Assembly (NCBI GenBank): GCA_041671645.1
Contig: JBAZBD010000002.1
Coordinates: 1-44,459 of the forward strand
Source: Patescibacteria group bacterium
GTDB lineage: Bacteria > Patescibacteriota > UBA1384 > XYA2-FULL-43-10 > 1-14-0-10-43-13
Length of the DNA: 44,459 nt
Direction: 5' to 3'
Every line of letters begins with the position of its first letter. Position 1 is the first letter of the stretch. Positions 1 through 44,459 of this stretch are shown here, one piece after another. Both the position numbers and the translations under genes were made by a program. The notes beneath the pieces were generated by a model. The model made no database searches. It worked only from the letters and a program-made list of their open reading frames with translations, and was not told where the DNA came from.

Positions 1-2
1 CG

Positions 3-3000
3 AACGATTTCTATAATTTAACTGCTGCAGCATCTGCAAACCGTACGATTCAAGTCACCGCATCCACTACCCAGACCGTATTTAATACATTGTCCATAAA
101 CGGTACAGATGCTTCGAAAAAAATAACACTTGTTTCGTCTTCTCCTGGGACTCGTTGGAACATTGATCCGCAGGCTACCAAATCAGTCTCATGGGTCACT
201 GTTTCTGATTCGACCTCGACTAATGCGATCAACGCTACAAATTCGACAGAGGGGACCCCTTCTTCTACTACGAATTGGCTTCTCTTGACTGACCACACTC
301 TGTCATACTCCGCAGTAGCCAACGGATCGATTGTCGGCACGAATCCTCAGACAGTTGCCGATGGCGCTGATGGTACCGAAGTGGTCGCTACACCTGCTGC
401 CAACTATCACTGGGTTAGTTGGTCTGATACATATCCGACAGCAGCCAGAACTGACTTAAATGTAACTGGTGATATTACCGTTTCTGCTAGTTTTGCAATC
501 GACACTTTTACTTTGACCTATTCCGCAGGGGCCAATGGCTCCATCGTCGGTGTTTCTCCACAAACTGTAAATTATGGTGCAAATGGTTCAGAGGTTACAG
601 CCACTCCTGCCGCCAATTATCACTTTACTTCCTGGTCTGATGGTATCCTGACAGCGGCTAGGACTGACACAAATATAACTGCGAACAAGTCAGTGACGGC
701 CAGTTTCGCTATTGATACCCACACTCTCACTTACTCTTCTGGTGCTAATGGTTCTATTGTTGGTACATCCCCTCAGACGGTCAATCATGGGGCTGATGGT
801 TCAGAAGTTGTGGCCACGCCTGCTGCTAATTATCACTTTACTTCTTGGTCTGATGGCGTACTTACGGCAGCTCGAACTGATACAAACGTCGTTGCAAATA
901 TTTCAGTTACGGCTAGTTTTGCAATCGACACTTTTACTTTGACCTATTCCGCTGGTGCCAATGGTTCAATCGTCGGCGATTCGCCTCAAACTGTGAATTA
1001 TGGTGCAAATGGTTCAGAGGTTACGGCTACTCCTGCCGCTAATTATCACTTTACCTCTTGGTCTGATGGTGTCTTGACGGCGGCCAGAACAGATACAAAT
1101 ATAACTGCAAACAAATCAGTCACAGCTAGCTTCGCAATTGATACATACACATTGGCTTATTCTGCTGGCGCCAATGGCTCAATCACTGGCACGACTCCTC
1201 AGACTGTAAACCACGGATCTGACGGCTCGCAGGTCACGGCAACTGCAGACGCTAACTACCACTTTACTTCCTGGTCTGACGGTGTACTTACTGCGGCAAG
1301 GACAGAGACCAATGTAACTGCTGACAAATCGGTGACTGCGAGCTTCGCAATTAATACTCATACTTTGTCATACTCGGCTAGTGCCAATGGTTCAATCACT
1401 GGCGTCTCGCCGCAAACCGTAAATCACGGCGCAAGCGGGTCTCAGGTTACGGCAGCTCCCGCGGCAAATTACCATTTTGTCGAGTGGTCGGACAATCATT
1501 CAACGGTTGCTAGCCGTACCGATTCCAATGTAACGGCAGATATCAGCTCGACTGCTAGCTTCGCGATCGACACTCACAATATTACTGCTTCTACCGATGC
1601 GAATGGGAACATCAGCCCGCTTGGTATCACAGCCGTCGATTATGGTACAGACCAGGATATTACTTTTACCAGTGATCCCGGATACCACATTTCAACACTC
1701 TTGGTCGACGGAGTGCCTCAATCTACTCTTACTTCGCCATATACATTTGTTGGTGTTACTGAAAATCATACGATTTCTATCACTACAGCCGCTGACAATA
1801 CCTGTGTTTGGGTTGGTCTTGGCGCCGATAGCAATTGGTCGACATCGCTGAACTGGTCGGGAAATGAAATTCCAGTTTCGACCTGTGACGTCATCTTTAA
1901 TTCCTCTTCTAGCACAGCCTCGACTCTTGACGCTGGCTTCACAAATCATATCAAATCACTCTCAATCATTTCTGGCTACACCAATACAGTTACCTTGGCT
2001 AACGACTTGCAAAATGATGGAGATTTAAACCTTGCCGCAGGCACACTGAAGGCCAACAATTATACCCTGAATATTGCTGGGGATTGGGATAACACTGGTG
2101 GCACTTTTGTGGAGGATACTTCCACTGTAAATTTCAATGGATCCGTTGCCGCTAGTGTCAGTGCTAACGGCGGTGAGTTTTACAGAGTAACATTTGCTGG
2201 AGTGTCAGCTATTAGCACGCCAAGCGTCTGGGTGGCCAATTACAACACAAATAATGTGTCCAAGATAAATTCGTCAAATGGTTCAAAAACCGGCGACTAC
2301 TCGACCGGCAGTTATTCCTATGGATCAGCAATCGATACGAGCGGTTTCGCTTGGGTCACTAATATGGGCAGCGATACTGTTTCGAAGATCAATGTTTCAA
2401 CCGGAGCTAAGATTACTGACTATGCTACGGGGTCAATTCCGAAGGGTGTGGCCATCGATGCTAGCGGCTTTGTTTGGGTAGCCAATTTTGGCGGTGGCAC
2501 AGTCTCAAAAATCAATCCTTCGACTGGCGTCAAGACGAACTATACGACCGGCTCAGGATCTACTGGTGTGGCCATCGATGCTAGCGGCTTTGTTTGGGTC
2601 ACTAACTATTCTGGGACAGGTTCGGTTTCAAAAATTAACGCATCCACTGGATCGAAAGTTGCTGATTATGCAGTCGGTACAAACCCAACTGGTGTGGCCA
2701 TCGATGCTAGCGGCTTTGTTTGGGTCGTCAACACAGGCAGTAATAATATTTCAAAGATCAACGCACTGACGGGCGTGAAAGTAGCTGATTATGCCACAGG
2801 TTTGAGTCCTGCTGGGGTCGCGGTTGATACCAACGGTTTTGTTTGGATCTCGAACGGTGGTGCGAACACAATTTCGAAAATGAATCCTTCGACTGGATCC
2901 AAGACAGATTATGCTACTGGTTCTAGCCCTGCTGGCGTAGCTGTCGACAGTAGCGGCTTCATCTGGATCGCGAACACTTCTGGCAATACTATTTCGAAAA

Positions 3001-6000
3001 TGAATTCTTCGACTGGATCCAAGACTGATTATTCAGTTGGAACTTCTCCATATTCCTTCGGCGATATGACGGGCTTTGCTCTTCAGCAGTTCGTTTTGGG
3101 TGGCACGAACTCTAGTAGTGCCTCATATACTCTGTCTTCTGGGTTAACTATGACTGACGAGCTGACTATTTCTTCGGGTATTGTGTCGGCCGGCGCCAAC
3201 ACAATATCAGCCGGAAAATTTATCCAGAGCGGAGGCTACTTTACTGCTCCGTCGACTACCATGTCTGTCTCGGGCGATTTCCAGCGTTCTGGGGGCGTTT
3301 TTGTCAGAAACCTAGGTACAGTAAGTTTAGCTGGCGTAGCCAGCTCGACCCAAGTAGTTTCCGGATCAACAACGTTCAATAATTTATCTGCCACGACAAC
3401 CTCTGCTCGGACTATCCAATTTGCTGCTGATTCGAGCCAGGCGGTATTGGGGACCTGGACGGCTACCGGCGCGGCTGCTCAACTTTTATCATTGGCTCTA
3501 AAAACTGGCGATAGCGGCGTCTGGAATATTAATCCTACTGCTTGGAGCGTCGATTATGTTAACGTTTCAAACTCAACCAACTTCGCTTCTACTCCGATCA
3601 GCCCGACTCATTATGATTCAGCGTCTCTGACCGCAAATAATACAAATTGGTTCTCACTCAGCTTGGTGGGCCATACTATTACCTCTTCTGTGGTTGGGTC
3701 CAATGGCACCATCTCACCTAGCGGCGCTACCTCGGTCGCTGATGGAAGCAACCAAACCTATACAATTACCCCTGGGACTGGTTATCACATCTCCGATATC
3801 AAAATTGATGGGATAAGTCTTACTGGAACCCTGGCTTCGACCTACACTTTTTCAAATGTTACAGCCGAACACACGATTGCGGTTACGTTCGCAGCAAATG
3901 ATGTTTGTGTCTGGGACGGTGGAGCTGATGATGAAAACTGGAGCTCGGCTTCAAACTGGTCGAACGATACGACGCCATTTGCGACTTGCGATGTTATTTT
4001 CAATAGTACCTCAAGAAAAAATTCTATAATTGATACTATCTTCAGTAGTCATATCAAATCTCTCGCAGTTAATACTGGTTATACCGGAATTATTTCTGCC
4101 AGCAACGATCTGGCCAACGACGGAGACTTTGTTTTAAGTTCCGGAACATTTTCGGCTGGCTCTAAGACAATCAATATCGCTGGTTCTTTATCGCTGGCTC
4201 CAAGCTCGACCGCTGTATTCGAAAAAGGGAGTAGCACCATAAATTTCAATCCAATCGCAACAGGCAAGACAATTACAACCAGCGGCCAGCAACTCGGTAA
4301 TTTGACTTTCAACGGAGTAGACGCAAATTTAACTGGGGTTGCGATTACCTCCAACAACAATATTGGCCTTCTTAGAAAGGGGATTATTGTTGCCGGCTGG
4401 ACGCTCCAGGACAATTTGAGTGCGGCATCAGTGGCTGTGGTTTCCGGGACTCTTGTAGACGCAGGTAAATCTGTAACTGTGGCTGGCAGTATCAATATTC
4501 CGTACAAGATTGGCCTCTTGGCTTCGACAGGTCTTTGGACGCAATCTGCCAGCGGCAATATTTCAAACGGCGATATGCGCAATACCTTTGGCAGTTTGAC
4601 GATAGCTGGCGCAGGAGTAACTACAAATATGATTGGAGCGGTAAAAGTCGGGTTAAATGAAGGATCAGCCGGAGCGCTAACCATGGGCCCTGGGACATTG
4701 AATGGCAACAACAATTCTCTCATAGAATATATGCCGAGAAATGATGGTCTTGGGCTCGACAATCTCATAGTCGGCTCGAAATTGAGCACATTTACCATGT
4801 ATCCGCTAGGCAATATACTTCAGAAAGCAATCTCTTTGCCAAATAATTTTGGGAATATTCAGATTCAGAAGAATCCCTCCACTAAATTCACTGCTACTGG
4901 CGACTTTAACTTTGGCAATAATAATTTGACGGTTAATAATGATAGTACTATCAGAAATACTGGCTATTTGGATATGGGTCAATACAATCTGACCTGTAAT
5001 AATCTTACAATCGGCTCAAATTTCGGAAGCGTAGCGAATCCTTCTTATTACCAAATTGCTGGTGGGCTCAAAATTAGCAGTGGTAGCATCAACGTCGGCG
5101 GCAATCTGGCTGCTGCTCATCCTCTAAATTTTGGCGACACCCTTGATCTTGGATCTGGAACATTAAATTTTTCTGGCTCAAGTTTCAATACCAATTATCT
5201 CAACTTTACTGCCGGCACTTCTACGGTAAATTTCACGAGTGCCACCGGCTCTACCCAGGCGATTTATAGCTCTGCCACATTCAATAATTTATCAATTGCG
5301 ACGACTTCTGCTCGCATTATCAAATTTGCTGCTGGTACAACCCAGACTGTTCTTGGTACCTGGACAGCCACTGGCGCGCCAGATCAATTGCTGACCATGG
5401 CTCTAAAAGCAGGCGATACTGGTTTGTGGAGTGTCAATCCAGCTGCTTGGAATGTCGACTATGTCAATGTCAGCAATTCAAACAATCTGGCGTCATCCAA
5501 AATAAATCCGGCTCATTATGTCGACGGTGGGGGCAACATTAACTGGTTTGACCCGGCTGTCGCGCCGATTCCTGATGAACCTGGGACTGATCTGGGCACG
5601 ATTGTTGACGATGTTATCGACACCGTTACTACAGCAATCGATGTTATCACAGATGCCATAACCAATTTCATCACAAATATCGTCGAAACTTTGGCTCAAA
5701 GTGTGATCGGACTGTTCGTCCAAAACGCGGTCGAAAATATTTCTGCAGCAATCGCCGCAACCGCTACTGCGATTAGAAATGTATTATCAAAAATTGGGTT
5801 GACACCGGAGGTTGCATCTAGTGTCGCAACTGCGGTTACCGCTGTTTCGATTGCTGCAGCAGCAATCGCCGCCGCGCCTATGGCAGCCTCAGGCTCCCTG
5901 TTCAACCTTGGAGAAATATTTCATTCTATTTGGCAGCCAATCGCAAATTTTGTTACTCGAAAACGTCGTCGTAATTGGGGCAGGGTTATAGAGGAGGGAA

Positions 6001-6755
6001 CGGGGGTTCCTATCGCAACTGCCAAGATTAATCTGGTCAAACTCTATCGAGAAAGCAGAGAGGTGATGTATGAAAGTCAGAAGGTCGTTGCCTCGACCTA
6101 CACCGATAAATCTGGGCAGTATGGTTTCGTGGTCGAGCCAGGCAAATACAAATTGGAAGTCGTCAAGGATAAATTCAACGTTGTCGATACGAACTCCTTC
6201 CTTGATTTTTATCATCCAAATACGCTTTTCGAAGTGCGGGACTACAAACAGGGGCTGGTAATCAAGGATATTACGATGGCTACTGGCGCCAAGAACATGG
6301 CCAAAAATTTCAAATTTACTCATTTGCTTCAGGCGATCCAAAAAATTTCAGCCTATGTCTCGATCGGTTTCCTGATATTCGGGACCGCGAGTATTATTCC
6401 AGTCGTTACAGAAAAGTTTTCGCTAATCAATCTCGGAATTGTGGCTCTTTATATATTATTTTGGGTAATGAATGTCAAAAACATTCTGAAGAAATCGCCA
6501 TGGGGGATTGTTATTAGCAAGGAGGATCATATGGGCATCCCACTCGTCTTGGTCAGGATCATCAACAAAAAAACAGGCCAACTTGTCGGCACGACTATTT
6601 CAAACGAAAAAGGAAGATTCTCGACATTCATCAGCAAAGGAGACTACGAAATTCGGGCTTCGAAGGGCGGCTATGTTCTAGAAAAACCGATCGTTTACAA
6701 GGTCGGGGGTGAGAAAAATGTTCTCAACAAAACTATCGAAATGGTGCCAGAGTAG
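3..6755 (+). CDS. Giant secreted/cell-surface repeat protein, 5'-partial. The frame is open to the window edge, so the TTG at 90 in the ORF track is not the true start.
   Basis: No stop occurs in this frame from nt 3. Translated nt 3-290 (NDFYNLTAAASANRTIQV...VSWVTVSDS) is a third copy of the FNNLS..SARxIxF...VDYVNVSNS module seen at ~3369-3655 and ~5275-5550. The protein holds 6 x 71-aa InlB-B/Flg_new-like repeats, 7 blades of ~41 aa (VSKIN.STG.K.DY..G..P.G.A.D..GF.W..N), and duplicated CVW.G...D.NWS...NWS....CDVIFN modules. The C-terminus has a hydrophobic Ala/Ile-rich segment, TM helices and two carboxypeptidase-regulatory-like beta-sandwich domains (GQYGFVVEPGKYKLEV; GRFSTFISKGDYEIRA). 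Confidence 0.9.
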   Translation, partial: NDFYNLTAAASANRTIQVTASTTQTVFNTLSINGTDASKKITLVSSSPGTRWNIDPQATKSVSWVTVSDSTSTNAINATNSTEGTPSSTTNWLLLTDHTLSYSAVANGSIVGTNPQTVADGADGTEVVATPAANYHWVSWSDTYPTAARTDLNVTGDITVSASFAIDTFTLTYSAGANGSIVGVSPQTVNYGANGSEVTATPAANYHFTSWSDGILTAARTDTNITANKSVTASFAIDTHTLTYSSGANGSIVGTSPQTVNHGADGSEVVATPAANYHFTSWSDGVLTAARTDTNVVANISVTASFAIDTFTLTYSAGANGSIVGDSPQTVNYGANGSEVTATPAANYHFTSWSDGVLTAARTDTNITANKSVTASFAIDTYTLAYSAGANGSITGTTPQTVNHGSDGSQVTATADANYHFTSWSDGVLTAARTETNVTADKSVTASFAINTHTLSYSASANGSITGVSPQTVNHGASGSQVTAAPAANYHFVEWSDNHSTVASRTDSNVTADISSTASFAIDTHNITASTDANGNISPLGITAVDYGTDQDITFTSDPGYHISTLLVDGVPQSTLTSPYTFVGVTENHTISITTAADNTCVWVGLGADSNWSTSLNWSGNEIPVSTCDVIFNSSSSTASTLDAGFTNHIKSLSIISGYTNTVTLANDLQNDGDLNLAAGTLKANNYTLNIAGDWDNTGGTFVEDTSTVNFNGSVAASVSANGGEFYRVTFAGVSAISTPSVWVANYNTNNVSKINSSNGSKTGDYSTGSYSYGSAIDTSGFAWVTNMGSDTVSKINVSTGAKITDYATGSIPKGVAIDASGFVWVANFGGGTVSKINPSTGVKTNYTTGSGSTGVAIDASGFVWVTNYSGTGSVSKINASTGSKVADYAVGTNPTGVAIDASGFVWVVNTGSNNISKINALTGVKVADYATGLSPAGVAVDTNGFVWISNGGANTISKMNPSTGSKTDYATGSSPAGVAVDSSGFIWIANTSGNTISKMNSSTGSKTDYSVGTSPYSFGDMTGFALQQFVLGGTNSSSASYTLSSGLTMTDELTISSGIVSAGANTISAGKFIQSGGYFTAPSTTMSVSGDFQRSGGVFVRNLGTVSLAGVASSTQVVSGSTTFNNLSATTTSARTIQFAADSSQAVLGTWTATGAAAQLLSLALKTGDSGVWNINPTAWSVDYVNVSNSTNFASTPISPTHYDSASLTANNTNWFSLSLVGHTITSSVVGSNGTISPSGATSVADGSNQTYTITPGTGYHISDIKIDGISLTGTLASTYTFSNVTAEHTIAVTFAANDVCVWDGGADDENWSSASNWSNDTTPFATCDVIFNSTSRKNSIIDTIFSSHIKSLAVNTGYTGIISASNDLANDGDFVLSSGTFSAGSKTINIAGSLSLAPSSTAVFEKGSSTINFNPIATGKTITTSGQQLGNLTFNGVDANLTGVAITSNNNIGLLRKGIIVAGWTLQDNLSAASVAVVSGTLVDAGKSVTVAGSINIPYKIGLLASTGLWTQSASGNISNGDMRNTFGSLTIAGAGVTTNMIGAVKVGLNEGSAGALTMGPGTLNGNNNSLIEYMPRNDGLGLDNLIVGSKLSTFTMYPLGNILQKAISLPNNFGNIQIQKNPSTKFTATGDFNFGNNNLTVNNDSTIRNTGYLDMGQYNLTCNNLTIGSNFGSVANPSYYQIAGGLKISSGSINVGGNLAAAHPLNFGDTLDLGSGTLNFSGSSFNTNYLNFTAGTSTVNFTSATGSTQAIYSSATFNNLSIATTSARIIKFAAGTTQTVLGTWTATGAPDQLLTMALKAGDTGLWSVNPAAWNVDYVNVSNSNNLASSKINPAHYVDGGGNINWFDPAVAPIPDEPGTDLGTIVDDVIDTVTTAIDVITDAITNFITNIVETLAQSVIGLFVQNAVENISAAIAATATAIRNVLSKIGLTPEVASSVATAVTAVSIAAAAIAAAPMAASGSLFNLGEIFHSIWQPIANFVTRKRRRNWGRVIEEGTGVPIATAKINLVKLYRESREVMYESQKVVASTYTDKSGQYGFVVEPGKYKLEVVKDKFNVVDTNSFLDFYHPNTLFEVRDYKQGLVIKDITMATGAKNMAKNFKFTHLLQAIQKISAYVSIGFLIFGTASIIPVVTEKFSLINLGIVALYILFWVMNVKNILKKSPWGIVISKEDHMGIPLVLVRIINKKTGQLVGTTISNEKGRFSTFISKGDYEIRASKGGYVLEKPIVYKVGGEKNVLNKTIEMVPE
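294..1575 (+). repeat. Six tandem 213-bp (71-aa) coding repeats with a 426-bp higher-order period
   Basis: The repeat consensus is xTLTYSAGANGSIVG.SPQTVN.GA.GSEVTATPAANYHFTSWSDGVLTAARTDTN.TA.KSVTASFAIDT. Units 2 and 4 are nearly identical. The 39-nt string tagttttgcaatcgacacttttactttgacctattccgc occurs at both 488-526 and 914-952. Confidence 0.9.
2226..3090 (+). repeat. Seven tandem ~120-126-bp coding repeats (beta-propeller blades, NHL/YVTN/Vgb-lyase-like)
   Basis: The 35-nt string ggtgtggccatcgatgctagcggctttgtttgggt is identical at 2445-2479, 2565-2599 and 2691-2725. The blade peptide motif recurs seven times. Confidence 0.85.
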
Positions 6756-6772
6756 ATAATTATTTCTAAAAT

Positions 6773-6805
6773 AAAAAAGAGCCGCTTTCAGAGCAGCTCT
6801 TTTTG
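6773..6805. terminator. Bidirectional rho-independent terminator between convergent genes
   Basis: The stem is AGAGCCGC (6778-6785) / GCAGCTCT (6793-6800) with one mismatch. It is flanked by an A-run upstream and TTTT downstream. Confidence 0.7.
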
Positions 6806-6824
6806 GGATTTAAAACGTAAAAAA

Positions 6825-7052
6825 TTATTTCTTCTTATCCGACTTGGCAATGCAGAAATAGTAAATAATTTCGAAAATACCAACTGTGTTGATGGCGAGA
6901 AGGGGGACAAACCAACCTGGCTCGTTTCTCCGAGCCGCTCGCCAGAGAGCTAGACCTTTCCAGACGACGGACCATAGTACTATAAACCCGAGAGCGAATC
7001 CTTGCGCCCCAGTAATGTTGGGCGCGGTCGAAACGAATGAGCTAAAATCCAT
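6825..7052 (-). CDS. Small two-TM membrane protein (DUF5652-like, assigned from memory)
   Basis: 75 aa. The motif WKGLALWRAARRNEPGWF...INTVGIFEIIYYF resembles small membrane proteins common in Patescibacteria. A GGAGG Shine-Dalgarno lies upstream (reverse complement of ccattttgcctcc at 7050-7062). Confidence 0.7.
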   Translation of the reverse strand: MDFSSFVSTAPNITGAQGFALGFIVLWSVVWKGLALWRAARRNEPGWFVPLLAINTVGIFEIIYYFCIAKSDKKK

Positions 7053-7129
7053 TTTGCCTCCTAGATTATTTACTATATTATACCATAATTTGATATAATA
7101 ATTCTAACAATAATAAAATCGGAGGAACG

Positions 7130-7888
7130 ATGGAAGAGAAGTTTCGAAAATTGAGAAAGTTTAACATTTTTATGGCCTGCTTACATTTCGCTCAGGCAGT
7201 TGTGATGCTGATATTGGCCACTGACATGAAAGTTTCGGTCTTTACCTCATTTCTCAAATTTGACATGGCAACAGAAAGTCTAATCCCTGATCCAAAAGTT
7301 TGGTTCAATATCCCACTGGTCGCCCTCATTGTCTCATTCCTTTTTATTTCTTCCTTGGCCCACTTAATGGTTTCTCTGCCCAAGATCAACGATTGGTACA
7401 ACAAAAACTTGGCCAAAGGCGCAAATTATGCACGTTGGATTGAGTACGCTTTTAGCTCCTCAATCATGATCTTGGTAATCAGTATGTTGGTCGGAATCTC
7501 CGACATTTCGGCCCTGATCCCAATCTTCTTCGTCAATGCGGCTATGATTCTGTTTGGTTGGATGATGGAGCTTCACAATCAGACTACTAGCAAGGTCAAT
7601 TGGGCATCATTCATCTTCGGTTGTATCGCTGGAATTGCCCCATGGCTTGTGATCGCTCTCTATCTTTGGAGCCCGGGAAGCGCTTCAAATCCTCCAACAT
7701 TTGTCTATTGGATTTTCTTTTCAATTTTCCTTTTCTTCAATGTTTTTGCTATCAATCAAGTTCTCCAGTACAAGAAAGTGGGCCGTTGGAGCGACTATTT
7801 GTATGGAGAGAGAGCGTATATTATTCTTTCGCTCGTTGCAAAATCTCTCCTCGCCTGGCAGGTTTTCGCCGGCACATTGAGACCATAA
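7130..7888 (+). CDS. Heliorhodopsin (7-TM retinal protein)
   Basis: 252 aa. The strings RWIEYAFSSSIMI, FGCIAGIAPW and GERAYIILSLVAKSLLAWQVFAGTLRP closely parallel heliorhodopsin 48C12 as I recall it (RWVEYSLSSSVMI, FGCIAGIVPW, GERAYIVLSLVAKSALAWQIFSGTL). Schiff-base Lys K238 (codon 7841-7843), counterion Glu E105, and H19/Q22/H78 are all present. A GGAGG SD sits 5 nt upstream. Confidence 0.9.
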   Translation: MEEKFRKLRKFNIFMACLHFAQAVVMLILATDMKVSVFTSFLKFDMATESLIPDPKVWFNIPLVALIVSFLFISSLAHLMVSLPKINDWYNKNLAKGANYARWIEYAFSSSIMILVISMLVGISDISALIPIFFVNAAMILFGWMMELHNQTTSKVNWASFIFGCIAGIAPWLVIALYLWSPGSASNPPTFVYWIFFSIFLFFNVFAINQVLQYKKVGRWSDYLYGERAYIILSLVAKSLLAWQVFAGTLRP

Positions 7889-7927
7889 TTATTGCTAGGT
7901 AGAGCCGATCTCTGCTATCCTTATCTT

Positions 7928-8740
7928 ATGACAATATTGCATTCAATAATTTTGGGTTCCTTACAAGGCCTGACCGAGTTCCTACCAATCTCTTCTTCTG
8001 GTCATTTAGTTTTGGTTCCTTACGTTTTCAATTGGAATTACCAAGGCAAGGCTTTTGATGTCGCCCTACATGCTGGGACTGCCTTTGCTATAGTCGTTTT
8101 TTTCTGGCGAGATTGGCTGGACATATTCAAGAAGGCATTCTCCAGAAGAGCTCGAGTCGAGGGTGAAACAATCAAAAAATACCCGGACAATATCCTGTGG
8201 CAAATTTTGGTTGCCTCAATTCCTGCGGTGATTGTCGGGCTTCTTCTGGACAAATTTGCCGCTGACTATTTAAATTCAACCCTTTTCGTTACAGCGAATC
8301 TAGCGCTGTTTGGTATTTTGCTTTGGTATGTAGACAAAAAATCAAAGTCTGATTTGACTCCACAGAAACTAACTTACAAAAAGTCTTTTCTCATCGGTTT
8401 GTCACAATCACTCGCTCTAATTCCTGGAGTTTCCAGATCGGGGATTACACTGACTGCGGCTCGATGGATGGGGATGCCACGCGCGGAAGCGGCTCGTTTT
8501 TCATTTTTGTTAGCTACTCCTACAATCGTCGGCGCTTTCTTGATGAAGATCGCTACTATCGAAAAGGGGGGGCTTGATATCACTTTCTGGCTTGGCGTTA
8601 TTGCGGCAACGGTATTTGGTCTTTTGGCTATTAAATTTCTACTCAATTATCTCAAAAACAGCGATCTCTCCATATTCATGTGGTACAGAATTATCGCCGC
8701 TCTCATAGTTTTGGGAATATATTTGGCTCGTCTGAACTAA
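7928..8740 (+). CDS. uppP: Undecaprenyl-diphosphate phosphatase
   Basis: It has the canonical N-terminus MTILHSIILGSLQGLTEFLPISSSGHL, the SRSG motif (PGVSRSGITL) and a multi-TM profile. I prefer the ATG at 7928 over the upstream TTG at 7892. Confidence 0.9.
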   Translation: MTILHSIILGSLQGLTEFLPISSSGHLVLVPYVFNWNYQGKAFDVALHAGTAFAIVVFFWRDWLDIFKKAFSRRARVEGETIKKYPDNILWQILVASIPAVIVGLLLDKFAADYLNSTLFVTANLALFGILLWYVDKKSKSDLTPQKLTYKKSFLIGLSQSLALIPGVSRSGITLTAARWMGMPRAEAARFSFLLATPTIVGAFLMKIATIEKGGLDITFWLGVIAATVFGLLAIKFLLNYLKNSDLSIFMWYRIIAALIVLGIYLARLN

Positions 8741-9796
8741 CTAATTTGCGAATCCCTTGATCACCCCGTCGTCGCTTCTCAATGTTCTCTCCGTAATCCA
8801 GCCAGAGGCGTAGTTTCGTTCTCTCAAATTGAAGGTGCCATCGTCGTTGACTGAAGTCACAATCGCGACGTGACCGGCCCAGCTTTCATTGGTCACGACT
8901 AGTCCGCCAGCTCTTGGTGTCGAAGAATTAGTCGGTATCCATTTAGCCAGGACATGGCCGCTAACAGCATAACCTTGGGATACGACATAGGTATAGCATT
9001 GGCCATATGAACGTTCTACATAGCGAACTCCGTTGATAGTGCCATAGTATTGTTTTTTGGCTGGTGCTTGTGCTTTTGCCGTCGCAGTCACCTTGGCCGC
9101 ATTTTTGGCTGCCACTTTTGCTTTCTCGGCATTCTCCTTTTTGGCGATCAGGGCGGCAGAAACCTCGTAATTTTTCTCTGGAATTTTGAGTTTCTGGTTC
9201 GGTTTGATCGTGTTTGTGCCTGTTATATCATTTAGGTATTTAATAGTCGCAATCTTGACGCTGAATTTCATGCCGAGACCAGAGAGTGTGTCTCCTGTTT
9301 TCACGATATAATATATTGTCTCATTCGAGTTATCGGGATCTGGTTCCACTCTTGCGGTTAACTGTGTCTCAACGGAAGCACTGCTACTTATGAAACCGCC
9401 CGATGAGGCTAGGCTGGAATCAGCAATTTCCACAATATGGCCATCCCCATTGATCAGAGGAGTGAATTGGTCCACTGTAGAGACTATTGATTGGCCGTCG
9501 GCCCGGTCGACGCTGACGAGCTGATTTTCAATGGTTTTCGCCTGAACTGTTTGGCCAATGTTGGAAAATGTTGCAAGGCTAAGAATTGCTACCATAGCGA
9601 AGTGGGGCAGATAACGGTTGCTCGTGAAAATTTGCACAATTATTTGAGTAGCAGAGCGAACTACAAAAAAAAGCTTTTTGCAGATCTTACTTATGGGATC
9701 AAGAAAGATTTTTACTAAGCTGAGTATATTGGCGCGATGAGTTTTTTGACGCTCCCCGGAAGTTGCAGGAACGTTTTCTGGTTCCAAAATAGCCAT
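8741..9796 (-). CDS. LysM + CHAP domain peptidoglycan hydrolase (N-terminal membrane anchor)
   Basis: LysM motif: YIVKTGDTLSGLGMKFSVKIATIKYLNDI...IKPNQKLKIP. The C-terminal CHAP-like domain has Cys (YGQCYTYV) and His (WAGHVAIVTSV). An Ala/Lys-rich linker joins the two. Confidence 0.85.
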   Translation of the reverse strand: MAILEPENVPATSGERQKTHRANILSLVKIFLDPISKICKKLFFVVRSATQIIVQIFTSNRYLPHFAMVAILSLATFSNIGQTVQAKTIENQLVSVDRADGQSIVSTVDQFTPLINGDGHIVEIADSSLASSGGFISSSASVETQLTARVEPDPDNSNETIYYIVKTGDTLSGLGMKFSVKIATIKYLNDITGTNTIKPNQKLKIPEKNYEVSAALIAKKENAEKAKVAAKNAAKVTATAKAQAPAKKQYYGTINGVRYVERSYGQCYTYVVSQGYAVSGHVLAKWIPTNSSTPRAGGLVVTNESWAGHVAIVTSVNDDGTFNLRERNYASGWITERTLRSDDGVIKGFAN

Positions 9797-9803
9797 AAAC
9801 GAT

Positions 9804-9830
9804 TTTTGGGTTGCTTTTCACAACCCAAAA
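9804..9830 (-). other. Perfect 10-bp intercistronic hairpin
   Basis: TTTTGGGTTG (9804-9813) pairs with CAACCCAAAA (9821-9830) across a 7-nt loop. It lies between the 109-aa membrane gene and the LysM/CHAP gene. There is no downstream U-run, so it is not a classical terminator. Confidence 0.4.
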
Positions 9831-9861
9831 CAATACTAACAGAGTAAAGATAGAAGTCAAA

Positions 9862-10191
9862 TTAATGCTTGTTGGTATTAGGGGAGAGCGTAGAGAATTT
9901 ATTTCTGTTTGAAAAATGAGCGAATGCGATCATTACCAGCCACGCCGCAATCACCATTAAAGTCATCGGCACCCCGTTATGCCAAATTTCCTTGATAATC
10001 GTTTCATAGCCAGCTGTGAAAAAAGGAAAATATAGAACTATCTCCCCATTTTTTATATGATCGATCAGGAGCATAATTGTTCCGCCGATCAACATCAAAT
10101 TCAGCCATTCAAAATGGAGGCCCTGCGGCACTTTTTTCTCAAAGGATTTGGTGACGATCAAAACAGCAGCTGGGGCGATTAAGCAGGCCAT
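9862..10191 (-). CDS. Small integral membrane protein, function unknown
   Basis: 109 aa with 3 predicted hydrophobic helices. A GAGAGGA SD lies directly upstream. It is packed tightly behind the ABC permease stop at 10205. Confidence 0.7.
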   Translation of the reverse strand: MACLIAPAAVLIVTKSFEKKVPQGLHFEWLNLMLIGGTIMLLIDHIKNGEIVLYFPFFTAGYETIIKEIWHNGVPMTLMVIAAWLVMIAFAHFSNRNKFSTLSPNTNKH

Positions 10192-10204
10192 ATTTTCCTC
10201 TCTA

Positions 10205-11665
10205 TTATTCGTATCTTAATGCGTCGACCGGATTCATCCGGGCGGCTTTGATTGCTGGCCCGAGCCCGGAAAGAAGTCCGACGAGAGTTGTAAAAGAAAT
10301 CGCACCGAGGACGAGCCACCAGGGGAAATTGCCGATATTATCGACCGGAATATTACCGAGATCGGCACCATATTTCGTGACCAAAATTTTTGCTAGACGG
10401 ACGAGGCCAAAGCTGATCGACAGGCCAAATACGCCTCCCCAGAATCCAAGCATGGCCGCTTCGAAAGTAAAGAGTCTGCGAATTGCCGCTCTGGTAGCAC
10501 CGCAGGCCCTCATCACACCGATTTCGCGGATTCGCTCGAAAGTAGCCATCACCATGGTGTTGATGATACCAATCGCGGCCACGAAGAGTGAGATCCCGCC
10601 GATCACGCCTAGGATGATGCTGACCATAGTGAAAATCTGATTTATCTTGGCGACCATGCTTTCTGCAGTGACCGCGCCATAGCCCATTTTTGTAATTTGT
10701 TCGCCAACGGCCTTGGAATTGTCTTTGTTGTCGATTTTCATTATGATCGAGCCGTATCCGTTGCGGTCGTAACTATTGGAATCCTTAACCAACTTCATTT
10801 CGCTAGATTCGCTACAAATGTCCCCATTGTTGTTGCTTTTATCGTTGCTGTATCTCTGTTGTTCTTGGCAAGCCTTCATGGCCGTTTCATCATTTTCCCA
10901 TCGGACAGAAGTCGTCAATCGTTTGACCCAATCCATCGAGATATAGTTTTGCTTGTCATCCATGGCGCCATTATCGACCACGCCCACGATCTCAGCCGCG
11001 ACAATAATATCTTTGTTCTGCTGATCGTCCCACCAAGACTTGTCAGCACCTTGCGGCGGCACTGGTGGCTTCTCGCCCCAATCTGGATAATTTCCCTGCA
11101 TGTAGAGTGAGACCTTCTTGCCGATCAAATCCTTGGGATTACTGTTAAACCCATAATAACTGGTGAAATACCCACCAACTACAATTTTATCGAGATCTTC
11201 GTTTTGAAGTTTACGGCCAGCCAGGAGGGGAAGGTCAAATACGCTCGAATCAGGCAGGTACCCGAGCAAACTCGATTCCTGGCTCTTCTTGTCAAATCCA
11301 TCAAGCTTAATTTTCTTGACCCAAGCTCCCATCGTCGGGGTAGCGCTTTCGACATGAGCAATTTTCTTGACCTCAATTAGGGTTGTATCGTCGATCTTCT
11401 TGGCGCCGCTGTCTGTATTCCAGTTACCAGATGAAATCAAACTCACATTTTCGAGATTATCGGCATCTTGGACTAACGTTACTAGATTAAACGCTCCCAT
11501 AGCCGAAAACGAGTCCATCAGCGATTGGCGGACTGATATTAGGATGGAGATCATCAAAATCAACGAGAGCGAGCCGACGGTCGTTGCCATTATTGTTAAG
11601 AAAGTACGAGATTTTTGGCGGGACAAATTCCGGATAGCCAGACGTATATAATCAAAAAAATTCAT
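10205..11665 (-). CDS. ABC transporter permease, MacB/FtsX type with a large extracytoplasmic domain
   Basis: 486 aa. The layout is an N-terminal TM, a ~300-aa soluble loop, then three C-terminal TMs ending in ...GLGPAIKAARMNPVDALRYE, a typical FtsX-family C-terminus. Confidence 0.85.
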   Translation of the reverse strand: MNFFDYIRLAIRNLSRQKSRTFLTIMATTVGSLSLILMISILISVRQSLMDSFSAMGAFNLVTLVQDADNLENVSLISSGNWNTDSGAKKIDDTTLIEVKKIAHVESATPTMGAWVKKIKLDGFDKKSQESSLLGYLPDSSVFDLPLLAGRKLQNEDLDKIVVGGYFTSYYGFNSNPKDLIGKKVSLYMQGNYPDWGEKPPVPPQGADKSWWDDQQNKDIIVAAEIVGVVDNGAMDDKQNYISMDWVKRLTTSVRWENDETAMKACQEQQRYSNDKSNNNGDICSESSEMKLVKDSNSYDRNGYGSIIMKIDNKDNSKAVGEQITKMGYGAVTAESMVAKINQIFTMVSIILGVIGGISLFVAAIGIINTMVMATFERIREIGVMRACGATRAAIRRLFTFEAAMLGFWGGVFGLSISFGLVRLAKILVTKYGADLGNIPVDNIGNFPWWLVLGAISFTTLVGLLSGLGPAIKAARMNPVDALRYE

Positions 11666-11679
11666 CTTCCTCTTCCTCC

Positions 11680-12342
11680 TTAGACTATCTTGCCGTCTTT
11701 AATAGTAATTACTCGTTTTGCTTGTCTAGCCACAGCAATATCGTGGGTGATGATGATCAGCGTCACCCCCAACTTCGAATTTAGAGTTTTCAATATTTCT
11801 ACGACCTCAGCACCTTTTCGAGAGTCGAGATTTCCGGTTGGCTCGTCTGCAATTATAATCTCAGGATTGTTGGCCAAAGCTCTAGCGATACATACGCGCT
11901 GGCGTTGCCCGCCTGATAGTTGGGTTGGTCGGTGATTCATCCGATCTTCGAGGCCGACCGCTTTCAAGCAATCTGTCGCTCGCTTCTTGCGTTCGGCGGA
12001 GGAAATACCGGCGAAAATCAGAGGGATCATCACATTCTCGAGCGCTGTATAGTTTGGTTGTAGATTGAAGGATTGGAAAATGAACCCGACTTTCTTGTTG
12101 CGATAATTAGAAAGCACAGTGTCGCTAACTTTCGAAATATTTTGGTCATCGACCAATACTTCGCCTTCGTCTGGAATATCAAGCCCACCAATAATATTGG
12201 CCAAGGTCGATTTGCCAGAACCAGAAGGACCAACAATGGCGATAAATTCACCTTTGTCGATTTTGAAATCTATATGGTCCAAAGCAAAAATCTTCTCTCC
12301 ACCGAGCTCGTAAACCCTTGAGATGTTATTTAGTTCAATCAT
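11680..12342 (-). CDS. ABC transporter ATP-binding protein (MacB/LolD-like)
   Basis: Walker A is GPSGSGKST, the signature is LSGGQRQRVCIARAL, and Walker B is IIIADEPTGNLD. Confidence 0.95.
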   Translation of the reverse strand: MIELNNISRVYELGGEKIFALDHIDFKIDKGEFIAIVGPSGSGKSTLANIIGGLDIPDEGEVLVDDQNISKVSDTVLSNYRNKKVGFIFQSFNLQPNYTALENVMIPLIFAGISSAERKKRATDCLKAVGLEDRMNHRPTQLSGGQRQRVCIARALANNPEIIIADEPTGNLDSRKGAEVVEILKTLNSKLGVTLIIITHDIAVARQAKRVITIKDGKIV

Positions 12343-12372
12343 ATTCCCCTCACTTACATTTATTATGTAGGG

Positions 12373-12918
12373 CTAATTCCAAGGAATACATCCAATGACG
12401 TCAGCCGAAGATGATACCTGGTAGGATTCTTTTGAATCGTTGGCGGGGCAACCGGGATAATAGAAGTCTCCTGCGATTTTTCTGGCGTCTTCTTCGGTCG
12501 TGCTGTCTTTAATTTGTTCAGACAATGTATAGGCGACAAAGTGTTTGCCGTTGCTTCCGTAGTGGTAGCCACCATTAGATCGGTCTGGAGAGGGGTCTTT
12601 CGGTACAGCAGTGAGATACTTCTTGAATTCAGCCATCACTGCTGTAGTAAAGTCGTCAGGATCGTTCATGTCAAGATACCTTACCCCTTCTGGATCGCAT
12701 GGATCTCCTGGCCAGCTTTTCGTGCAGAGATAGTGTTTGGCCTCCGTCTTGTACATCTCGGCAGCGTTGCCTATGGTCTGGAGGTCAGTTTTTCTCTTGG
12801 CATCTCTAGATTTAGTTTGAGATGAAAGAATTCCGACGGAAACGATCGTGGTCAAGAGCCCGATAATGAAAATGACGAGCATTATCTCGACCAATGTAAA
12901 ACCTTTTATCTTTTTCAT
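12373..12918 (-). CDS. Type IV pilin / pseudopilin-like protein (prepilin N-terminal methylation domain)
   Basis: The class III signal is MKKIKGFTLVEIMLVIFIIGLLTTIV, with a G/F cleavage site and Glu+5. A ~150-aa globular domain with several Cys follows. A GTGAGGGG SD lies upstream. Confidence 0.85.
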   Translation of the reverse strand: MKKIKGFTLVEIMLVIFIIGLLTTIVSVGILSSQTKSRDAKRKTDLQTIGNAAEMYKTEAKHYLCTKSWPGDPCDPEGVRYLDMNDPDDFTTAVMAEFKKYLTAVPKDPSPDRSNGGYHYGSNGKHFVAYTLSEQIKDSTTEEDARKIAGDFYYPGCPANDSKESYQVSSSADVIGCIPWN

Positions 12919-13040
12919 AACCCCTCACTTAGAAAATAATATTTGTCTAATTATATCATAAAATTGTAGCAATATACGAAGCAGTTTGTTTTGCCAAAAC
13001 TTTATTGTATAATATGGGAAACATCATAATGGGAGGGAAG

Positions 13041-13154
13041 ATGAGAAGCAAAGATTTGAAAGACAAGAAGATTCAAAACAAGGTTCTTTTGCTCATGGTA
13101 CTTGTGGCGGCCGTTTTTGTCATTGTAGCAGTTGCCTTTGGTTCGAGATTATAG
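13041..13154 (+). CDS. Unannotated 37-aa single-TM micro-protein (below the ORF-track size cutoff)
   Basis: The ATG at 13041 is preceded by GGGAGGGAAG (13031-13040). The product is MRSKDLKDKKIQNKVLLLMVLVAAVFVIVAVAFGSRL, with a basic N-terminus and one hydrophobic helix. The stop is TAG at 13152-13154. Confidence 0.5.
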   Translation: MRSKDLKDKKIQNKVLLLMVLVAAVFVIVAVAFGSRL

Positions 13155-13193
13155 TTTTCACAGAATTTTGAAGTCCGAAAATGTTCTTTGCCT

Positions 13194-13222
13194 TTGGCCG
13201 GGGACATTTTTGTTGATATAAT
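13194..13222 (+). promoter_or_regulatory. Sigma70-type promoter placed for a leaderless or near-leaderless transcript of the gmk-fusion gene
   Basis: TTGGCC (13194-13199), a 17-nt spacer, then TATAAT (13217-13222). The ATG at 13231 is only 8 nt past the -10 box and no SD lies between them. Confidence 0.4.
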
Positions 13223-13230
13223 GTTTTCAC

Positions 13231-15369
13231 ATGGCAAAGCAAAAAAATTTCATCTTAGCGATTTCTGGAGTTTCTGGCGCCGGCAAGACTTCCGTGGCCA
13301 AGGTTCTAGAGAGTAATTCAGAATTTCAATCCATACCTTCCTGCACCACGAGGTTGCCAAGACCAGGCGAGACCAACGGCGTGGATTATTTTTTCATCTC
13401 AGATGAAGAATTCGATCTCCTGAAGGCCAAGAAAGCCTTTGTCGAATCGGTTGAGGCCAATGGGGCTAGATACGGGAAGAGAAAAGTTGATTTTGACAAT
13501 GCTTTCAAAGCAGGCAAGACTCCTTACATTATTGTCGATTTCAAGGGCATTCTTGAGTACAAGAAGAAATTCAAATCTGCCCTCACTATATATATTGCTC
13601 CGCCCAGCATAGAGGACGCAATCGAACGGTTGAAAAAGAGGGGGACAGAAACCGCAGACCAGATTAAAATTCGTCTTTCCCAATACAAAAATGATATTGC
13701 TGGGGAGAAGGGGTGCGACTACACGATCGTCAACGATTCTTTGGAGCGAGCGCAAGCGGAACTTCTCCAAATCGTCGAAAAAGAAAAGAAAAAACGCCAG
13801 GCAAGAAAAAATATTGCCAGATATCTCCTTTTGCCGCTTCTATTTTTATTTCTCGCTGGTGCCGCGTACGCCAGCCAAGAAGTTGATTTCAAGAATTTAC
13901 CTTATATAAATAAGTTTTTCCCCGTAGAGACGGAGGAGGTCAAATCGACCGAAGAAGCCGTCGCCCCGGCCGAAACCGCACCAGCGGCAGTCGAAACCCC
14001 CACGATTGTAGCCCCACCGCCCAAGGCAGTCGCCAATACAATCAAGAAGGCTCCGCCTAAGACAGAAGCGCCCAAAACCACCCCAGTTGAGGAAACTAAG
14101 CAAAACACCGATGGCTCAGCCACTACTACAGTTTCAACCAGTGGTGGAGCTAGCTCGGCTGATCTTGCCAAAGCCGCTGCTTCAGCCGGCGTTGTTGTCA
14201 ATTCAATCTCCGACATTCCCTTTACTGATCAAACTGGTAGTCACTCTGATTTGGGCCAAATCCTAAAGGATTATTTGAGCTCGACGTTGGAGCATCGCGA
14301 TGAAGTAACTTCGCTAAAATCAATTACTCTCGAGGACGCTGGCGCGACTGGCTGGAACGGACAGTACTTGGGCTCTTATACAATCGGCTCAGACGGCCGT
14401 GATATCACAAGTGCAAACGGCACAATAATTTTGAATTCTTACTATTATAATGACTCGCCAATTTTCAATGACTACATGAAACTGATTTTTTCTCATGAGT
14501 ATGGACATCACTACACGCTCTATCACAAGTGGGTTGACTGGGATCTCTCGATCACAGAACGCCTGCCAGACAGCTACTATTCGACACGTCCTCTCTCGGA
14601 AACAACGACCGCAGTTGACTACTCCTTGGGCTGGCGCAATTGCGAATCTGAGATAATCGCCGAAGATTATTCATATATATATTCAGGCTACGGCGTCAAT
14701 GCGATGGCTGCTACTTACGGCTATCCGAGTTCTGCGCTCAGATCATGGTTAGAACAGATCGGTAGTTCGGAGCTGTTGTCCTCAACTGTCGCCAACAATC
14801 CGCCAATCTTAACGATTACCGCGCCTTCAGTTAGCGCTAATTTATCTGGCACTGCGGATTTCTCAGCTGATGCCACCGACGATCACGGGGTCGGCAAAGT
14901 CTCGTTTTATATTGACGAAAATTTAATTTCGGAGGATTCCACAGCACCTTATGCGGCGCCAATCACTACATTAAATTACCAGAACGGCGCCCATACTCTC
15001 AAAGCGGTTGCAACGGACGGGGTTTTGACGGCTGAGCAGTCAATAATTGTGAGTATCGACAATCAAACTAACGACACAGAGAAGCCAACTATCTCGGTCC
15101 TTTCACCAGACAGTAATCCTATTACTATCACGCAAAACAATCTTCTAATTCATGCTGTCGCTACTGACAACGATCAGGTCGCCAAAATCGAGATGTATCA
15201 CAACGACACCTTACAGGAAAGCTGGGACACTTCGGATCTCAGCTTGAAAATTACCCTGAGCACGCCAGGAACTTATGATCTTAAATTCAAGGCATACGAC
15301 AGGGCCGGCAATAGCGTTGAGATAGTTTTGTCAGTCATCCGTGCTCTTCTGACACCACCGACTCCATAG
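13231..15369 (+). CDS. gmk: Guanylate kinase fused to a TM helix, a Pro/Ala/Thr-rich linker, an HExxH putative metallopeptidase-like domain and two Ig-like domains
   Basis: aa 1-185 show the Gmk fold: P-loop GVSGAGKTS, SCTTRLPRPGETNGVDYFF, GARYGK. The TM is YLLLPLLFLFLAGAAYA (aa ~198-214). The linker spans aa 240-300. HEYGH lies at aa 422-426 (nt 14494-14508). The C-terminus has two ~90-aa Ig-like repeats (DDHGVGKVSFY...; DNDQVAKIEMY...). Confidence 0.85.
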   Translation: MAKQKNFILAISGVSGAGKTSVAKVLESNSEFQSIPSCTTRLPRPGETNGVDYFFISDEEFDLLKAKKAFVESVEANGARYGKRKVDFDNAFKAGKTPYIIVDFKGILEYKKKFKSALTIYIAPPSIEDAIERLKKRGTETADQIKIRLSQYKNDIAGEKGCDYTIVNDSLERAQAELLQIVEKEKKKRQARKNIARYLLLPLLFLFLAGAAYASQEVDFKNLPYINKFFPVETEEVKSTEEAVAPAETAPAAVETPTIVAPPPKAVANTIKKAPPKTEAPKTTPVEETKQNTDGSATTTVSTSGGASSADLAKAAASAGVVVNSISDIPFTDQTGSHSDLGQILKDYLSSTLEHRDEVTSLKSITLEDAGATGWNGQYLGSYTIGSDGRDITSANGTIILNSYYYNDSPIFNDYMKLIFSHEYGHHYTLYHKWVDWDLSITERLPDSYYSTRPLSETTTAVDYSLGWRNCESEIIAEDYSYIYSGYGVNAMAATYGYPSSALRSWLEQIGSSELLSSTVANNPPILTITAPSVSANLSGTADFSADATDDHGVGKVSFYIDENLISEDSTAPYAAPITTLNYQNGAHTLKAVATDGVLTAEQSIIVSIDNQTNDTEKPTISVLSPDSNPITITQNNLLIHAVATDNDQVAKIEMYHNDTLQESWDTSDLSLKITLSTPGTYDLKFKAYDRAGNSVEIVLSVIRALLTPPTP

Positions 15370-15491
15370 CTGTAGTGCCTCGACTAGCAAGGCCTAATAA
15401 GGAAAGAGCTACCGATTAGCAGTAAATTTCATTCTGAAATTAGCTAGTCTAGCAGGCGTAAAAACTTGTCTGTTGATAAGTCCCAATAAAA

Positions 15492-15540
15492 GCACCATAT
15501 ATAGTGTTTAGCACCAGTGGCTTCATACTACATATGGTGC
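15492..15540 (+). promoter_or_regulatory. Two NrdR-box-like 16-mers that also form an inverted repeat (alternative reading: terminator hairpin of the upstream gene)
   Basis: GCACCATATATAGTGT (15492-15507) matches the remembered NrdR consensus acaCwAtATaTwGtgt at 14/16 positions. ATACTACATATGGTGC (15525-15540) matches at 12/16. The centre-to-centre distance is 33 bp. The two boxes are also mutually complementary and are followed by TTTTATATTTTT. Confidence 0.5.
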
Positions 15541-15558
15541 TTTTATATTTTTGTTTGA

Positions 15559-15587
15559 TTGACCGAACAAAAAGCGAAAGGTAGAAT
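15559..15587 (+). promoter_or_regulatory. Sigma70-type promoter of nrdDG
   Basis: TTGACC (15559-15564), a 17-nt spacer, then TAGAAT (15582-15587). An AGGAGGGAG SD lies at ~15628-15636, ahead of the ATG at 15642. Confidence 0.55.
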
Positions 15588-15641
15588 TAATCTTGCCACG
15601 AAAATTTATTCAATTTATTTATTTTTAGGAGGGAGACACAA

Positions 15642-17885
15642 ATGTTCACAAAGATCAGAAAACGAAACGGCAAGATGGTCGAATTCGATGTCGAGAAGAT
15701 TGCCAAAGCTATCGCCAAAGCCGGGCACGCTACTGGTGAGTTTGACGAAGCCGCGGCTCACAAATTGGCTTTGAAGGTGGCTAAATCTGCCGAGACCAAA
15801 GTACGTCGCAAAACACCAACAGTTGAGGAAATTCAAGACATTGTTGAGGATGTATTGCTCGATTCAAATTTTAAGCTTACTGCCAAATCATATATTATCT
15901 ATCGTCAAAAACATTCTGAGATGCGCGAATTGGCCGAGACTCAGAGAGTCGACCTGATGGAGCAGTATTTGAACAATCTTGACTGGCAGGTCAAGGAAAA
16001 TTCAAATATGGCTTATTCGCTTCAGGGTCTCAACAATTACGTCTCATCTGAAGTCTCGAAAAGTTATTGGCTTCACAAGGTTTATCCAGACGAAGTTGCT
16101 CGTGCTAATGCCGAGGGTGATATGCACATTCACGATCTAGACAAACTCTCTACATACTGTGTCGGATGGGATTTGCAGGATCTCTTGCGGGTAGGCTTCA
16201 AGGGAGCCGAAGGAAAAATCGAAAGCACACCAGCCAAACATTTGAAGACTGCGCTAGGCCAACTAGTCAATTTCTTCTACACACTTCAGGGCGAATCAGC
16301 CGGTGCCCAGGCCGTCTCAAACTTTGATACTTTGCTCGCTCCATTTATCCGATACGACAAACTTTCTCGTGCAGAAGTGAAGCAAGCGATGCAGGAATTT
16401 ATGTTCAATATGAACGTGCCAACTCGTGTTGGTTTCCAGACTCCTTTTACCAATGTCACGATGGATCTTACTTGCCCTGGCACTTTGGCCAACGAGCCAG
16501 TGATAATCGGCGGCAAACCTCAAAAGGAAACGTACAAGGAATTCGACAAAGAGAGAGATCTTTTCAACGACATCTTCGCCGAAGTAGTGGCTGAGGGCGA
16601 CGCCAAAGGAAGAGTATTTACTTTCCCAATCCCAACCTACAACATTACCAAGGATTTTGACTGGGGCAACAAAAATATCGACGGCATTTGGAAAATGACA
16701 GCCAAATACGGTATTCCATATTTCTCCAATTTCATTAACTCAGAGATGAGCCCAGACGATGCCAGAAGCATGTGTTGCCGACTTCGCCTGGACAATCGTG
16801 AGCTTCGCAAACGTGGCGGCGGACTCTTCGGCGCCAATCCACTGACCGGTTCGGTCGGTGTTGTCACTATTAACTTGCCACGACTTGGTTTCCGCTCACG
16901 TGACCGAAGAGAATTTTTTCACAATTTGTCATACATCATGGATCTTGCCAAAGATTCTCTCGAGATGAAAAGGAAAGTTCTAGAGCAAATGACCGACGCT
17001 GGGCTTTATCCTTTCTCCAAATTTTATCTTCGCGAGATCAAGAAACGAGACGGCCGCTACTGGGGCAATCACTTTTCCACCATCGGCTTGCTTGGTATGA
17101 ACGAAGCTGCCTTGAATCTTCTCGGCCGCGATATCGCTACTGCCGAAGGTCACCAGTTTGCTCGTGAGGTCCTGGAATTCATGAGAGAGAGAATGGCTCA
17201 ATATCAGAACGAAACTGGCAACTACTACAATCTTGAGGCTACTCCAGCCGAAGGTACTTCATATCGCTTGGCCCTAAAAGACAAGAAACGCTATCCTGAA
17301 ATTATGGTCGCCAACGAAAGCGCTTTTGAGGAGGGAATCGCCCCATATTACACCAATTCTTCCCACATCCCTGTCGACTACACCGACGACGCATTCGAAT
17401 TGCTCGATCTTCAGGATGATCTCCAGACCAAATACACTGGCGGCACAGTCATCCACTTATTTGTCGGAGAAGAGATCAAGGACACGGAAGCAGTCAAGAA
17501 TTTCGTCAAAACAGTTTGCGAAAACTATCATTTGCCTTACTTTACCATCACTCCAACCTTCTCAATCTGTCCAAATCACGGTTATATCGCCGGTAAGCAC
17601 ATGGTTTGCAAGAAGTGTGGAGCACAGAACGAAGTCTATTCCAGAATTGTTGGATATATCAGACCAATCCAACAGTGGAATGCGGGCAAACGCGCCGAGT
17701 TTGATGACCGAAATACCTACAAAGTTGACGCCAAATCAAAGATTAAAGCTTTGCAGATCGAAGAGGCTCAATCAGAAAGCTTGTTTGATGAGGTCAAAGG
17801 CAAAGTCGCTGACGCGGTCGAGACAGTCACGGCAGAATTGCTTCCCGCAGAGTTGACCAAGGCAGAGCAAGAAGCCTTAGTCTAA
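15642..17885 (+). CDS. nrdD: Anaerobic ribonucleoside-triphosphate reductase (class III), with N-terminal ATP-cone
   Basis: The ATP-cone starts the protein (MFTKIRKRNGKMVEFDVEKIAKAI). The C-terminal Zn ribbon is CPNHG...CKKCG. The glycyl-radical motif is SRIVGYIRP. Overall length and order are typical of NrdD. Confidence 0.95.
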   Translation: MFTKIRKRNGKMVEFDVEKIAKAIAKAGHATGEFDEAAAHKLALKVAKSAETKVRRKTPTVEEIQDIVEDVLLDSNFKLTAKSYIIYRQKHSEMRELAETQRVDLMEQYLNNLDWQVKENSNMAYSLQGLNNYVSSEVSKSYWLHKVYPDEVARANAEGDMHIHDLDKLSTYCVGWDLQDLLRVGFKGAEGKIESTPAKHLKTALGQLVNFFYTLQGESAGAQAVSNFDTLLAPFIRYDKLSRAEVKQAMQEFMFNMNVPTRVGFQTPFTNVTMDLTCPGTLANEPVIIGGKPQKETYKEFDKERDLFNDIFAEVVAEGDAKGRVFTFPIPTYNITKDFDWGNKNIDGIWKMTAKYGIPYFSNFINSEMSPDDARSMCCRLRLDNRELRKRGGGLFGANPLTGSVGVVTINLPRLGFRSRDRREFFHNLSYIMDLAKDSLEMKRKVLEQMTDAGLYPFSKFYLREIKKRDGRYWGNHFSTIGLLGMNEAALNLLGRDIATAEGHQFAREVLEFMRERMAQYQNETGNYYNLEATPAEGTSYRLALKDKKRYPEIMVANESAFEEGIAPYYTNSSHIPVDYTDDAFELLDLQDDLQTKYTGGTVIHLFVGEEIKDTEAVKNFVKTVCENYHLPYFTITPTFSICPNHGYIAGKHMVCKKCGAQNEVYSRIVGYIRPIQQWNAGKRAEFDDRNTYKVDAKSKIKALQIEEAQSESLFDEVKGKVADAVETVTAELLPAELTKAEQEALV

Positions 17886-17892
17886 GCTCAAG

Positions 17893-18636
17893 ATGAAAAT
17901 TGCCGGCATTCAAAAATTAACCCTTGTCGATTTTCCTGGACATGTAGCAGCCACATTGTTCACCCAAGGTTGCTCATTCCGTTGCGGGTTTTGCCACAAT
18001 CCTGAGTTAGTTTTGCCAGAGAAGTTCGAGGGCCTACTCCTGGAGGGGGAGGTCTTCGAATTTCTCGAGGCTAGATACGGTAAATTGACTGGAATCTGTC
18101 TGACCGGTGGGGAACCGCTGCTTCAGCCAGACGCTGGTAAATTTATCTCGCATATGAAGGCCCTTGGTTTCGACGTTAAACTCGACACTAATGGCTCTTT
18201 TCCTGATCGTCTTGAACAAATTATCAAAGATGGCGATGTTGATTACATAGCTATGGATATCAAAAATAGTTTGAATAAATATGTTCAAACTATTTCGAGT
18301 CAAAAGTCAAAAGTCAAAAGTCAAAAGAATTGTCATTCCGGACTTGATCCGGAATCCAGATTATTAATTAAAAGTATTCAACGCTCTATTCAATTGATCA
18401 TTAGCAGCGGCATCGATTATGAATTTCGTACTACTGTTTGTCATCCGTATCACGAAGTCGCTGATTTCGAAGATATCGGCAAATTGATTCAAGGCGCCAA
18501 ACGCTATTTTATTCAAAATTATCAAGACTCCAAGCGCATAAACGAATCAATCGAATATTCTGCCTTCACCGACAAAGAGCTCAATGAAGCAAACAAGATT
18601 ATGAAGAAATATGTTAAAGAATCGGAGGTCAGATGA
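17893..18636 (+). CDS. nrdG: Anaerobic ribonucleotide reductase activating protein (radical SAM)
   Basis: The CxxxCxxC motif is GCSFRCGFCHNPEL. GGEPLL and DYEFRTTV motifs are present. It lies 7 nt after nrdD. It carries a ~19-aa extra segment (see repeat 18298-18355). Confidence 0.9.
   Translation: MKIAGIQKLTLVDFPGHVAATLFTQGCSFRCGFCHNPELVLPEKFEGLLLEGEVFEFLEARYGKLTGICLTGGEPLLQPDAGKFISHMKALGFDVKLDTNGSFPDRLEQIIKDGDVDYIAMDIKNSLNKYVQTISSQKSKVKSQKNCHSGLDPESRLLIKSIQRSIQLIISSGIDYEFRTTVCHPYHEVADFEDIGKLIQGAKRYFIQNYQDSKRINESIEYSAFTDKELNEANKIMKKYVKESEVR
18298..18355 (+). repeat. Intragenic 7-bp tandem repeat (AGTCAAA x4.3) followed by a REP-like palindrome
   Basis: AGTCAAA units start at 18298, 18305, 18312 and 18319. 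The palindrome is ATTCCGGA (18335-18342), CTTGA, TCCGGAAT (18348-18355). The segment translates in frame as SQKSKVKSQKNCHSGLDPES. Confidence 0.85.
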
Positions 18637-19019
18637 ACACATGCGAATTTTGCGAAATGATGAAGAATCGCCCAGAAGAGTTCGTCCTCGAGAGCGATAA
18701 TTTCACAGTACATAAGTCGAACTTTCCAGTTAGCCCTGGCCACTCTGAGATATTGCCCAAGAATCATATTGAATCATTTTTCGATCTTTCTGATGGAGAA
18801 GTCATAGAGCTTTATAATTTGATCAAAGAAGCAAAATCTCAACTGGATGAAAAATTCAAACCAGATGCATATAATATCGGTGTCAACGACGGGCGAGCGG
18901 CCGGACGAACTATCGATCATTTGCATATTCATCTAATCCCAAGATACGAAGGCGACACTCCAAACCCTCGTGGCGGAATCCGCAATATCTTCCCCGACAA
19001 GGCAGACTATACGAAATAA
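18633..19019 (+). CDS. HIT-family (histidine triad) nucleotide hydrolase/transferase
   Basis: The histidine triad is HLHIHLIPR and the N-terminus has CEFCEM. It overlaps the nrdG stop by 4 nt (ATGA). Confidence 0.9.
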   Translation: MNTCEFCEMMKNRPEEFVLESDNFTVHKSNFPVSPGHSEILPKNHIESFFDLSDGEVIELYNLIKEAKSQLDEKFKPDAYNIGVNDGRAAGRTIDHLHIHLIPRYEGDTPNPRGGIRNIFPDKADYTK

Positions 19020-19025
19020 TTAAAA

Positions 19026-19049
19026 AGAGACACGCAATTGCGTGTCTCT
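19026..19049 (-). terminator. Rho-independent terminator (10-bp perfect stem), oriented for the minus-strand gene
   Basis: AGAGACACGC (19026-19035), AATT, GCGTGTCTCT (19040-19049). On the minus strand a TTTTT run follows. On the plus strand there is no U-run. Confidence 0.65.
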
Positions 19050-19641
19050 ACAGAATAACGGGATTGCTCCCTTTGACGACCATTGTGTCGTCAGTATTGG
19101 GTATTGGGATTCTATCGAGTGGAAGAGCGAGACTCATCCAATCAGCATGTTCGCAATCCGCTGAATCGTCTCCGTAGCATTTGAATCTGCCATCGTCGAT
19201 GGCACGGATCAAGACGCATCCGCTGTATCCCAACCGCTTGAGAGTTAGTATGAACTTAGCAACGTCTGGGACATTACCATTGTGGGACGCGTGGCCCCAG
19301 TCGATCACCACCAACTCAGTTGGCGGTGGGATGACCGTCGTTGGCGATAGCATTTCAGGCGATGTCGGCATCTGCAGTGTCGTCGCCTGCTTTAGGCAGT
19401 CGTTTCTGATCATCTCGAGATAGGCGACTGCTGTCTCAAAGTCGGTAGCCGAGGAGACAAGGCAGCCAGTCTTGGTCTCCACTCGATCCGTCATCCATGA
19501 CCAGGACGGATGGTCAGTGATCAGGAGGATTCGTCTGGTTTGGCATGCCTTCGCAATTTCTTCCAGAATCATCCAAGGGATTGATACTATAATCCATAGT
19601 ATCCGTGCGATCTTCTTCAGCACATGAAATAGAGTTTTCAT
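19048..19641 (-). CDS. Hypothetical membrane-anchored protein with a degenerate receiver (CheY-like) pattern
   Basis: The ORF runs 19048-19704 from a TTG; I prefer the ATG at 19641 (MKTLFHVLKK...). It has an N-terminal hydrophobic helix. The order RILLITDHP ... ELVVIDWGH ... GCVLIRAID resembles REC beta1/beta3/beta4 strands but lacks the canonical acidic pair. The start position is uncertain. Confidence 0.55.
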   Translation of the reverse strand: MKTLFHVLKKIARILWIIVSIPWMILEEIAKACQTRRILLITDHPSWSWMTDRVETKTGCLVSSATDFETAVAYLEMIRNDCLKQATTLQMPTSPEMLSPTTVIPPPTELVVIDWGHASHNGNVPDVAKFILTLKRLGYSGCVLIRAIDDGRFKCYGDDSADCEHADWMSLALPLDRIPIPNTDDTMVVKGSNPVIL

Positions 19642-19766
19642 TTTGCACCAGCCTTTTTCAGAAAGATATGTTGACACCATACAATATTTGTATCCATTTG
19701 ACAATCAAAAGTTGACTTGATCTCTAGGATTGGTCTAATCTTAAACTACTAAATTTGGAGTTATCT

Positions 19767-20735
19767 ATGAAAATATCAGATCCAATCTACGGTGAATTTG
19801 AAATCACTGAGCCAGTTATCCTGGATCTTTTGGAGTCTCCCGCGATGTTGCGCATCAAGAACGTGAGCCAATACGGCATCCCTGACGAATATTATGAGCT
19901 GATCAATTTCAGCCGTTTCGAACATTCTCTCGGTGTCATGCTGCTCTTGCGAAAGTTAAAGGCTCCGATCGAAGAGCAGATCGCTGGTTTGCTTCACGAT
20001 GTTTCGCATTTTGCCTTTTCTCACATCGCCGACTGGGTTTTTGCTGGCGGCGGCACTCTTGGCAACGTCGAAGATTTCCATGACCGAGGCCATGAAGTAT
20101 TTATCGAGAAGACCGAGCTTCCGGCACTTTTGAAGCGCCATGGCTTTGATGTCGACAAAATCACAGACGAGAATAATTTCCCGCTTCTGAACAACGAGAT
20201 TCCAGATGTCTGCGCTGACCGCTTCGATTATGCTATTCAGGAGATTTACCGTTTTCTGGAGCCGAGCTCAACTCTTGAATGTGTCGCTAGTTTGAGGAAT
20301 CACAATAATTCCATAGTTTTTGCGGACCAGAAAAGCGCGCTTAAATTCGCCAAATTATTCCTAAGATTACAACAGGAGCATTGGGGACACTCAAATACGA
20401 CCGCGCGATACCGTTATTTTTCAAACGCGCTCAAGCGTGCGCTCGGATTGGGGATTATCGCGAAAGAAGATTTTTATCTGACTGACGATCATATGATGTC
20501 CAAGATTCTGAAGGCAAATGACCCAGAAATCGACAGAACACTAGATCTGCTCCGAGACAAGAAATTCTACCAAAATCTAAAAAAAACAGGTCAAGTAATC
20601 CACAAGAAATTTCGCTATGTTGACCCGCTATTCTTGTCTGGAGACAGCACTCTGCGTTTGTCCGAAGTCGATTCTGAATTCAAGAAAATTATCGAAGACG
20701 CGAGAAAAGAGAACTCCAAAGGAATCGAAATTTAA
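19767..20735 (+). CDS. HD-domain metal-dependent phosphohydrolase (SAMHD1/dNTPase-like N-terminal pattern)
   Basis: Motifs in order: MKISDPIYGEFEI...LRIKNVSQYG...RFEHSLGVMLL...LLHDVSHFAFSH...CADRFDY. I prefer the ATG at 19767 over the TTG at 19755. Confidence 0.8.
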   Translation: MKISDPIYGEFEITEPVILDLLESPAMLRIKNVSQYGIPDEYYELINFSRFEHSLGVMLLLRKLKAPIEEQIAGLLHDVSHFAFSHIADWVFAGGGTLGNVEDFHDRGHEVFIEKTELPALLKRHGFDVDKITDENNFPLLNNEIPDVCADRFDYAIQEIYRFLEPSSTLECVASLRNHNNSIVFADQKSALKFAKLFLRLQQEHWGHSNTTARYRYFSNALKRALGLGIIAKEDFYLTDDHMMSKILKANDPEIDRTLDLLRDKKFYQNLKKTGQVIHKKFRYVDPLFLSGDSTLRLSEVDSEFKKIIEDARKENSKGIEI

Positions 20736-20782
20736 GATCTATGGGGAAATAAAGGAGCGGGGAATAAATCCCCGCGAGGTCT

Positions 20783-21124
20783 TCAGGCTTGCTCGAGCCT
20801 GATTTGGTAGTGGATGATGCCAAGTGTTAGGGCGATGTCAGCGGATATTATCTGCTCGTCTTTATCTCTTTCGAAATGGCTTGTGCAAGCAACGCTTGCT
20901 AGCGATTTCTCGACTCTTCCAAAGTCAGAAACTTTTAAGTTCAAAGTTTCATTATTTGTCTCATTACCGAGGCAGATCTTTACCTCCGACAAGGTGTTGG
21001 TCCAGATAACATCCAGATGATTTTCTTTGTCTGGTCGGCATTGGCCGCCAGCGAATTCTATCAGTCGTGCTCCCAACAAATAGGGCAGACTGCAATTGGT
21101 GACCAGGGATACTAAGGAACCCAT
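20783..21124 (-). CDS. Hypothetical protein (113 aa)
   Basis: A GGGAGG SD lies ~10 nt upstream of the ATG (reverse complement of 21131-21140). I recognise no motif in the product. Confidence 0.5.
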   Translation of the reverse strand: MGSLVSLVTNCSLPYLLGARLIEFAGGQCRPDKENHLDVIWTNTLSEVKICLGNETNNETLNLKVSDFGRVEKSLASVACTSHFERDKDEQIISADIALTLGIIHYQIRLEQA

Positions 21125-21253
21125 CTTTCTCGTGCCTCCCTTTTTTAGGCATTTTTACGATAGTACCACTTTGGCTGCAACAATAAAAGTCCTCCAGCGC
21201 TATGATTATCCGCAACCATTTCTAAGTCGCGAGCGGTGCGGTATACTTGTCTT

Positions 21254-21814
21254 ATGACATATAAGACTCACTTATCAACAGGCATGCTTTTCTCCGCCAT
21301 CGTCTTTTTGTTGATCTACGACATTAATCTCTCGCCGGTATTAGTACTGACGCTTGTTTTGGCGACTTGGCTTGGCTCATCCACTCCAGACTTGGACACG
21401 CCGACTGGAGGATTGTGGCAGAAGGTTCCGGCAGGATCATTTCTCGGCAAAATCATCCACCCCGTATTCCTCGGCGGACACCGTCATCTCTCGCACTCTC
21501 TGATTGGCATGGGCATTTTCGTCTGGCTTTTCTGGATGCTTCTAATGTGGCTTGGCCTGTATTCTCCTATGCCTGACATGCACACTTTGCTCTTTGCATT
21601 TATTCTCGGTTATTCCTCTCATCTTTTCGCCGATCTTTTCACCGAGGCGGGTGTACCACTGCTTTTTCCAATCGATTACCATTTTGGTATCCCACCCGAT
21701 CCATTTGGCAAAGTCAGGATCAAAACAGGGAAGTGGTTCGAGAATTTAATCGTATATCCGGTCGTCAATATTGCTCTCCTCCTCGTGATTCTGTGTTATT
21801 TCAAAGTCATTTAG
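21254..21814 (+). CDS. Membrane-bound metal-dependent hydrolase, YdjM/DUF457 family
   Basis: MTYKTHLSTGMLFS..., TPDLDTP, HRHLSHSL and SHLFADLFT form the His/Asp pattern typical of DUF457. It has 4-5 TM helices. Confidence 0.75.
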   Translation: MTYKTHLSTGMLFSAIVFLLIYDINLSPVLVLTLVLATWLGSSTPDLDTPTGGLWQKVPAGSFLGKIIHPVFLGGHRHLSHSLIGMGIFVWLFWMLLMWLGLYSPMPDMHTLLFAFILGYSSHLFADLFTEAGVPLLFPIDYHFGIPPDPFGKVRIKTGKWFENLIVYPVVNIALLLVILCYFKVI

Positions 21815-21994
21815 GGGAGATAAATCCTGCCACATCTGGATTTTTATTGACAAATCTGCTATAGTTAACTCGAAGTTAAAGGTCGAAAACTTCGATTAAG
21901 AAAACATAATTGGGTTAGATTTATATTAGGGTGCATTTGTTAGCTTATACGTGGATAAAGGGTTCCTTGGCTACTAATTAAATCTAAAGTTCAA

Positions 21995-22312
21995 ATGGAT
22001 ATCACAGAAGACAAAAGGGATTTCGTCCCTAATGAACCAAGCCAAAAACTTTTCATCGGCGGATTAGCTTGGGCCGCGACTGATGAGGATCTTAAAGCAG
22101 CTTTTGCCCCTTTCGGCGAAGTTGTTGCAGCCTCAGTTGTTCGCTACCCAGACACCGGCAGATCTAAAGGGTTCGGGTTCGTAGAGTACGGTACAGTCGA
22201 AGAGGCTGTAGTTGCTCAAAAAGAGATGGATGGTAAGGAAATCATGGGTCGCTCAGTCAAAGTTGACTTTGCCAAACCTAAGACAGACAGACCAGACCGA
22301 GACAGAGAGTAA
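21995..22312 (+). CDS. RRM-type RNA-binding protein
   Basis: RNP2 is KLFIGGL and RNP1 is KGFGFVEY. It is a single ~80-aa RRM with a short charged tail. Confidence 0.85.
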   Translation: MDITEDKRDFVPNEPSQKLFIGGLAWAATDEDLKAAFAPFGEVVAASVVRYPDTGRSKGFGFVEYGTVEEAVVAQKEMDGKEIMGRSVKVDFAKPKTDRPDRDRE

Positions 22313-22330
22313 TCTCTACTCACTCAAAAA

Positions 22331-22362
22331 ATACCTCAGCAGAAATGCCGAGGTATTTTTGT
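22331..22362 (+). terminator. Rho-independent terminator of the RRM gene
   Basis: ATACCTCAGC (22331-22340) pairs with GCCGAGGTAT (22347-22356) with one mismatch. A TTTTT run follows. Confidence 0.75.
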
Positions 22363-22489
22363 TGTAATCAATAAATGTTTTGGTTTAGATTTAATCTATG
22401 CTTAATCCATTCAAGTTAGCCCAAGCATAACGGCACGAACTATAAGCGGTAGCGATTTGCACGCTATAGCGTTTAAACCGCTACCATAT

Positions 22490-22518
22490 TTGACACAATT
22501 TTTTCAGGTTGGTATGCT
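22490..22518 (+). promoter_or_regulatory. Near-consensus sigma70 promoter
   Basis: TTGACA (22490-22495), a 17-nt spacer, then TATGCT (22513-22518). It lies ~170 nt upstream of the yhhQ-like start codon. Confidence 0.6.
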
Positions 22519-22547
22519 CAGAACATGATATTGAATAAGAAACTCCA

Positions 22548-22613
22548 AACTTGGTCTAGCTACATCAAAGTTCTCTCCTAGGGAATCGCTTTAAAGTAAG
22601 CGATTTCCTTTTC
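22548..22613 (+). promoter_or_regulatory. Candidate preQ1-I-like aptamer followed by an intrinsic terminator (attenuator leader)
   Basis: AACUUGG UCUAGCUACA UCAAAGUU (22548-22572) is a short hairpin. Its loop UCUAGCUACA equals the loop I remember from the B. subtilis queC preQ1-I aptamer. A downstream CUAG (22578-22581) could form the pseudoknot. The terminator is GGGAATCGCTT (22581-22591) / AAGCGATTTCC (22598-22608) followed by TTTT. The usual A-rich tail is missing. Confidence 0.35.
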
Positions 22614-22691
22614 GATCTGTCTTGCGGCAGATTTTTTGTTTGTTTCAAACACCTCATATGTGTGAGGTGTTTGAGTCACGAAAGGAACCCC

Positions 22692-23357
22692 ATGTTTAAT
22701 ATGAAGAAGTTTGATTTATTGGTCTCTGTCTATATATTTTGTGTCGTTGCTTCGGAGCTGATGGGCGGCAAGACGTTCTACCTTTTCAGCATTGGCTCAT
22801 ACCATCTGAACGCCAGTGTCGCGATCCTGCTTTTGCCGTTCGTTTACACCATCAACGACGTCATCGTCGAAACTTTTGGCAAAGCGCGAGCCCAGAGTCT
22901 GGTCCGGTCCAGCATATTTGTTATTGTTCTGCTAGTACTTTTCTCCCTGGCGGCCACTGCATTGCCACCATCGACTCGGTTCTTGCCGACTGAAAAGGCT
23001 TATGACACCATCTTCAAAATCTCTATTCGTTTTTCTCTGGCTAGTCTGACCGCCTTTATCCTTGCTGAATTTGCTGATGTCTATATTTTCAGCAAACTAC
23101 GCCAGAGGCTGGGCAAAAAGGTATTGTGGTTTCGTACCAATCTCTCTAATATTTTGTCTCAATTTATCGACACCTCCGTCTTCATGATTCTGGCCTTTTA
23201 TGCCCTGGACAAATCATTGGGGGCTAATATGAGCTTTATCTTTAGCCTTGTTTTGCCCTATTGGCTGCTAAAGTGTCTAATGTCCCTTTTCGAGACGCCT
23301 TTTGCATATCTGGGTGTCGCTTGGCTGAGACGAGGGGATGGTAAAAATGAAGATTAA
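22692..23357 (+). CDS. yhhQ: Queuosine-precursor (7-deazapurine) transporter, YhhQ/DUF165 (VUT) family
   Basis: It is a multi-TM protein. The motifs LPFVYTINDVIVETFG and FADVYIFSKLRQ...W.R...S......DTSVFMILAF match the YhhQ pattern. The ATG at 22692 follows a GAAAGGAA SD. The GTG at 22662 lies inside a hairpin. Confidence 0.8.
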   Translation: MFNMKKFDLLVSVYIFCVVASELMGGKTFYLFSIGSYHLNASVAILLLPFVYTINDVIVETFGKARAQSLVRSSIFVIVLLVLFSLAATALPPSTRFLPTEKAYDTIFKISIRFSLASLTAFILAEFADVYIFSKLRQRLGKKVLWFRTNLSNILSQFIDTSVFMILAFYALDKSLGANMSFIFSLVLPYWLLKCLMSLFETPFAYLGVAWLRRGDGKNED

Positions 23358-24093
23358 CCCAATCAAAACGAGCATTGTCAGGCCTGGCGATAAACTTTTC
23401 GATATTTTTGATCAATTTATTTCAACTCTTACGGAAGGATCGATACTTGCTGTGACCTCCAAAATTGTTTCGATCTGCGAAGGCTCGGTCCTTTCCCGAC
23501 AACACAACGAAAAGGACCTTTTAACAGCCAGAGAAGCCGACTATTATCTACCAACGAAAAATGCAGGCTTTGGCACAACATTGACAATTAAAAATAACAT
23601 TTTAATTCCAAACGCTGGAATCGACGAGTCAAACGGCGGAGGAAACTACATTTTGTGGCCCAAAAATCCCCAGAAAAGTGCCAATCAAATTCGGCGATAT
23701 TTGGTGAAAAGATTTAGGCTTGAAAGAGTCGGAGTCATTATCACGGACAGCAAGACTACGCCACTGCGTTGGGGGACGACTGGCATTGCGCTAGCTTATT
23801 CTGGCTTTTGTCCACTCAACAATTATATAGGGAAGCCTGACCTTGATGGCAGGGAAATGATGGCGACCAAGGCGAGCCTAGTCGACGGTTTGGCCGCCGC
23901 CGCAGTTCTAGTGATGGGGGAAGGCAGTGAGCAAACACCGATGGCAATGATGGAAAACCTGCCGTTCGTCAAATTTGTTTCGGCCGATCCAAACAAAAAG
24001 GAATTAGAGAGCCTAAATATTGAAGCCAAAGACGACCTTTATGGAGAATTATTAAACAGCGTTTCTTGGCAAACGGGTGGCAAGAAGCGCTAA
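23347..24093 (+). CDS. CofE-family gamma-glutamyl ligase-like protein (F420-0:L-glutamate ligase fold; true substrate unknown)
   Basis: Motifs: VTSKIVSICEG, NAGIDESNG, GVIITDSKTTPLRWGTTGIALAYSG, VDGLAAAAVLVMGEG. It overlaps the yhhQ-like stop by 11 nt (20 nt if the ATG at 23338 is used). Confidence 0.75.
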   Translation: MKINPIKTSIVRPGDKLFDIFDQFISTLTEGSILAVTSKIVSICEGSVLSRQHNEKDLLTAREADYYLPTKNAGFGTTLTIKNNILIPNAGIDESNGGGNYILWPKNPQKSANQIRRYLVKRFRLERVGVIITDSKTTPLRWGTTGIALAYSGFCPLNNYIGKPDLDGREMMATKASLVDGLAAAAVLVMGEGSEQTPMAMMENLPFVKFVSADPNKKELESLNIEAKDDLYGELLNSVSWQTGGKKR

Positions 24094-24095
24094 TC

Positions 24096-24196
24096 TTATC
24101 CCCAGAAAAGGTGGTTATCCACACTCAGATAATACCCAGATGGGGTATACTGTGGAAAGGCAGGGGTATCACTGCGGACAACTAAAGTTATCCGCA
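24096..24196. promoter_or_regulatory. Cluster of DnaA-box-like 9-mers
   Basis: TTATCCCCA at 24096-24104 (8/9). TTATCCACA at 24115-24123 (9/9). TGTGGAAAG at 24151-24159 (reverse, 7/9). TGCGGACAA at 24173-24181 (reverse, 7/9). TTATCCGCA at 24188-24196 (8/9). Confidence 0.4.
24132..24148. promoter_or_regulatory. CsoR/RicR-type palindromic operator candidate
   Basis: The sequence is ATACCC-AGATG-GGGTAT. An extra GGGGTAT half-site lies at 24163-24169. It sits ~105 nt upstream of the CsoR-family gene. Confidence 0.45.
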
Positions 24197-24252
24197 AATT
24201 ATCAATTAAGTTGTCATTTCGACTCGACGTAGTCGGTGAAGAAATCTTCAAA

Positions 24253-24495
24253 ATGAAACACCAATCATTATTCAATCGTCTCCGTCGTATTGAGGGTCAG
24301 ATTCGTGGTATCGAAGAAATGACCGCCAACAACAAACCAGAACAAGATATCTTGATTCAATTAGAGGCGGCCAAATCTGCACTTGCCGCGGCCACAGTCA
24401 ATTTGATCGAGGATATCGTCAAAGTCGATGGCGAAAGCGTCACCATCCCGGCCGACCAGGCCAGGGCTATTCTCAAAATCGTCAAAAAAAGTTAA
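24253..24495 (+). CDS. CsoR/RcnR/FrmR-family (DUF156) transcriptional repressor lacking the usual Cys/His ligands
   Basis: The family signature is NRLRRIEGQIRGIEEM. Where CsoR has C36/H61/C65, this protein reads E (PEQDIL), D and V (IEDIVKV). I prefer the ATG at 24253 over the TTG at 24211. Confidence 0.75.
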   Translation: MKHQSLFNRLRRIEGQIRGIEEMTANNKPEQDILIQLEAAKSALAAATVNLIEDIVKVDGESVTIPADQARAILKIVKKS

Positions 24496-24504
24496 TCTTT
24501 ACTT

Positions 24505-25404
24505 ATGATTATTTTGAAAAATGAGAATTTAGTTCTTGAAATAAACCCGCTTGGTGGTGGCATCGCAAGATTTTATCGAGAAATTGATGGCGAGGTTACC
24601 GAATATATTTATGGTTATCAACGCGAAGAGGACAAAGCAGGATCGATGGGGGACGTTCTTTTCCCTTTCCCTGGTCGAGTTAAAAACTGTAGTTATTCGT
24701 TTGGCGGCCAGAACTATGTCTTATCTGGGCTCAGAATCAAGGACGGTCATGCCAATCACGGATTTGCCAAACAATCTGAATGGAAGGTTGCCAGCTCTAC
24801 TGAGAATGAAGCGTGTCTAGAGTTTGAAATGAGAGCTGAGGAATACAAAGACAGGGGATTCCCTTTCTCTTTGCAATTAGGTCTAACTTACACTTTGAAC
24901 TCGGACGGATTTGTCTGCCAGGCAGAGGTCAAGAATTTCGGCCAACACGAAGCGCCTTTTGGGCTTGGTTTCCATCCTTATTTTAGAGTCGGCGAGGTGA
25001 ATACCTCAAAAATTAATTTGCCAGCGGATAAAATGATTGAATTCCAAAATCTCGAGCCAACTGGAAAATTATTATCAACCGATTCGGCACCTTTCGACCC
25101 ATCCGGCGAAGAATTGCTCGGAGGGTCAGCTGTAGATAATTGTTTTACGGAATTAAATTTTTCCGAGGGCAGGGCCACAACAGAACTAATTTTTGATACT
25201 ACAAAAATATCTGTATGGCAGGACAAGGACTTCCCATATCTCCAAATTTATTCCGCCGATACCTTGGCCGAACCTCACACCAGAAAGGCGATTGCGATCG
25301 AGCCACAGACTTGCACCGGTTTTGCCTTGAACCACCCTGAGATGGGCCTTATCACTTTAGGACCGGGTCAAGGCTGGCAAGGCTCTTGGGGTGTAGATAT
25401 CTAG
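24505..25404 (+). CDS. Aldose 1-epimerase (galactose mutarotase-like) family protein
   Basis: 299 aa. HGFA...W and GFHPYF motifs are present, with length and beta-rich composition typical of the family. Confidence 0.8.
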   Translation: MIILKNENLVLEINPLGGGIARFYREIDGEVTEYIYGYQREEDKAGSMGDVLFPFPGRVKNCSYSFGGQNYVLSGLRIKDGHANHGFAKQSEWKVASSTENEACLEFEMRAEEYKDRGFPFSLQLGLTYTLNSDGFVCQAEVKNFGQHEAPFGLGFHPYFRVGEVNTSKINLPADKMIEFQNLEPTGKLLSTDSAPFDPSGEELLGGSAVDNCFTELNFSEGRATTELIFDTTKISVWQDKDFPYLQIYSADTLAEPHTRKAIAIEPQTCTGFALNHPEMGLITLGPGQGWQGSWGVDI

Positions 25405-25406
25405 GG

Positions 25407-25435
25407 TTGGTGAACGCGTATTACTTTGTTATAAT
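25407..25435 (+). promoter_or_regulatory. Sigma70-type promoter of the ferredoxin gene
   Basis: TTGGTG (25407-25412), a 17-nt spacer, then TATAAT (25430-25435). A GGAAGG SD precedes the ATG at 25468. Confidence 0.45.
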
Positions 25436-25467
25436 TTCCGAAGAGTTATTTAATATGGAAGGACAAA

Positions 25468-25680
25468 ATGGCTGACGAAAAAAAGGTTACGGTTAGCGAC
25501 GCTTGCATTAGTTGTGGGAGTTGCTTGACAGTAAATGATGAAGAAAAGGGTTTGGAATTATTCAGCCTTGAGTCTGGAATATCCGAATTCGTCTACAAGG
25601 GTGAAATCACCGAAGAAATTGAGAAACTGGTTGAGAAGGCTGCTGGCGAGTGTCCAGTCAATGCTATCGAAATCGAATAG
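25468..25680 (+). CDS. Small single-cluster ferredoxin
   Basis: 70 aa with CISCGSC ... CPVNAI, i.e. CxxCxxC...CP cluster ligands. Confidence 0.85.
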   Translation: MADEKKVTVSDACISCGSCLTVNDEEKGLELFSLESGISEFVYKGEITEEIEKLVEKAAGECPVNAIEIE

Positions 25681-25701
25681 TCAAAATTATTTAGAGATAC
25701 G

Positions 25702-25731
25702 AAAAAGAGCCGGCATGACCGGCTCTTTTTC
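25702..25731. terminator. Bidirectional rho-independent terminator
   Basis: AGAGCCGG (25706-25713), CATGA, CCGGCTCT (25719-25726). It is flanked by AAAAA upstream and TTTTT downstream, between convergent genes. Confidence 0.8.
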
Positions 25732-25739
25732 TATGTAGA

Positions 25740-27149
25740 TCATCTATGGATATAAACTGGTGTGCCTATCTCGGTCCAGTTGAAGACCTGTTCTGCCTCA
25801 CCGATACCCAGGCGGACACAGCCATGGGAGACTGGGATACCGAGGTGATCCTGGCCTTCTTTGTACCCGTTGGGCCATTCGGGCAGTTCATGCAAGCCGT
25901 ATACACCGTCTTTGAATTCTTGCCAGAAAGGCATCCAAAGACCGTATGTGTTTGACCAGCGCTTTGGATCTTTGCTACCGATATGAAATGTGCCTTCTGG
26001 TGTAGGCATCGAAGCTTTGCCGGAGGAAATGGTGTGGCAAGAGACGACAGTGTTTGTCTCAATCTGACAAAGCTTTTGAGTTGAGAGATTGACATCAACA
26101 TATTTTCCCTCAAACTTTCCTGGGATGATTCCCTCGGCAGGGTAAATTTTGACCTCTGCTGGATCCTGAGTGGTAACGGCCATCGCGACTATAGCCTTAT
26201 TGTTGATCAATTGATTTTTTAAATCGGTCACCGCCTGATCCTTGTTTAGAGTAATGCCCGCCTTTCCTTCCCGTATTACACCGCCAGAGAGTGCATCAAC
26301 TTGCTTGTCGACTTTTTTGACTTCAAAATTACCTGCGATATTGATGAGATAGGCTTTCACATTGCTTTCGTTGAGTCGAACTTTGTATGCGCCGTTGTCT
26401 GAGTAAAATTCAAGCCAATGGCCGATTTGAGTTTTGGTCGGAGAGTATGAAAGGTCGTTATAGGTGAAGGTAATCGTTTTGGCTAAATATGCTTCAGCAC
26501 TACTTTTCGCGGCCGAGTAATCAAGAGTAGAAATTGTTGGGCTAGCAGGGACAGTCTCGAGCACAATGTCAGGAGCTTGCGCAAGGGCGTTTGTGATAAG
26601 GACATCTTTCAATGTGTCTATCTTCACTTTTTGGCCATTTGCGCTCTCGACGAGTTTGATCTCACCATTTTCGACTTTAATCGAGGCGTCAACCGGGTCA
26701 GAATTTAGCTGGTTGATACTAACCTCGACAAATTTCTGGAATTTGACATCATCGACATAAGGCACCCCAGAGATTTTGTAAGGGGAGTAGACAACCTTGA
26801 CTGAACGAAAAAGGTTGCGGACAAAATTACCCTCTCTCCCGACCTGATATCCTTGCCTCGCAATTTCTATAAAGTCGAGGCTAAGGCCGGTGTCGAGATA
26901 AGTTGCCTTGATCTCTTTGGTATTGGCGACGAACTTGATTTCCTGATTTGTGATCTTGCTAAAGTTGCTCTTTAGGATTACCTCAGCTTGTTTTCTGGTC
27001 TTACCAGACAAATTGATCTCTCCGAAGAAAACATTTGGGTAAATCCGCTCTGCGTAGGCCCGCTGATAGAAAAATAGAGATGCACTAGCGGCCAACAAAA
27101 CGCCTAAGACGACTAGCGCAGAAATGAGCAATTTTTTTCTTGAGTCCAT
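25740..27149 (-). CDS. L,D-transpeptidase (YkuD domain) with N-terminal membrane anchor and long extracytoplasmic region
   Basis: The C-terminal catalytic motif is GIPVSHGCVRL, preceded by GLHELPEWPNG. The N-terminal TM is LLISALVVLGVLLAASASLFF. Confidence 0.9.
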   Translation of the reverse strand: MDSRKKLLISALVVLGVLLAASASLFFYQRAYAERIYPNVFFGEINLSGKTRKQAEVILKSNFSKITNQEIKFVANTKEIKATYLDTGLSLDFIEIARQGYQVGREGNFVRNLFRSVKVVYSPYKISGVPYVDDVKFQKFVEVSINQLNSDPVDASIKVENGEIKLVESANGQKVKIDTLKDVLITNALAQAPDIVLETVPASPTISTLDYSAAKSSAEAYLAKTITFTYNDLSYSPTKTQIGHWLEFYSDNGAYKVRLNESNVKAYLINIAGNFEVKKVDKQVDALSGGVIREGKAGITLNKDQAVTDLKNQLINNKAIVAMAVTTQDPAEVKIYPAEGIIPGKFEGKYVDVNLSTQKLCQIETNTVVSCHTISSGKASMPTPEGTFHIGSKDPKRWSNTYGLWMPFWQEFKDGVYGLHELPEWPNGYKEGQDHLGIPVSHGCVRLGIGEAEQVFNWTEIGTPVYIHR

Positions 27150-27240
27150 TGTAAAATAGTTGTTACTTATAATGTATTAATTATACTGATCTTTCAACGA
27201 TCTAGCAACATGGAATGGGGAATTATTGTAGATGTTAAAC

Positions 27241-27272
27241 AAAAAAGGTCATGCCTCTGCATGATCTTTTTT
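27241..27272 (-). terminator. Rho-independent terminator directly after the tRNA 3' end
   Basis: On the minus strand the stem is GATCATGC / GCATGACC (plus coordinates 27247-27266) followed by TTTTTT (27241-27246). Confidence 0.7.
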
Positions 27273-27316
27273 GTGGTGGGCCCGGCAGGGTTCGAACCTG
27301 CGACCAATCGGTTATG

Positions 27317-27513
27317 CGTGCCAACACGGCTTTCGCCGCCTCTTTCGAGTTTATGGTTTGGACTGTCCCTTTACCCTTTTTGAGGGTATCTGCCGTCCAG
27401 TCTCTACACCTTCCTCCCGAGTTATCGGAAGGCTTGGCTCGGGATTGCCATCGGTTAAGAAGGTTTCCCCGAATTTGACAGATTATCACCCACCAGTTTC
27501 CCGATGGGCAGCC
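27317..27513 (-). ncRNA. Group I (IC3, Azoarcus-like) ribozyme core
   Basis: The minus strand reads GGCUG-CCCAUCGGGAAACUGGUGGG-UGAUAAUCUGUCAAAUUCGGGGAAACC...AUGGCAAUCCCGAGCCAAGCCUUCCGAUAACUCGGGAGGAAGGUGUAGAGACUGGACGGCAGAUA... This parallels the Azoarcus intron strings GUCAAAUUCGGCGAAACC, UAUGGCAACGCCGAGCCAAGC and GAAGGUGUAGAGACUAGACGGCA. The IGS GGCUG (27513-27509) pairs with exon CGGCU, placing a U-G pair at the splice site. Confidence 0.8.
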
Positions 27514-27924
27514 CCTTTAAAAATATGCGTATCCAATGTATAATTCGGTTATGAACGAAATCACTAACTGCATAGTTTGCAAAAAACTGCTGAAGGGCAG
27601 ACAAACAAAATTCTGTTCTGCCATTTGCAAAAGTAAACTATTACAGAGCTATCCGTCGCAAAAGAAGCGTGGCCTTGCCCGAAAGCTTGATTTGATCAAA
27701 GCATTTGGGGGGCGTTGTTCTATTTGCGGTTATAGCCGAAATCTGGCCGTCCTAACATTCCATCATTCTCAATTTGAAAAAAGATTCAAATTAGATATGA
27801 GATCACTTTCGAACAGAAAACTGTCCGAAGTACTATCCGAAGCCAAGAAATGTATACTAGTCTGCCAGAATTGTCATGCTGAATTGCACAACCCAACATT
27901 GGATTTAGCTAATTTATTAAATGA
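27317..27924 (-). mobile_element. Group I intron (608 nt) inserted between U33 and C34 of the tRNA
   Basis: The 5' exon ends in U and the intron ends in G (complement of c27317). The 197-nt ribozyme core lies at the 3' side. A ~410-nt insertion in the P1 loop carries the HNH gene on the opposite strand. Confidence 0.8.
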
Positions 27925-27946
27925 AGCCGACTGCTCTAACCACTGA
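27551..27946 (+). CDS. HNH homing-endonuclease-like protein, encoded antisense to the intron
   Basis: The N-terminal Zn-finger is CIVCKK...FCSAICKS. The HNH core is CSICGYSRNLAVLTFHH...KCILVCQNCHAELH. An alternative ATG lies at 27536. The last 22 nt run antisense through the tRNA 5' exon. Confidence 0.8.
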   Translation: MNEITNCIVCKKLLKGRQTKFCSAICKSKLLQSYPSQKKRGLARKLDLIKAFGGRCSICGYSRNLAVLTFHHSQFEKRFKLDMRSLSNRKLSEVLSEAKKCILVCQNCHAELHNPTLDLANLLNEADCSNH

Positions 27947-28012
27947 GCTACAAGCCCATAAATTCTAGCTGCTGCTCTTCTCAAGAGCCGTACTCAATAT
28001 ATCAATCAATAC

Positions 28013-28034
28013 TCCCTTTTACAAGGGATTTTTT
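28013..28034 (+). terminator. Plus-strand terminator downstream of the HNH gene
   Basis: TCCCTT (28013-28018), TTAC, AAGGGA (28023-28028), then TTTTTT. Confidence 0.5.
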
Positions 28035-28100
28035 ATTCTCCGATATCAAAGACTTATTTAGTAATTTAATTATTGAAAGACAATATTTTTAAAAAAAGAC

Positions 28101-28130
28101 TTGACAAATCGTGCTGTAGTATGATATACT
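28101..28130 (+). promoter_or_regulatory. Sigma70-type promoter with extended -10
   Basis: TTGACA (28101-28106), an 18-nt spacer, then TG-a-TATACT (-10 box at 28125-28130). The ATG follows at 28146. Confidence 0.55.
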
Positions 28131-28145
28131 CATATAATTTCCAAA

Positions 28146-28697
28146 ATGAGTATGAAAAAATCACACCAAAAATTTAAGTACATCCTTCCGACAATTGTCT
28201 TGACACTTGCCGTTTTTCCGCAGTTTGTCTTTGCTTCTGACATTACTTCGCAAAATGTTTTACTTTTAGTGAACAAGGAGAGAATAGATAGGGGCCTTAT
28301 TCCACTCAGAGAAAATCAAAATCTTGCAAATGCCGCCGCTGCAAAATCGACTGATATGATCAATCGAAATTATTTTGATCACTACGCCTTCGGCCTCACG
28401 CCTTGGGATTTTATACTGTCGTATGATTACAATTACCTGTCGGCCGGTGAGAATCTGGCCATGGACTTCGAAACATCAGAAGGTGTTGTCAACGCTTGGA
28501 TGAAATCTTCTTCCCACAGAGCCAATATCCTAAACCCTGATTTCCAAGACCTTGGCGTCGGCGTAGTCAAAGGCGCATATATTACCGAAACGGGGTCTCA
28601 TGAGACCAAAATGGTGACCCAAATGTTTGGTCGCCACAAGTCAGTAATTGTACAAGCCTTCGATGACATTGTCTCGGCTTTCCAAAATATATTCTAA
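28146..28697 (+). CDS. Secreted CAP/SCP/PR1-like (YkwD-type) domain protein
   Basis: It has a signal peptide. Motifs are NKERIDRGLIPL, YFDHY, GENLA and AWMKSSSHRANILNPDFQDLGVGV. Confidence 0.85.
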   Translation: MSMKKSHQKFKYILPTIVLTLAVFPQFVFASDITSQNVLLLVNKERIDRGLIPLRENQNLANAAAAKSTDMINRNYFDHYAFGLTPWDFILSYDYNYLSAGENLAMDFETSEGVVNAWMKSSSHRANILNPDFQDLGVGVVKGAYITETGSHETKMVTQMFGRHKSVIVQAFDDIVSAFQNIF

Positions 28698-28704
28698 ATA
28701 AATT

Positions 28705-28734
28705 AAAACGACTGCTAGGAGGCAGTCGTTTTTC
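28705..28734 (+). terminator. Rho-independent terminator
   Basis: ACGACTGC (28708-28715), TAGGAG, GCAGTCGT (28722-28729), then TTTTT. Confidence 0.8.
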
Positions 28735-29059
28735 TTATTGTGGATAAGTATGATTTTGTACGTCTAGAACTCAAGATATTAGCGTGATTGACTCTTCGCG
28801 AGCTTGCTATATACTTATTATCACGTAAGAGAAAGAAGCGGTTTATGGCGAAAAGTATGAAAAAGTATGACGCTATGGGCCAATTAAGCTGAATTTTCAA
28901 ACGTTTTGGGCCTAAGCATTGGTTTGGGCTATCTCAACAAGTGGATTAATTTATTCTTGCCAGAGGGGTGCAGGGAATTTTTCAGTAAACGAACTATTTC
29001 TTTTTACTCTTTTGAAGGGAAGCAACTTTTTAATATTTAGGTAACTTTGGAGTGGATTT

Positions 29060-31927
29060 ATGAAAAACTTTTTTAAAAAATTTCTAGTTTATATGGTCGC
29101 AACGGTCTTGGTTGTGCCATCCTGGCTAGTCTTAGACCTCCTGACGGTTCAGAAGGCAGGGGCCTTTGAAGCTGCTGATTCGATTGCGAATTACCTTGTG
29201 ATATCGGAAGTGAAAACCACCAGCGGAACTGGACGTACTACCGACGAGTTTGTCGAGATTTACAATCCGACCAATGAAGGTATCGTTATGGCTAAGTGGA
29301 GGCTATCTAAACAGACTGCTTCTGGCGCCGAGAGTAATCTTGTAACTGATCTGAACGGGATGGTACCAGCCATGGGCCATTATTTGATCGCGCACAATGA
29401 CTATACTGGTGCTATTTCACCCGACCAGATATACACAACCTCCAATAGTATCGCTAGCGATAACGCTGTGATTCTGTATTCAGATGCGGGTGACACAATA
29501 GTTGACAAAGTTGGTATCGGTCTAGCAAACAATTTTGAGGGATTGGCCGCGGTAAATCCTGGGGCAAACCAGTCGATTGAACGTAAATCTGGTGCGGCTC
29601 ATGACGAATCACAGGGCAACGGCAGAGACACAGGCGATAATTCTACAGATTTTTTTCTTCAGGCAGTCCCAAATCCAGAGAACTCTTCTAGCGTTATCAA
29701 GAATACCAACACCGGTTTGGCCTATTCTGCAATTCAGTCTGCTCTTACTTCTGCTAGCGCCAGCGATATCTTGTCGGCGATCCCTGGAATCTATGCCGAG
29801 GCTTTGACAATTGACAAATCACTGACGGTCAAAAGTATCGGCTCAAGCTCTGTGTCGGTGAGTTCGATTGATTTAAAATCAACGGGTTTTTCATCTTCAA
29901 CCTTGGGTACGGCTATAGTTAACGTCAGCTCGCCAGCCAAGGTAAGCGAAGGTGTAGCATTAGCGAAAACAGATGGAACAATTAATCTGCTAAGCGCTAG
30001 TTATCCGACAGACAGTCTTACAATCTCTAAATCACTAATTTTTTCTGCGGCAAACCCGATCGTGCTCAGCAGCTTGACATTGGATAAAGACATCCAATCA
30101 AAGAATGTTTCATGGTCAAGTGTCACAGTGAACTCCTCAGCTGACCCAAACTCAGCTTTCGTTCTACTATCTGCGACTGGTTCAATGAAATTGGGTACCG
30201 GTGATTTCAGCGCCAAGAATATTGTACTTGGCGGATTCCCTGAGACGATTTCTATTGATGGCAACTATCACACGGTTCACCAAATTGTGCTGGATCAGAA
30301 ACTAACCATCAGCAAATTGAGTGCAGATCTGATCAGCGTCACACCAAAGGGAAGTATCCAAACGGCTATAGATACGATCTCAAATGAGGGGACAATTACA
30401 GTTGGCAAGGGTGACTACTCTGAGTGCCTTGTTTCGAGCGTGGATAAGGCTTACACAATCACAGGTGAACAGGGCCAGATGCCGGTATTGAATGTAGACG
30501 GCTCGACCAACCCAATTTTCTGGATCAAGGATGGCACTGTTCTCATTAATAATTTGAAGATGATTGATGATTTTGCCCCTACTATATACATTGACGGTGG
30601 CGCCAAACATTCGATCAAAAATAGCGTCATTCTTGGCGACTCTAGGGCGATTCACAATGTTTCTTCTGAGGCAGTCGACGCCGTAGCAAACTATTGGGGG
30701 GTCGGAGGTCCAGAAGCCTTAGGCGTTATTGTCGGGCCAGGCCTCGTGAGATATGCTCCCTGGTATACAGATGAGGGCCTTACTACCTTAAAAATTTCTC
30801 CTACTGTTACTGCTACTGGTTCAGAAATAACAGTAGACACAAAATTAACAACAGAGATTACTACTTCCAATGGGATTGAAGTATCGGTGGAAATTCCATC
30901 AGGTACTAAGATCAACGGCCCGACAAGTTGGGACGGCACAGTTTTGACTGGCAAAACGGCGGAATCAAAAGATGTGGCTATATCAACGCCGGGCAATATT
31001 CCGAGCAACCTCTCTGCTATCGAATTTGGCGCCGAGAGCAAGAGCCTGATTTTCTCAAATCCCATTAAACTTACGATCAAAAATAGCAGTGACAAGCTTA
31101 TCGGTTTTGTCGGCACCGACGGCTTTGTTCCTATAACTACTATTTGCGATAGTTCCAGCGCTCCGACAAATATTGTCGGAAATGGCGAGTGCAAAATCGC
31201 ATTTGGCACAGACCTGATTATCTGGACAAAACATTTCACTAAATTCGTGACCTACTCTGAGACAACCGTTTCGAATCCAATTTTTACCGCAGTTAGCACA
31301 CTGAAATCTGATGGTAATTATTACATTCATGTTGAGTGGAAGGGGACTGGAGCTGATCAGTATCTGGTCAAGGTCAATAACCTTACCCAGGAGACAGTGA
31401 CGGGGACAGCGACTGATGCGTTGATTACGTATTCTCGTGATTATAAGGTTTTGGATAATCAGAAATATTCAGTATTGGTCACCGCAAAAATTGGTCAGAC
31501 CGAATCAGTCAATGGAGTCTCAAAGACGATAGAAACCCCGAAAATTGTCGTGGCTCAGACTGCGGTTACACAAACGATTGTGACTGAGGAAACCACTCCA
31601 AAGATTTCAGTCGCGCCTCAATTCGCAATTGCCGCTCCAGCTCCTGCCGAGACCAAGCCAGCTGTCCAGACTCCAAGCGATGATGACGGCATCATCAAGG
31701 GAGACGAAACTAGCGAGGAGTCACCTAGCACCAATTGGACTCCATGGATCGTCTTGTTCGCTTTGATCCTTCTGGCCGGTGCCGCCACAGGAGGCTACTT
31801 CTACTGGTTTTCTGGCAAAGAAGAAATGGAAAAAGTTGCCAAGGTTCAAGTTAGAGAAAAGACCCAAGTTTCAAAAAAAACGTCCTCAAAGGCCAAAAAG
31901 CCAACCAACAAAAAGAAACGTTGGTAG
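29060..31927 (+). CDS. Large surface protein with an N-terminal lamin-tail domain (LTD), beta-helix-like middle and a C-terminal TM anchor with Lys-rich tail
   Basis: It has a signal peptide. The LTD motif is LVISEVKTT...DEFVEIYNPTNEGIVMAKWRL. The C-terminal TM is WIVLFALILLAGAATGGYFYWF, followed by KKTSSKAKKPTNKKKRW. Confidence 0.85.
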   Translation: MKNFFKKFLVYMVATVLVVPSWLVLDLLTVQKAGAFEAADSIANYLVISEVKTTSGTGRTTDEFVEIYNPTNEGIVMAKWRLSKQTASGAESNLVTDLNGMVPAMGHYLIAHNDYTGAISPDQIYTTSNSIASDNAVILYSDAGDTIVDKVGIGLANNFEGLAAVNPGANQSIERKSGAAHDESQGNGRDTGDNSTDFFLQAVPNPENSSSVIKNTNTGLAYSAIQSALTSASASDILSAIPGIYAEALTIDKSLTVKSIGSSSVSVSSIDLKSTGFSSSTLGTAIVNVSSPAKVSEGVALAKTDGTINLLSASYPTDSLTISKSLIFSAANPIVLSSLTLDKDIQSKNVSWSSVTVNSSADPNSAFVLLSATGSMKLGTGDFSAKNIVLGGFPETISIDGNYHTVHQIVLDQKLTISKLSADLISVTPKGSIQTAIDTISNEGTITVGKGDYSECLVSSVDKAYTITGEQGQMPVLNVDGSTNPIFWIKDGTVLINNLKMIDDFAPTIYIDGGAKHSIKNSVILGDSRAIHNVSSEAVDAVANYWGVGGPEALGVIVGPGLVRYAPWYTDEGLTTLKISPTVTATGSEITVDTKLTTEITTSNGIEVSVEIPSGTKINGPTSWDGTVLTGKTAESKDVAISTPGNIPSNLSAIEFGAESKSLIFSNPIKLTIKNSSDKLIGFVGTDGFVPITTICDSSSAPTNIVGNGECKIAFGTDLIIWTKHFTKFVTYSETTVSNPIFTAVSTLKSDGNYYIHVEWKGTGADQYLVKVNNLTQETVTGTATDALITYSRDYKVLDNQKYSVLVTAKIGQTESVNGVSKTIETPKIVVAQTAVTQTIVTEETTPKISVAPQFAIAAPAPAETKPAVQTPSDDDGIIKGDETSEESPSTNWTPWIVLFALILLAGAATGGYFYWFSGKEEMEKVAKVQVREKTQVSKKTSSKAKKPTNKKKRW

Positions 31928-31947
31928 ACTAAGCTGGCTATACGAAG

Positions 31948-31979
31948 AAATCCTCTGCTTTTTAAGCGGAGGATTTTTC
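31948..31979 (+). terminator. Rho-independent terminator
   Basis: AAATCCTCTGC (31948-31958) pairs with GCGGAGGATTT (31966-31976) with one G-U pair. A TTTT run follows. Confidence 0.8.
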
Positions 31980-32022
31980 GTTATAATAGGATTGTTAGAC
32001 ATAAATAATCGAGGGCAGGGTA

Positions 32023-32415
32023 GTGTTGAAAAAACTAAAAATTTTTGTTGAGCGATTGATCCCAATGTCTATGGGAAGTTTGGTCTTGTTTGTATTTATC
32101 ATCTACCTTCTTTTCGTGGTGACAAAATCAATGACCTCGAATTATTATTCGAACAAAGATATTGAGGCTGAGGAGCAAAAACTGACAAACATGGAGGCTG
32201 AGATCATCAGCTTGAAAAATCAGATAGCTTATTATCACACTGCCACATTCAAGGATAGGGAAGCGAGAGAGAAACTTGGCTACAAGGCGGCTGGCGAGAG
32301 CGTTCTCATCCTGCCGATTGATAAGGAAGAAGAGAAGGCGGCTGACTCTGGACTCACGGACGTGGGAGTTGAGAAGCCAAACTATATCCTCTGGTGGGAA
32401 TATTTCTTTGGCTAA
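32023..32415 (+). CDS. Septum formation initiator (FtsB/DivIC-like) protein
   Basis: It has one TM and a coiled coil (EAEEQKLTNMEAEIISLKNQIAYY), then ...REKLGYKAAGESVLILP, typical of DivIC/FtsB. The GTG start has GAGGG upstream. The start position is uncertain. Confidence 0.7.
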   Translation: MLKKLKIFVERLIPMSMGSLVLFVFIIYLLFVVTKSMTSNYYSNKDIEAEEQKLTNMEAEIISLKNQIAYYHTATFKDREAREKLGYKAAGESVLILPIDKEEEKAADSGLTDVGVEKPNYILWWEYFFG

Positions 32416-32430
32416 TATATCGGCCTTGAC

Positions 32431-32459
32431 TTGAATAAACATTGAAAATTTGGTATTGT
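32431..32459 (+). promoter_or_regulatory. Promoter of the tRNA pair
   Basis: TTGAAT (32431-32436), a 17-nt spacer, then TATTGT (32454-32459) with TGg immediately before it. The tRNA starts at 32473. Confidence 0.45.
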
Positions 32460-32472
32460 TAATCTCGTTTGA

Positions 32473-32549
32473 TGCGGGGTGGAGCAGCCTGGTAGCTCGC
32501 ATGGCTCATAACCATGAGGTCGTTGGTTCAAATCCAACCCCCGCTACCA
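32473..32549 (+). tRNA. Initiator-type tRNA-fMet (CAU), CCA encoded
   Basis: UGCGGGGUGGAGCAGCCUGGUAGCUCGCAUGGCUCAUAACCAUGAGGUCGUUGGUUCAAAUCCAACCCCCGCUACCA is nearly collinear with E. coli tRNA-fMet. The 1:72 pair is U-U and unpaired, an initiator hallmark. Only two of the three G-C pairs in the anticodon stem are present. Confidence 0.85.
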
Positions 32550-32586
32550 AAATATTTTTTCAATTACTACTTTCCAGTTCTCATTT

Positions 32587-32618
32587 AATTGATAATTGAA
32601 AATTGATAATTGAAAATT
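32587..32618 (+). repeat. 14-bp tandem repeat (AATTGATAATTGAA x2.3) in the inter-tRNA spacer
   Basis: The repeat was read directly from the sequence. It is AT-rich, and I can assign no function. Confidence 0.6.
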
Positions 32619-32627
32619 TTTGTTTAT

Positions 32628-32704
32628 GGCAGGGTAGCTCAGTTGGTTAGAGCACAGGACTCATAAGCCTGGGGTCGAGAGTTCAAATCTCTCCCCTGCT
32701 ACCA
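32628..32704 (+). tRNA. Elongator tRNA-Met (CAU), CCA encoded
   Basis: GGCAGGGUAGCUCAGUUGGUUAGAGCACAGGACUCAUAAGCCUGGGGUCGAGAGUUCAAAUCUCUCCCCUGCUACCA has D-arm, variable-loop and T-arm strings like E. coli elongator Met. The 1:72 position is paired (G-U). Confidence 0.85.
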
Positions 32705-32743
32705 TATATACAATTATAAATTTTTTTTAGTTGTGATAAGATT

Positions 32744-32766
32744 CGAGCGGAAGGGCTCGTTTTTTT
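32744..32766 (+). terminator. Short terminator after the tRNA pair
   Basis: CGAGC (32744-32748), GGAAGG, GCTCG (32755-32759), then TTTTTTT. Confidence 0.5.
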
Positions 32767-32776
32767 GAATAATTTT

Positions 32777-33763
32777 ATGATTAAACATTCCCAAAAATCT
32801 ATAACCGCCAGAGTCGAGAGGACAATTTCCGAAAATAGTCTCATTTTCCCGAACGAAAAAATTGTCGTGGCAGTTAGTGGGGGACCGGACTCGACGGCGC
32901 TACTAAATATTCTGCTCGGATTAAAAAACAAATTAAAAATTGATATTTTGGCTTGCCACTACAACCATCGTCTTAGGGGAGAGGCAAGCGAAAAAGATCA
33001 ACAATTTGTCCAAAAATTTTGTCAGGAACGGGGGATTGAGCTCTTGCTCGGCACTTCCCCGGAAAAAAATAAATATAAAAATGAAGACGAGGCGAGAGAA
33101 GCTAGGTACGCTTTTTTCAAAAATATTTTGGAAGAGGGTAGAGGAGACAAAATCGCACTCGCCCACAATTTAAATGATTTGGCTGAAACTACGCTTCAGC
33201 GTATCGTGCGCGGCTCAGGTTTGAGAGGGCTCTCCTCTATCCCCATCTCGCGCGGCAAATTCATCCGTCCCCTGCTCTTCGTCAAAAGAAAAGAGATCGA
33301 AGCCTACATCTCGTCGCATAATATTGGTTTCTGCCTCGATCAAACGAATTTTGACAAAAAATTCCTAAGGAATCGTATCAGGTTGGAGACTCTCCCCCAT
33401 TTGGAATCAATTAATCCCAATATTTTGGAAAGCTTGCTTTCGCTTAGCCAATCGGCAAAGAGTGATTATTCATATTTAGAGGCCAAAGCAACCGAGGCCC
33501 TATCGATTATTAGCCAGAAAAGATCAGATAATTCCATTACTATTGTTCGGTCAAAGTGGTTGGAATTGGACGAGGCGATGAGAACTATGACTCTTCGTCT
33601 GGCGATCGAAAAAGTGTCGGGTCTAAACGACATTTCTTACAAACAAATTGGTGAAGTACTCGATTTAATTGACAAAGGCGAAGGCCGTAAAAAGAAGATT
33701 CTCCCCCACTCGTTGCAGATCGAGCTGGAAGCTGGTAAAATTGTCTTATCAAAATTAGATTAA
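32777..33763 (+). CDS. tilS: tRNA(Ile)-lysidine synthase
   Basis: The PP-loop is VAVSGGPDSTALL. HYNHRLR and LAHNLNDLAETTL motifs are present. I prefer the ATG at 32777 over the TTG at 32765, which lies within the terminator U-run. Confidence 0.9.
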   Translation: MIKHSQKSITARVERTISENSLIFPNEKIVVAVSGGPDSTALLNILLGLKNKLKIDILACHYNHRLRGEASEKDQQFVQKFCQERGIELLLGTSPEKNKYKNEDEAREARYAFFKNILEEGRGDKIALAHNLNDLAETTLQRIVRGSGLRGLSSIPISRGKFIRPLLFVKRKEIEAYISSHNIGFCLDQTNFDKKFLRNRIRLETLPHLESINPNILESLLSLSQSAKSDYSYLEAKATEALSIISQKRSDNSITIVRSKWLELDEAMRTMTLRLAIEKVSGLNDISYKQIGEVLDLIDKGEGRKKKILPHSLQIELEAGKIVLSKLD

Positions 33764-33775
33764 TGGAGTTCGATA

Positions 33776-35593
33776 ATGAAGACCACCTACAACCGCTCAC
33801 TAATGGCAGTGATTATTATATTCGCCGCCCTCTATTTATTTGGCAGTTTCCTCTACTCCAAGCGTGAAGTAGTCAAGGATTCGTCGATCTCGGCTATCGC
33901 CGACCAAGTAGCTAAAGGCGAGATTTCCTCTGTCGGGGTCAAAGACAATTTGGTCACCGCTACGCTGAAAAATGGCCAGAAGGTCAAAGCTTCGAAGGAA
34001 GCTTCCGCTACTCTCAAAGATTACGGCATCACTCCAGACAAAGTCGAAATCAAAGTGAGCGATACGACTGGCTCGGTCGCTTGGCTTTCGGCTCTCTACA
34101 CCATAGTGCCGATTCTTCTAATTGGCGCATTTATTTTCTTTATGATGAGATCAGCCCAGGGCGCCAATACTAAGGCAATGAACTTTGGCAAATCTCCGGC
34201 CAAGCTTTTCACCGGCAAGCAAAAGGTTACTTTCTCTGACGTGGCAGGTGCTGACGAAGCCAAACAGGAGTTATTTGAGGTAGTAGACTTTTTGAAAAAT
34301 CCGAAGAAATACCGTGATCTTGGTGCAGAAATCCCACGCGGAGTATTGCTGGTCGGCTCTCCTGGCACAGGTAAAACCCTGATGGCCAAGGCCGTCGCTG
34401 GTGAAGCCGGTGTACCATTTTTCTCAATCTCAGCTTCAGAATTTGTCGAAATGTTTGTCGGTGTCGGTGCTTCTCGCGTCCGCGATCTTTTCCTAAAAGC
34501 CAAACGAAACGCTCCTGCCATCATATTCATCGATGAGCTAGATGCAATTGGCCGACAGCGTGGTTCTGGCCTTGGCGGTTCACATGACGAACGAGAACAA
34601 ACGTTAAATCAGATATTGGTTGAGATGGACGGTTTTGAGTCCACTGACAATGTCATCATCATCGCGGCCACCAACCGACCTGATGTCCTGGACCCTGCTC
34701 TTCTCCGCCCCGGTCGTTTCGATCGTCAGGTCTATGTCGATCTTCCAGATCGCAAGGAACGCTTTGCTATTCTAGGCGTTCATACCAAGAGCAAACCGGT
34801 TGAAACGGGCACAAATCTAGAAAAAATTGCCGCTTCGACACCTGGATTTTCTGGCGCTGATCTTCGGAATTTGGCCAACGAAGCCGCTATCCTAGCTGCT
34901 CGCAACAATCAGAAGACTATTACACAGAAGGATCTGGCTGAATCGATCGAGAAGGTAATGATGGGGCCAGAGAAGAAAACTCGTGTCCTGTCGGACAAGG
35001 AACGCCGCATTACTGCCGTCCACGAAGCTGGCCATGCCCTTGTCAGCCATCTTCTGCCAAACGCTGATCCAGTCCACAAGATCTCAATCATATCCCGCAG
35101 AATGGCATTGGGCTTCACCTGGAACATGCCGCTAGAAGAGAGACGGCTCGAAAACAGAGCTCATTTTCTTGACGAAATTGCCACTCTCATGGGCGGAAGA
35201 GTCGCCGAAGAAGAATTCTTTGGCAAGGATAGCGTCACAACTGGCGCCTCCAATGATATGAAGAAAGCGACAGAAATCGCTCGCAAGATGGTGACTGACT
35301 TCGGTATGAGCGACAAGCTTGGCCCTCAAGTTTATGGTCACCGCGACGAAATGCCATTTCTCGGCAAAGAGTACACTGAGCACCGCAACTACAGCGAAGA
35401 TATTGCCAAAACTATCGATGAGGAAGTTTCTCGACTGATCAAACAGGGCCAGGAGAGAGCCGATCAACTTGTCAAAACTCACAAGAAGATTATCGAAAAT
35501 ATTGCCGAAGGTTTGCTCAAGGAAGAGACCATCAACGAAGAAGAATTCCAGAAATATTTTCCTGAGGTCAAGACTGCGTCCAAGACAAAATAA
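33776..35593 (+). CDS. ftsH: ATP-dependent zinc metalloprotease FtsH
   Basis: Walker A is [23 protein letters not shown], Walker B is [12 protein letters not shown] is [20 protein letters not shown], and the Zn site is HEAGHAL. Confidence 0.97.
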
Positions 35594-35605
35594 CGGAGCT
35601 AATCG

Positions 35606-37183
35606 ATGAAGAGAATCGCCGCTTTCTTCTCCAAGGAGAATTCAATCCGTGGAGCCAGCATTATCCTGATTATTACTTATACTTTAAGTAACGTCCTCGG
35701 ACTGTTCCGAGACCGATTTTTGACCAAGAATATTTCGACCTCTGACCTCGACATTTATTATGCCGCTTTTCGAATCCCAGACTTCATTTTTAACGTCCTA
35801 ATCCTGGGAGCGATCACCTCCGCTTTTATCCCAATATTTTCAGATTTCTTGGGTATGAAGAAGAAAGAAGAGGGCTTCAAGGTTGCCAACTATCTGATCA
35901 ATTTGGCTATTCTGACGATGCTAATCCTGGGAGTTATCTTCTTCTTTATTATGCCTTGGGCTATCTATTTGGTAGCTGATTTTGACGCCTCTAGAATGGC
36001 AGAGACAGTCAAATATTCTCGGATGTTGATGTTGCTTCCAATTTTCTTCTCACTTTCCTACATCACTGGCGGAATGCTCAACGCGATGAAACGCTTTGCC
36101 GCCTATGGTGTAGCGCCACTTGTTTATAATGTTTCAATCATCGCTGGAGCAATCTATCTAGCGCCTCGGTTTGGTCTGATCGGCGTCGTGGCCATGGTGA
36201 TTGTTGGATCATTTTTACATTTCCTGATCCAATTTATCTCTGCCTATCAACTCGGGTATCGATACCGACCGATCATTTCCTTTACCGCTCCCCCGATCAA
36301 GCGGATTATCCGTCTCATGGTGCCCAGGACCATCAGCATGGGGTCAACTCAAGTGCTACTTCTTTTCTTTACTAGAATTGCCTCCGCCCTTGTGGCAGGT
36401 TCGGTCGCCGCTTTCAATCTGGCCAACAATATTGTGACTATGCCAGTCGCCGTTCTCGGTACTACTTTTTCGACTGCCGTCTTCCCAACCTTGGCCGCCA
36501 AGATTTCGGAGAACAAGCCGGAGGAATTTTACTTTTACCTCAATCGATCGCTTCGGGCGATCGGCTATGTCCTGATCCCATCAACTGTCATCTTTGTCTT
36601 GCTTCGCGCCCAAATCGTACGATTGATCTTGGGATCGGGCAAGTTTACATGGGAAGATACTAGGACCACTGCTTTAACTTTGGGTTTCCTCTCTATTTCG
36701 ATCTTGGCCCAAGGGCTGATCCCAATGCTGTCCAAGGCTTTCTACGCTCTCAAGAATACTCGGACCCCAATGTTCATCTCCATCGCCACTATGATCGTGA
36801 GTGTGATCTTGGCCTGGCCACTTTCGAAGAGCTACGGCCTTGCTGGTCTCGCCCTGACATTTTCAATCGGCAATTTCTTCAATGCGATTGTCTTATTCTA
36901 TTATCTTCAAAAGAGCTACAAGAAAGTGTTGGATCGAAATCTGCTCGGTTCCTATTTCAACGTCACAATAATTTCCCTGGTCATGGGTTTGACGATCTGG
37001 ACCTCTGCCCATTTCCTGGCCAATTATGTCGACATGACGCGCTTTGTCGGAGTTTTGATCCAAGCTGGAGTCTCGGCTGGGATCGGAGTCATTGTCTTTT
37101 TGGGGCTGAGCTATATTTTCAAACTTGAAGAAATGAAGTGGGCATTCACACGGAGGATAAATGGAGAGACTAAGGTCGGGTAA
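35606..37183 (+). CDS. murJ: Lipid II flippase MurJ (MviN)
   Basis: 525 aa with ~14 TM helices. The N-terminal pattern is typical: LSNVLGLFRDRFLTKNISTSDLDIYYAAFRIPDFIFNVL. Confidence 0.85.
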   Translation: MKRIAAFFSKENSIRGASIILIITYTLSNVLGLFRDRFLTKNISTSDLDIYYAAFRIPDFIFNVLILGAITSAFIPIFSDFLGMKKKEEGFKVANYLINLAILTMLILGVIFFFIMPWAIYLVADFDASRMAETVKYSRMLMLLPIFFSLSYITGGMLNAMKRFAAYGVAPLVYNVSIIAGAIYLAPRFGLIGVVAMVIVGSFLHFLIQFISAYQLGYRYRPIISFTAPPIKRIIRLMVPRTISMGSTQVLLLFFTRIASALVAGSVAAFNLANNIVTMPVAVLGTTFSTAVFPTLAAKISENKPEEFYFYLNRSLRAIGYVLIPSTVIFVLLRAQIVRLILGSGKFTWEDTRTTALTLGFLSISILAQGLIPMLSKAFYALKNTRTPMFISIATMIVSVILAWPLSKSYGLAGLALTFSIGNFFNAIVLFYYLQKSYKKVLDRNLLGSYFNVTIISLVMGLTIWTSAHFLANYVDMTRFVGVLIQAGVSAGIGVIVFLGLSYIFKLEEMKWAFTRRINGETKVG

Positions 37184-37766
37184 AATCGGCAATCAACTTA
37201 AGCCCCATGAGAGCGTCACTATCAAGGGCGTATTTGTCTTTTTGTCTTTCATATTTCTGATTTTCCTCTCCTTCATTTTCTATCTCCGTTTCTCTGGATT
37301 TTCCCCTATGGTCGAAATCTATAAATTGAAAAAACCAGTCGTAAATTTCAACTTGGCCGATTACCTGACAGGCGAAGCCAACACGAGTATTTCGAAAAAC
37401 TTTGAGATCAAGATCAACGAGGAACAGCTCAAGGAAACGATCAAACTCGGAGACAGGTTTATCGATCTCAAGAAGCCTGATATCAAAATCAAGCCAGAGG
37501 GCGTTATTATCACGGGCAAATCTAGCGGCGGATTTTTCGGTATCAATGTTGAGGTCCTAGCTATCCCTGAAGCTGACGCTGGGAAATTAAAATTCAAAAT
37601 CAAAGAAATCAAAGCGGCCGGTGTCGTCGCTCCTCCTCGGATAGCCGATCCGTTGACTAGCCAGATCAATCTCGCTCTTCGAGATGTTGCTGTTCCGGAG
37701 GGCCTAACAGTCACAGAGGTGCGCACGATGACGGGCTATATTCTTGTCGAAGGCACCAAGAAGTGA
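37161..37766 (+). CDS. Hypothetical membrane-anchored protein
   Basis: 201 aa with one TM (VFVFLSFIFLIFLSFIFYL) and a Lys-rich beta-type ectodomain. It overlaps the murJ end by 23 nt. Confidence 0.65.
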   Translation: MERLRSGKIGNQLKPHESVTIKGVFVFLSFIFLIFLSFIFYLRFSGFSPMVEIYKLKKPVVNFNLADYLTGEANTSISKNFEIKINEEQLKETIKLGDRFIDLKKPDIKIKPEGVIITGKSSGGFFGINVEVLAIPEADAGKLKFKIKEIKAAGVVAPPRIADPLTSQINLALRDVAVPEGLTVTEVRTMTGYILVEGTKK

Positions 37767-37770
37767 ACCT

Positions 37771-38385
37771 ATGAAGGCATTTTTATTCTCTGATCTACAT
37801 GTTAATTACAAGCAACTCAGCAATCTCTTGAAGTTTCTGGCGGGAAACAAAGAGATTGATTTTGTTATCTGCGCTGGTGACACCGTTAATATGGGGGAAC
37901 CAGTTGGGTTTATGGAGACGTTTATAGATGTTATCGACAAAATAGGCAAACCCTTCTTCTGGGTGCCGGGCAACAACGATTTTGGTCGTGCATATTACAA
38001 ATTGTCAGCCAAATACCCCTCGCTTGAGGGGAGAGTGGCCGAGGAGGGAGGCAGGAAATTTACTGGAGTTGGCGGTTCCCCTGCTTCTTGGGCTGGCCAG
38101 TATGCTGGCGAGAAATTAATCGACAAGCAACTAATCGGCGGCTCGATATTTGTCTCTCATGTTCCACCGCCAGGAGTACACAATTACCGTCACGAAGATT
38201 GTAACTCCCCCACCGCCAAAAAGCTTTCAGACTCCCCCCTCGTCCACATTTGCGGTCACGTCCATCATCAATGGGGTTGCGCTTATCTTGGTAGCACCAA
38301 GATTATCAAGCTCGCCGCCTTCGAATACGGCCAATATGCTATACTGGATTTAGAAAATTTGGCGGTAAAATTTAAACATTTCTAG
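37771..38385 (+). CDS. Metallophosphoesterase (calcineurin-like)
   Basis: Motifs: FSDLHVN, CAGDTVN, PGNNDF, VSHVPP, CGHVHH. The ATG at 37771 lies just after the preceding stop. Confidence 0.85.
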   Translation: MKAFLFSDLHVNYKQLSNLLKFLAGNKEIDFVICAGDTVNMGEPVGFMETFIDVIDKIGKPFFWVPGNNDFGRAYYKLSAKYPSLEGRVAEEGGRKFTGVGGSPASWAGQYAGEKLIDKQLIGGSIFVSHVPPPGVHNYRHEDCNSPTAKKLSDSPLVHICGHVHHQWGCAYLGSTKIIKLAAFEYGQYAILDLENLAVKFKHF

Positions 38386-38392
38386 GAGACTT

Positions 38393-38836
38393 ATGAAAAT
38401 TGTAATTTGCGCAAGCGTAGTTTTCTCAAAAGAGATAATCGGTATTACCGAGAAACTCGAAAAAGAAGGCCACACAGTCGATATTCCTTTTGTTACCAAA
38501 CTGATCAGAGACAAAAAGATTTCTTTGGATCAATATATTGCCGACAAAGACAAAGAAGGCGATATCAAATATCGCGAGCAATATCGTGACCAAGTTGATA
38601 TGATCAAGAGGTATTATGGGCTGATAAACGATTGCGATGCAATATTAGTCTTGAACTACGACAAAAAGGATATTCCAAACTATATTGGGGGCAGTGTTCT
38701 GATGGAGATGGGCTTCGCCTATGTTTTGGACAAGAAGATTTTTTTGTTAAATCCAATCCCAGAAATGTCCTATAGCGATGAATTAAAAGATTGCAAACCA
38801 ATTGTTATCAGCGGCGAATTATCGAAGATAAAATAA
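38393..38836 (+). CDS. Small Rossmann-like protein, possibly nucleoside 2-deoxyribosyltransferase-like
   Basis: The pattern MKIVICASVVF...CDAILVLNYDK...YIGGSVLMEMGFAYVLDKKIFLLNP resembles Nuc_deoxyribosyltransferase-like folds. The functional call is weak. Confidence 0.4.
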   Translation: MKIVICASVVFSKEIIGITEKLEKEGHTVDIPFVTKLIRDKKISLDQYIADKDKEGDIKYREQYRDQVDMIKRYYGLINDCDAILVLNYDKKDIPNYIGGSVLMEMGFAYVLDKKIFLLNPIPEMSYSDELKDCKPIVISGELSKIK

Positions 38837-38854
38837 TCTTACCCAAGGAGTGCA

Positions 38855-39682
38855 ATGAAACTAGGCGCGCATATATCATCTGCAAAACCATTTTCTGACT
38901 CGATTGTTCGAGCCAAGGAGATTGGTTGCGAATGCATGCAAATCTTTGCCAACCCACCTCAGAGGTGGAATCCGGTGCCAATCCCCGAAGACGAAATCAA
39001 GCGGTATTTAGAATTAAATCGTGAAGCCAAGATCTCGCCAGTAATTATCCATAGTATTTATTTGGTCAATTTTGCTTCAGAAAATCCATTTTATTACGAG
39101 CAGTCGATCAAGAGTCTGATTGATGATATGAAAAAATCATACTCTCTGGGTGCGCTTGGAGCGAACACTCATCTGGGCTCGACCAAAGGGGGAGATTTCA
39201 AAACTTTACTTCCCAAAATCACTGCCGCCATCAAACAAATCTTGGCCGAAACTCCAGAAGAATCCCATTTCATTATTGAAAACGCGGCTGGGGCTGGAAA
39301 TATTATTGGCGATACAATCGATGAAATTGCCGAGATCAAAGATTCAGTCAATTCAACCAGAGTCAAAGTCTTGTTCGATACCGCCCATGCCTTTGAATCC
39401 GGATACAATCTGAAAGACGAAAAAGAAATTGATAATTTTATTGAAAATGTCGATAAACATATTGGCATTGAAAGTCTGGTTGGCTTTCACTTAAATGATT
39501 CAAAGACTGCATTTAATTCGAAGCGTGACCGTCATGCCGACATCGGCGAAGGCGAGATTGGGCTTGAGACATTCAAATATTTGTTAAACCACCCAAAACT
39601 AGAGGACAAATTTGGCATCCTGGAAACCCCACAAGACACAATGCCCTGGGCGGACCAGTTGAAACTTCTTAAGTCTCTCTAA
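38855..39682 (+). CDS. nfo: Deoxyribonuclease IV (endonuclease IV, AP endonuclease family 2)
   Basis: MKLGAHIS, THLGS, ENAAG, FDTAHAF and HLNDSK...KRDRHADIGEGEIG supply the three-metal-site ligands of Nfo. Confidence 0.92.
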   Translation: MKLGAHISSAKPFSDSIVRAKEIGCECMQIFANPPQRWNPVPIPEDEIKRYLELNREAKISPVIIHSIYLVNFASENPFYYEQSIKSLIDDMKKSYSLGALGANTHLGSTKGGDFKTLLPKITAAIKQILAETPEESHFIIENAAGAGNIIGDTIDEIAEIKDSVNSTRVKVLFDTAHAFESGYNLKDEKEIDNFIENVDKHIGIESLVGFHLNDSKTAFNSKRDRHADIGEGEIGLETFKYLLNHPKLEDKFGILETPQDTMPWADQLKLLKSL

Positions 39683-39723
39683 AAGATAGCTTTTTGAGCT
39701 CAATTCTGTTATGATTTTTTGGC

Positions 39724-41517
39724 ATGGAAAACAAAATTATCCAATCAAATATCCGCAACTTCTGCATCATCGCCCATGTTGATCATGGTAAGTCGACTCT
39801 GGCAGACCGAATGCTTGAGATGACTGGCACGATCCAGAAGAGGGACATGAAGGAGCAGCTCCTGGACCAGATGGACCTAGAGCGTGAACGCGGAATCACG
39901 ATCAAGCTCGCCCCAGTTCGTATGAACTGGAAGGGTTTTGAGTTGAATTTGATTGACACTCCAGGCCACGTTGATTTTTCCTACGAAGTTTCTCGCTCAT
40001 TGGCCGCTGTCGAGGGCGCAGTCCTGCTTGTTGACGCTAGCCAGGGAGTCGAAGCTCAGACATTATCTGTACTATATTCTGCAATTGAAAATAATCTGAC
40101 CATTATCCCGGTACTGAACAAAATTGATCTTCCTGCCGCAAGGCCTGAGGAGGTATCAGAAGAAATCATCAAGATTTTGGGATGCAAAAAAGAAGATATC
40201 CTGATCGCTTCTGGCAAGACCGGCCAGGGCGTCGAAGCAATTCTCGACAAAGTAGCCGAATTGGTCCCGGCCCCAAGCGGAGAAGACAGCAAACCTCTCA
40301 AGGCCCTAATCTTTGATTCTATTTATGACTCCTATCGAGGAGTAGTCTCCTATCTTCGCGTTATGGATGGCCAGATCAAGAAAGGCGACAAATTTTTCCT
40401 GATGGAGACCAAAAGTGAGGGAGAGGTGATAGAAGCCGGCTGTTTCAAGCCGAAATTTGTCCCCCGCTCTCCCCTCTTCACTGGAGAAATTGGCTACATT
40501 GTGACCGGTTTTCGCACCGTGGCAGAGGCCAAGATTGGCGATACTATTACACTGAAAAATAATCCAACTGATTCTCCCCTACCTGGTTATCGCGAAGTTC
40601 TCCCGTCTGTATTTGCCTCAGTTTATTGCACTGAGGGAGACGATTATCCAGATCTAAAAGAGGCAATTGAGAAGCTAAAATTGAACGATGCTTCGCTTTC
40701 TTACGAGCCCGAGCGATCGGATGCGTTGGGCTTTGGTTTCCGTTGTGGCTTCCTGGGCCTTTTGCACCTTGATATCGTCAGAGAGAGGCTTGAGCGGGAG
40801 TACAACCTATCCCTTGTGATCTCCAGCCCATCGGTGCGCTACAAAATTATTCTAAACACTGGAGAAGAGCTAAATATCGAAAAACCAGGGGACTTGCCCG
40901 AGCCGGGACAATTTAGAGAGGTGAAGGAGCCATGGGTTAGCCTCGAAGTTTTCACCCCCAAGGACTATGTTGGCGGTTGCATGGACGTAATCCAGAAGAA
41001 AAGAGCGAACTTTATAAATCTCGAATATTTAGACGAGAGCCGAGCTATAGTCCGCTACGAAGTGCCACTGGCTGAAGTGATCATCGACCTTTATGATCAG
41101 CTGATGAGCGTCTCCAAAGGTTATGCTTCTATGAACTATGAAATGATCGAATACCGAGCTTCAGAACTTGAAAAACTCGAGATCATGATCAACTTAGAAA
41201 AAGTCGATGCCCTCTCCTTCATCACACACAAATCAAAATCATACGCTGAGGGTCGCCGAATCGTTGAACGCCTGAAGGAACTGATTCCAAGACAGAATTT
41301 CGAGATCAAGATCCAAGCCGCTATCGGGGCCAAAATAATCGCCTCCGAACGACTATCCCCATTCCGCAAAGATGTTACTGTCGGTCTCTACGGCGGTGAC
41401 GTCACTCGCAAGAATAAGCTTCTGGACAAACAGAAAAAGGGTAAGAAGAAACTCAAATCTATCGGCCGAGTCGAAGTGCCGTCAGACGTCTTTATTAAGG
41501 TGTTGAGAAGCGAGTAA
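39724..41517 (+). CDS. lepA: Elongation factor 4 (LepA)
   Basis: G1 is IRNFCIIAHVDHGKSTLADR. DTPGHVDF and NKID motifs are present. The LepA-specific C-terminal domain ends ...KKLKSIGRVEVPSDVFIKVLRSE. Confidence 0.97.
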   Translation: MENKIIQSNIRNFCIIAHVDHGKSTLADRMLEMTGTIQKRDMKEQLLDQMDLERERGITIKLAPVRMNWKGFELNLIDTPGHVDFSYEVSRSLAAVEGAVLLVDASQGVEAQTLSVLYSAIENNLTIIPVLNKIDLPAARPEEVSEEIIKILGCKKEDILIASGKTGQGVEAILDKVAELVPAPSGEDSKPLKALIFDSIYDSYRGVVSYLRVMDGQIKKGDKFFLMETKSEGEVIEAGCFKPKFVPRSPLFTGEIGYIVTGFRTVAEAKIGDTITLKNNPTDSPLPGYREVLPSVFASVYCTEGDDYPDLKEAIEKLKLNDASLSYEPERSDALGFGFRCGFLGLLHLDIVRERLEREYNLSLVISSPSVRYKIILNTGEELNIEKPGDLPEPGQFREVKEPWVSLEVFTPKDYVGGCMDVIQKKRANFINLEYLDESRAIVRYEVPLAEVIIDLYDQLMSVSKGYASMNYEMIEYRASELEKLEIMINLEKVDALSFITHKSKSYAEGRRIVERLKELIPRQNFEIKIQAAIGAKIIASERLSPFRKDVTVGLYGGDVTRKNKLLDKQKKGKKKLKSIGRVEVPSDVFIKVLRSE

Positions 41518-41533
41518 GTACAATCCTGCAGTT

Positions 41534-43129
41534 TTACTTCGTTTGATACTTTTTATCCTCGACCTCTTCGTGACTTTTCAGGCTAGACTTCAATCCGTTG
41601 AAGACTGGGGTGAGCATCAAATGAGTCGCGGCAATCATAAGGGGAGTTTTCTCTCCGGGGATAAAACACAATTGACGTTCGAGTTCGTCCGAATATTTGC
41701 TCATGTCATCATTATCCTGGGCTTCATGCTTAAAATGTTCAGTGTCGAAGCCGATAGCGACCAGACGAAGTTGGTCAGTGTTCTCGACCTGAAACGCGTG
41801 CTGAAGGCCATCAGCAGCCAGATATCCTTGGCTACTAACCACCCGTTTCAGATATTTAGAAGCGAAGTTTTCTAGCAAGCTTGATTTAATCAGAGAGTAT
41901 TGTTCAAAAGTGAGCTCTTTCTCTTTCTTTTTGCCGAACCAGCGTTTCAATTTGGCTCCGAAAGTTTCTTCGGGGGCAGAGAATGCGACCATTTCATTTA
42001 CCGCAGGATCGGTAAGCGTGTCCTTGGCTTCTGCCCTTATTTTTTCAAACTCTGGCCCAAATTGCTCTTTATTCGTTATAATTTGCTGTTGCAGAATGAA
42101 TTTCGCTGTTTCTCCATCCAGAAGATCTCCAGCATGTTCATACACAACAAACTGGAAACCATCAGGAAAGCTGACAGAGCAGATTGGGCGCTCCCAGCGT
42201 AGCCCTAAGTGGTCGTGGTGCGTTTTACTGCAAGCGCTAACCAGATCTTTGGAAATCTCATATTCTTGCTCCGCTGACATTGCGCCAGCGGATGCTTTTA
42301 AGTCGTGACGGCCGGTTCTTTTCTCTTTCAATATATATTTTTTTCCACCCGCTTCGAGAAGAAAGGTCCTGTTCCTGTAAGATGTTGGCGTTCGTTTTTC
42401 CCAAACTCGAGGGTCGAATAACTCGCTAGGAACACGACCTCCGTCAGCTGTATTGGCTAAGATTTTAATTCCGCTAGGCAGGATAAACTCGTCATCTCCT
42501 TCGGGGATTTTATCCTTGTTCTCTAAAAGTTCTGCTTCTAGGGCGAGTAATTTGAGATCACGGGCAAATTTGTAATGGCTAATTGCGGATGTTGCCTCCG
42601 GTCCTGTAATCTTATCATGGTAAAAGCCATGTTTGATCTTATGCCGAACATTGTTGATTCGGTTCTCTTCCTCCTCCGGGGAGGTGGTCTCTTCTTGGCT
42701 GATCGTTTCCATGAGATCATCTGTGCCTGAACCGTAAAATTGGTCGCCTATCCTATGCTCTGGTACGGAGGGGAGATCAATGAATTTCTTGTTCTCGTTA
42801 TATCTATCTGTAATCCTTGCCGTTCTTTGGCTCTCTATAACCAATTTCCCCAAGAGTTCTCTAGGAAGATCTTGAGAGAGTGGCTTGTCGGCATATTCAA
42901 TCAAAATATGACGGACATTTGAGTTGTTTGAGGCTTCTCTGTGAATAATCTCCAAAATCATATGCCAGTTTCGCTCTAGCTTGTCAGCGGTAATATTTGG
43001 TAAATCTTGTTTTTTGATTACAGGTTCGGGCGCCTCTTCTGGCTGGGGATTGCCCAAAACTTTCGCCTCCTCGCCCTCCGGCAGGATGGCCTCTCCAATG
43101 CTATTATGATCTATGAATTCTTTTGACAT
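41534..43129 (-). CDS. Orphan hypothetical protein (531 aa), the sole cargo of the insertion bracketed by lepA 3'-end copies
   Basis: It is a long uninterrupted ORF. The N-terminal half is acidic. In the C-terminal half the motif order loosely recalls a kinase-like fold (KKYILKEKR ... EQEYEISKDL ... FVVYEHAGDLL ... LVAIGFDTEHF). There is no obvious SD. Confidence 0.6.
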   Translation of the reverse strand: MSKEFIDHNSIGEAILPEGEEAKVLGNPQPEEAPEPVIKKQDLPNITADKLERNWHMILEIIHREASNNSNVRHILIEYADKPLSQDLPRELLGKLVIESQRTARITDRYNENKKFIDLPSVPEHRIGDQFYGSGTDDLMETISQEETTSPEEEENRINNVRHKIKHGFYHDKITGPEATSAISHYKFARDLKLLALEAELLENKDKIPEGDDEFILPSGIKILANTADGGRVPSELFDPRVWEKRTPTSYRNRTFLLEAGGKKYILKEKRTGRHDLKASAGAMSAEQEYEISKDLVSACSKTHHDHLGLRWERPICSVSFPDGFQFVVYEHAGDLLDGETAKFILQQQIITNKEQFGPEFEKIRAEAKDTLTDPAVNEMVAFSAPEETFGAKLKRWFGKKKEKELTFEQYSLIKSSLLENFASKYLKRVVSSQGYLAADGLQHAFQVENTDQLRLVAIGFDTEHFKHEAQDNDDMSKYSDELERQLCFIPGEKTPLMIAATHLMLTPVFNGLKSSLKSHEEVEDKKYQTK

Positions 43130-43162
43130 ATTGCTACTAGTTTACCATAGTGAAACTTCGTC

Positions 43163-43243
43163 AAAAAGGCCAAGAAAAAATTGAAATCTATCGGCCGAGT
43201 CGAAGTGTCCTCCGATGTCTTCATCAAAGTCTTCCGAAGCGAA
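43163..43243 (+). pseudogene. Displaced second copy of the lepA 3' end (last ~27 codons)
   Basis: It translates in frame as KKAKKKLKSIGRVEVSSDVFIKVFRSE, against lepA QKKGKKKLKSIGRVEVPSDVFIKVLRSE. The 24 nt AAATCTATCGGCCGAGTCGAAGTG are identical at 41455-41478 and 43184-43207. An in-frame TGA at 43151-43153 precedes it. Confidence 0.8.
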
Positions 43244-43306
43244 TGGATTGATTTAATTATTGTTGGATGCAATAATAATTTCAAATAGTAATTTACTCGA
43301 GGGGAC

Positions 43307-44459
43307 ATGAACAAAAAAACTCTGATAAGGTTGCTATGGATCGGTAGTCTAATTGCTGTAGCGGCCCTGGTCTATTTTTTGGTGCCAAGATTCAAGGCCG
43401 ACGTTTCGATGATGGCAATAAATGAGAGCAAAGCTTCTTTCATGACAGCTGCGGGATTTGACAAGATAGACGATGGCAAGCTAGTGATGTTATCTGGTAT
43501 AGATAATCCAACAAATCTTGGCGACAACAAAATTTCAGGTATAAATGGTAACGAAATAACTATCGGATCAGGCGGGACCACTATCTTCCCATCGCCCAAG
43601 AATATGGTCACCTATATCGACAAAAAATTGGCCGTTCGGCTAGTCGATACAAACAACAACCAAGCAAATGAAGCACAGAAGATATCCTCAAGCGTTTCGA
43701 GCCTTGCCGAAAATGGCGAAGATGTCCGAGTCATCATCAAGCTAAAAGAGGATAAGACTAGCTATGCTTCAACAAACTCAGTAGCAGAGAACAAAACTGC
43801 CATTGATCAGACCAAAACTACAGCAACACAGATAGACAGTCTGATCGGAGGAGACGGCGATGTTACAAAAAATCTCTCTATCGTTAACAGCGTCGCCGCG
43901 ACCGTAAACCAAAAGGCTTTAGAAAAAATCCAGGCAGATAGTCGAGTAGAAAGCGTTATCGAGGATGCAAAGATTAGCTCCTCGCTAGATACATCAGTCG
44001 GGCAAATTCAGGCTGACAAGACTTGGGGTGTGGTCACAGACGGCACACAAATCACAGGCAAGGGCATGCGTATCGCCATCATCGATACTGGCGTTGACTA
44101 TTCTCATGCTGATCTGGGCGGTTGCCTTGGCGCAAACTGTAAAGTCATCGGTGGCTACGACTTTGTAAGTAATGACAACGACCCAATGGATGACCAGGGT
44201 CACGGCACACATGTGGCAGCAACCGCTGCCGGCAAGGGTCTCCTGAACGGTGTCGCTCCCGACGCAAGCATCATCGCCTACAAAGTTCTTGATCAAAATG
44301 GCAGTGGTTATAGTTCAGCCGTGATACAAGCTATCGAAAGATCAGCAGACCCAAATGGTGATGGGGATACCTCTGATCATGTCGATGTCGCTTCGATGAG
44401 TCTTGGTGGGCCTGGAGGTGCCACTGACCCTTCGAGCCTAGCTGTCGACAAAGTCAGCG
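43307..44459 (+). CDS. Subtilisin-like (S8) serine peptidase precursor, 3'-partial. It runs off the window and is absent from the ORF track.
   Basis: A GAGGGG SD precedes the ATG at 43307. I read no in-frame stop to the window end. It has a signal anchor (LLWIGSLIAVAALVYFLV) and a propeptide-like region. The catalytic Asp is IAIIDTGVDYSH and the catalytic His is DDQGHGTHVAATAAG. The Ser motif lies beyond the window. Confidence 0.85.
   Translation, partial: MNKKTLIRLLWIGSLIAVAALVYFLVPRFKADVSMMAINESKASFMTAAGFDKIDDGKLVMLSGIDNPTNLGDNKISGINGNEITIGSGGTTIFPSPKNMVTYIDKKLAVRLVDTNNNQANEAQKISSSVSSLAENGEDVRVIIKLKEDKTSYASTNSVAENKTAIDQTKTTATQIDSLIGGDGDVTKNLSIVNSVAATVNQKALEKIQADSRVESVIEDAKISSSLDTSVGQIQADKTWGVVTDGTQITGKGMRIAIIDTGVDYSHADLGGCLGANCKVIGGYDFVSNDNDPMDDQGHGTHVAATAAGKGLLNGVAPDASIIAYKVLDQNGSGYSSAVIQAIERSADPNGDGDTSDHVDVASMSLGGPGGATDPSSLAVDKVS

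Follow-up and report, generated by a model that had tools for sequence, protein, structure and literature searches.

Group I introns in bacterial tRNA genes and homing endonucleases borne by introns are both classical. The Azoarcus tRNA-Ile intron, for example, combines a compact core with a P1 extension helix and interrupts the anticodon loop of a tRNA-Ile(CAU) gene (PMC13168695); it is 205 nt long, has no ORF, and its 40-nt 3' exon places the insertion site after position 36. The Synechocystis PCC 6803 tRNA-fMet intron, which carries I-Ssp6803I, is a 655-nt group I intron in the anticodon loop of a bacterial chromosomal tRNA(CAU) gene, with an initiator Met host and a PD-(D/E)XK nuclease, and its ORF is reportedly co-oriented with the intron. 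Intron endonucleases of the HNH family are found in phages (I-HmuI, I-TwoI, I-BasI, I-TslI and I-PfoP3I), where they reside in protein-coding genes and their ORFs are co-oriented with the intron, while T3 gene 5.3 and the cyanophage psbA endonuclease are free-standing relatives that target intron insertion sites. Intron-borne and free-standing homologs for the same conserved site coexist in phage systems, as in the model attributed to Bonocora and Shub (2009) and Zeng et al. (2009). Known phage HNH intron endonucleases are small proteins that often make nicks instead of cuts (PMC3428280), and a 2007 compilation lists HNH genes only in phage introns. Within the literature that we searched, homing endonuclease genes in antisense are described only for nuclear rDNA introns, including Dir.S956-2 of Didymium iridis, whose endonuclease gene occupies a peripheral loop, runs opposite to the ribozyme and is expressed from the antisense strand (PMC3679873).

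The locus described here lies in a window (the whole stretch that was analysed) of 44,459 nt from a Patescibacteria group bacterium (assembly GCA_041671645.1, contig JBAZBD010000002.1). We consider it probable that it is a mobile group I intron between U33 and C34 of tRNA-Ile2(CAU), whose P1 loop carries a self-promoted, antisense homing-endonuclease cassette. It shares host, anticodon-loop location, compact core and P1 extension with the Azoarcus intron, yet it lies outside that type (site after position 36, 40-nt 3' exon, no ORF), as its 3' exon of 43 nt puts the site at 33/34 and its length of 608 nt is owed to the antisense HNH cassette in L1. It likewise differs from the I-Ssp6803I system, which it resembles in size and setting, in having an Ile2 host and an HNH nuclease instead of an initiator tRNA-Met host and a PD-(D/E)XK nuclease. 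Antisense endonucleases of nuclear rDNA are His-Cys box enzymes that rely on eukaryotic expression signals. Unlike such elements of eukaryotic nucleolar rDNA, the window element combines a bacterial tRNA gene, an HNH protein, a sigma-70 promoter and a predicted leaderless mRNA, and the DNA of its promoter also serves as one of the two strands of the P1 extension. The phage HNH homologs, annotated as HNH endonucleases, belong to the same nuclease family as the window protein, but they are at most 42% identical to it and the window gene resides in a tRNA gene. Our literature search returned no description of this family nor of any bacterial group I intron with an endonuclease gene in antisense, and the words antisense, opposite and orientation are absent from a 2014 review of bacterial group I introns. 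As far as we could find, what is new is an antisense HNH gene with its own leaderless promoter, in which promoter and last codons form the two strands of the P1 extension.

The split tRNA-Ile2 gene and its intron

The tRNA gene and the intron were delimited as follows.

27925 to 27957, minus strand: tRNA-Ile2(CAU) 5' exon, tRNA positions 1-33, last nucleotide U33 (sequence reading and cloverleaf of the joined exons)
27317 to 27924, minus strand: group I intron, 608 nt, between U33 and C34, omega G at 27317 (Rfam RF00028 and locus comparison)
27509 to 27513, minus strand: internal guide sequence GGCUG, pairing with exon CGGCU at 27929-27925 (P1 pairing and covariation)
27336 to 27508, minus strand: ribozyme core, P2 to P9 (Rfam alignment)
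27274 to 27316, minus strand: tRNA-Ile2(CAU) 3' exon, positions 34-76, CCA encoded (sequence reading and joined fold)
27996 to 28024, minus strand: promoter-like site of the tRNA gene, TTGTAA, 17-nt spacer, TATATT, with TG before the -10 (pattern match)
27240 to 27264, minus strand: terminator-like hairpin and T run past the tRNA 3' end (pattern match)

Joining of the exons (27957-27925 and 27316-27274) gives a 76-nt cloverleaf tRNA with anticodon CAT, whose best match in E. coli is an annotated tRNA-Ile with the same anticodon (81.6% identity over 76 nt), and the host gene reads as tRNA-Ile2 type, not initiator Met. ARAGORN, run on the window, did not call the split gene and called only two unsplit CAU tRNAs, which resemble initiator and elongator Met tRNAs; because both look Met-type, the split gene is the sole Ile2 candidate within the window. 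In an intron-less tRNA-Ile2 gene, the putative substrate, the context of the insertion site reads GGCT^CATAACCG.

Searches with RF00028 matched the window at 27336-27532 on the minus strand (62.9 bits, E 9.4e-14, gathering score 50), and relatives scored 63.5 (L001), 68.8 (L002) and only 40.4 bits (L004), with a homologous core found by nhmmer in 85 of 87 related loci. The intron ends in G, and this G is followed by CATAA in every related locus (in the window, G27317 and then CATAACC); because some loci, L004 among them, lack a CAT on the 5' side, the anticodon must derive from the 3' exon. At the other junction, the splice-site wobble pair U27925.G27513 is present as U.G in all 56 sequences compared, in which 98% of P1 cells are paired. 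By its score, its P1 with U.G and its omega G, the window intron classifies as group I, for which guanosine-dependent self-splicing is predicted. Its core motifs (GUCAAAUUCGG.GAAACC, GAGCCAAGC and AAGGUGUAGAGACU) appear to be like those of the Azoarcus intron. From the 5' splice site (27925/27924) to the guide sequence there are about 410 nt, nearly all taken up by the HNH ORF.

The antisense HNH gene, its promoter and the P1 extension

An earlier note on this DNA, made from the letters alone, had named an HNH gene on the plus strand within the intron, with a TATAAT box and a plus-strand terminator, and all the elements that it named were found at their positions.

27551 to 27946, plus strand: HNH endonuclease gene, 131 aa, N-terminal zinc ribbon and HNH domain (homologs, motifs, coding signal)
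27516 to 27544, plus strand: HNH-gene promoter, -35 TTTAAA (27516-27521), 17-nt spacer, -10 TATAAT (27539-27544) (pattern scan and family logo)
28013 to 28034, plus strand: terminator-like hairpin and T run 3' of the HNH gene (pattern match in the window)
27887 to 27924, minus strand: P1 extension 5' strand (P1a, P1b, P1c), antisense of the last 13-14 or so HNH codons, His-Asn-Pro ... Leu-Leu (covariation)
27514 to 27553, minus strand: P1 extension 3' strand, antisense of the -35 box, spacer, GGTT and ATG of the HNH gene (explicit-structure test)

The open frame spans 27536-27946 and the start conserved in the family is ATG 27551; an in-frame ATG at 27536 was rejected as start, since it falls within the promoter and the family does not start there. 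The HMM searches that the note had proposed were divided: five PHROG HNH-endonuclease families matched at E ≤1e-5 (best 3e-16), whereas Pfam gave no significant HNH match (only AI2M-like_HNH, E 0.047, 14 bits against a cut-off of 23) and NCBIfam profiles gave no relevant match. A sequence search of the PDB with the protein also returned no significant match. Its AlphaFold model has a mean pLDDT of 85.8, and the top ten Foldseek matches to the PDB, Cap5, Gme HNH, T4 endonuclease VII and McrA among them, are all HNH-type nucleases at E values that are not significant (0.2-1.6) and TM-scores ≤0.4. Across 31 sequences, the zinc-ribbon and HNH residues C12, C15, C27, C31, C61, C64, H76, H77, N93, C110, C113, H114 and H118 are invariant, which includes the catalytic His...Asn...His residues and the two flanking CxxC pairs (C61-x2-C64 and C110-x2-C113). 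Together with 357 homologs at 60-89% identity, these residues and the PHROG matches bear out the HNH assignment. The ORF is usually annotated as 'hypothetical' or 'Zn-ribbon protein'. Codon-position entropies of 0.85/0.61/1.54, with the third position most variable, and a median dN/dS of 0.107 indicate that the ORF is under purifying selection.

Upstream of the gene, the TATAAT -10 box stands exactly 6 nt before ATG 27551, and a family logo anchored on the ATG keeps T-12 in 65, A-11 in 68 and T-7 in 66 of 72 distinct loci, with the neighbouring positions -13, -10, -6 and -5 nearly random (0.02-0.34 bits). Because a sigma-70 -10 box at this distance puts the A of the ATG at the expected +1, the logo implies that the HNH gene would be read from a leaderless mRNA across the family, so that the suggestion of such an mRNA, made for the window, appears to extend to its relatives. 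Downstream, the hairpin and T run foreseen as a plus-strand terminator are present as a pattern match, and this terminator-like hairpin overlaps the -35 of the minus-strand tRNA promoter, also a pattern match. Convergent transcription through the tRNA and ribozyme follows from the predicted promoters, and antisense regulation of splicing or of endonuclease expression may accompany it. One could go further and regard the plus-strand unit as mainly regulatory, acting on tRNA-Ile2 maturation by antisense pairing or transcriptional interference with the protein secondary, which would suit predicted promoters that face each other, a plus transcript whose complementarity to the pre-tRNA is complete over about 400 nt, and the overlap of terminator and -35. 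We give this only a slight chance, because the strong signal is at the protein level (third-position variation, invariant catalytic residues and zinc ligands) and because ORF-less introns and free-standing copies of the gene, described below, mean that tRNA gene and protein each function without the antisense arrangement.

At its 3' end, the window ORF indeed runs through the 5' exon as the note had described, its last 22 nt (27925-27946) being antisense to tRNA positions 12-33. This does not hold as a general feature: in 30 of some 75 distinct loci the overlap is exactly 1 nt, the last base of the stop codon being the complement of U33, whereas the window has GAA at that codon and its frame continues 7 codons further. 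The 22-nt overlap is thus a lineage-specific read-through, not a design feature.

Both ends of the insert also pair as RNA. In 56 sequences, 87.1% of P1-extension cells are paired, against 76.2% in shuffles and ≤47% in slid registers, and 207 cells are compensatory against 89 expected, a value reached by 0 of 500 shuffles; the frequent G.U pairs show selection of the helix on the intron (minus) RNA. Given the loop ends joined end to end, RNAalifold retrieved no more than P1 and P1a, and P1b and P1c were assessed with an explicit structure. P1c is 92% paired with little covariation, because coding or the start codon constrains both of its strands as well, and the -10 box falls in an internal loop of the extension. 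An internal CAUAAC near the ATG was considered as an anticodon-stem mimic that tracks its own 3' exon and was rejected, since it does not track beyond 6-7 nt; it is absent from ORF-less introns. The conserved GTT is better explained by pairing with the antisense of the His-Asn-Pro codons (P1c). Rfam placement and the covariation in P1 and its extension thus put the HNH gene where the note had placed it, in the P1 loop on the strand opposite the ribozyme, and more exactly in the terminal loop of an extended P1 hairpin, outside the catalytic core.

These data also bear on the reading that the antisense ORF is spurious, or that the locus is a tRNA pseudogene with an unrelated HNH insertion and no functional intron. 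Such a reading could cite the silence of ARAGORN and the score below the Pfam threshold, but it is very unlikely, close to negligible, given the coding signature with hundreds of homologs, an Rfam group I match above the gathering score, P1 and an extension that covary across 56 sequences, and exons that join into a canonical tRNA from the only Ile2 candidate in the window.

Distribution of the family and gain or loss of the cassette

Relatives occur in at least 562 species-level genomes, and our comparisons covered about 140 related loci. Among the best 80 of these species genomes (from Chloroflexota, many Patescibacteria lineages, Armatimonadota, Latescibacteria, Krumholzibacteriia and Gammaproteobacteria), about 75 have the antisense layout, with the intron core on the strand opposite the ORF and ending a few nucleotides before its ATG. 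Antisense layouts, which the earlier note had called exceptional, are so within the searched literature, but within this intron/HNH family they are the norm. The coding pattern and the recurrence in dozens of independent genomes argue that the arrangement is not due to chance.

The note's proposed survey for the intron with and without its ORF returned both kinds, including 59 ORF-less intron stretches at the same insertion site. In one pair of loci, the ORF-less L104 and the ORF-bearing L028, 196 of 197 core positions are identical (99.5%) and the syntenic flanks are 90-94% identical, the difference being a clean 405-nt cassette, which points to recent gain or loss. The ORF is therefore optional in this intron, as in mobile introns.

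Free-standing HNH homologs were also found, adjoining tRNA-Ile(CAU) genes that have another intron in the anticodon loop, so that this family, like the phage systems, has intron-borne and free-standing homologs for one site. In four gammaproteobacterial loci (L083, L080, L081 and L086) the neighbouring intron is of the Azoarcus type, at 36/37. At L085, core and ORF lie on the same strand, and the locus was considered as a sense-oriented case; read in sequence, it holds a free-standing homolog upstream of tRNA-Gly plus an ORF-less tRNA-Ile2 intron. Free-standing homologs beside interrupted tRNA-Ile(CAU) genes point to the DNA of the tRNA-Ile2 anticodon loop as the target, and cleavage near the insertion site followed by gene conversion would be the expected activity of the HNH enzyme.

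Decay of the ORF in relatives, which the note had named as grounds for refuting its reading, is confined to two loci in which the ORF is split, and it is intact in 86 of 88; two such decayed copies are what the life cycle of a homing endonuclease would lead one to expect. Synonymous sites are saturated in most homolog pairs and the protein tree largely follows phyla, with some placements that cross phylum boundaries, and therefore the HNH gene has long been kept intact, which is not what one would readily expect of a purely selfish homing cycle. This long purifying selection, a tree mostly by phylum that suggests long vertical persistence, and a target in an essential gene can be counted for a protein that is not now, or not mainly, a homing enzyme and is kept for a benefit to intron or host, either as an addiction module that cuts genome copies which lost the intron or cassette and so regained the target site, or as a helper for splicing or tRNA processing. 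Bacterial chromosomes also probably offer fewer chances for classical homing than do phage co-infections or crosses of eukaryotic microbes. We nevertheless hold this explanation to be unlikely, because the cassette polymorphism between near-identical introns, the decayed copies, the ORF-less introns and the tree placements across phylum boundaries fit ongoing gain and loss. As for a splicing helper, the family's ORF-less introns presumably need no HNH protein to splice, and we know of no HNH protein that is a group I intron maturase.

A proposed mechanism and its meaning

The sequences compared show the anatomy of the element, constraint on its coding frame, conservation of its promoter, pairing in its RNA and a cassette that is polymorphic for presence, and from these observations we infer how transcription, splicing, cleavage specificity and homing of a mobile intron with an antisense cassette would work. 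A compact homing-endonuclease cassette would have entered the terminal loop of an extended P1 hairpin in antisense, made up of a sigma-70 promoter and a leaderless zinc-ribbon/HNH ORF, with the intron-exon junction supplying the stop codon. Minus-strand transcription of the pre-tRNA would pass through the cassette, and the ends of the insert pair, the antisense of the last 14 or so codons with the antisense of promoter and start codon. The resulting P1 extension of about 20 extra base pairs would bring the 5' splice site beside the guide sequence some 410 nt away, so that the ribozyme can splice out the intron and leave a normal tRNA. Plus-strand transcription by RNA polymerase would initiate at the A of the ATG to give the leaderless mRNA, which would exit through the antisense of the 5' exon and of the tRNA promoter and end at the terminator. 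The HNH protein would probably nick or cut tRNA-Ile2 genes without intron or cassette near the anticodon-loop DNA, and repair from the occupied allele would copy the cassette or the whole intron. Antisense orientation may free nuclease expression from the strong tRNA promoter and keep ribosomes off the ribozyme precursor, at the cost of convergent transcription.

More tentatively, and with considerable doubt on our part, the zinc-ribbon/HNH cassette may be an autonomous mobile unit specialised on the tRNA-Ile2 anticodon-loop DNA, whatever intron resides there. Such a unit could stand free beside the gene, its target protected by the resident intron, or enter the P1 loop, where its promoter and C-terminal codons would be shaped into a helix that the ribozyme needs. 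Head-on transcription against the strong tRNA promoter would throttle the nuclease, and the protein might throttle itself by binding the CATAACC copy at its own start site, a mimic of the exon half-site. A nuclease throttled in this way would explain why the intact gene has persisted for so long in an essential single-copy gene across several phyla.

Because the split tRNA-Ile2 gene escapes standard tRNA finders, carrier genomes can appear to be without this essential tRNA. The element also shows clearly how a single segment of DNA can be constrained in three ways, as protein, promoter and RNA helix. The family may further offer a small, possibly nicking, enzyme with a defined and conserved target, and its free-standing genes, ORF-less introns, invaded introns and decayed ORFs form a natural series on how endonucleases and introns associate. 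If the cassette is an autonomous unit, every stage in the proposed joining of introns with endonucleases would be preserved in nature for one target.

A split tRNA-Ile2 gene and the protein encoded in its intron

On the minus strand of the window a tRNA gene is divided by a group I intron, whose core (27336-27532, minus strand) scored 62.9 bits against an Rfam gathering score of 50 (E 9.4e-14), and the joined exons give a canonical 76-nt tRNA fold with anticodon CAU. The U33/C34 boundary was set by comparison with related loci, as relatives such as L004, a Chloroflexota locus, have a 5' side without CAU, so that the anticodon must derive from the 3' exon; the 3' junction was G|CAUAA in every locus compared.

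Features of the window (exons and intron from sequence reading, promoter from a pattern scan):
27957-27925, minus strand: tRNA 5' half, GGGCUUG...GUCGGCU
27924-27317, minus strand: intron, 608 nt, last nucleotide G
27316-27274, minus strand: tRNA 3' half, CAUAACCGAU...CCCACCA
27516-27544, plus strand: predicted HNH gene promoter, TTTAAA-17-TATAAT
32473-32549, plus strand: tRNA(CAU), initiator-like, 1:72 mismatch
32628-32704, plus strand: tRNA(CAU), elongator tRNA-Met-like
25740-27149, minus strand: neighbouring L,D-transpeptidase gene
28146-28697, plus strand: neighbouring CAP-domain gene

The top match of the spliced tRNA among E. coli genomes was an annotated tRNA-Ile gene with a CAT anticodon (81.6% identity over all 76 nt), and because of this match and the initiator-like and elongator-like CAU genes also in the window, the split gene is by its sequence the lysidine-dependent tRNA-Ile2. 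The two unsplit genes lie 79 nt apart and, counting the split gene, all three CAU tRNAs are present in the window.

The plus-strand ORF spans 27536-27946, and in an alignment with 30 homologs the family-conserved start coincides with the second ATG (27551), so that the encoded protein has 131 aa. The earlier note had called this an HNH protein, which was borne out by PHROG profiles (HNH endonuclease, best E 3e-16) and by a family alignment in which the N-terminal zinc ribbon (C12, C15, C27, C31) and the HNH core with its two CxxC pairs (C61, C64, H76, H77, N93, C110, C113, H114, H118) are both invariant; Pfam, NCBIfam and PDB sequence searches of the 131-aa protein gave no significant match. 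The AlphaFold model was confident (pLDDT 85.8), with its top ten PDB structure matches all HNH-type nucleases at non-significant scores, and the closest phage proteins (≤42% identical) are annotated as HNH endonucleases. Judged from its substitution pattern the ORF is clearly coding, with entropies of 0.85/0.61/1.54 at codon positions 1/2/3 and a median dN/dS of 0.107 (35 pairs unsaturated at synonymous sites). The top-scoring representatives in a 1.84-billion-protein library (P0121-P0128) are proteins of 250-360 aa with 2-4 tandem zinc-ribbon + HNH modules.

Family spread and the antisense layout

A protein search returned 357 relatives (60-89% identity), and scanning one genome per species revealed a relative in at least 562 species, the best 80 of which belong to Chloroflexota (mainly Anaerolineae), many Patescibacteria lineages, Armatimonadota, Latescibacteria, Krumholzibacteriia and a few Gammaproteobacteria. 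Intron core and 3' exon were opposite in strand to the ORF in 85 of the 87 loci examined and, in intron-borne cases, end a few nucleotides short of its ATG; the interrupted gene in all of these is a tRNA whose 3' exon begins CATAAC, mostly CATAACCG. Across the compared sequences, then, the antisense arrangement is a family trait. One related locus, L013, holds a weak-scoring core directly adjoining the ORF (1273-1508) and a second, partial core (540-666) about 850 nt from the HNH start.

The 22-nt overlap with the tRNA 5' exon noted earlier is real, but it represents a lineage-specific tail: the stop codon (TAA or TGA) of 30 of about 75 distinct loci has its last nucleotide exactly at the complement of U33, leaving an overlap of a single nucleotide. 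The window has GAA at this position (27923-27925) and seven further codons to a TGA at 27944-27946; other lineages read through for another 15 to 101 nt.

Group I introns of nuclear rDNA are known to carry endonuclease genes in antisense (PMC3679873). On the bacterial side, the HNH genes in a 2007 compilation are all in phage introns, and I-Ssp6803I is its sole tRNA-intron endonuclease (PMC1995217). The words antisense, opposite and orientation are absent from a 2014 review of bacterial group I introns, and we found no report on this antisense HNH/tRNA-Ile2 intron family in open-access papers and preprints. An antisense endonuclease gene within an intron is thus already known from nuclear rDNA, and the bacterial tRNA-intron HNH version appears to be new.

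A predicted leaderless promoter within the P1 extension

Aligning 72 distinct loci at the ATG revealed T at -12 in 65, A at -11 in 68 and T at -7 in 66, with only 0.02-0.34 bits at positions -13, -10, -6 and -5, and a -35-like hexamer (at least 4/6 matches) stood 16-18 nt upstream in 46. This pattern is characteristic of a sigma-70 -10 box that sets +1 at the A of the ATG, from which a leaderless mRNA is predicted, in agreement with the earlier proposal that a TATAAT 6 nt before the ATG would suit one.

A long helix closes off the ~410 nt that separate the splice site from the guide sequence. In an alignment of 56 sequences, built by joining the loop's first 52 nt to its last 56, RNAalifold found P1 (exon CGGCU with GGCUG) and an adjoining helix rich in compensatory changes. 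Tested explicitly, P1 with three extension helices had 87.1% of cells paired, against 76.2% when shuffled and ≤47% in slid registers, and 207 compensatory cells against 89 expected, a value reached in 0 of 500 shuffles; the frequent G.U pairs show that selection for the helix acts on the intron strand. The antisense of the final ~14 codons (His-Asn-Pro to Leu-Leu-stop) makes up its 5' strand, and that of the -35 box, spacer and GGTTATG its 3' strand. The -10 box falls within an internal loop, so pairing does not account for its conservation, whereas the GTT preceding the ATG, kept in 61-66 of 72 loci, is conserved because the innermost helix (GGGUURUG with CAUAACC) pairs there.

CATAACC or a near-identical heptamer occurs three times: at the start of the tRNA 3' exon (27316-27310, minus strand), antisense to GGTTATG at the HNH start (27553-27547, minus strand) and at the His-Asn-Pro codons (27887-27894, plus strand; CACAACCC in the window, CATAACCC in most relatives). 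The latter two pair together in the intron RNA, and their identity with the exon half-site may be coincidental, may be the footprint of an insertion or may mimic the homing site in the manner of an operator.

Presence, absence and probable mobility of the HNH gene

Both forms of the intron, with and without the ORF, turned up in the survey that had been proposed. A metagenome pattern scan (5' exon, short loop, guide sequence and P3/P4) recovered 59 ORF-less introns at the same insertion site (191-307 nt, loops of 4-28 nt), and some longer loops, such as that of L135, retain the first extension helix. The ORF-less L104 and the ORF-bearing L028 are identical at 196 of 197 core positions, with syntenic flanks (94% and 90% identity), and differ by a clean 405-nt segment of promoter and ORF replacing two nucleotides; the TGA serving as stop codon is already at the junction in L104.

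Homologs also occur outside introns. Four gammaproteobacterial loci have one just outside a tRNA-Ile(CAU) gene in divergent orientation, these tRNA genes instead carrying another intron, which follows position 36 as in Azoarcus and leaves a 40-nt 3' exon, while the Chloroflexota locus L085 has one upstream of tRNA-Gly and of a tRNA-Ile2 with an ORF-less intron, and L084 one between two tRNA genes. The tRNA-Gly(UCC) lies directly upstream of tRNA-Ile2 in Chloroflexota loci (L004 3455-3526, minus strand; L085 1946-2017, plus strand), the free-standing HNH gene of L085 preceding the pair. More distant phage homologs lie in or beside tRNA genes. That of Vibrio phage VH1_2019 (L148 1201-1533, MN794232.1; unannotated, 34% identity) sits inside a KVP40-like phage tRNA cluster in the orientation of the tRNAs, extending into the annotated tRNA-Asn start, and that of a huge uncultured phage (L149, LR756504.1; 42% identical) is ~220 nt downstream of a tRNA. 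The protein tree largely tracks phylum with several placements across phyla, and the free-standing gammaproteobacterial copies branch outside all others.

Decay of the ORF while the intron persists was limited to two Patescibacteria loci (L075 710-1105; L077 1498-1914), probably decaying copies, in which the frame is in two pieces; 86 of 88 sequences had an intact ORF. Such long-term intactness is what a purely selfish model chiefly fails to explain; the leading rival is a retention (addiction) role for the HNH gene. These comparisons are best explained by a mobile group I intron that carries, in its P1 loop, an antisense HNH homing-endonuclease cassette with its own promoter and a leaderless mRNA. 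Because every form of the gene is associated with tRNA-Ile(CAU) genes, the suggested nuclease target is the DNA of their anticodon loop.

The predicted HNH and tRNA promoters in the window point toward each other and, by pattern matches only, a terminator-like hairpin downstream of the HNH gene (28013-28034, plus strand) overlaps the -35 of the tRNA promoter-like site (28024-27996, minus strand), so mutual interference between the two transcripts is plausible. With the antisense orientation, synthesis of the nuclease would not depend on the tRNA promoter, and ribosomes would be kept away from the ribozyme precursor. Together, the free-standing, intron-borne, decayed and absent states fit the known life cycle of homing-endonuclease genes, and their coexistence fits the idea that introns and endonucleases with a common conserved target join secondarily.

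Follow-up and report, generated by a model that had tools for sequence, protein, structure and literature searches.

A lineage-specific insert that carries a single gene, ORF531, and no recombinase gene interrupts the region downstream of lepA in an uncultured member of the Patescibacteria, and it is bounded by two copies of the lepA 3′ end, copy A inside lepA and copy B beyond ORF531. The duplication has sharp boundaries, and its two copies are of distinct origin. We put at about even chances that the arrangement arose when incoming DNA with a lepA-derived site recombined once and reciprocally (Campbell-type exchange) with the native end of lepA, inside a 24-nt core that is identical in both copies. 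The stretch of DNA analysed, 44,459 nucleotides long, is referred to below as the window.

The lepA-end repeat

The layout of the locus is given in Table 1. The resident lepA is full length, with its stop codon and conserved C-terminus kept, and matches the Pfam models GTP_EFTU (1e-57), EFG_C (8e-21) and LepA_C (4e-44, over residues 489-595). The insert comprises 1645 nt of unique sequence between the copies, and its spacers of 16 and 33 nt leave no room for another gene. There is no terminator-like site in the 16-nt spacer. Promoter-like sites, which are consensus matches only and show no enrichment over shuffled sequences, are present on the minus strand at 43284-43256, a candidate for ORF531 that would read through the antisense of copy B, and on the plus strand at 43248-43276, a candidate for the S8 protease gene, which adjoins the displaced lepA end.

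Table 1. Features of the lepA locus, in coordinates of the window
Feature	Position	Strand	Basis
lepA (elongation factor 4), complete, 597 aa	39724..41517	+	Pfam; C-terminus matches clade consensus
Copy A, functional lepA 3′ end, codons K571-E597; TAA at 41515-41517	41434..41514	+	
24-nt identical core, first copy; proposed crossover segment	41455..41478	+	
Spacer, 16 nt, between convergent lepA and ORF531 stop codons	41518..41533		
ORF531, sole gene between copies A and B	41534..43129	-	Divergent family member
Spacer, 33 nt, from ORF531 start codon to copy B; holds TGA at 43151	43130..43162		
Copy B, displaced lepA 3′ fragment, pseudogene stub	43163..43243	+	
24-nt identical core, second copy	43184..43207	+	
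AT-rich intergenic region with divergent promoter-like sites	43244..43306		
Subtilisin-like (S8) protease gene, cut by contig end	43307..44459	+	Pfam Peptidase_S8, 1.6e-23

As can be seen, the last 27 sense codons of lepA recur in the same orientation downstream of the gene. A repeat search of the window retrieved one two-copy family of 80 nt (41434-41513 and 43163-43242, 81% identity, spacing 1729), and, tandem repeats inside two genes aside, copies A and B are the sole dispersed repeat of 30 nt or more. By direct count the copies differ at 16 of 81 positions (80.2% identity), or at 18 of 84 when the stop codon is included. The chance of at least 65 matches in 81 is ~2e-22 per offset, so that ~4e-13 such matches are expected in the window and a chance origin of the repeat is excluded. 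Local alignment of extended flanks showed that the homology, which runs from codon K571 to the last sense codon, starts sharply at the boundary 43162/43163 and stops at 43242-43243, with nothing aligning past either repeat end. Sharp ends of this kind fit the ends of two orthologous genes, each with unrelated DNA downstream.

The differences between the copies fall on codon positions 1, 2 and 3 in the proportion 3/1/12. This excess at third positions (p = 8e-4 versus a uniform distribution) indicates that the copies diverged mostly as parts of functional lepA genes. The core, AAATCTATCGGCCGAGTCGAAGTG, departs from the pattern: third positions differ in 12 of 27 codons overall, in 12 of 19 outside the core and in none of the 8 inside it (p = 0.003 before correction for the post-hoc choice of the core). 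With 16 mismatches in all, the improbability of an identical stretch of at least 24 nt is no more than moderate (permutation p = 0.01-0.03), and the perfect core could be due to chance or to later gene conversion. In L171, the closest relative, the lepA end departs from the core at 4 of its 24 positions; core identity is therefore not forced by coding constraint.

Over the 81 nt, identity is 0.80 between A and B, 0.83 between A and L171 and 0.81 between B and L171, and the derived KKL and RSE residues are common to all three. Since A and B are about as divergent from each other as from L171 and share these residues with it, the second allele comes from a roughly genus-level distance. These comparisons support the view that copies A and B are two different lepA alleles and not the product of a fresh duplication. 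Copy B encodes KKAKKKLKSIGRVEVSSDVFIKVFRSE and has no start codon, and the in-frame TGA in the 33-nt spacer closes the lepA frame upstream of it. It has G->A, P->S and L->F replacements at residues that are identical in all 21 relatives' lepA ends compared, and its stop codon has become TGG where relatives have TAA, TAG or TGA.

The arms on the two sides of the core were compared separately with L171. In the left arm, copy A has 1 mismatch to L171 and copy B has 4; in the right arm, copy B has 7 and copy A has 9. The Leu codon CTC is common to the left arm of A and L171, while the left arm of B has TTG; conversely, ATC and a CGN Arg codon are common to the right arm of B and L171. This switch of affinity at the core is a non-significant trend (Fisher p ~0.3).

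The description of the repeat and its core given by an initial sequence-only reading of this DNA is thus upheld, including its mismatch count over 84 nt, its mostly synonymous third-position differences and its peptide strings. Its proposal that incoming DNA brought its own version of the lepA end likewise agrees with the presence of two alleles, B being as far from A as another species' lepA end is.

The insert, its gene and related loci

The insert contains no recombinase, transposase, relaxase or transfer gene, and no inverted repeats, terminal or otherwise significant, were found in or around it. No recombinase or integrase was detected among the 26 window ORFs scanned, nor was an integrase met in the relatives whose genes downstream of lepA were examined, among them four close ones in which five genes adjoining lepA were scanned; none is on record among the other genes called on the L171-L173 loci. 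Viral contigs contained no matches to the core or to the lepA end.

ORF531 had been taken for an orphan. It is in fact a divergent member (at most 29% identity) of a family with at least 238 clusters, consisting of proteins of roughly 500 aa that have no Pfam model. The protein databases searched contain no homologue above 30% identity, Pfam and PHROG gave no match, PADLOC gave a non-significant match only, and a profile search of the PDB found nothing. The AlphaFold model, a confident one (pLDDT 83.8), was compared with known structures by Foldseek; the leading matches are all kinase-like but weak (E ~1e-2, query-normalised TM 0.1-0.23), and the top 50 PDB matches are mostly kinases or phosphotransferases (YabT, LicA, FN3K, APH, WaaP). 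In 45 family members K268, D440, D462 and E464 are invariant or nearly so; read as motifs, they would presumably be the beta-3 Lys (K268), the catalytic-loop Asp (D440) and the metal-binding Asp/Glu (D462/E464). A protein-kinase-like fold is therefore probable for the modelled protein. No nuclease family was detected in ORF531 by Pfam, and none was consistent among the 45 relatives. Codon usage of ORF531 is host-like. Its homologues elsewhere lie in ordinary chromosomal, non-mobile contexts and are absent from viral contigs; one locus of the family, L166, includes a Competence-domain gene (PF03772).

Neither the insert nor a second copy of the lepA end was found in ~165 related lepA loci, among them those of relatives whose LepA is 98%, 91% and 87% identical. 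The insert is lineage-specific. The slot downstream of lepA varies in gene content in this clade: homology between the window and L171 ends at the lepA stop codon, no homologue of the S8 protease gene adjoins lepA in the ~165 related loci, and no ORF531 homologue does so among the sampled relatives. A clean empty site, in which lepA is followed by the S8 protease gene, was not found, relatives carrying other genes downstream. Among assembled contigs there was neither a circular form nor a donor that joins lepA to an ORF531 homologue.

Of the expectations raised by the sequence-only reading, the lack of an integrase, a transposase and terminal inverted repeats holds, and an arrangement shared by relatives, the outcome it had named as fatal, was not seen. 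An empty site in related lepA loci and other lepA-adjacent occurrences of the 531-aa protein, by which it had hoped to be confirmed, did not come to light, and neither the gene nor its family looks mobile.

Origin of the insert

According to the exchange model, a molecule of ~1.73 kb, presumably circular, would have brought in ORF531 together with an 81-nt stretch from the 3′ end of another functional lepA, that of another, roughly congeneric, Patescibacterium. Exchange would have taken place inside the core, the sole long stretch of identity. The product would be a working hybrid lepA, native up to the core and with its last 13 codons and stop codon from the incoming DNA. Copy A would accordingly consist of a native part (41434-41454) and an incoming part (41479-41514), and copy B of an incoming part (43163-43183) and the original native end (43208-43243). 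Beyond ORF531, the stub would join the left arm of the incoming DNA to the core and to the native end that was displaced, its disabling changes having been acquired later. We infer the circular intermediate, the crossover in the core and the hybrid make-up of both copies from the same-orientation repeats that bound a discrete insert, the core itself, the divergence of the alleles and the contrast between an intact copy A and a damaged copy B. The latter contrast fits the island-like rebuilding of the gene end proposed in the sequence-only reading; the core as the crossover point is plausible, on a permutation p value of ~0.01-0.03 and an affinity trend that is not significant.

Several observations count against the exchange model. 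Recombinase, relaxase and inverted repeats are lacking, the affinity switch does not reach significance, ORF531 homologues reside in ordinary chromosomal contexts, and an empty site or donor was not found. The insert is so compact that, had a larger element decayed, its reduction to one gene and nothing more would be coincidental, and a 24-nt identity within 81 nt at 80% homology is a very poor substrate for RecA. Only 1.2 kb of the contig lies to the right of copy B, so that a larger element may extend there. As to the catalyst, a site-specific recombinase, either supplied in trans or lost afterwards, and host RecA acting on the 24-nt identity appear nearly equally probable; we lean slightly to RecA because the cargo resembles an ordinary chromosomal gene with host-like codon usage. 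A recombinase that acted in trans or was lost would make the insert a non-autonomous element similar to CIMEs, which keep attL and attR and have lost their integrase (PMC5704250).

The locus could instead result from linear import by homology-facilitated illegitimate recombination, which we regard as unlikely. On this view ORF531 would have directly followed lepA in a related species, whose transforming DNA would have been anchored by homology at some point inside lepA; the far end of that DNA, 33 nt upstream of ORF531, would have been fused illegitimately to the recipient lepA at K571. Copy A would be wholly donor and copy B entirely native, with chance or later gene conversion behind the 24-nt identity. 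Events of this type are documented in naturally transformable bacteria (PMC6382021), and the Competence-domain gene of L166 shows that such genes occur in genomes bearing the ORF531 family. Linear import accounts for the genus-level divergence of A and B with its synonymous bias, for the host-like codon usage of ORF531, for the missing recombinase and for the sharp left edge at 43163 where copy B begins. The perfect core (p = 0.01-0.03) finds no explanation in it, however, and the left arm of B, with its 4 mismatches, is less L171-like than that of A with 1; if B were wholly native the reverse would be expected, although the numbers are small. Moreover, no sampled relative has an ORF531 homologue beside lepA, and in a sliding-window comparison the nearest relative is constant along the whole of lepA.

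It is less probable still, and in our estimate quite improbable, that ORF531 is an older neighbour of lepA and that copy B marks the left edge of a separate foreign segment, continuing to the right from the S8 protease gene on, or a rearrangement breakpoint. All relatives lack the S8 protease gene, too, downstream of lepA, ORF531 has its best promoter-like site to the right of copy B, the right side beyond 44459 is out of view, and tandem accretion at an att site containing a gene end is known (PMC5704250). Yet the landing of a same-orientation foreign lepA piece with a 24-nt identity 1.7 kb downstream of lepA would be a coincidence unless guided by homology or an att site, and such guidance leads back to the exchange model. 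ORF531 is, in addition, missing from the closest relatives and has no homologue of more than 30% identity in the databases searched.

Duplication of the lepA end in situ, for example by replication slippage or by an unequal exchange as ORF531 went in, with neutral decay of the non-functional copy afterwards, would require no foreign lepA and would agree with the derived KKL and RSE residues in both copies. We consider it very improbable: 12 of the 16 differences are at third positions versus ~46% expected with one decaying copy (p = 0.02), the synonymous divergence of A and B equals that to L171, which is another species and also has KKL and RSE, and copy B is still in frame with only four disabling changes. 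Finally, the data are metagenomic and a 24-nt identity can mislead small-k assemblers, but a chimera assembled from two strains or species through the 24-mer they share, a form of the artefact against which the first reading had cautioned, is the least credible origin, since it predicts lepA-left, core and other-right with nothing between rather than a complete lepA, a whole gene and a truncated copy whose left arm abuts unrelated DNA, and since an independent Logan assembly (SRR18595301; L084, 8829 nt) is identical to window positions 34610-43438, across both junctions.

Known systems and the place of this locus

Prophages of the icd and lepA type, which integrate at the 3′ end of a gene, are tens of kilobases long and encode their own integrase. 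In Salmonella enterica lepA is a prophage attachment target, and at icd the 3′ end is duplicated with the length of the ORF unchanged (PMC3603311). Both cases serve as precedents for the exchange model, as does a Fibrella genome in which a perfect 54-nt lepA-end repeat encloses a two-gene insert that has no integrase. The insert resembles prophages and islands at such gene ends (icd in E. coli, lepA in S. enterica; PMC3603311, PMC5502288) in its direct 3′-end repeat at both junctions and in that the element-borne end keeps the target ORF intact, with the displaced end at the far junction. It differs in its size of 1.7 kb, its one non-phage gene, the lack of a recombinase, its Patescibacterium host and an identity block that spans just 24 nt between diverged arms. 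Judged as an integrase-encoding integrative element (prophage, ICE, IME or island), it has att-like repeats and a reconstituted target and lacks the recombinase gene. Like a CIME, it retains att-like repeats without integration or transfer genes; a cognate integrase-bearing, lepA-specific element was not found in the ~165 related loci, the 26 window ORFs or viral contigs, there is no tandem partner, and the content of almost exactly one gene is unlike a decay remnant.

RecA strand exchange is permitted by ~26 bp of identity, with a predicted minimal segment of 25-35 bp (PMC6382021), and the 24-nt core comes near the former value. Homology-facilitated illegitimate recombination and RecA-dependent transformation share with our locus the placing of foreign DNA beside a homologous anchor, here lepA, by no enzyme of an element. 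The classical outcome of the illegitimate route is replacement or deletion with a joint of 3-10 bp microhomology, whereas here the anchor is reciprocally duplicated.

Mobile ORFs of fungal mitochondria (for example in Allomyces atp6) are homing endonucleases that bring a replacement C-terminus for the gene they invade. They are similar in combining a single-ORF insert with a foreign 3′ end and in leaving the native end as a downstream relic; ORF531, in contrast, has no LAGLIDADG, GIY-YIG, HNH or PD-(D/E)XK signature, looks kinase-like and lies on the opposite strand. Integron gene cassettes, too, have one ORF, minimal spacers and one recombination site, with the enzyme encoded elsewhere, but the present insert has no attC-type palindrome, its site is a piece of a protein-coding gene, and the scan of window ORFs revealed neither an integron integrase nor attI. 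One may nevertheless ask whether the insert is a live, minimal, recombinase-less cassette, in which a cargo gene and an 81-nt mimic of the lepA 3′ end as a recombination site move as a circle between Patescibacteria and rebuild the end of an essential gene each time, by means of a recombinase encoded elsewhere or of host RecA at a short identity. We think this quite improbable; if true, the Fibrella insert, a two-gene DUF6932 module within its lepA-end repeat, would provide a second, independent example of a lepA-end cassette.

As an integration scar the locus is of a well-known type, from which it stands out only by its small size and its missing recombinase gene, and the insert at the lepA end adds one modest case to an established class. 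Patescibacteria (CPR) have tiny genomes in which integrative elements are rarely documented, and their gene flow is poorly understood; here one acquisition has left a clean, datable scar. The locus shows that DNA from a roughly genus-level distance entered a universal gene at its end, that the gene was rebuilt and that no enzyme of an element stayed behind. It also identifies the stretch that follows lepA as a variable slot in the clade and provides two explicit junction sequences, those of the empty site and of the circle. If the design does not recur, the locus is one more integration scar of a well-known class; if it does, it would point to a light-weight route of single-gene transfer between streamlined genomes.

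Duplication of the lepA 3′ end around a single gene

The final 27 sense codons of lepA (41434-41514, copy A) recur at 43163-43243 (copy B), on the far side of a single gene, ORF531. The repeat search of the window returned the pair as 81% identical over 80 nt, and a direct count found 16 of 81 nt mismatched (18 of 84 when the stop codon is included) around a perfect 24-nt core at 41455-41478 and 43184-43207; the chance expectation for such a match in the window is ~4e-13. In gapped local alignments with 400-nt flanks, the homology spanned codon K571 to the last sense codon and did not extend on either side. Copy B has no start codon, an in-frame TGA at 43151 interrupts its frame on the upstream side, and TGG stands in place of the lepA stop.

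Features of the lepA insert and of the insert at the lepA end of Fibrella forsythiae
Feature	Location	Position	Strand	Remarks
lepA	window	39724-41517	+	complete, 597 aa; GTP_EFTU, EFG_C and LepA_C domains
ORF531	window	41534-43129	opposite to lepA	531 aa; ends 16 nt past the lepA stop
copy B	window	43163-43243	+	81 nt; begins 33 nt beyond the ORF531 start codon
DUF6932 protein	Fibrella 681-bp insert	7787-8251		Pfam E 2.6e-29
71-aa ORF	Fibrella 681-bp insert	8254-8469		

The Logan assembly of SRR18595301 contains an 8829-nt contig (L084) that is identical to window positions 34610-43438 and covers both junctions. A chimeric assembly join at the shared 24-mer cannot yield a complete lepA, a whole gene and a truncated second copy. 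Since the independent assembly agrees and a chimeric join could not give this arrangement, misassembly of the locus is unlikely, and the duplication around an insert noticed in the sequence-only reading is real. That reading had also seen no recognisable integrase or transposase between the copies, and none was found among the 26 window ORFs scanned.

The window is an ordinary chromosomal stretch with genes for FtsH, NrdD, MurJ, heliorhodopsin, BacA, L,D-transpeptidase and others. The heliorhodopsin gene (7130-7888, + strand) is a full-length match to PF18761 (E 1.5e-102) and adjoins bacA. A 2221-aa ORF (90-6755) contains tandem coding repeats at 438-1376 and 2296-3026 (213 nt in four copies and ~120-123 nt in six copies) and presumably encodes a repeat-rich surface protein.

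ORF531 and its family

ORF531 had no Pfam or PHROG match, and a PADLOC scan returned only DrmD with a non-significant score (E 0.027 over 46 residues), which was ignored. Word-indexed searches recovered only two relatives (28-29% identity) with ORF531 itself and only 2 proteins with a 45-sequence family profile. An exhaustive profile search covering 1.84 billion cluster representatives retrieved 238 proteins at E ≤0.001, with 178 at ≤1e-30; most family members are 450-550 aa long. Thus, ORF531, initially taken for an orphan, is a divergent member of a real family. No homologue above ~30% identity was present in the databases searched, including NCBI-sourced proteins, the source that also holds the LepA of the closest relative.

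A sequence-profile search of the PDB found nothing, and the first structure prediction, made with 3 sequences, was too poor for use (pLDDT 48.8). A confident AlphaFold model from 45 family members reached a pLDDT of 83.8 and a pTM of 0.82. When compared with PDB and BFVD by Foldseek, it matched mostly protein-kinase-like enzymes, with weak scores (E ~1e-2); the matches include YabT, choline kinase LicA, fructosamine-3-kinase, aminoglycoside phosphotransferases and WaaP. Residues K268 (in YILKEK), D440, and D462 and E464 (in GxDxE) are invariant or nearly so across 45 family members and, by our reading of the motifs, would correspond to the kinase β3 lysine, the catalytic aspartate and the metal-binding residues. 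ORF531 is probably an atypical kinase-like protein, and we propose nothing firmer. Pfam revealed no informative fusions in the longer family members (P0116, 1862 aa, and others).

Genes of the family are found between ybeY and ftsA-ftsZ (seven contigs, seen in the four shown), between an OPT transporter and a Mur ligase, and between rpsO and a tRNA-gene-like start (judged by eye). No recombinase appears among the recorded Pfam matches of called genes on those contigs. A search for duplicated neighbour-gene ends yielded only AT-rich low-complexity repeats in contigs L001-L003, and in L166-L169 neighbouring called genes leave no gap that could hold a duplicated fragment; the Mur ligases that flank the family member in L165, considered as a duplicated end, are merely 25%-identical paralogues. 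No member of the family was found in viral contigs of IMG/VR. ORF531 has a GC content of 0.449 and a codon usage RMSD of 0.092, among the lowest in the window, and is indistinguishable from the host by composition and codon usage. Because of its family's ordinary contexts and absence from viral contigs, and its own host-like GC and codon usage, ORF531 does not look like a mobility gene.

In one family member, P0002 (3271-4842 of the very AT-rich contig L001), an in-frame TGA falls at Trp55, a position invariant in the family, which implies that TGA is read as a sense codon in that organism (code 4-like).

The best promoter-like site for ORF531, a consensus match only, lies to the right of copy B (43256-43284, - strand). 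The mRNA from this putative promoter would open with the antisense of the lepA-end fragment; the antisense of copy B is 80% complementary to the lepA mRNA 3′ end, 24 nt of it perfectly. lepA and ORF531 are convergent; their stop codons are only 16 nt apart, and no terminator-like site lies there.

The region downstream of lepA in related genomes

The closest lepA loci are all from Patescibacteria, labelled Berkelbacteria, Kazan, Saccharibacteria or "Patescibacteria group". Collection scans gave relatives only down to ~80% LepA identity, and the useful close relatives came from a protein search: L171 (GCA_964526355.1), whose LepA is 98% identical to that of the window but whose DNA is only 84% identical, L172 (LepA 91% identical) and L173 (87%). 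The upstream order of a murJ-like gene, metallophosphatase gene, nfo and lepA is kept in relatives. Downstream, a GreA-like gene is preceded by a terminator hairpin in L171, by a 323-aa gene in L172 and by an EamA gene in L173, while other relatives have various genes followed by a recurring block of holin_4_2, a 170-aa gene and dnaJ.

DNA homology between the window and L171 ends exactly at the lepA stop codon, and the downstream genes of L171 were not found elsewhere in the window. Among ~165 lepA loci, none has an ORF531 homologue or an S8 protease gene (the partial gene to the right of copy B) at lepA, and none except an unrelated Fibrella genome has a second lepA end. It thus follows that the insert is lineage-specific and that what lies after lepA varies within this clade. 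The sequence-only reading had proposed looking for empty sites in related genomes; the insert is absent from the lepA loci of the relatives, but in none of them does the S8 protease gene directly follow lepA, as it would in an exact empty site.

A 147-aa gene (38393-38836, + strand) with a weak nucleoside 2-deoxyribosyltransferase match is flanked by the metallophosphatase gene and nfo. Its GC content of 36.5% is the lowest of the window, its codon usage is deviant, and L171 lacks it at this position. Within 3 kb of lepA it adds a second small difference in gene content.

Two related Patescibacteria contigs carry an in-frame insertion of ~170 aa in the GTPase domain of lepA, between "VRMNW" and "LNLIDTPGH" (L091 4039-4548 and L094 3707-4174). 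In L091 (P0182, 771 aa) it matches the PD-(D/E)XK nuclease family PDDEXK_3 (PF13366, E 1.3e-32); in L094 its translation shows a reading frame without stop codons. The insertion may be a mobile domain, intein-like or of another type. The lepA of L173 (3166-4959) is called as two ORFs of 96 and 454 aa with a 138-nt gap, which may reflect a frameshift, an assembly error or an interruption near the same GTPase-domain region.

Origin of the second lepA end

The 16 differences between the copies are distributed over codon positions 1/2/3 as 3/1/12, a third-position bias with p = 8e-4 against an even spread and p = 0.02 against a model of one copy being selected and the other decaying freely. Ten codons are affected synonymously and three by replacement, in addition to the stop. 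Over the 81 nt, identity is 0.80 between A and B, 0.83 between A and L171 and 0.81 between B and L171; more distant relatives are at 0.72-0.80 to either copy. KKL and RSE residues are common to A, B and L171 alone, the other relatives having KKM and mostly RNE. For most of its history, therefore, copy B was the end of a working lepA, in a lineage about as distant from the host as another species within the same genus-level group. A sliding-window comparison along lepA, from which L004 was left out for a frameshift, showed no change of nearest relative.

Copy A keeps the conserved LepA C-terminus. Copy B has G to A, P to S and L to F replacements at residues identical in 21/21 relatives' lepA ends compared, and its stop loss is explicable by a single transition from TAG or TGA. 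These changes look like decay after displacement, which suggests that the insertion event is not very recent.

Given 16 mismatches, a run of at least 24 identities has p = 0.03, or 0.01 when the third-position bias is respected; third positions differ at 0/8 sites in the core vs 12/19 outside. Core identity is not forced by coding constraint, since at 4 of its 24 positions L171 has a base found in neither copy. What these data appear to support best is a crossover within the core. If the exchange there was reciprocal, the native end would be the left arm of A with the right arm of B, and the incoming end the left arm of B with the right arm of A. The predicted empty site would then read AAAAAGGGTAAGAAGAAACTC + AAATCTATCGGCCGAGTCGAAGTG + TCCTCCGATGTCTTCATCAAAGTC (A-left, core, B-right), and the predicted circle or donor site AAAAAGGCCAAGAAAAAATTG + core (AAATCTATCGGCCGAGTCGAAGTG) + CCGTCAGACGTCTTTATTAAGGTG (B-left, core, A-right). 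Compared with L171, A-left has 1 mismatch and B-left 4, and B-right has 7 (two of them decay changes) and A-right 9; the Leu codon CTC is common to A-left and L171, and ATC and a CGN Arg codon to B-right and L171. No character conflicts with a switch of affinity at the core, which is a trend in numbers too small for significance (Fisher p ~0.3). Neither the core nor the LepA C-terminus had a match in viral contigs.

Two diverged direct lepA ends, one compact gene between them and no recombinase need to be explained jointly. We favour a model in which a 1729-bp circle (81 nt derived from lepA, stop codon, 16-nt spacer, ORF531 and 33-nt spacer) underwent one reciprocal exchange, through its 81-nt segment, with the lepA end of the chromosome; this topology accounts for every base. 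The outline of the att-like scenario first suggested by the sequence is kept, with a site-specific recombinase as one candidate agent. RecA strand exchange at the only stretch of identity would give the same product. For RecA, ~26 bp permits strand exchange and the predicted minimal segment is 25-35 bp (PMC6382021); the 24-nt core is close to both. The incoming DNA could be a lepA end plus a convergent neighbour from a related chromosome; such a fragment is a slightly better candidate than a dedicated element, because the cargo looks chromosomal and both incoming arms diverge in the manner of coding sequence. On the same grounds, the choice of catalyst tips narrowly, from near balance, towards RecA. 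That the 1729-bp unit is a live, recombinase-less, single-gene cassette mimicking a lepA end seems improbable.

The main rival to the single exchange is homology-facilitated illegitimate import of linear DNA, in which all of copy A would come from the donor and all of copy B would be native; only the core and the left-arm affinity would then lack an explanation. It is less likely that copy B is the edge of another island to the right, as the end of the contig at 44459 would allow. In-situ duplication of the lepA end is disfavoured by the codon-position test (p = 0.02) and the genus-level divergence of the copies.

The arrangement is a scar of a known kind, left when DNA integrates at the 3′ end of a conserved gene and brings a substitute for that end. 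The favoured model has good precedent: at icd the 3′ end is duplicated while the ORF keeps its length, and in Salmonella lepA serves as a prophage site (PMC3603311; PMC5502288). Unlike an autonomous integrative element, the lepA insert lacks the defining recombinase. It has the structure of a CIME, an att-flanked element without an integrase (PMC5704250), but not the context, no cognate element having been found. With no nuclease in the insert it is not a homing-endonuclease mobile ORF, and with no attC and no integrase it is not an integron cassette. Less usual here are the Patescibacteria host and the minimal insert, which comprises essentially one gene and its site.

The Fibrella forsythiae contig (L063, NZ_JAFMYW010000008.1) contains a perfect 54-nt direct repeat of the lepA end (7733-7786 and 8468-8521) around a 681-bp insert with no integrase, and a native-looking lepA terminator hairpin follows the second copy. 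It is an independent, younger-looking case in another phylum. Two cases in ~165 lepA loci are not a pattern; they hint that the end of lepA may repeatedly receive small inserts without an integrase.
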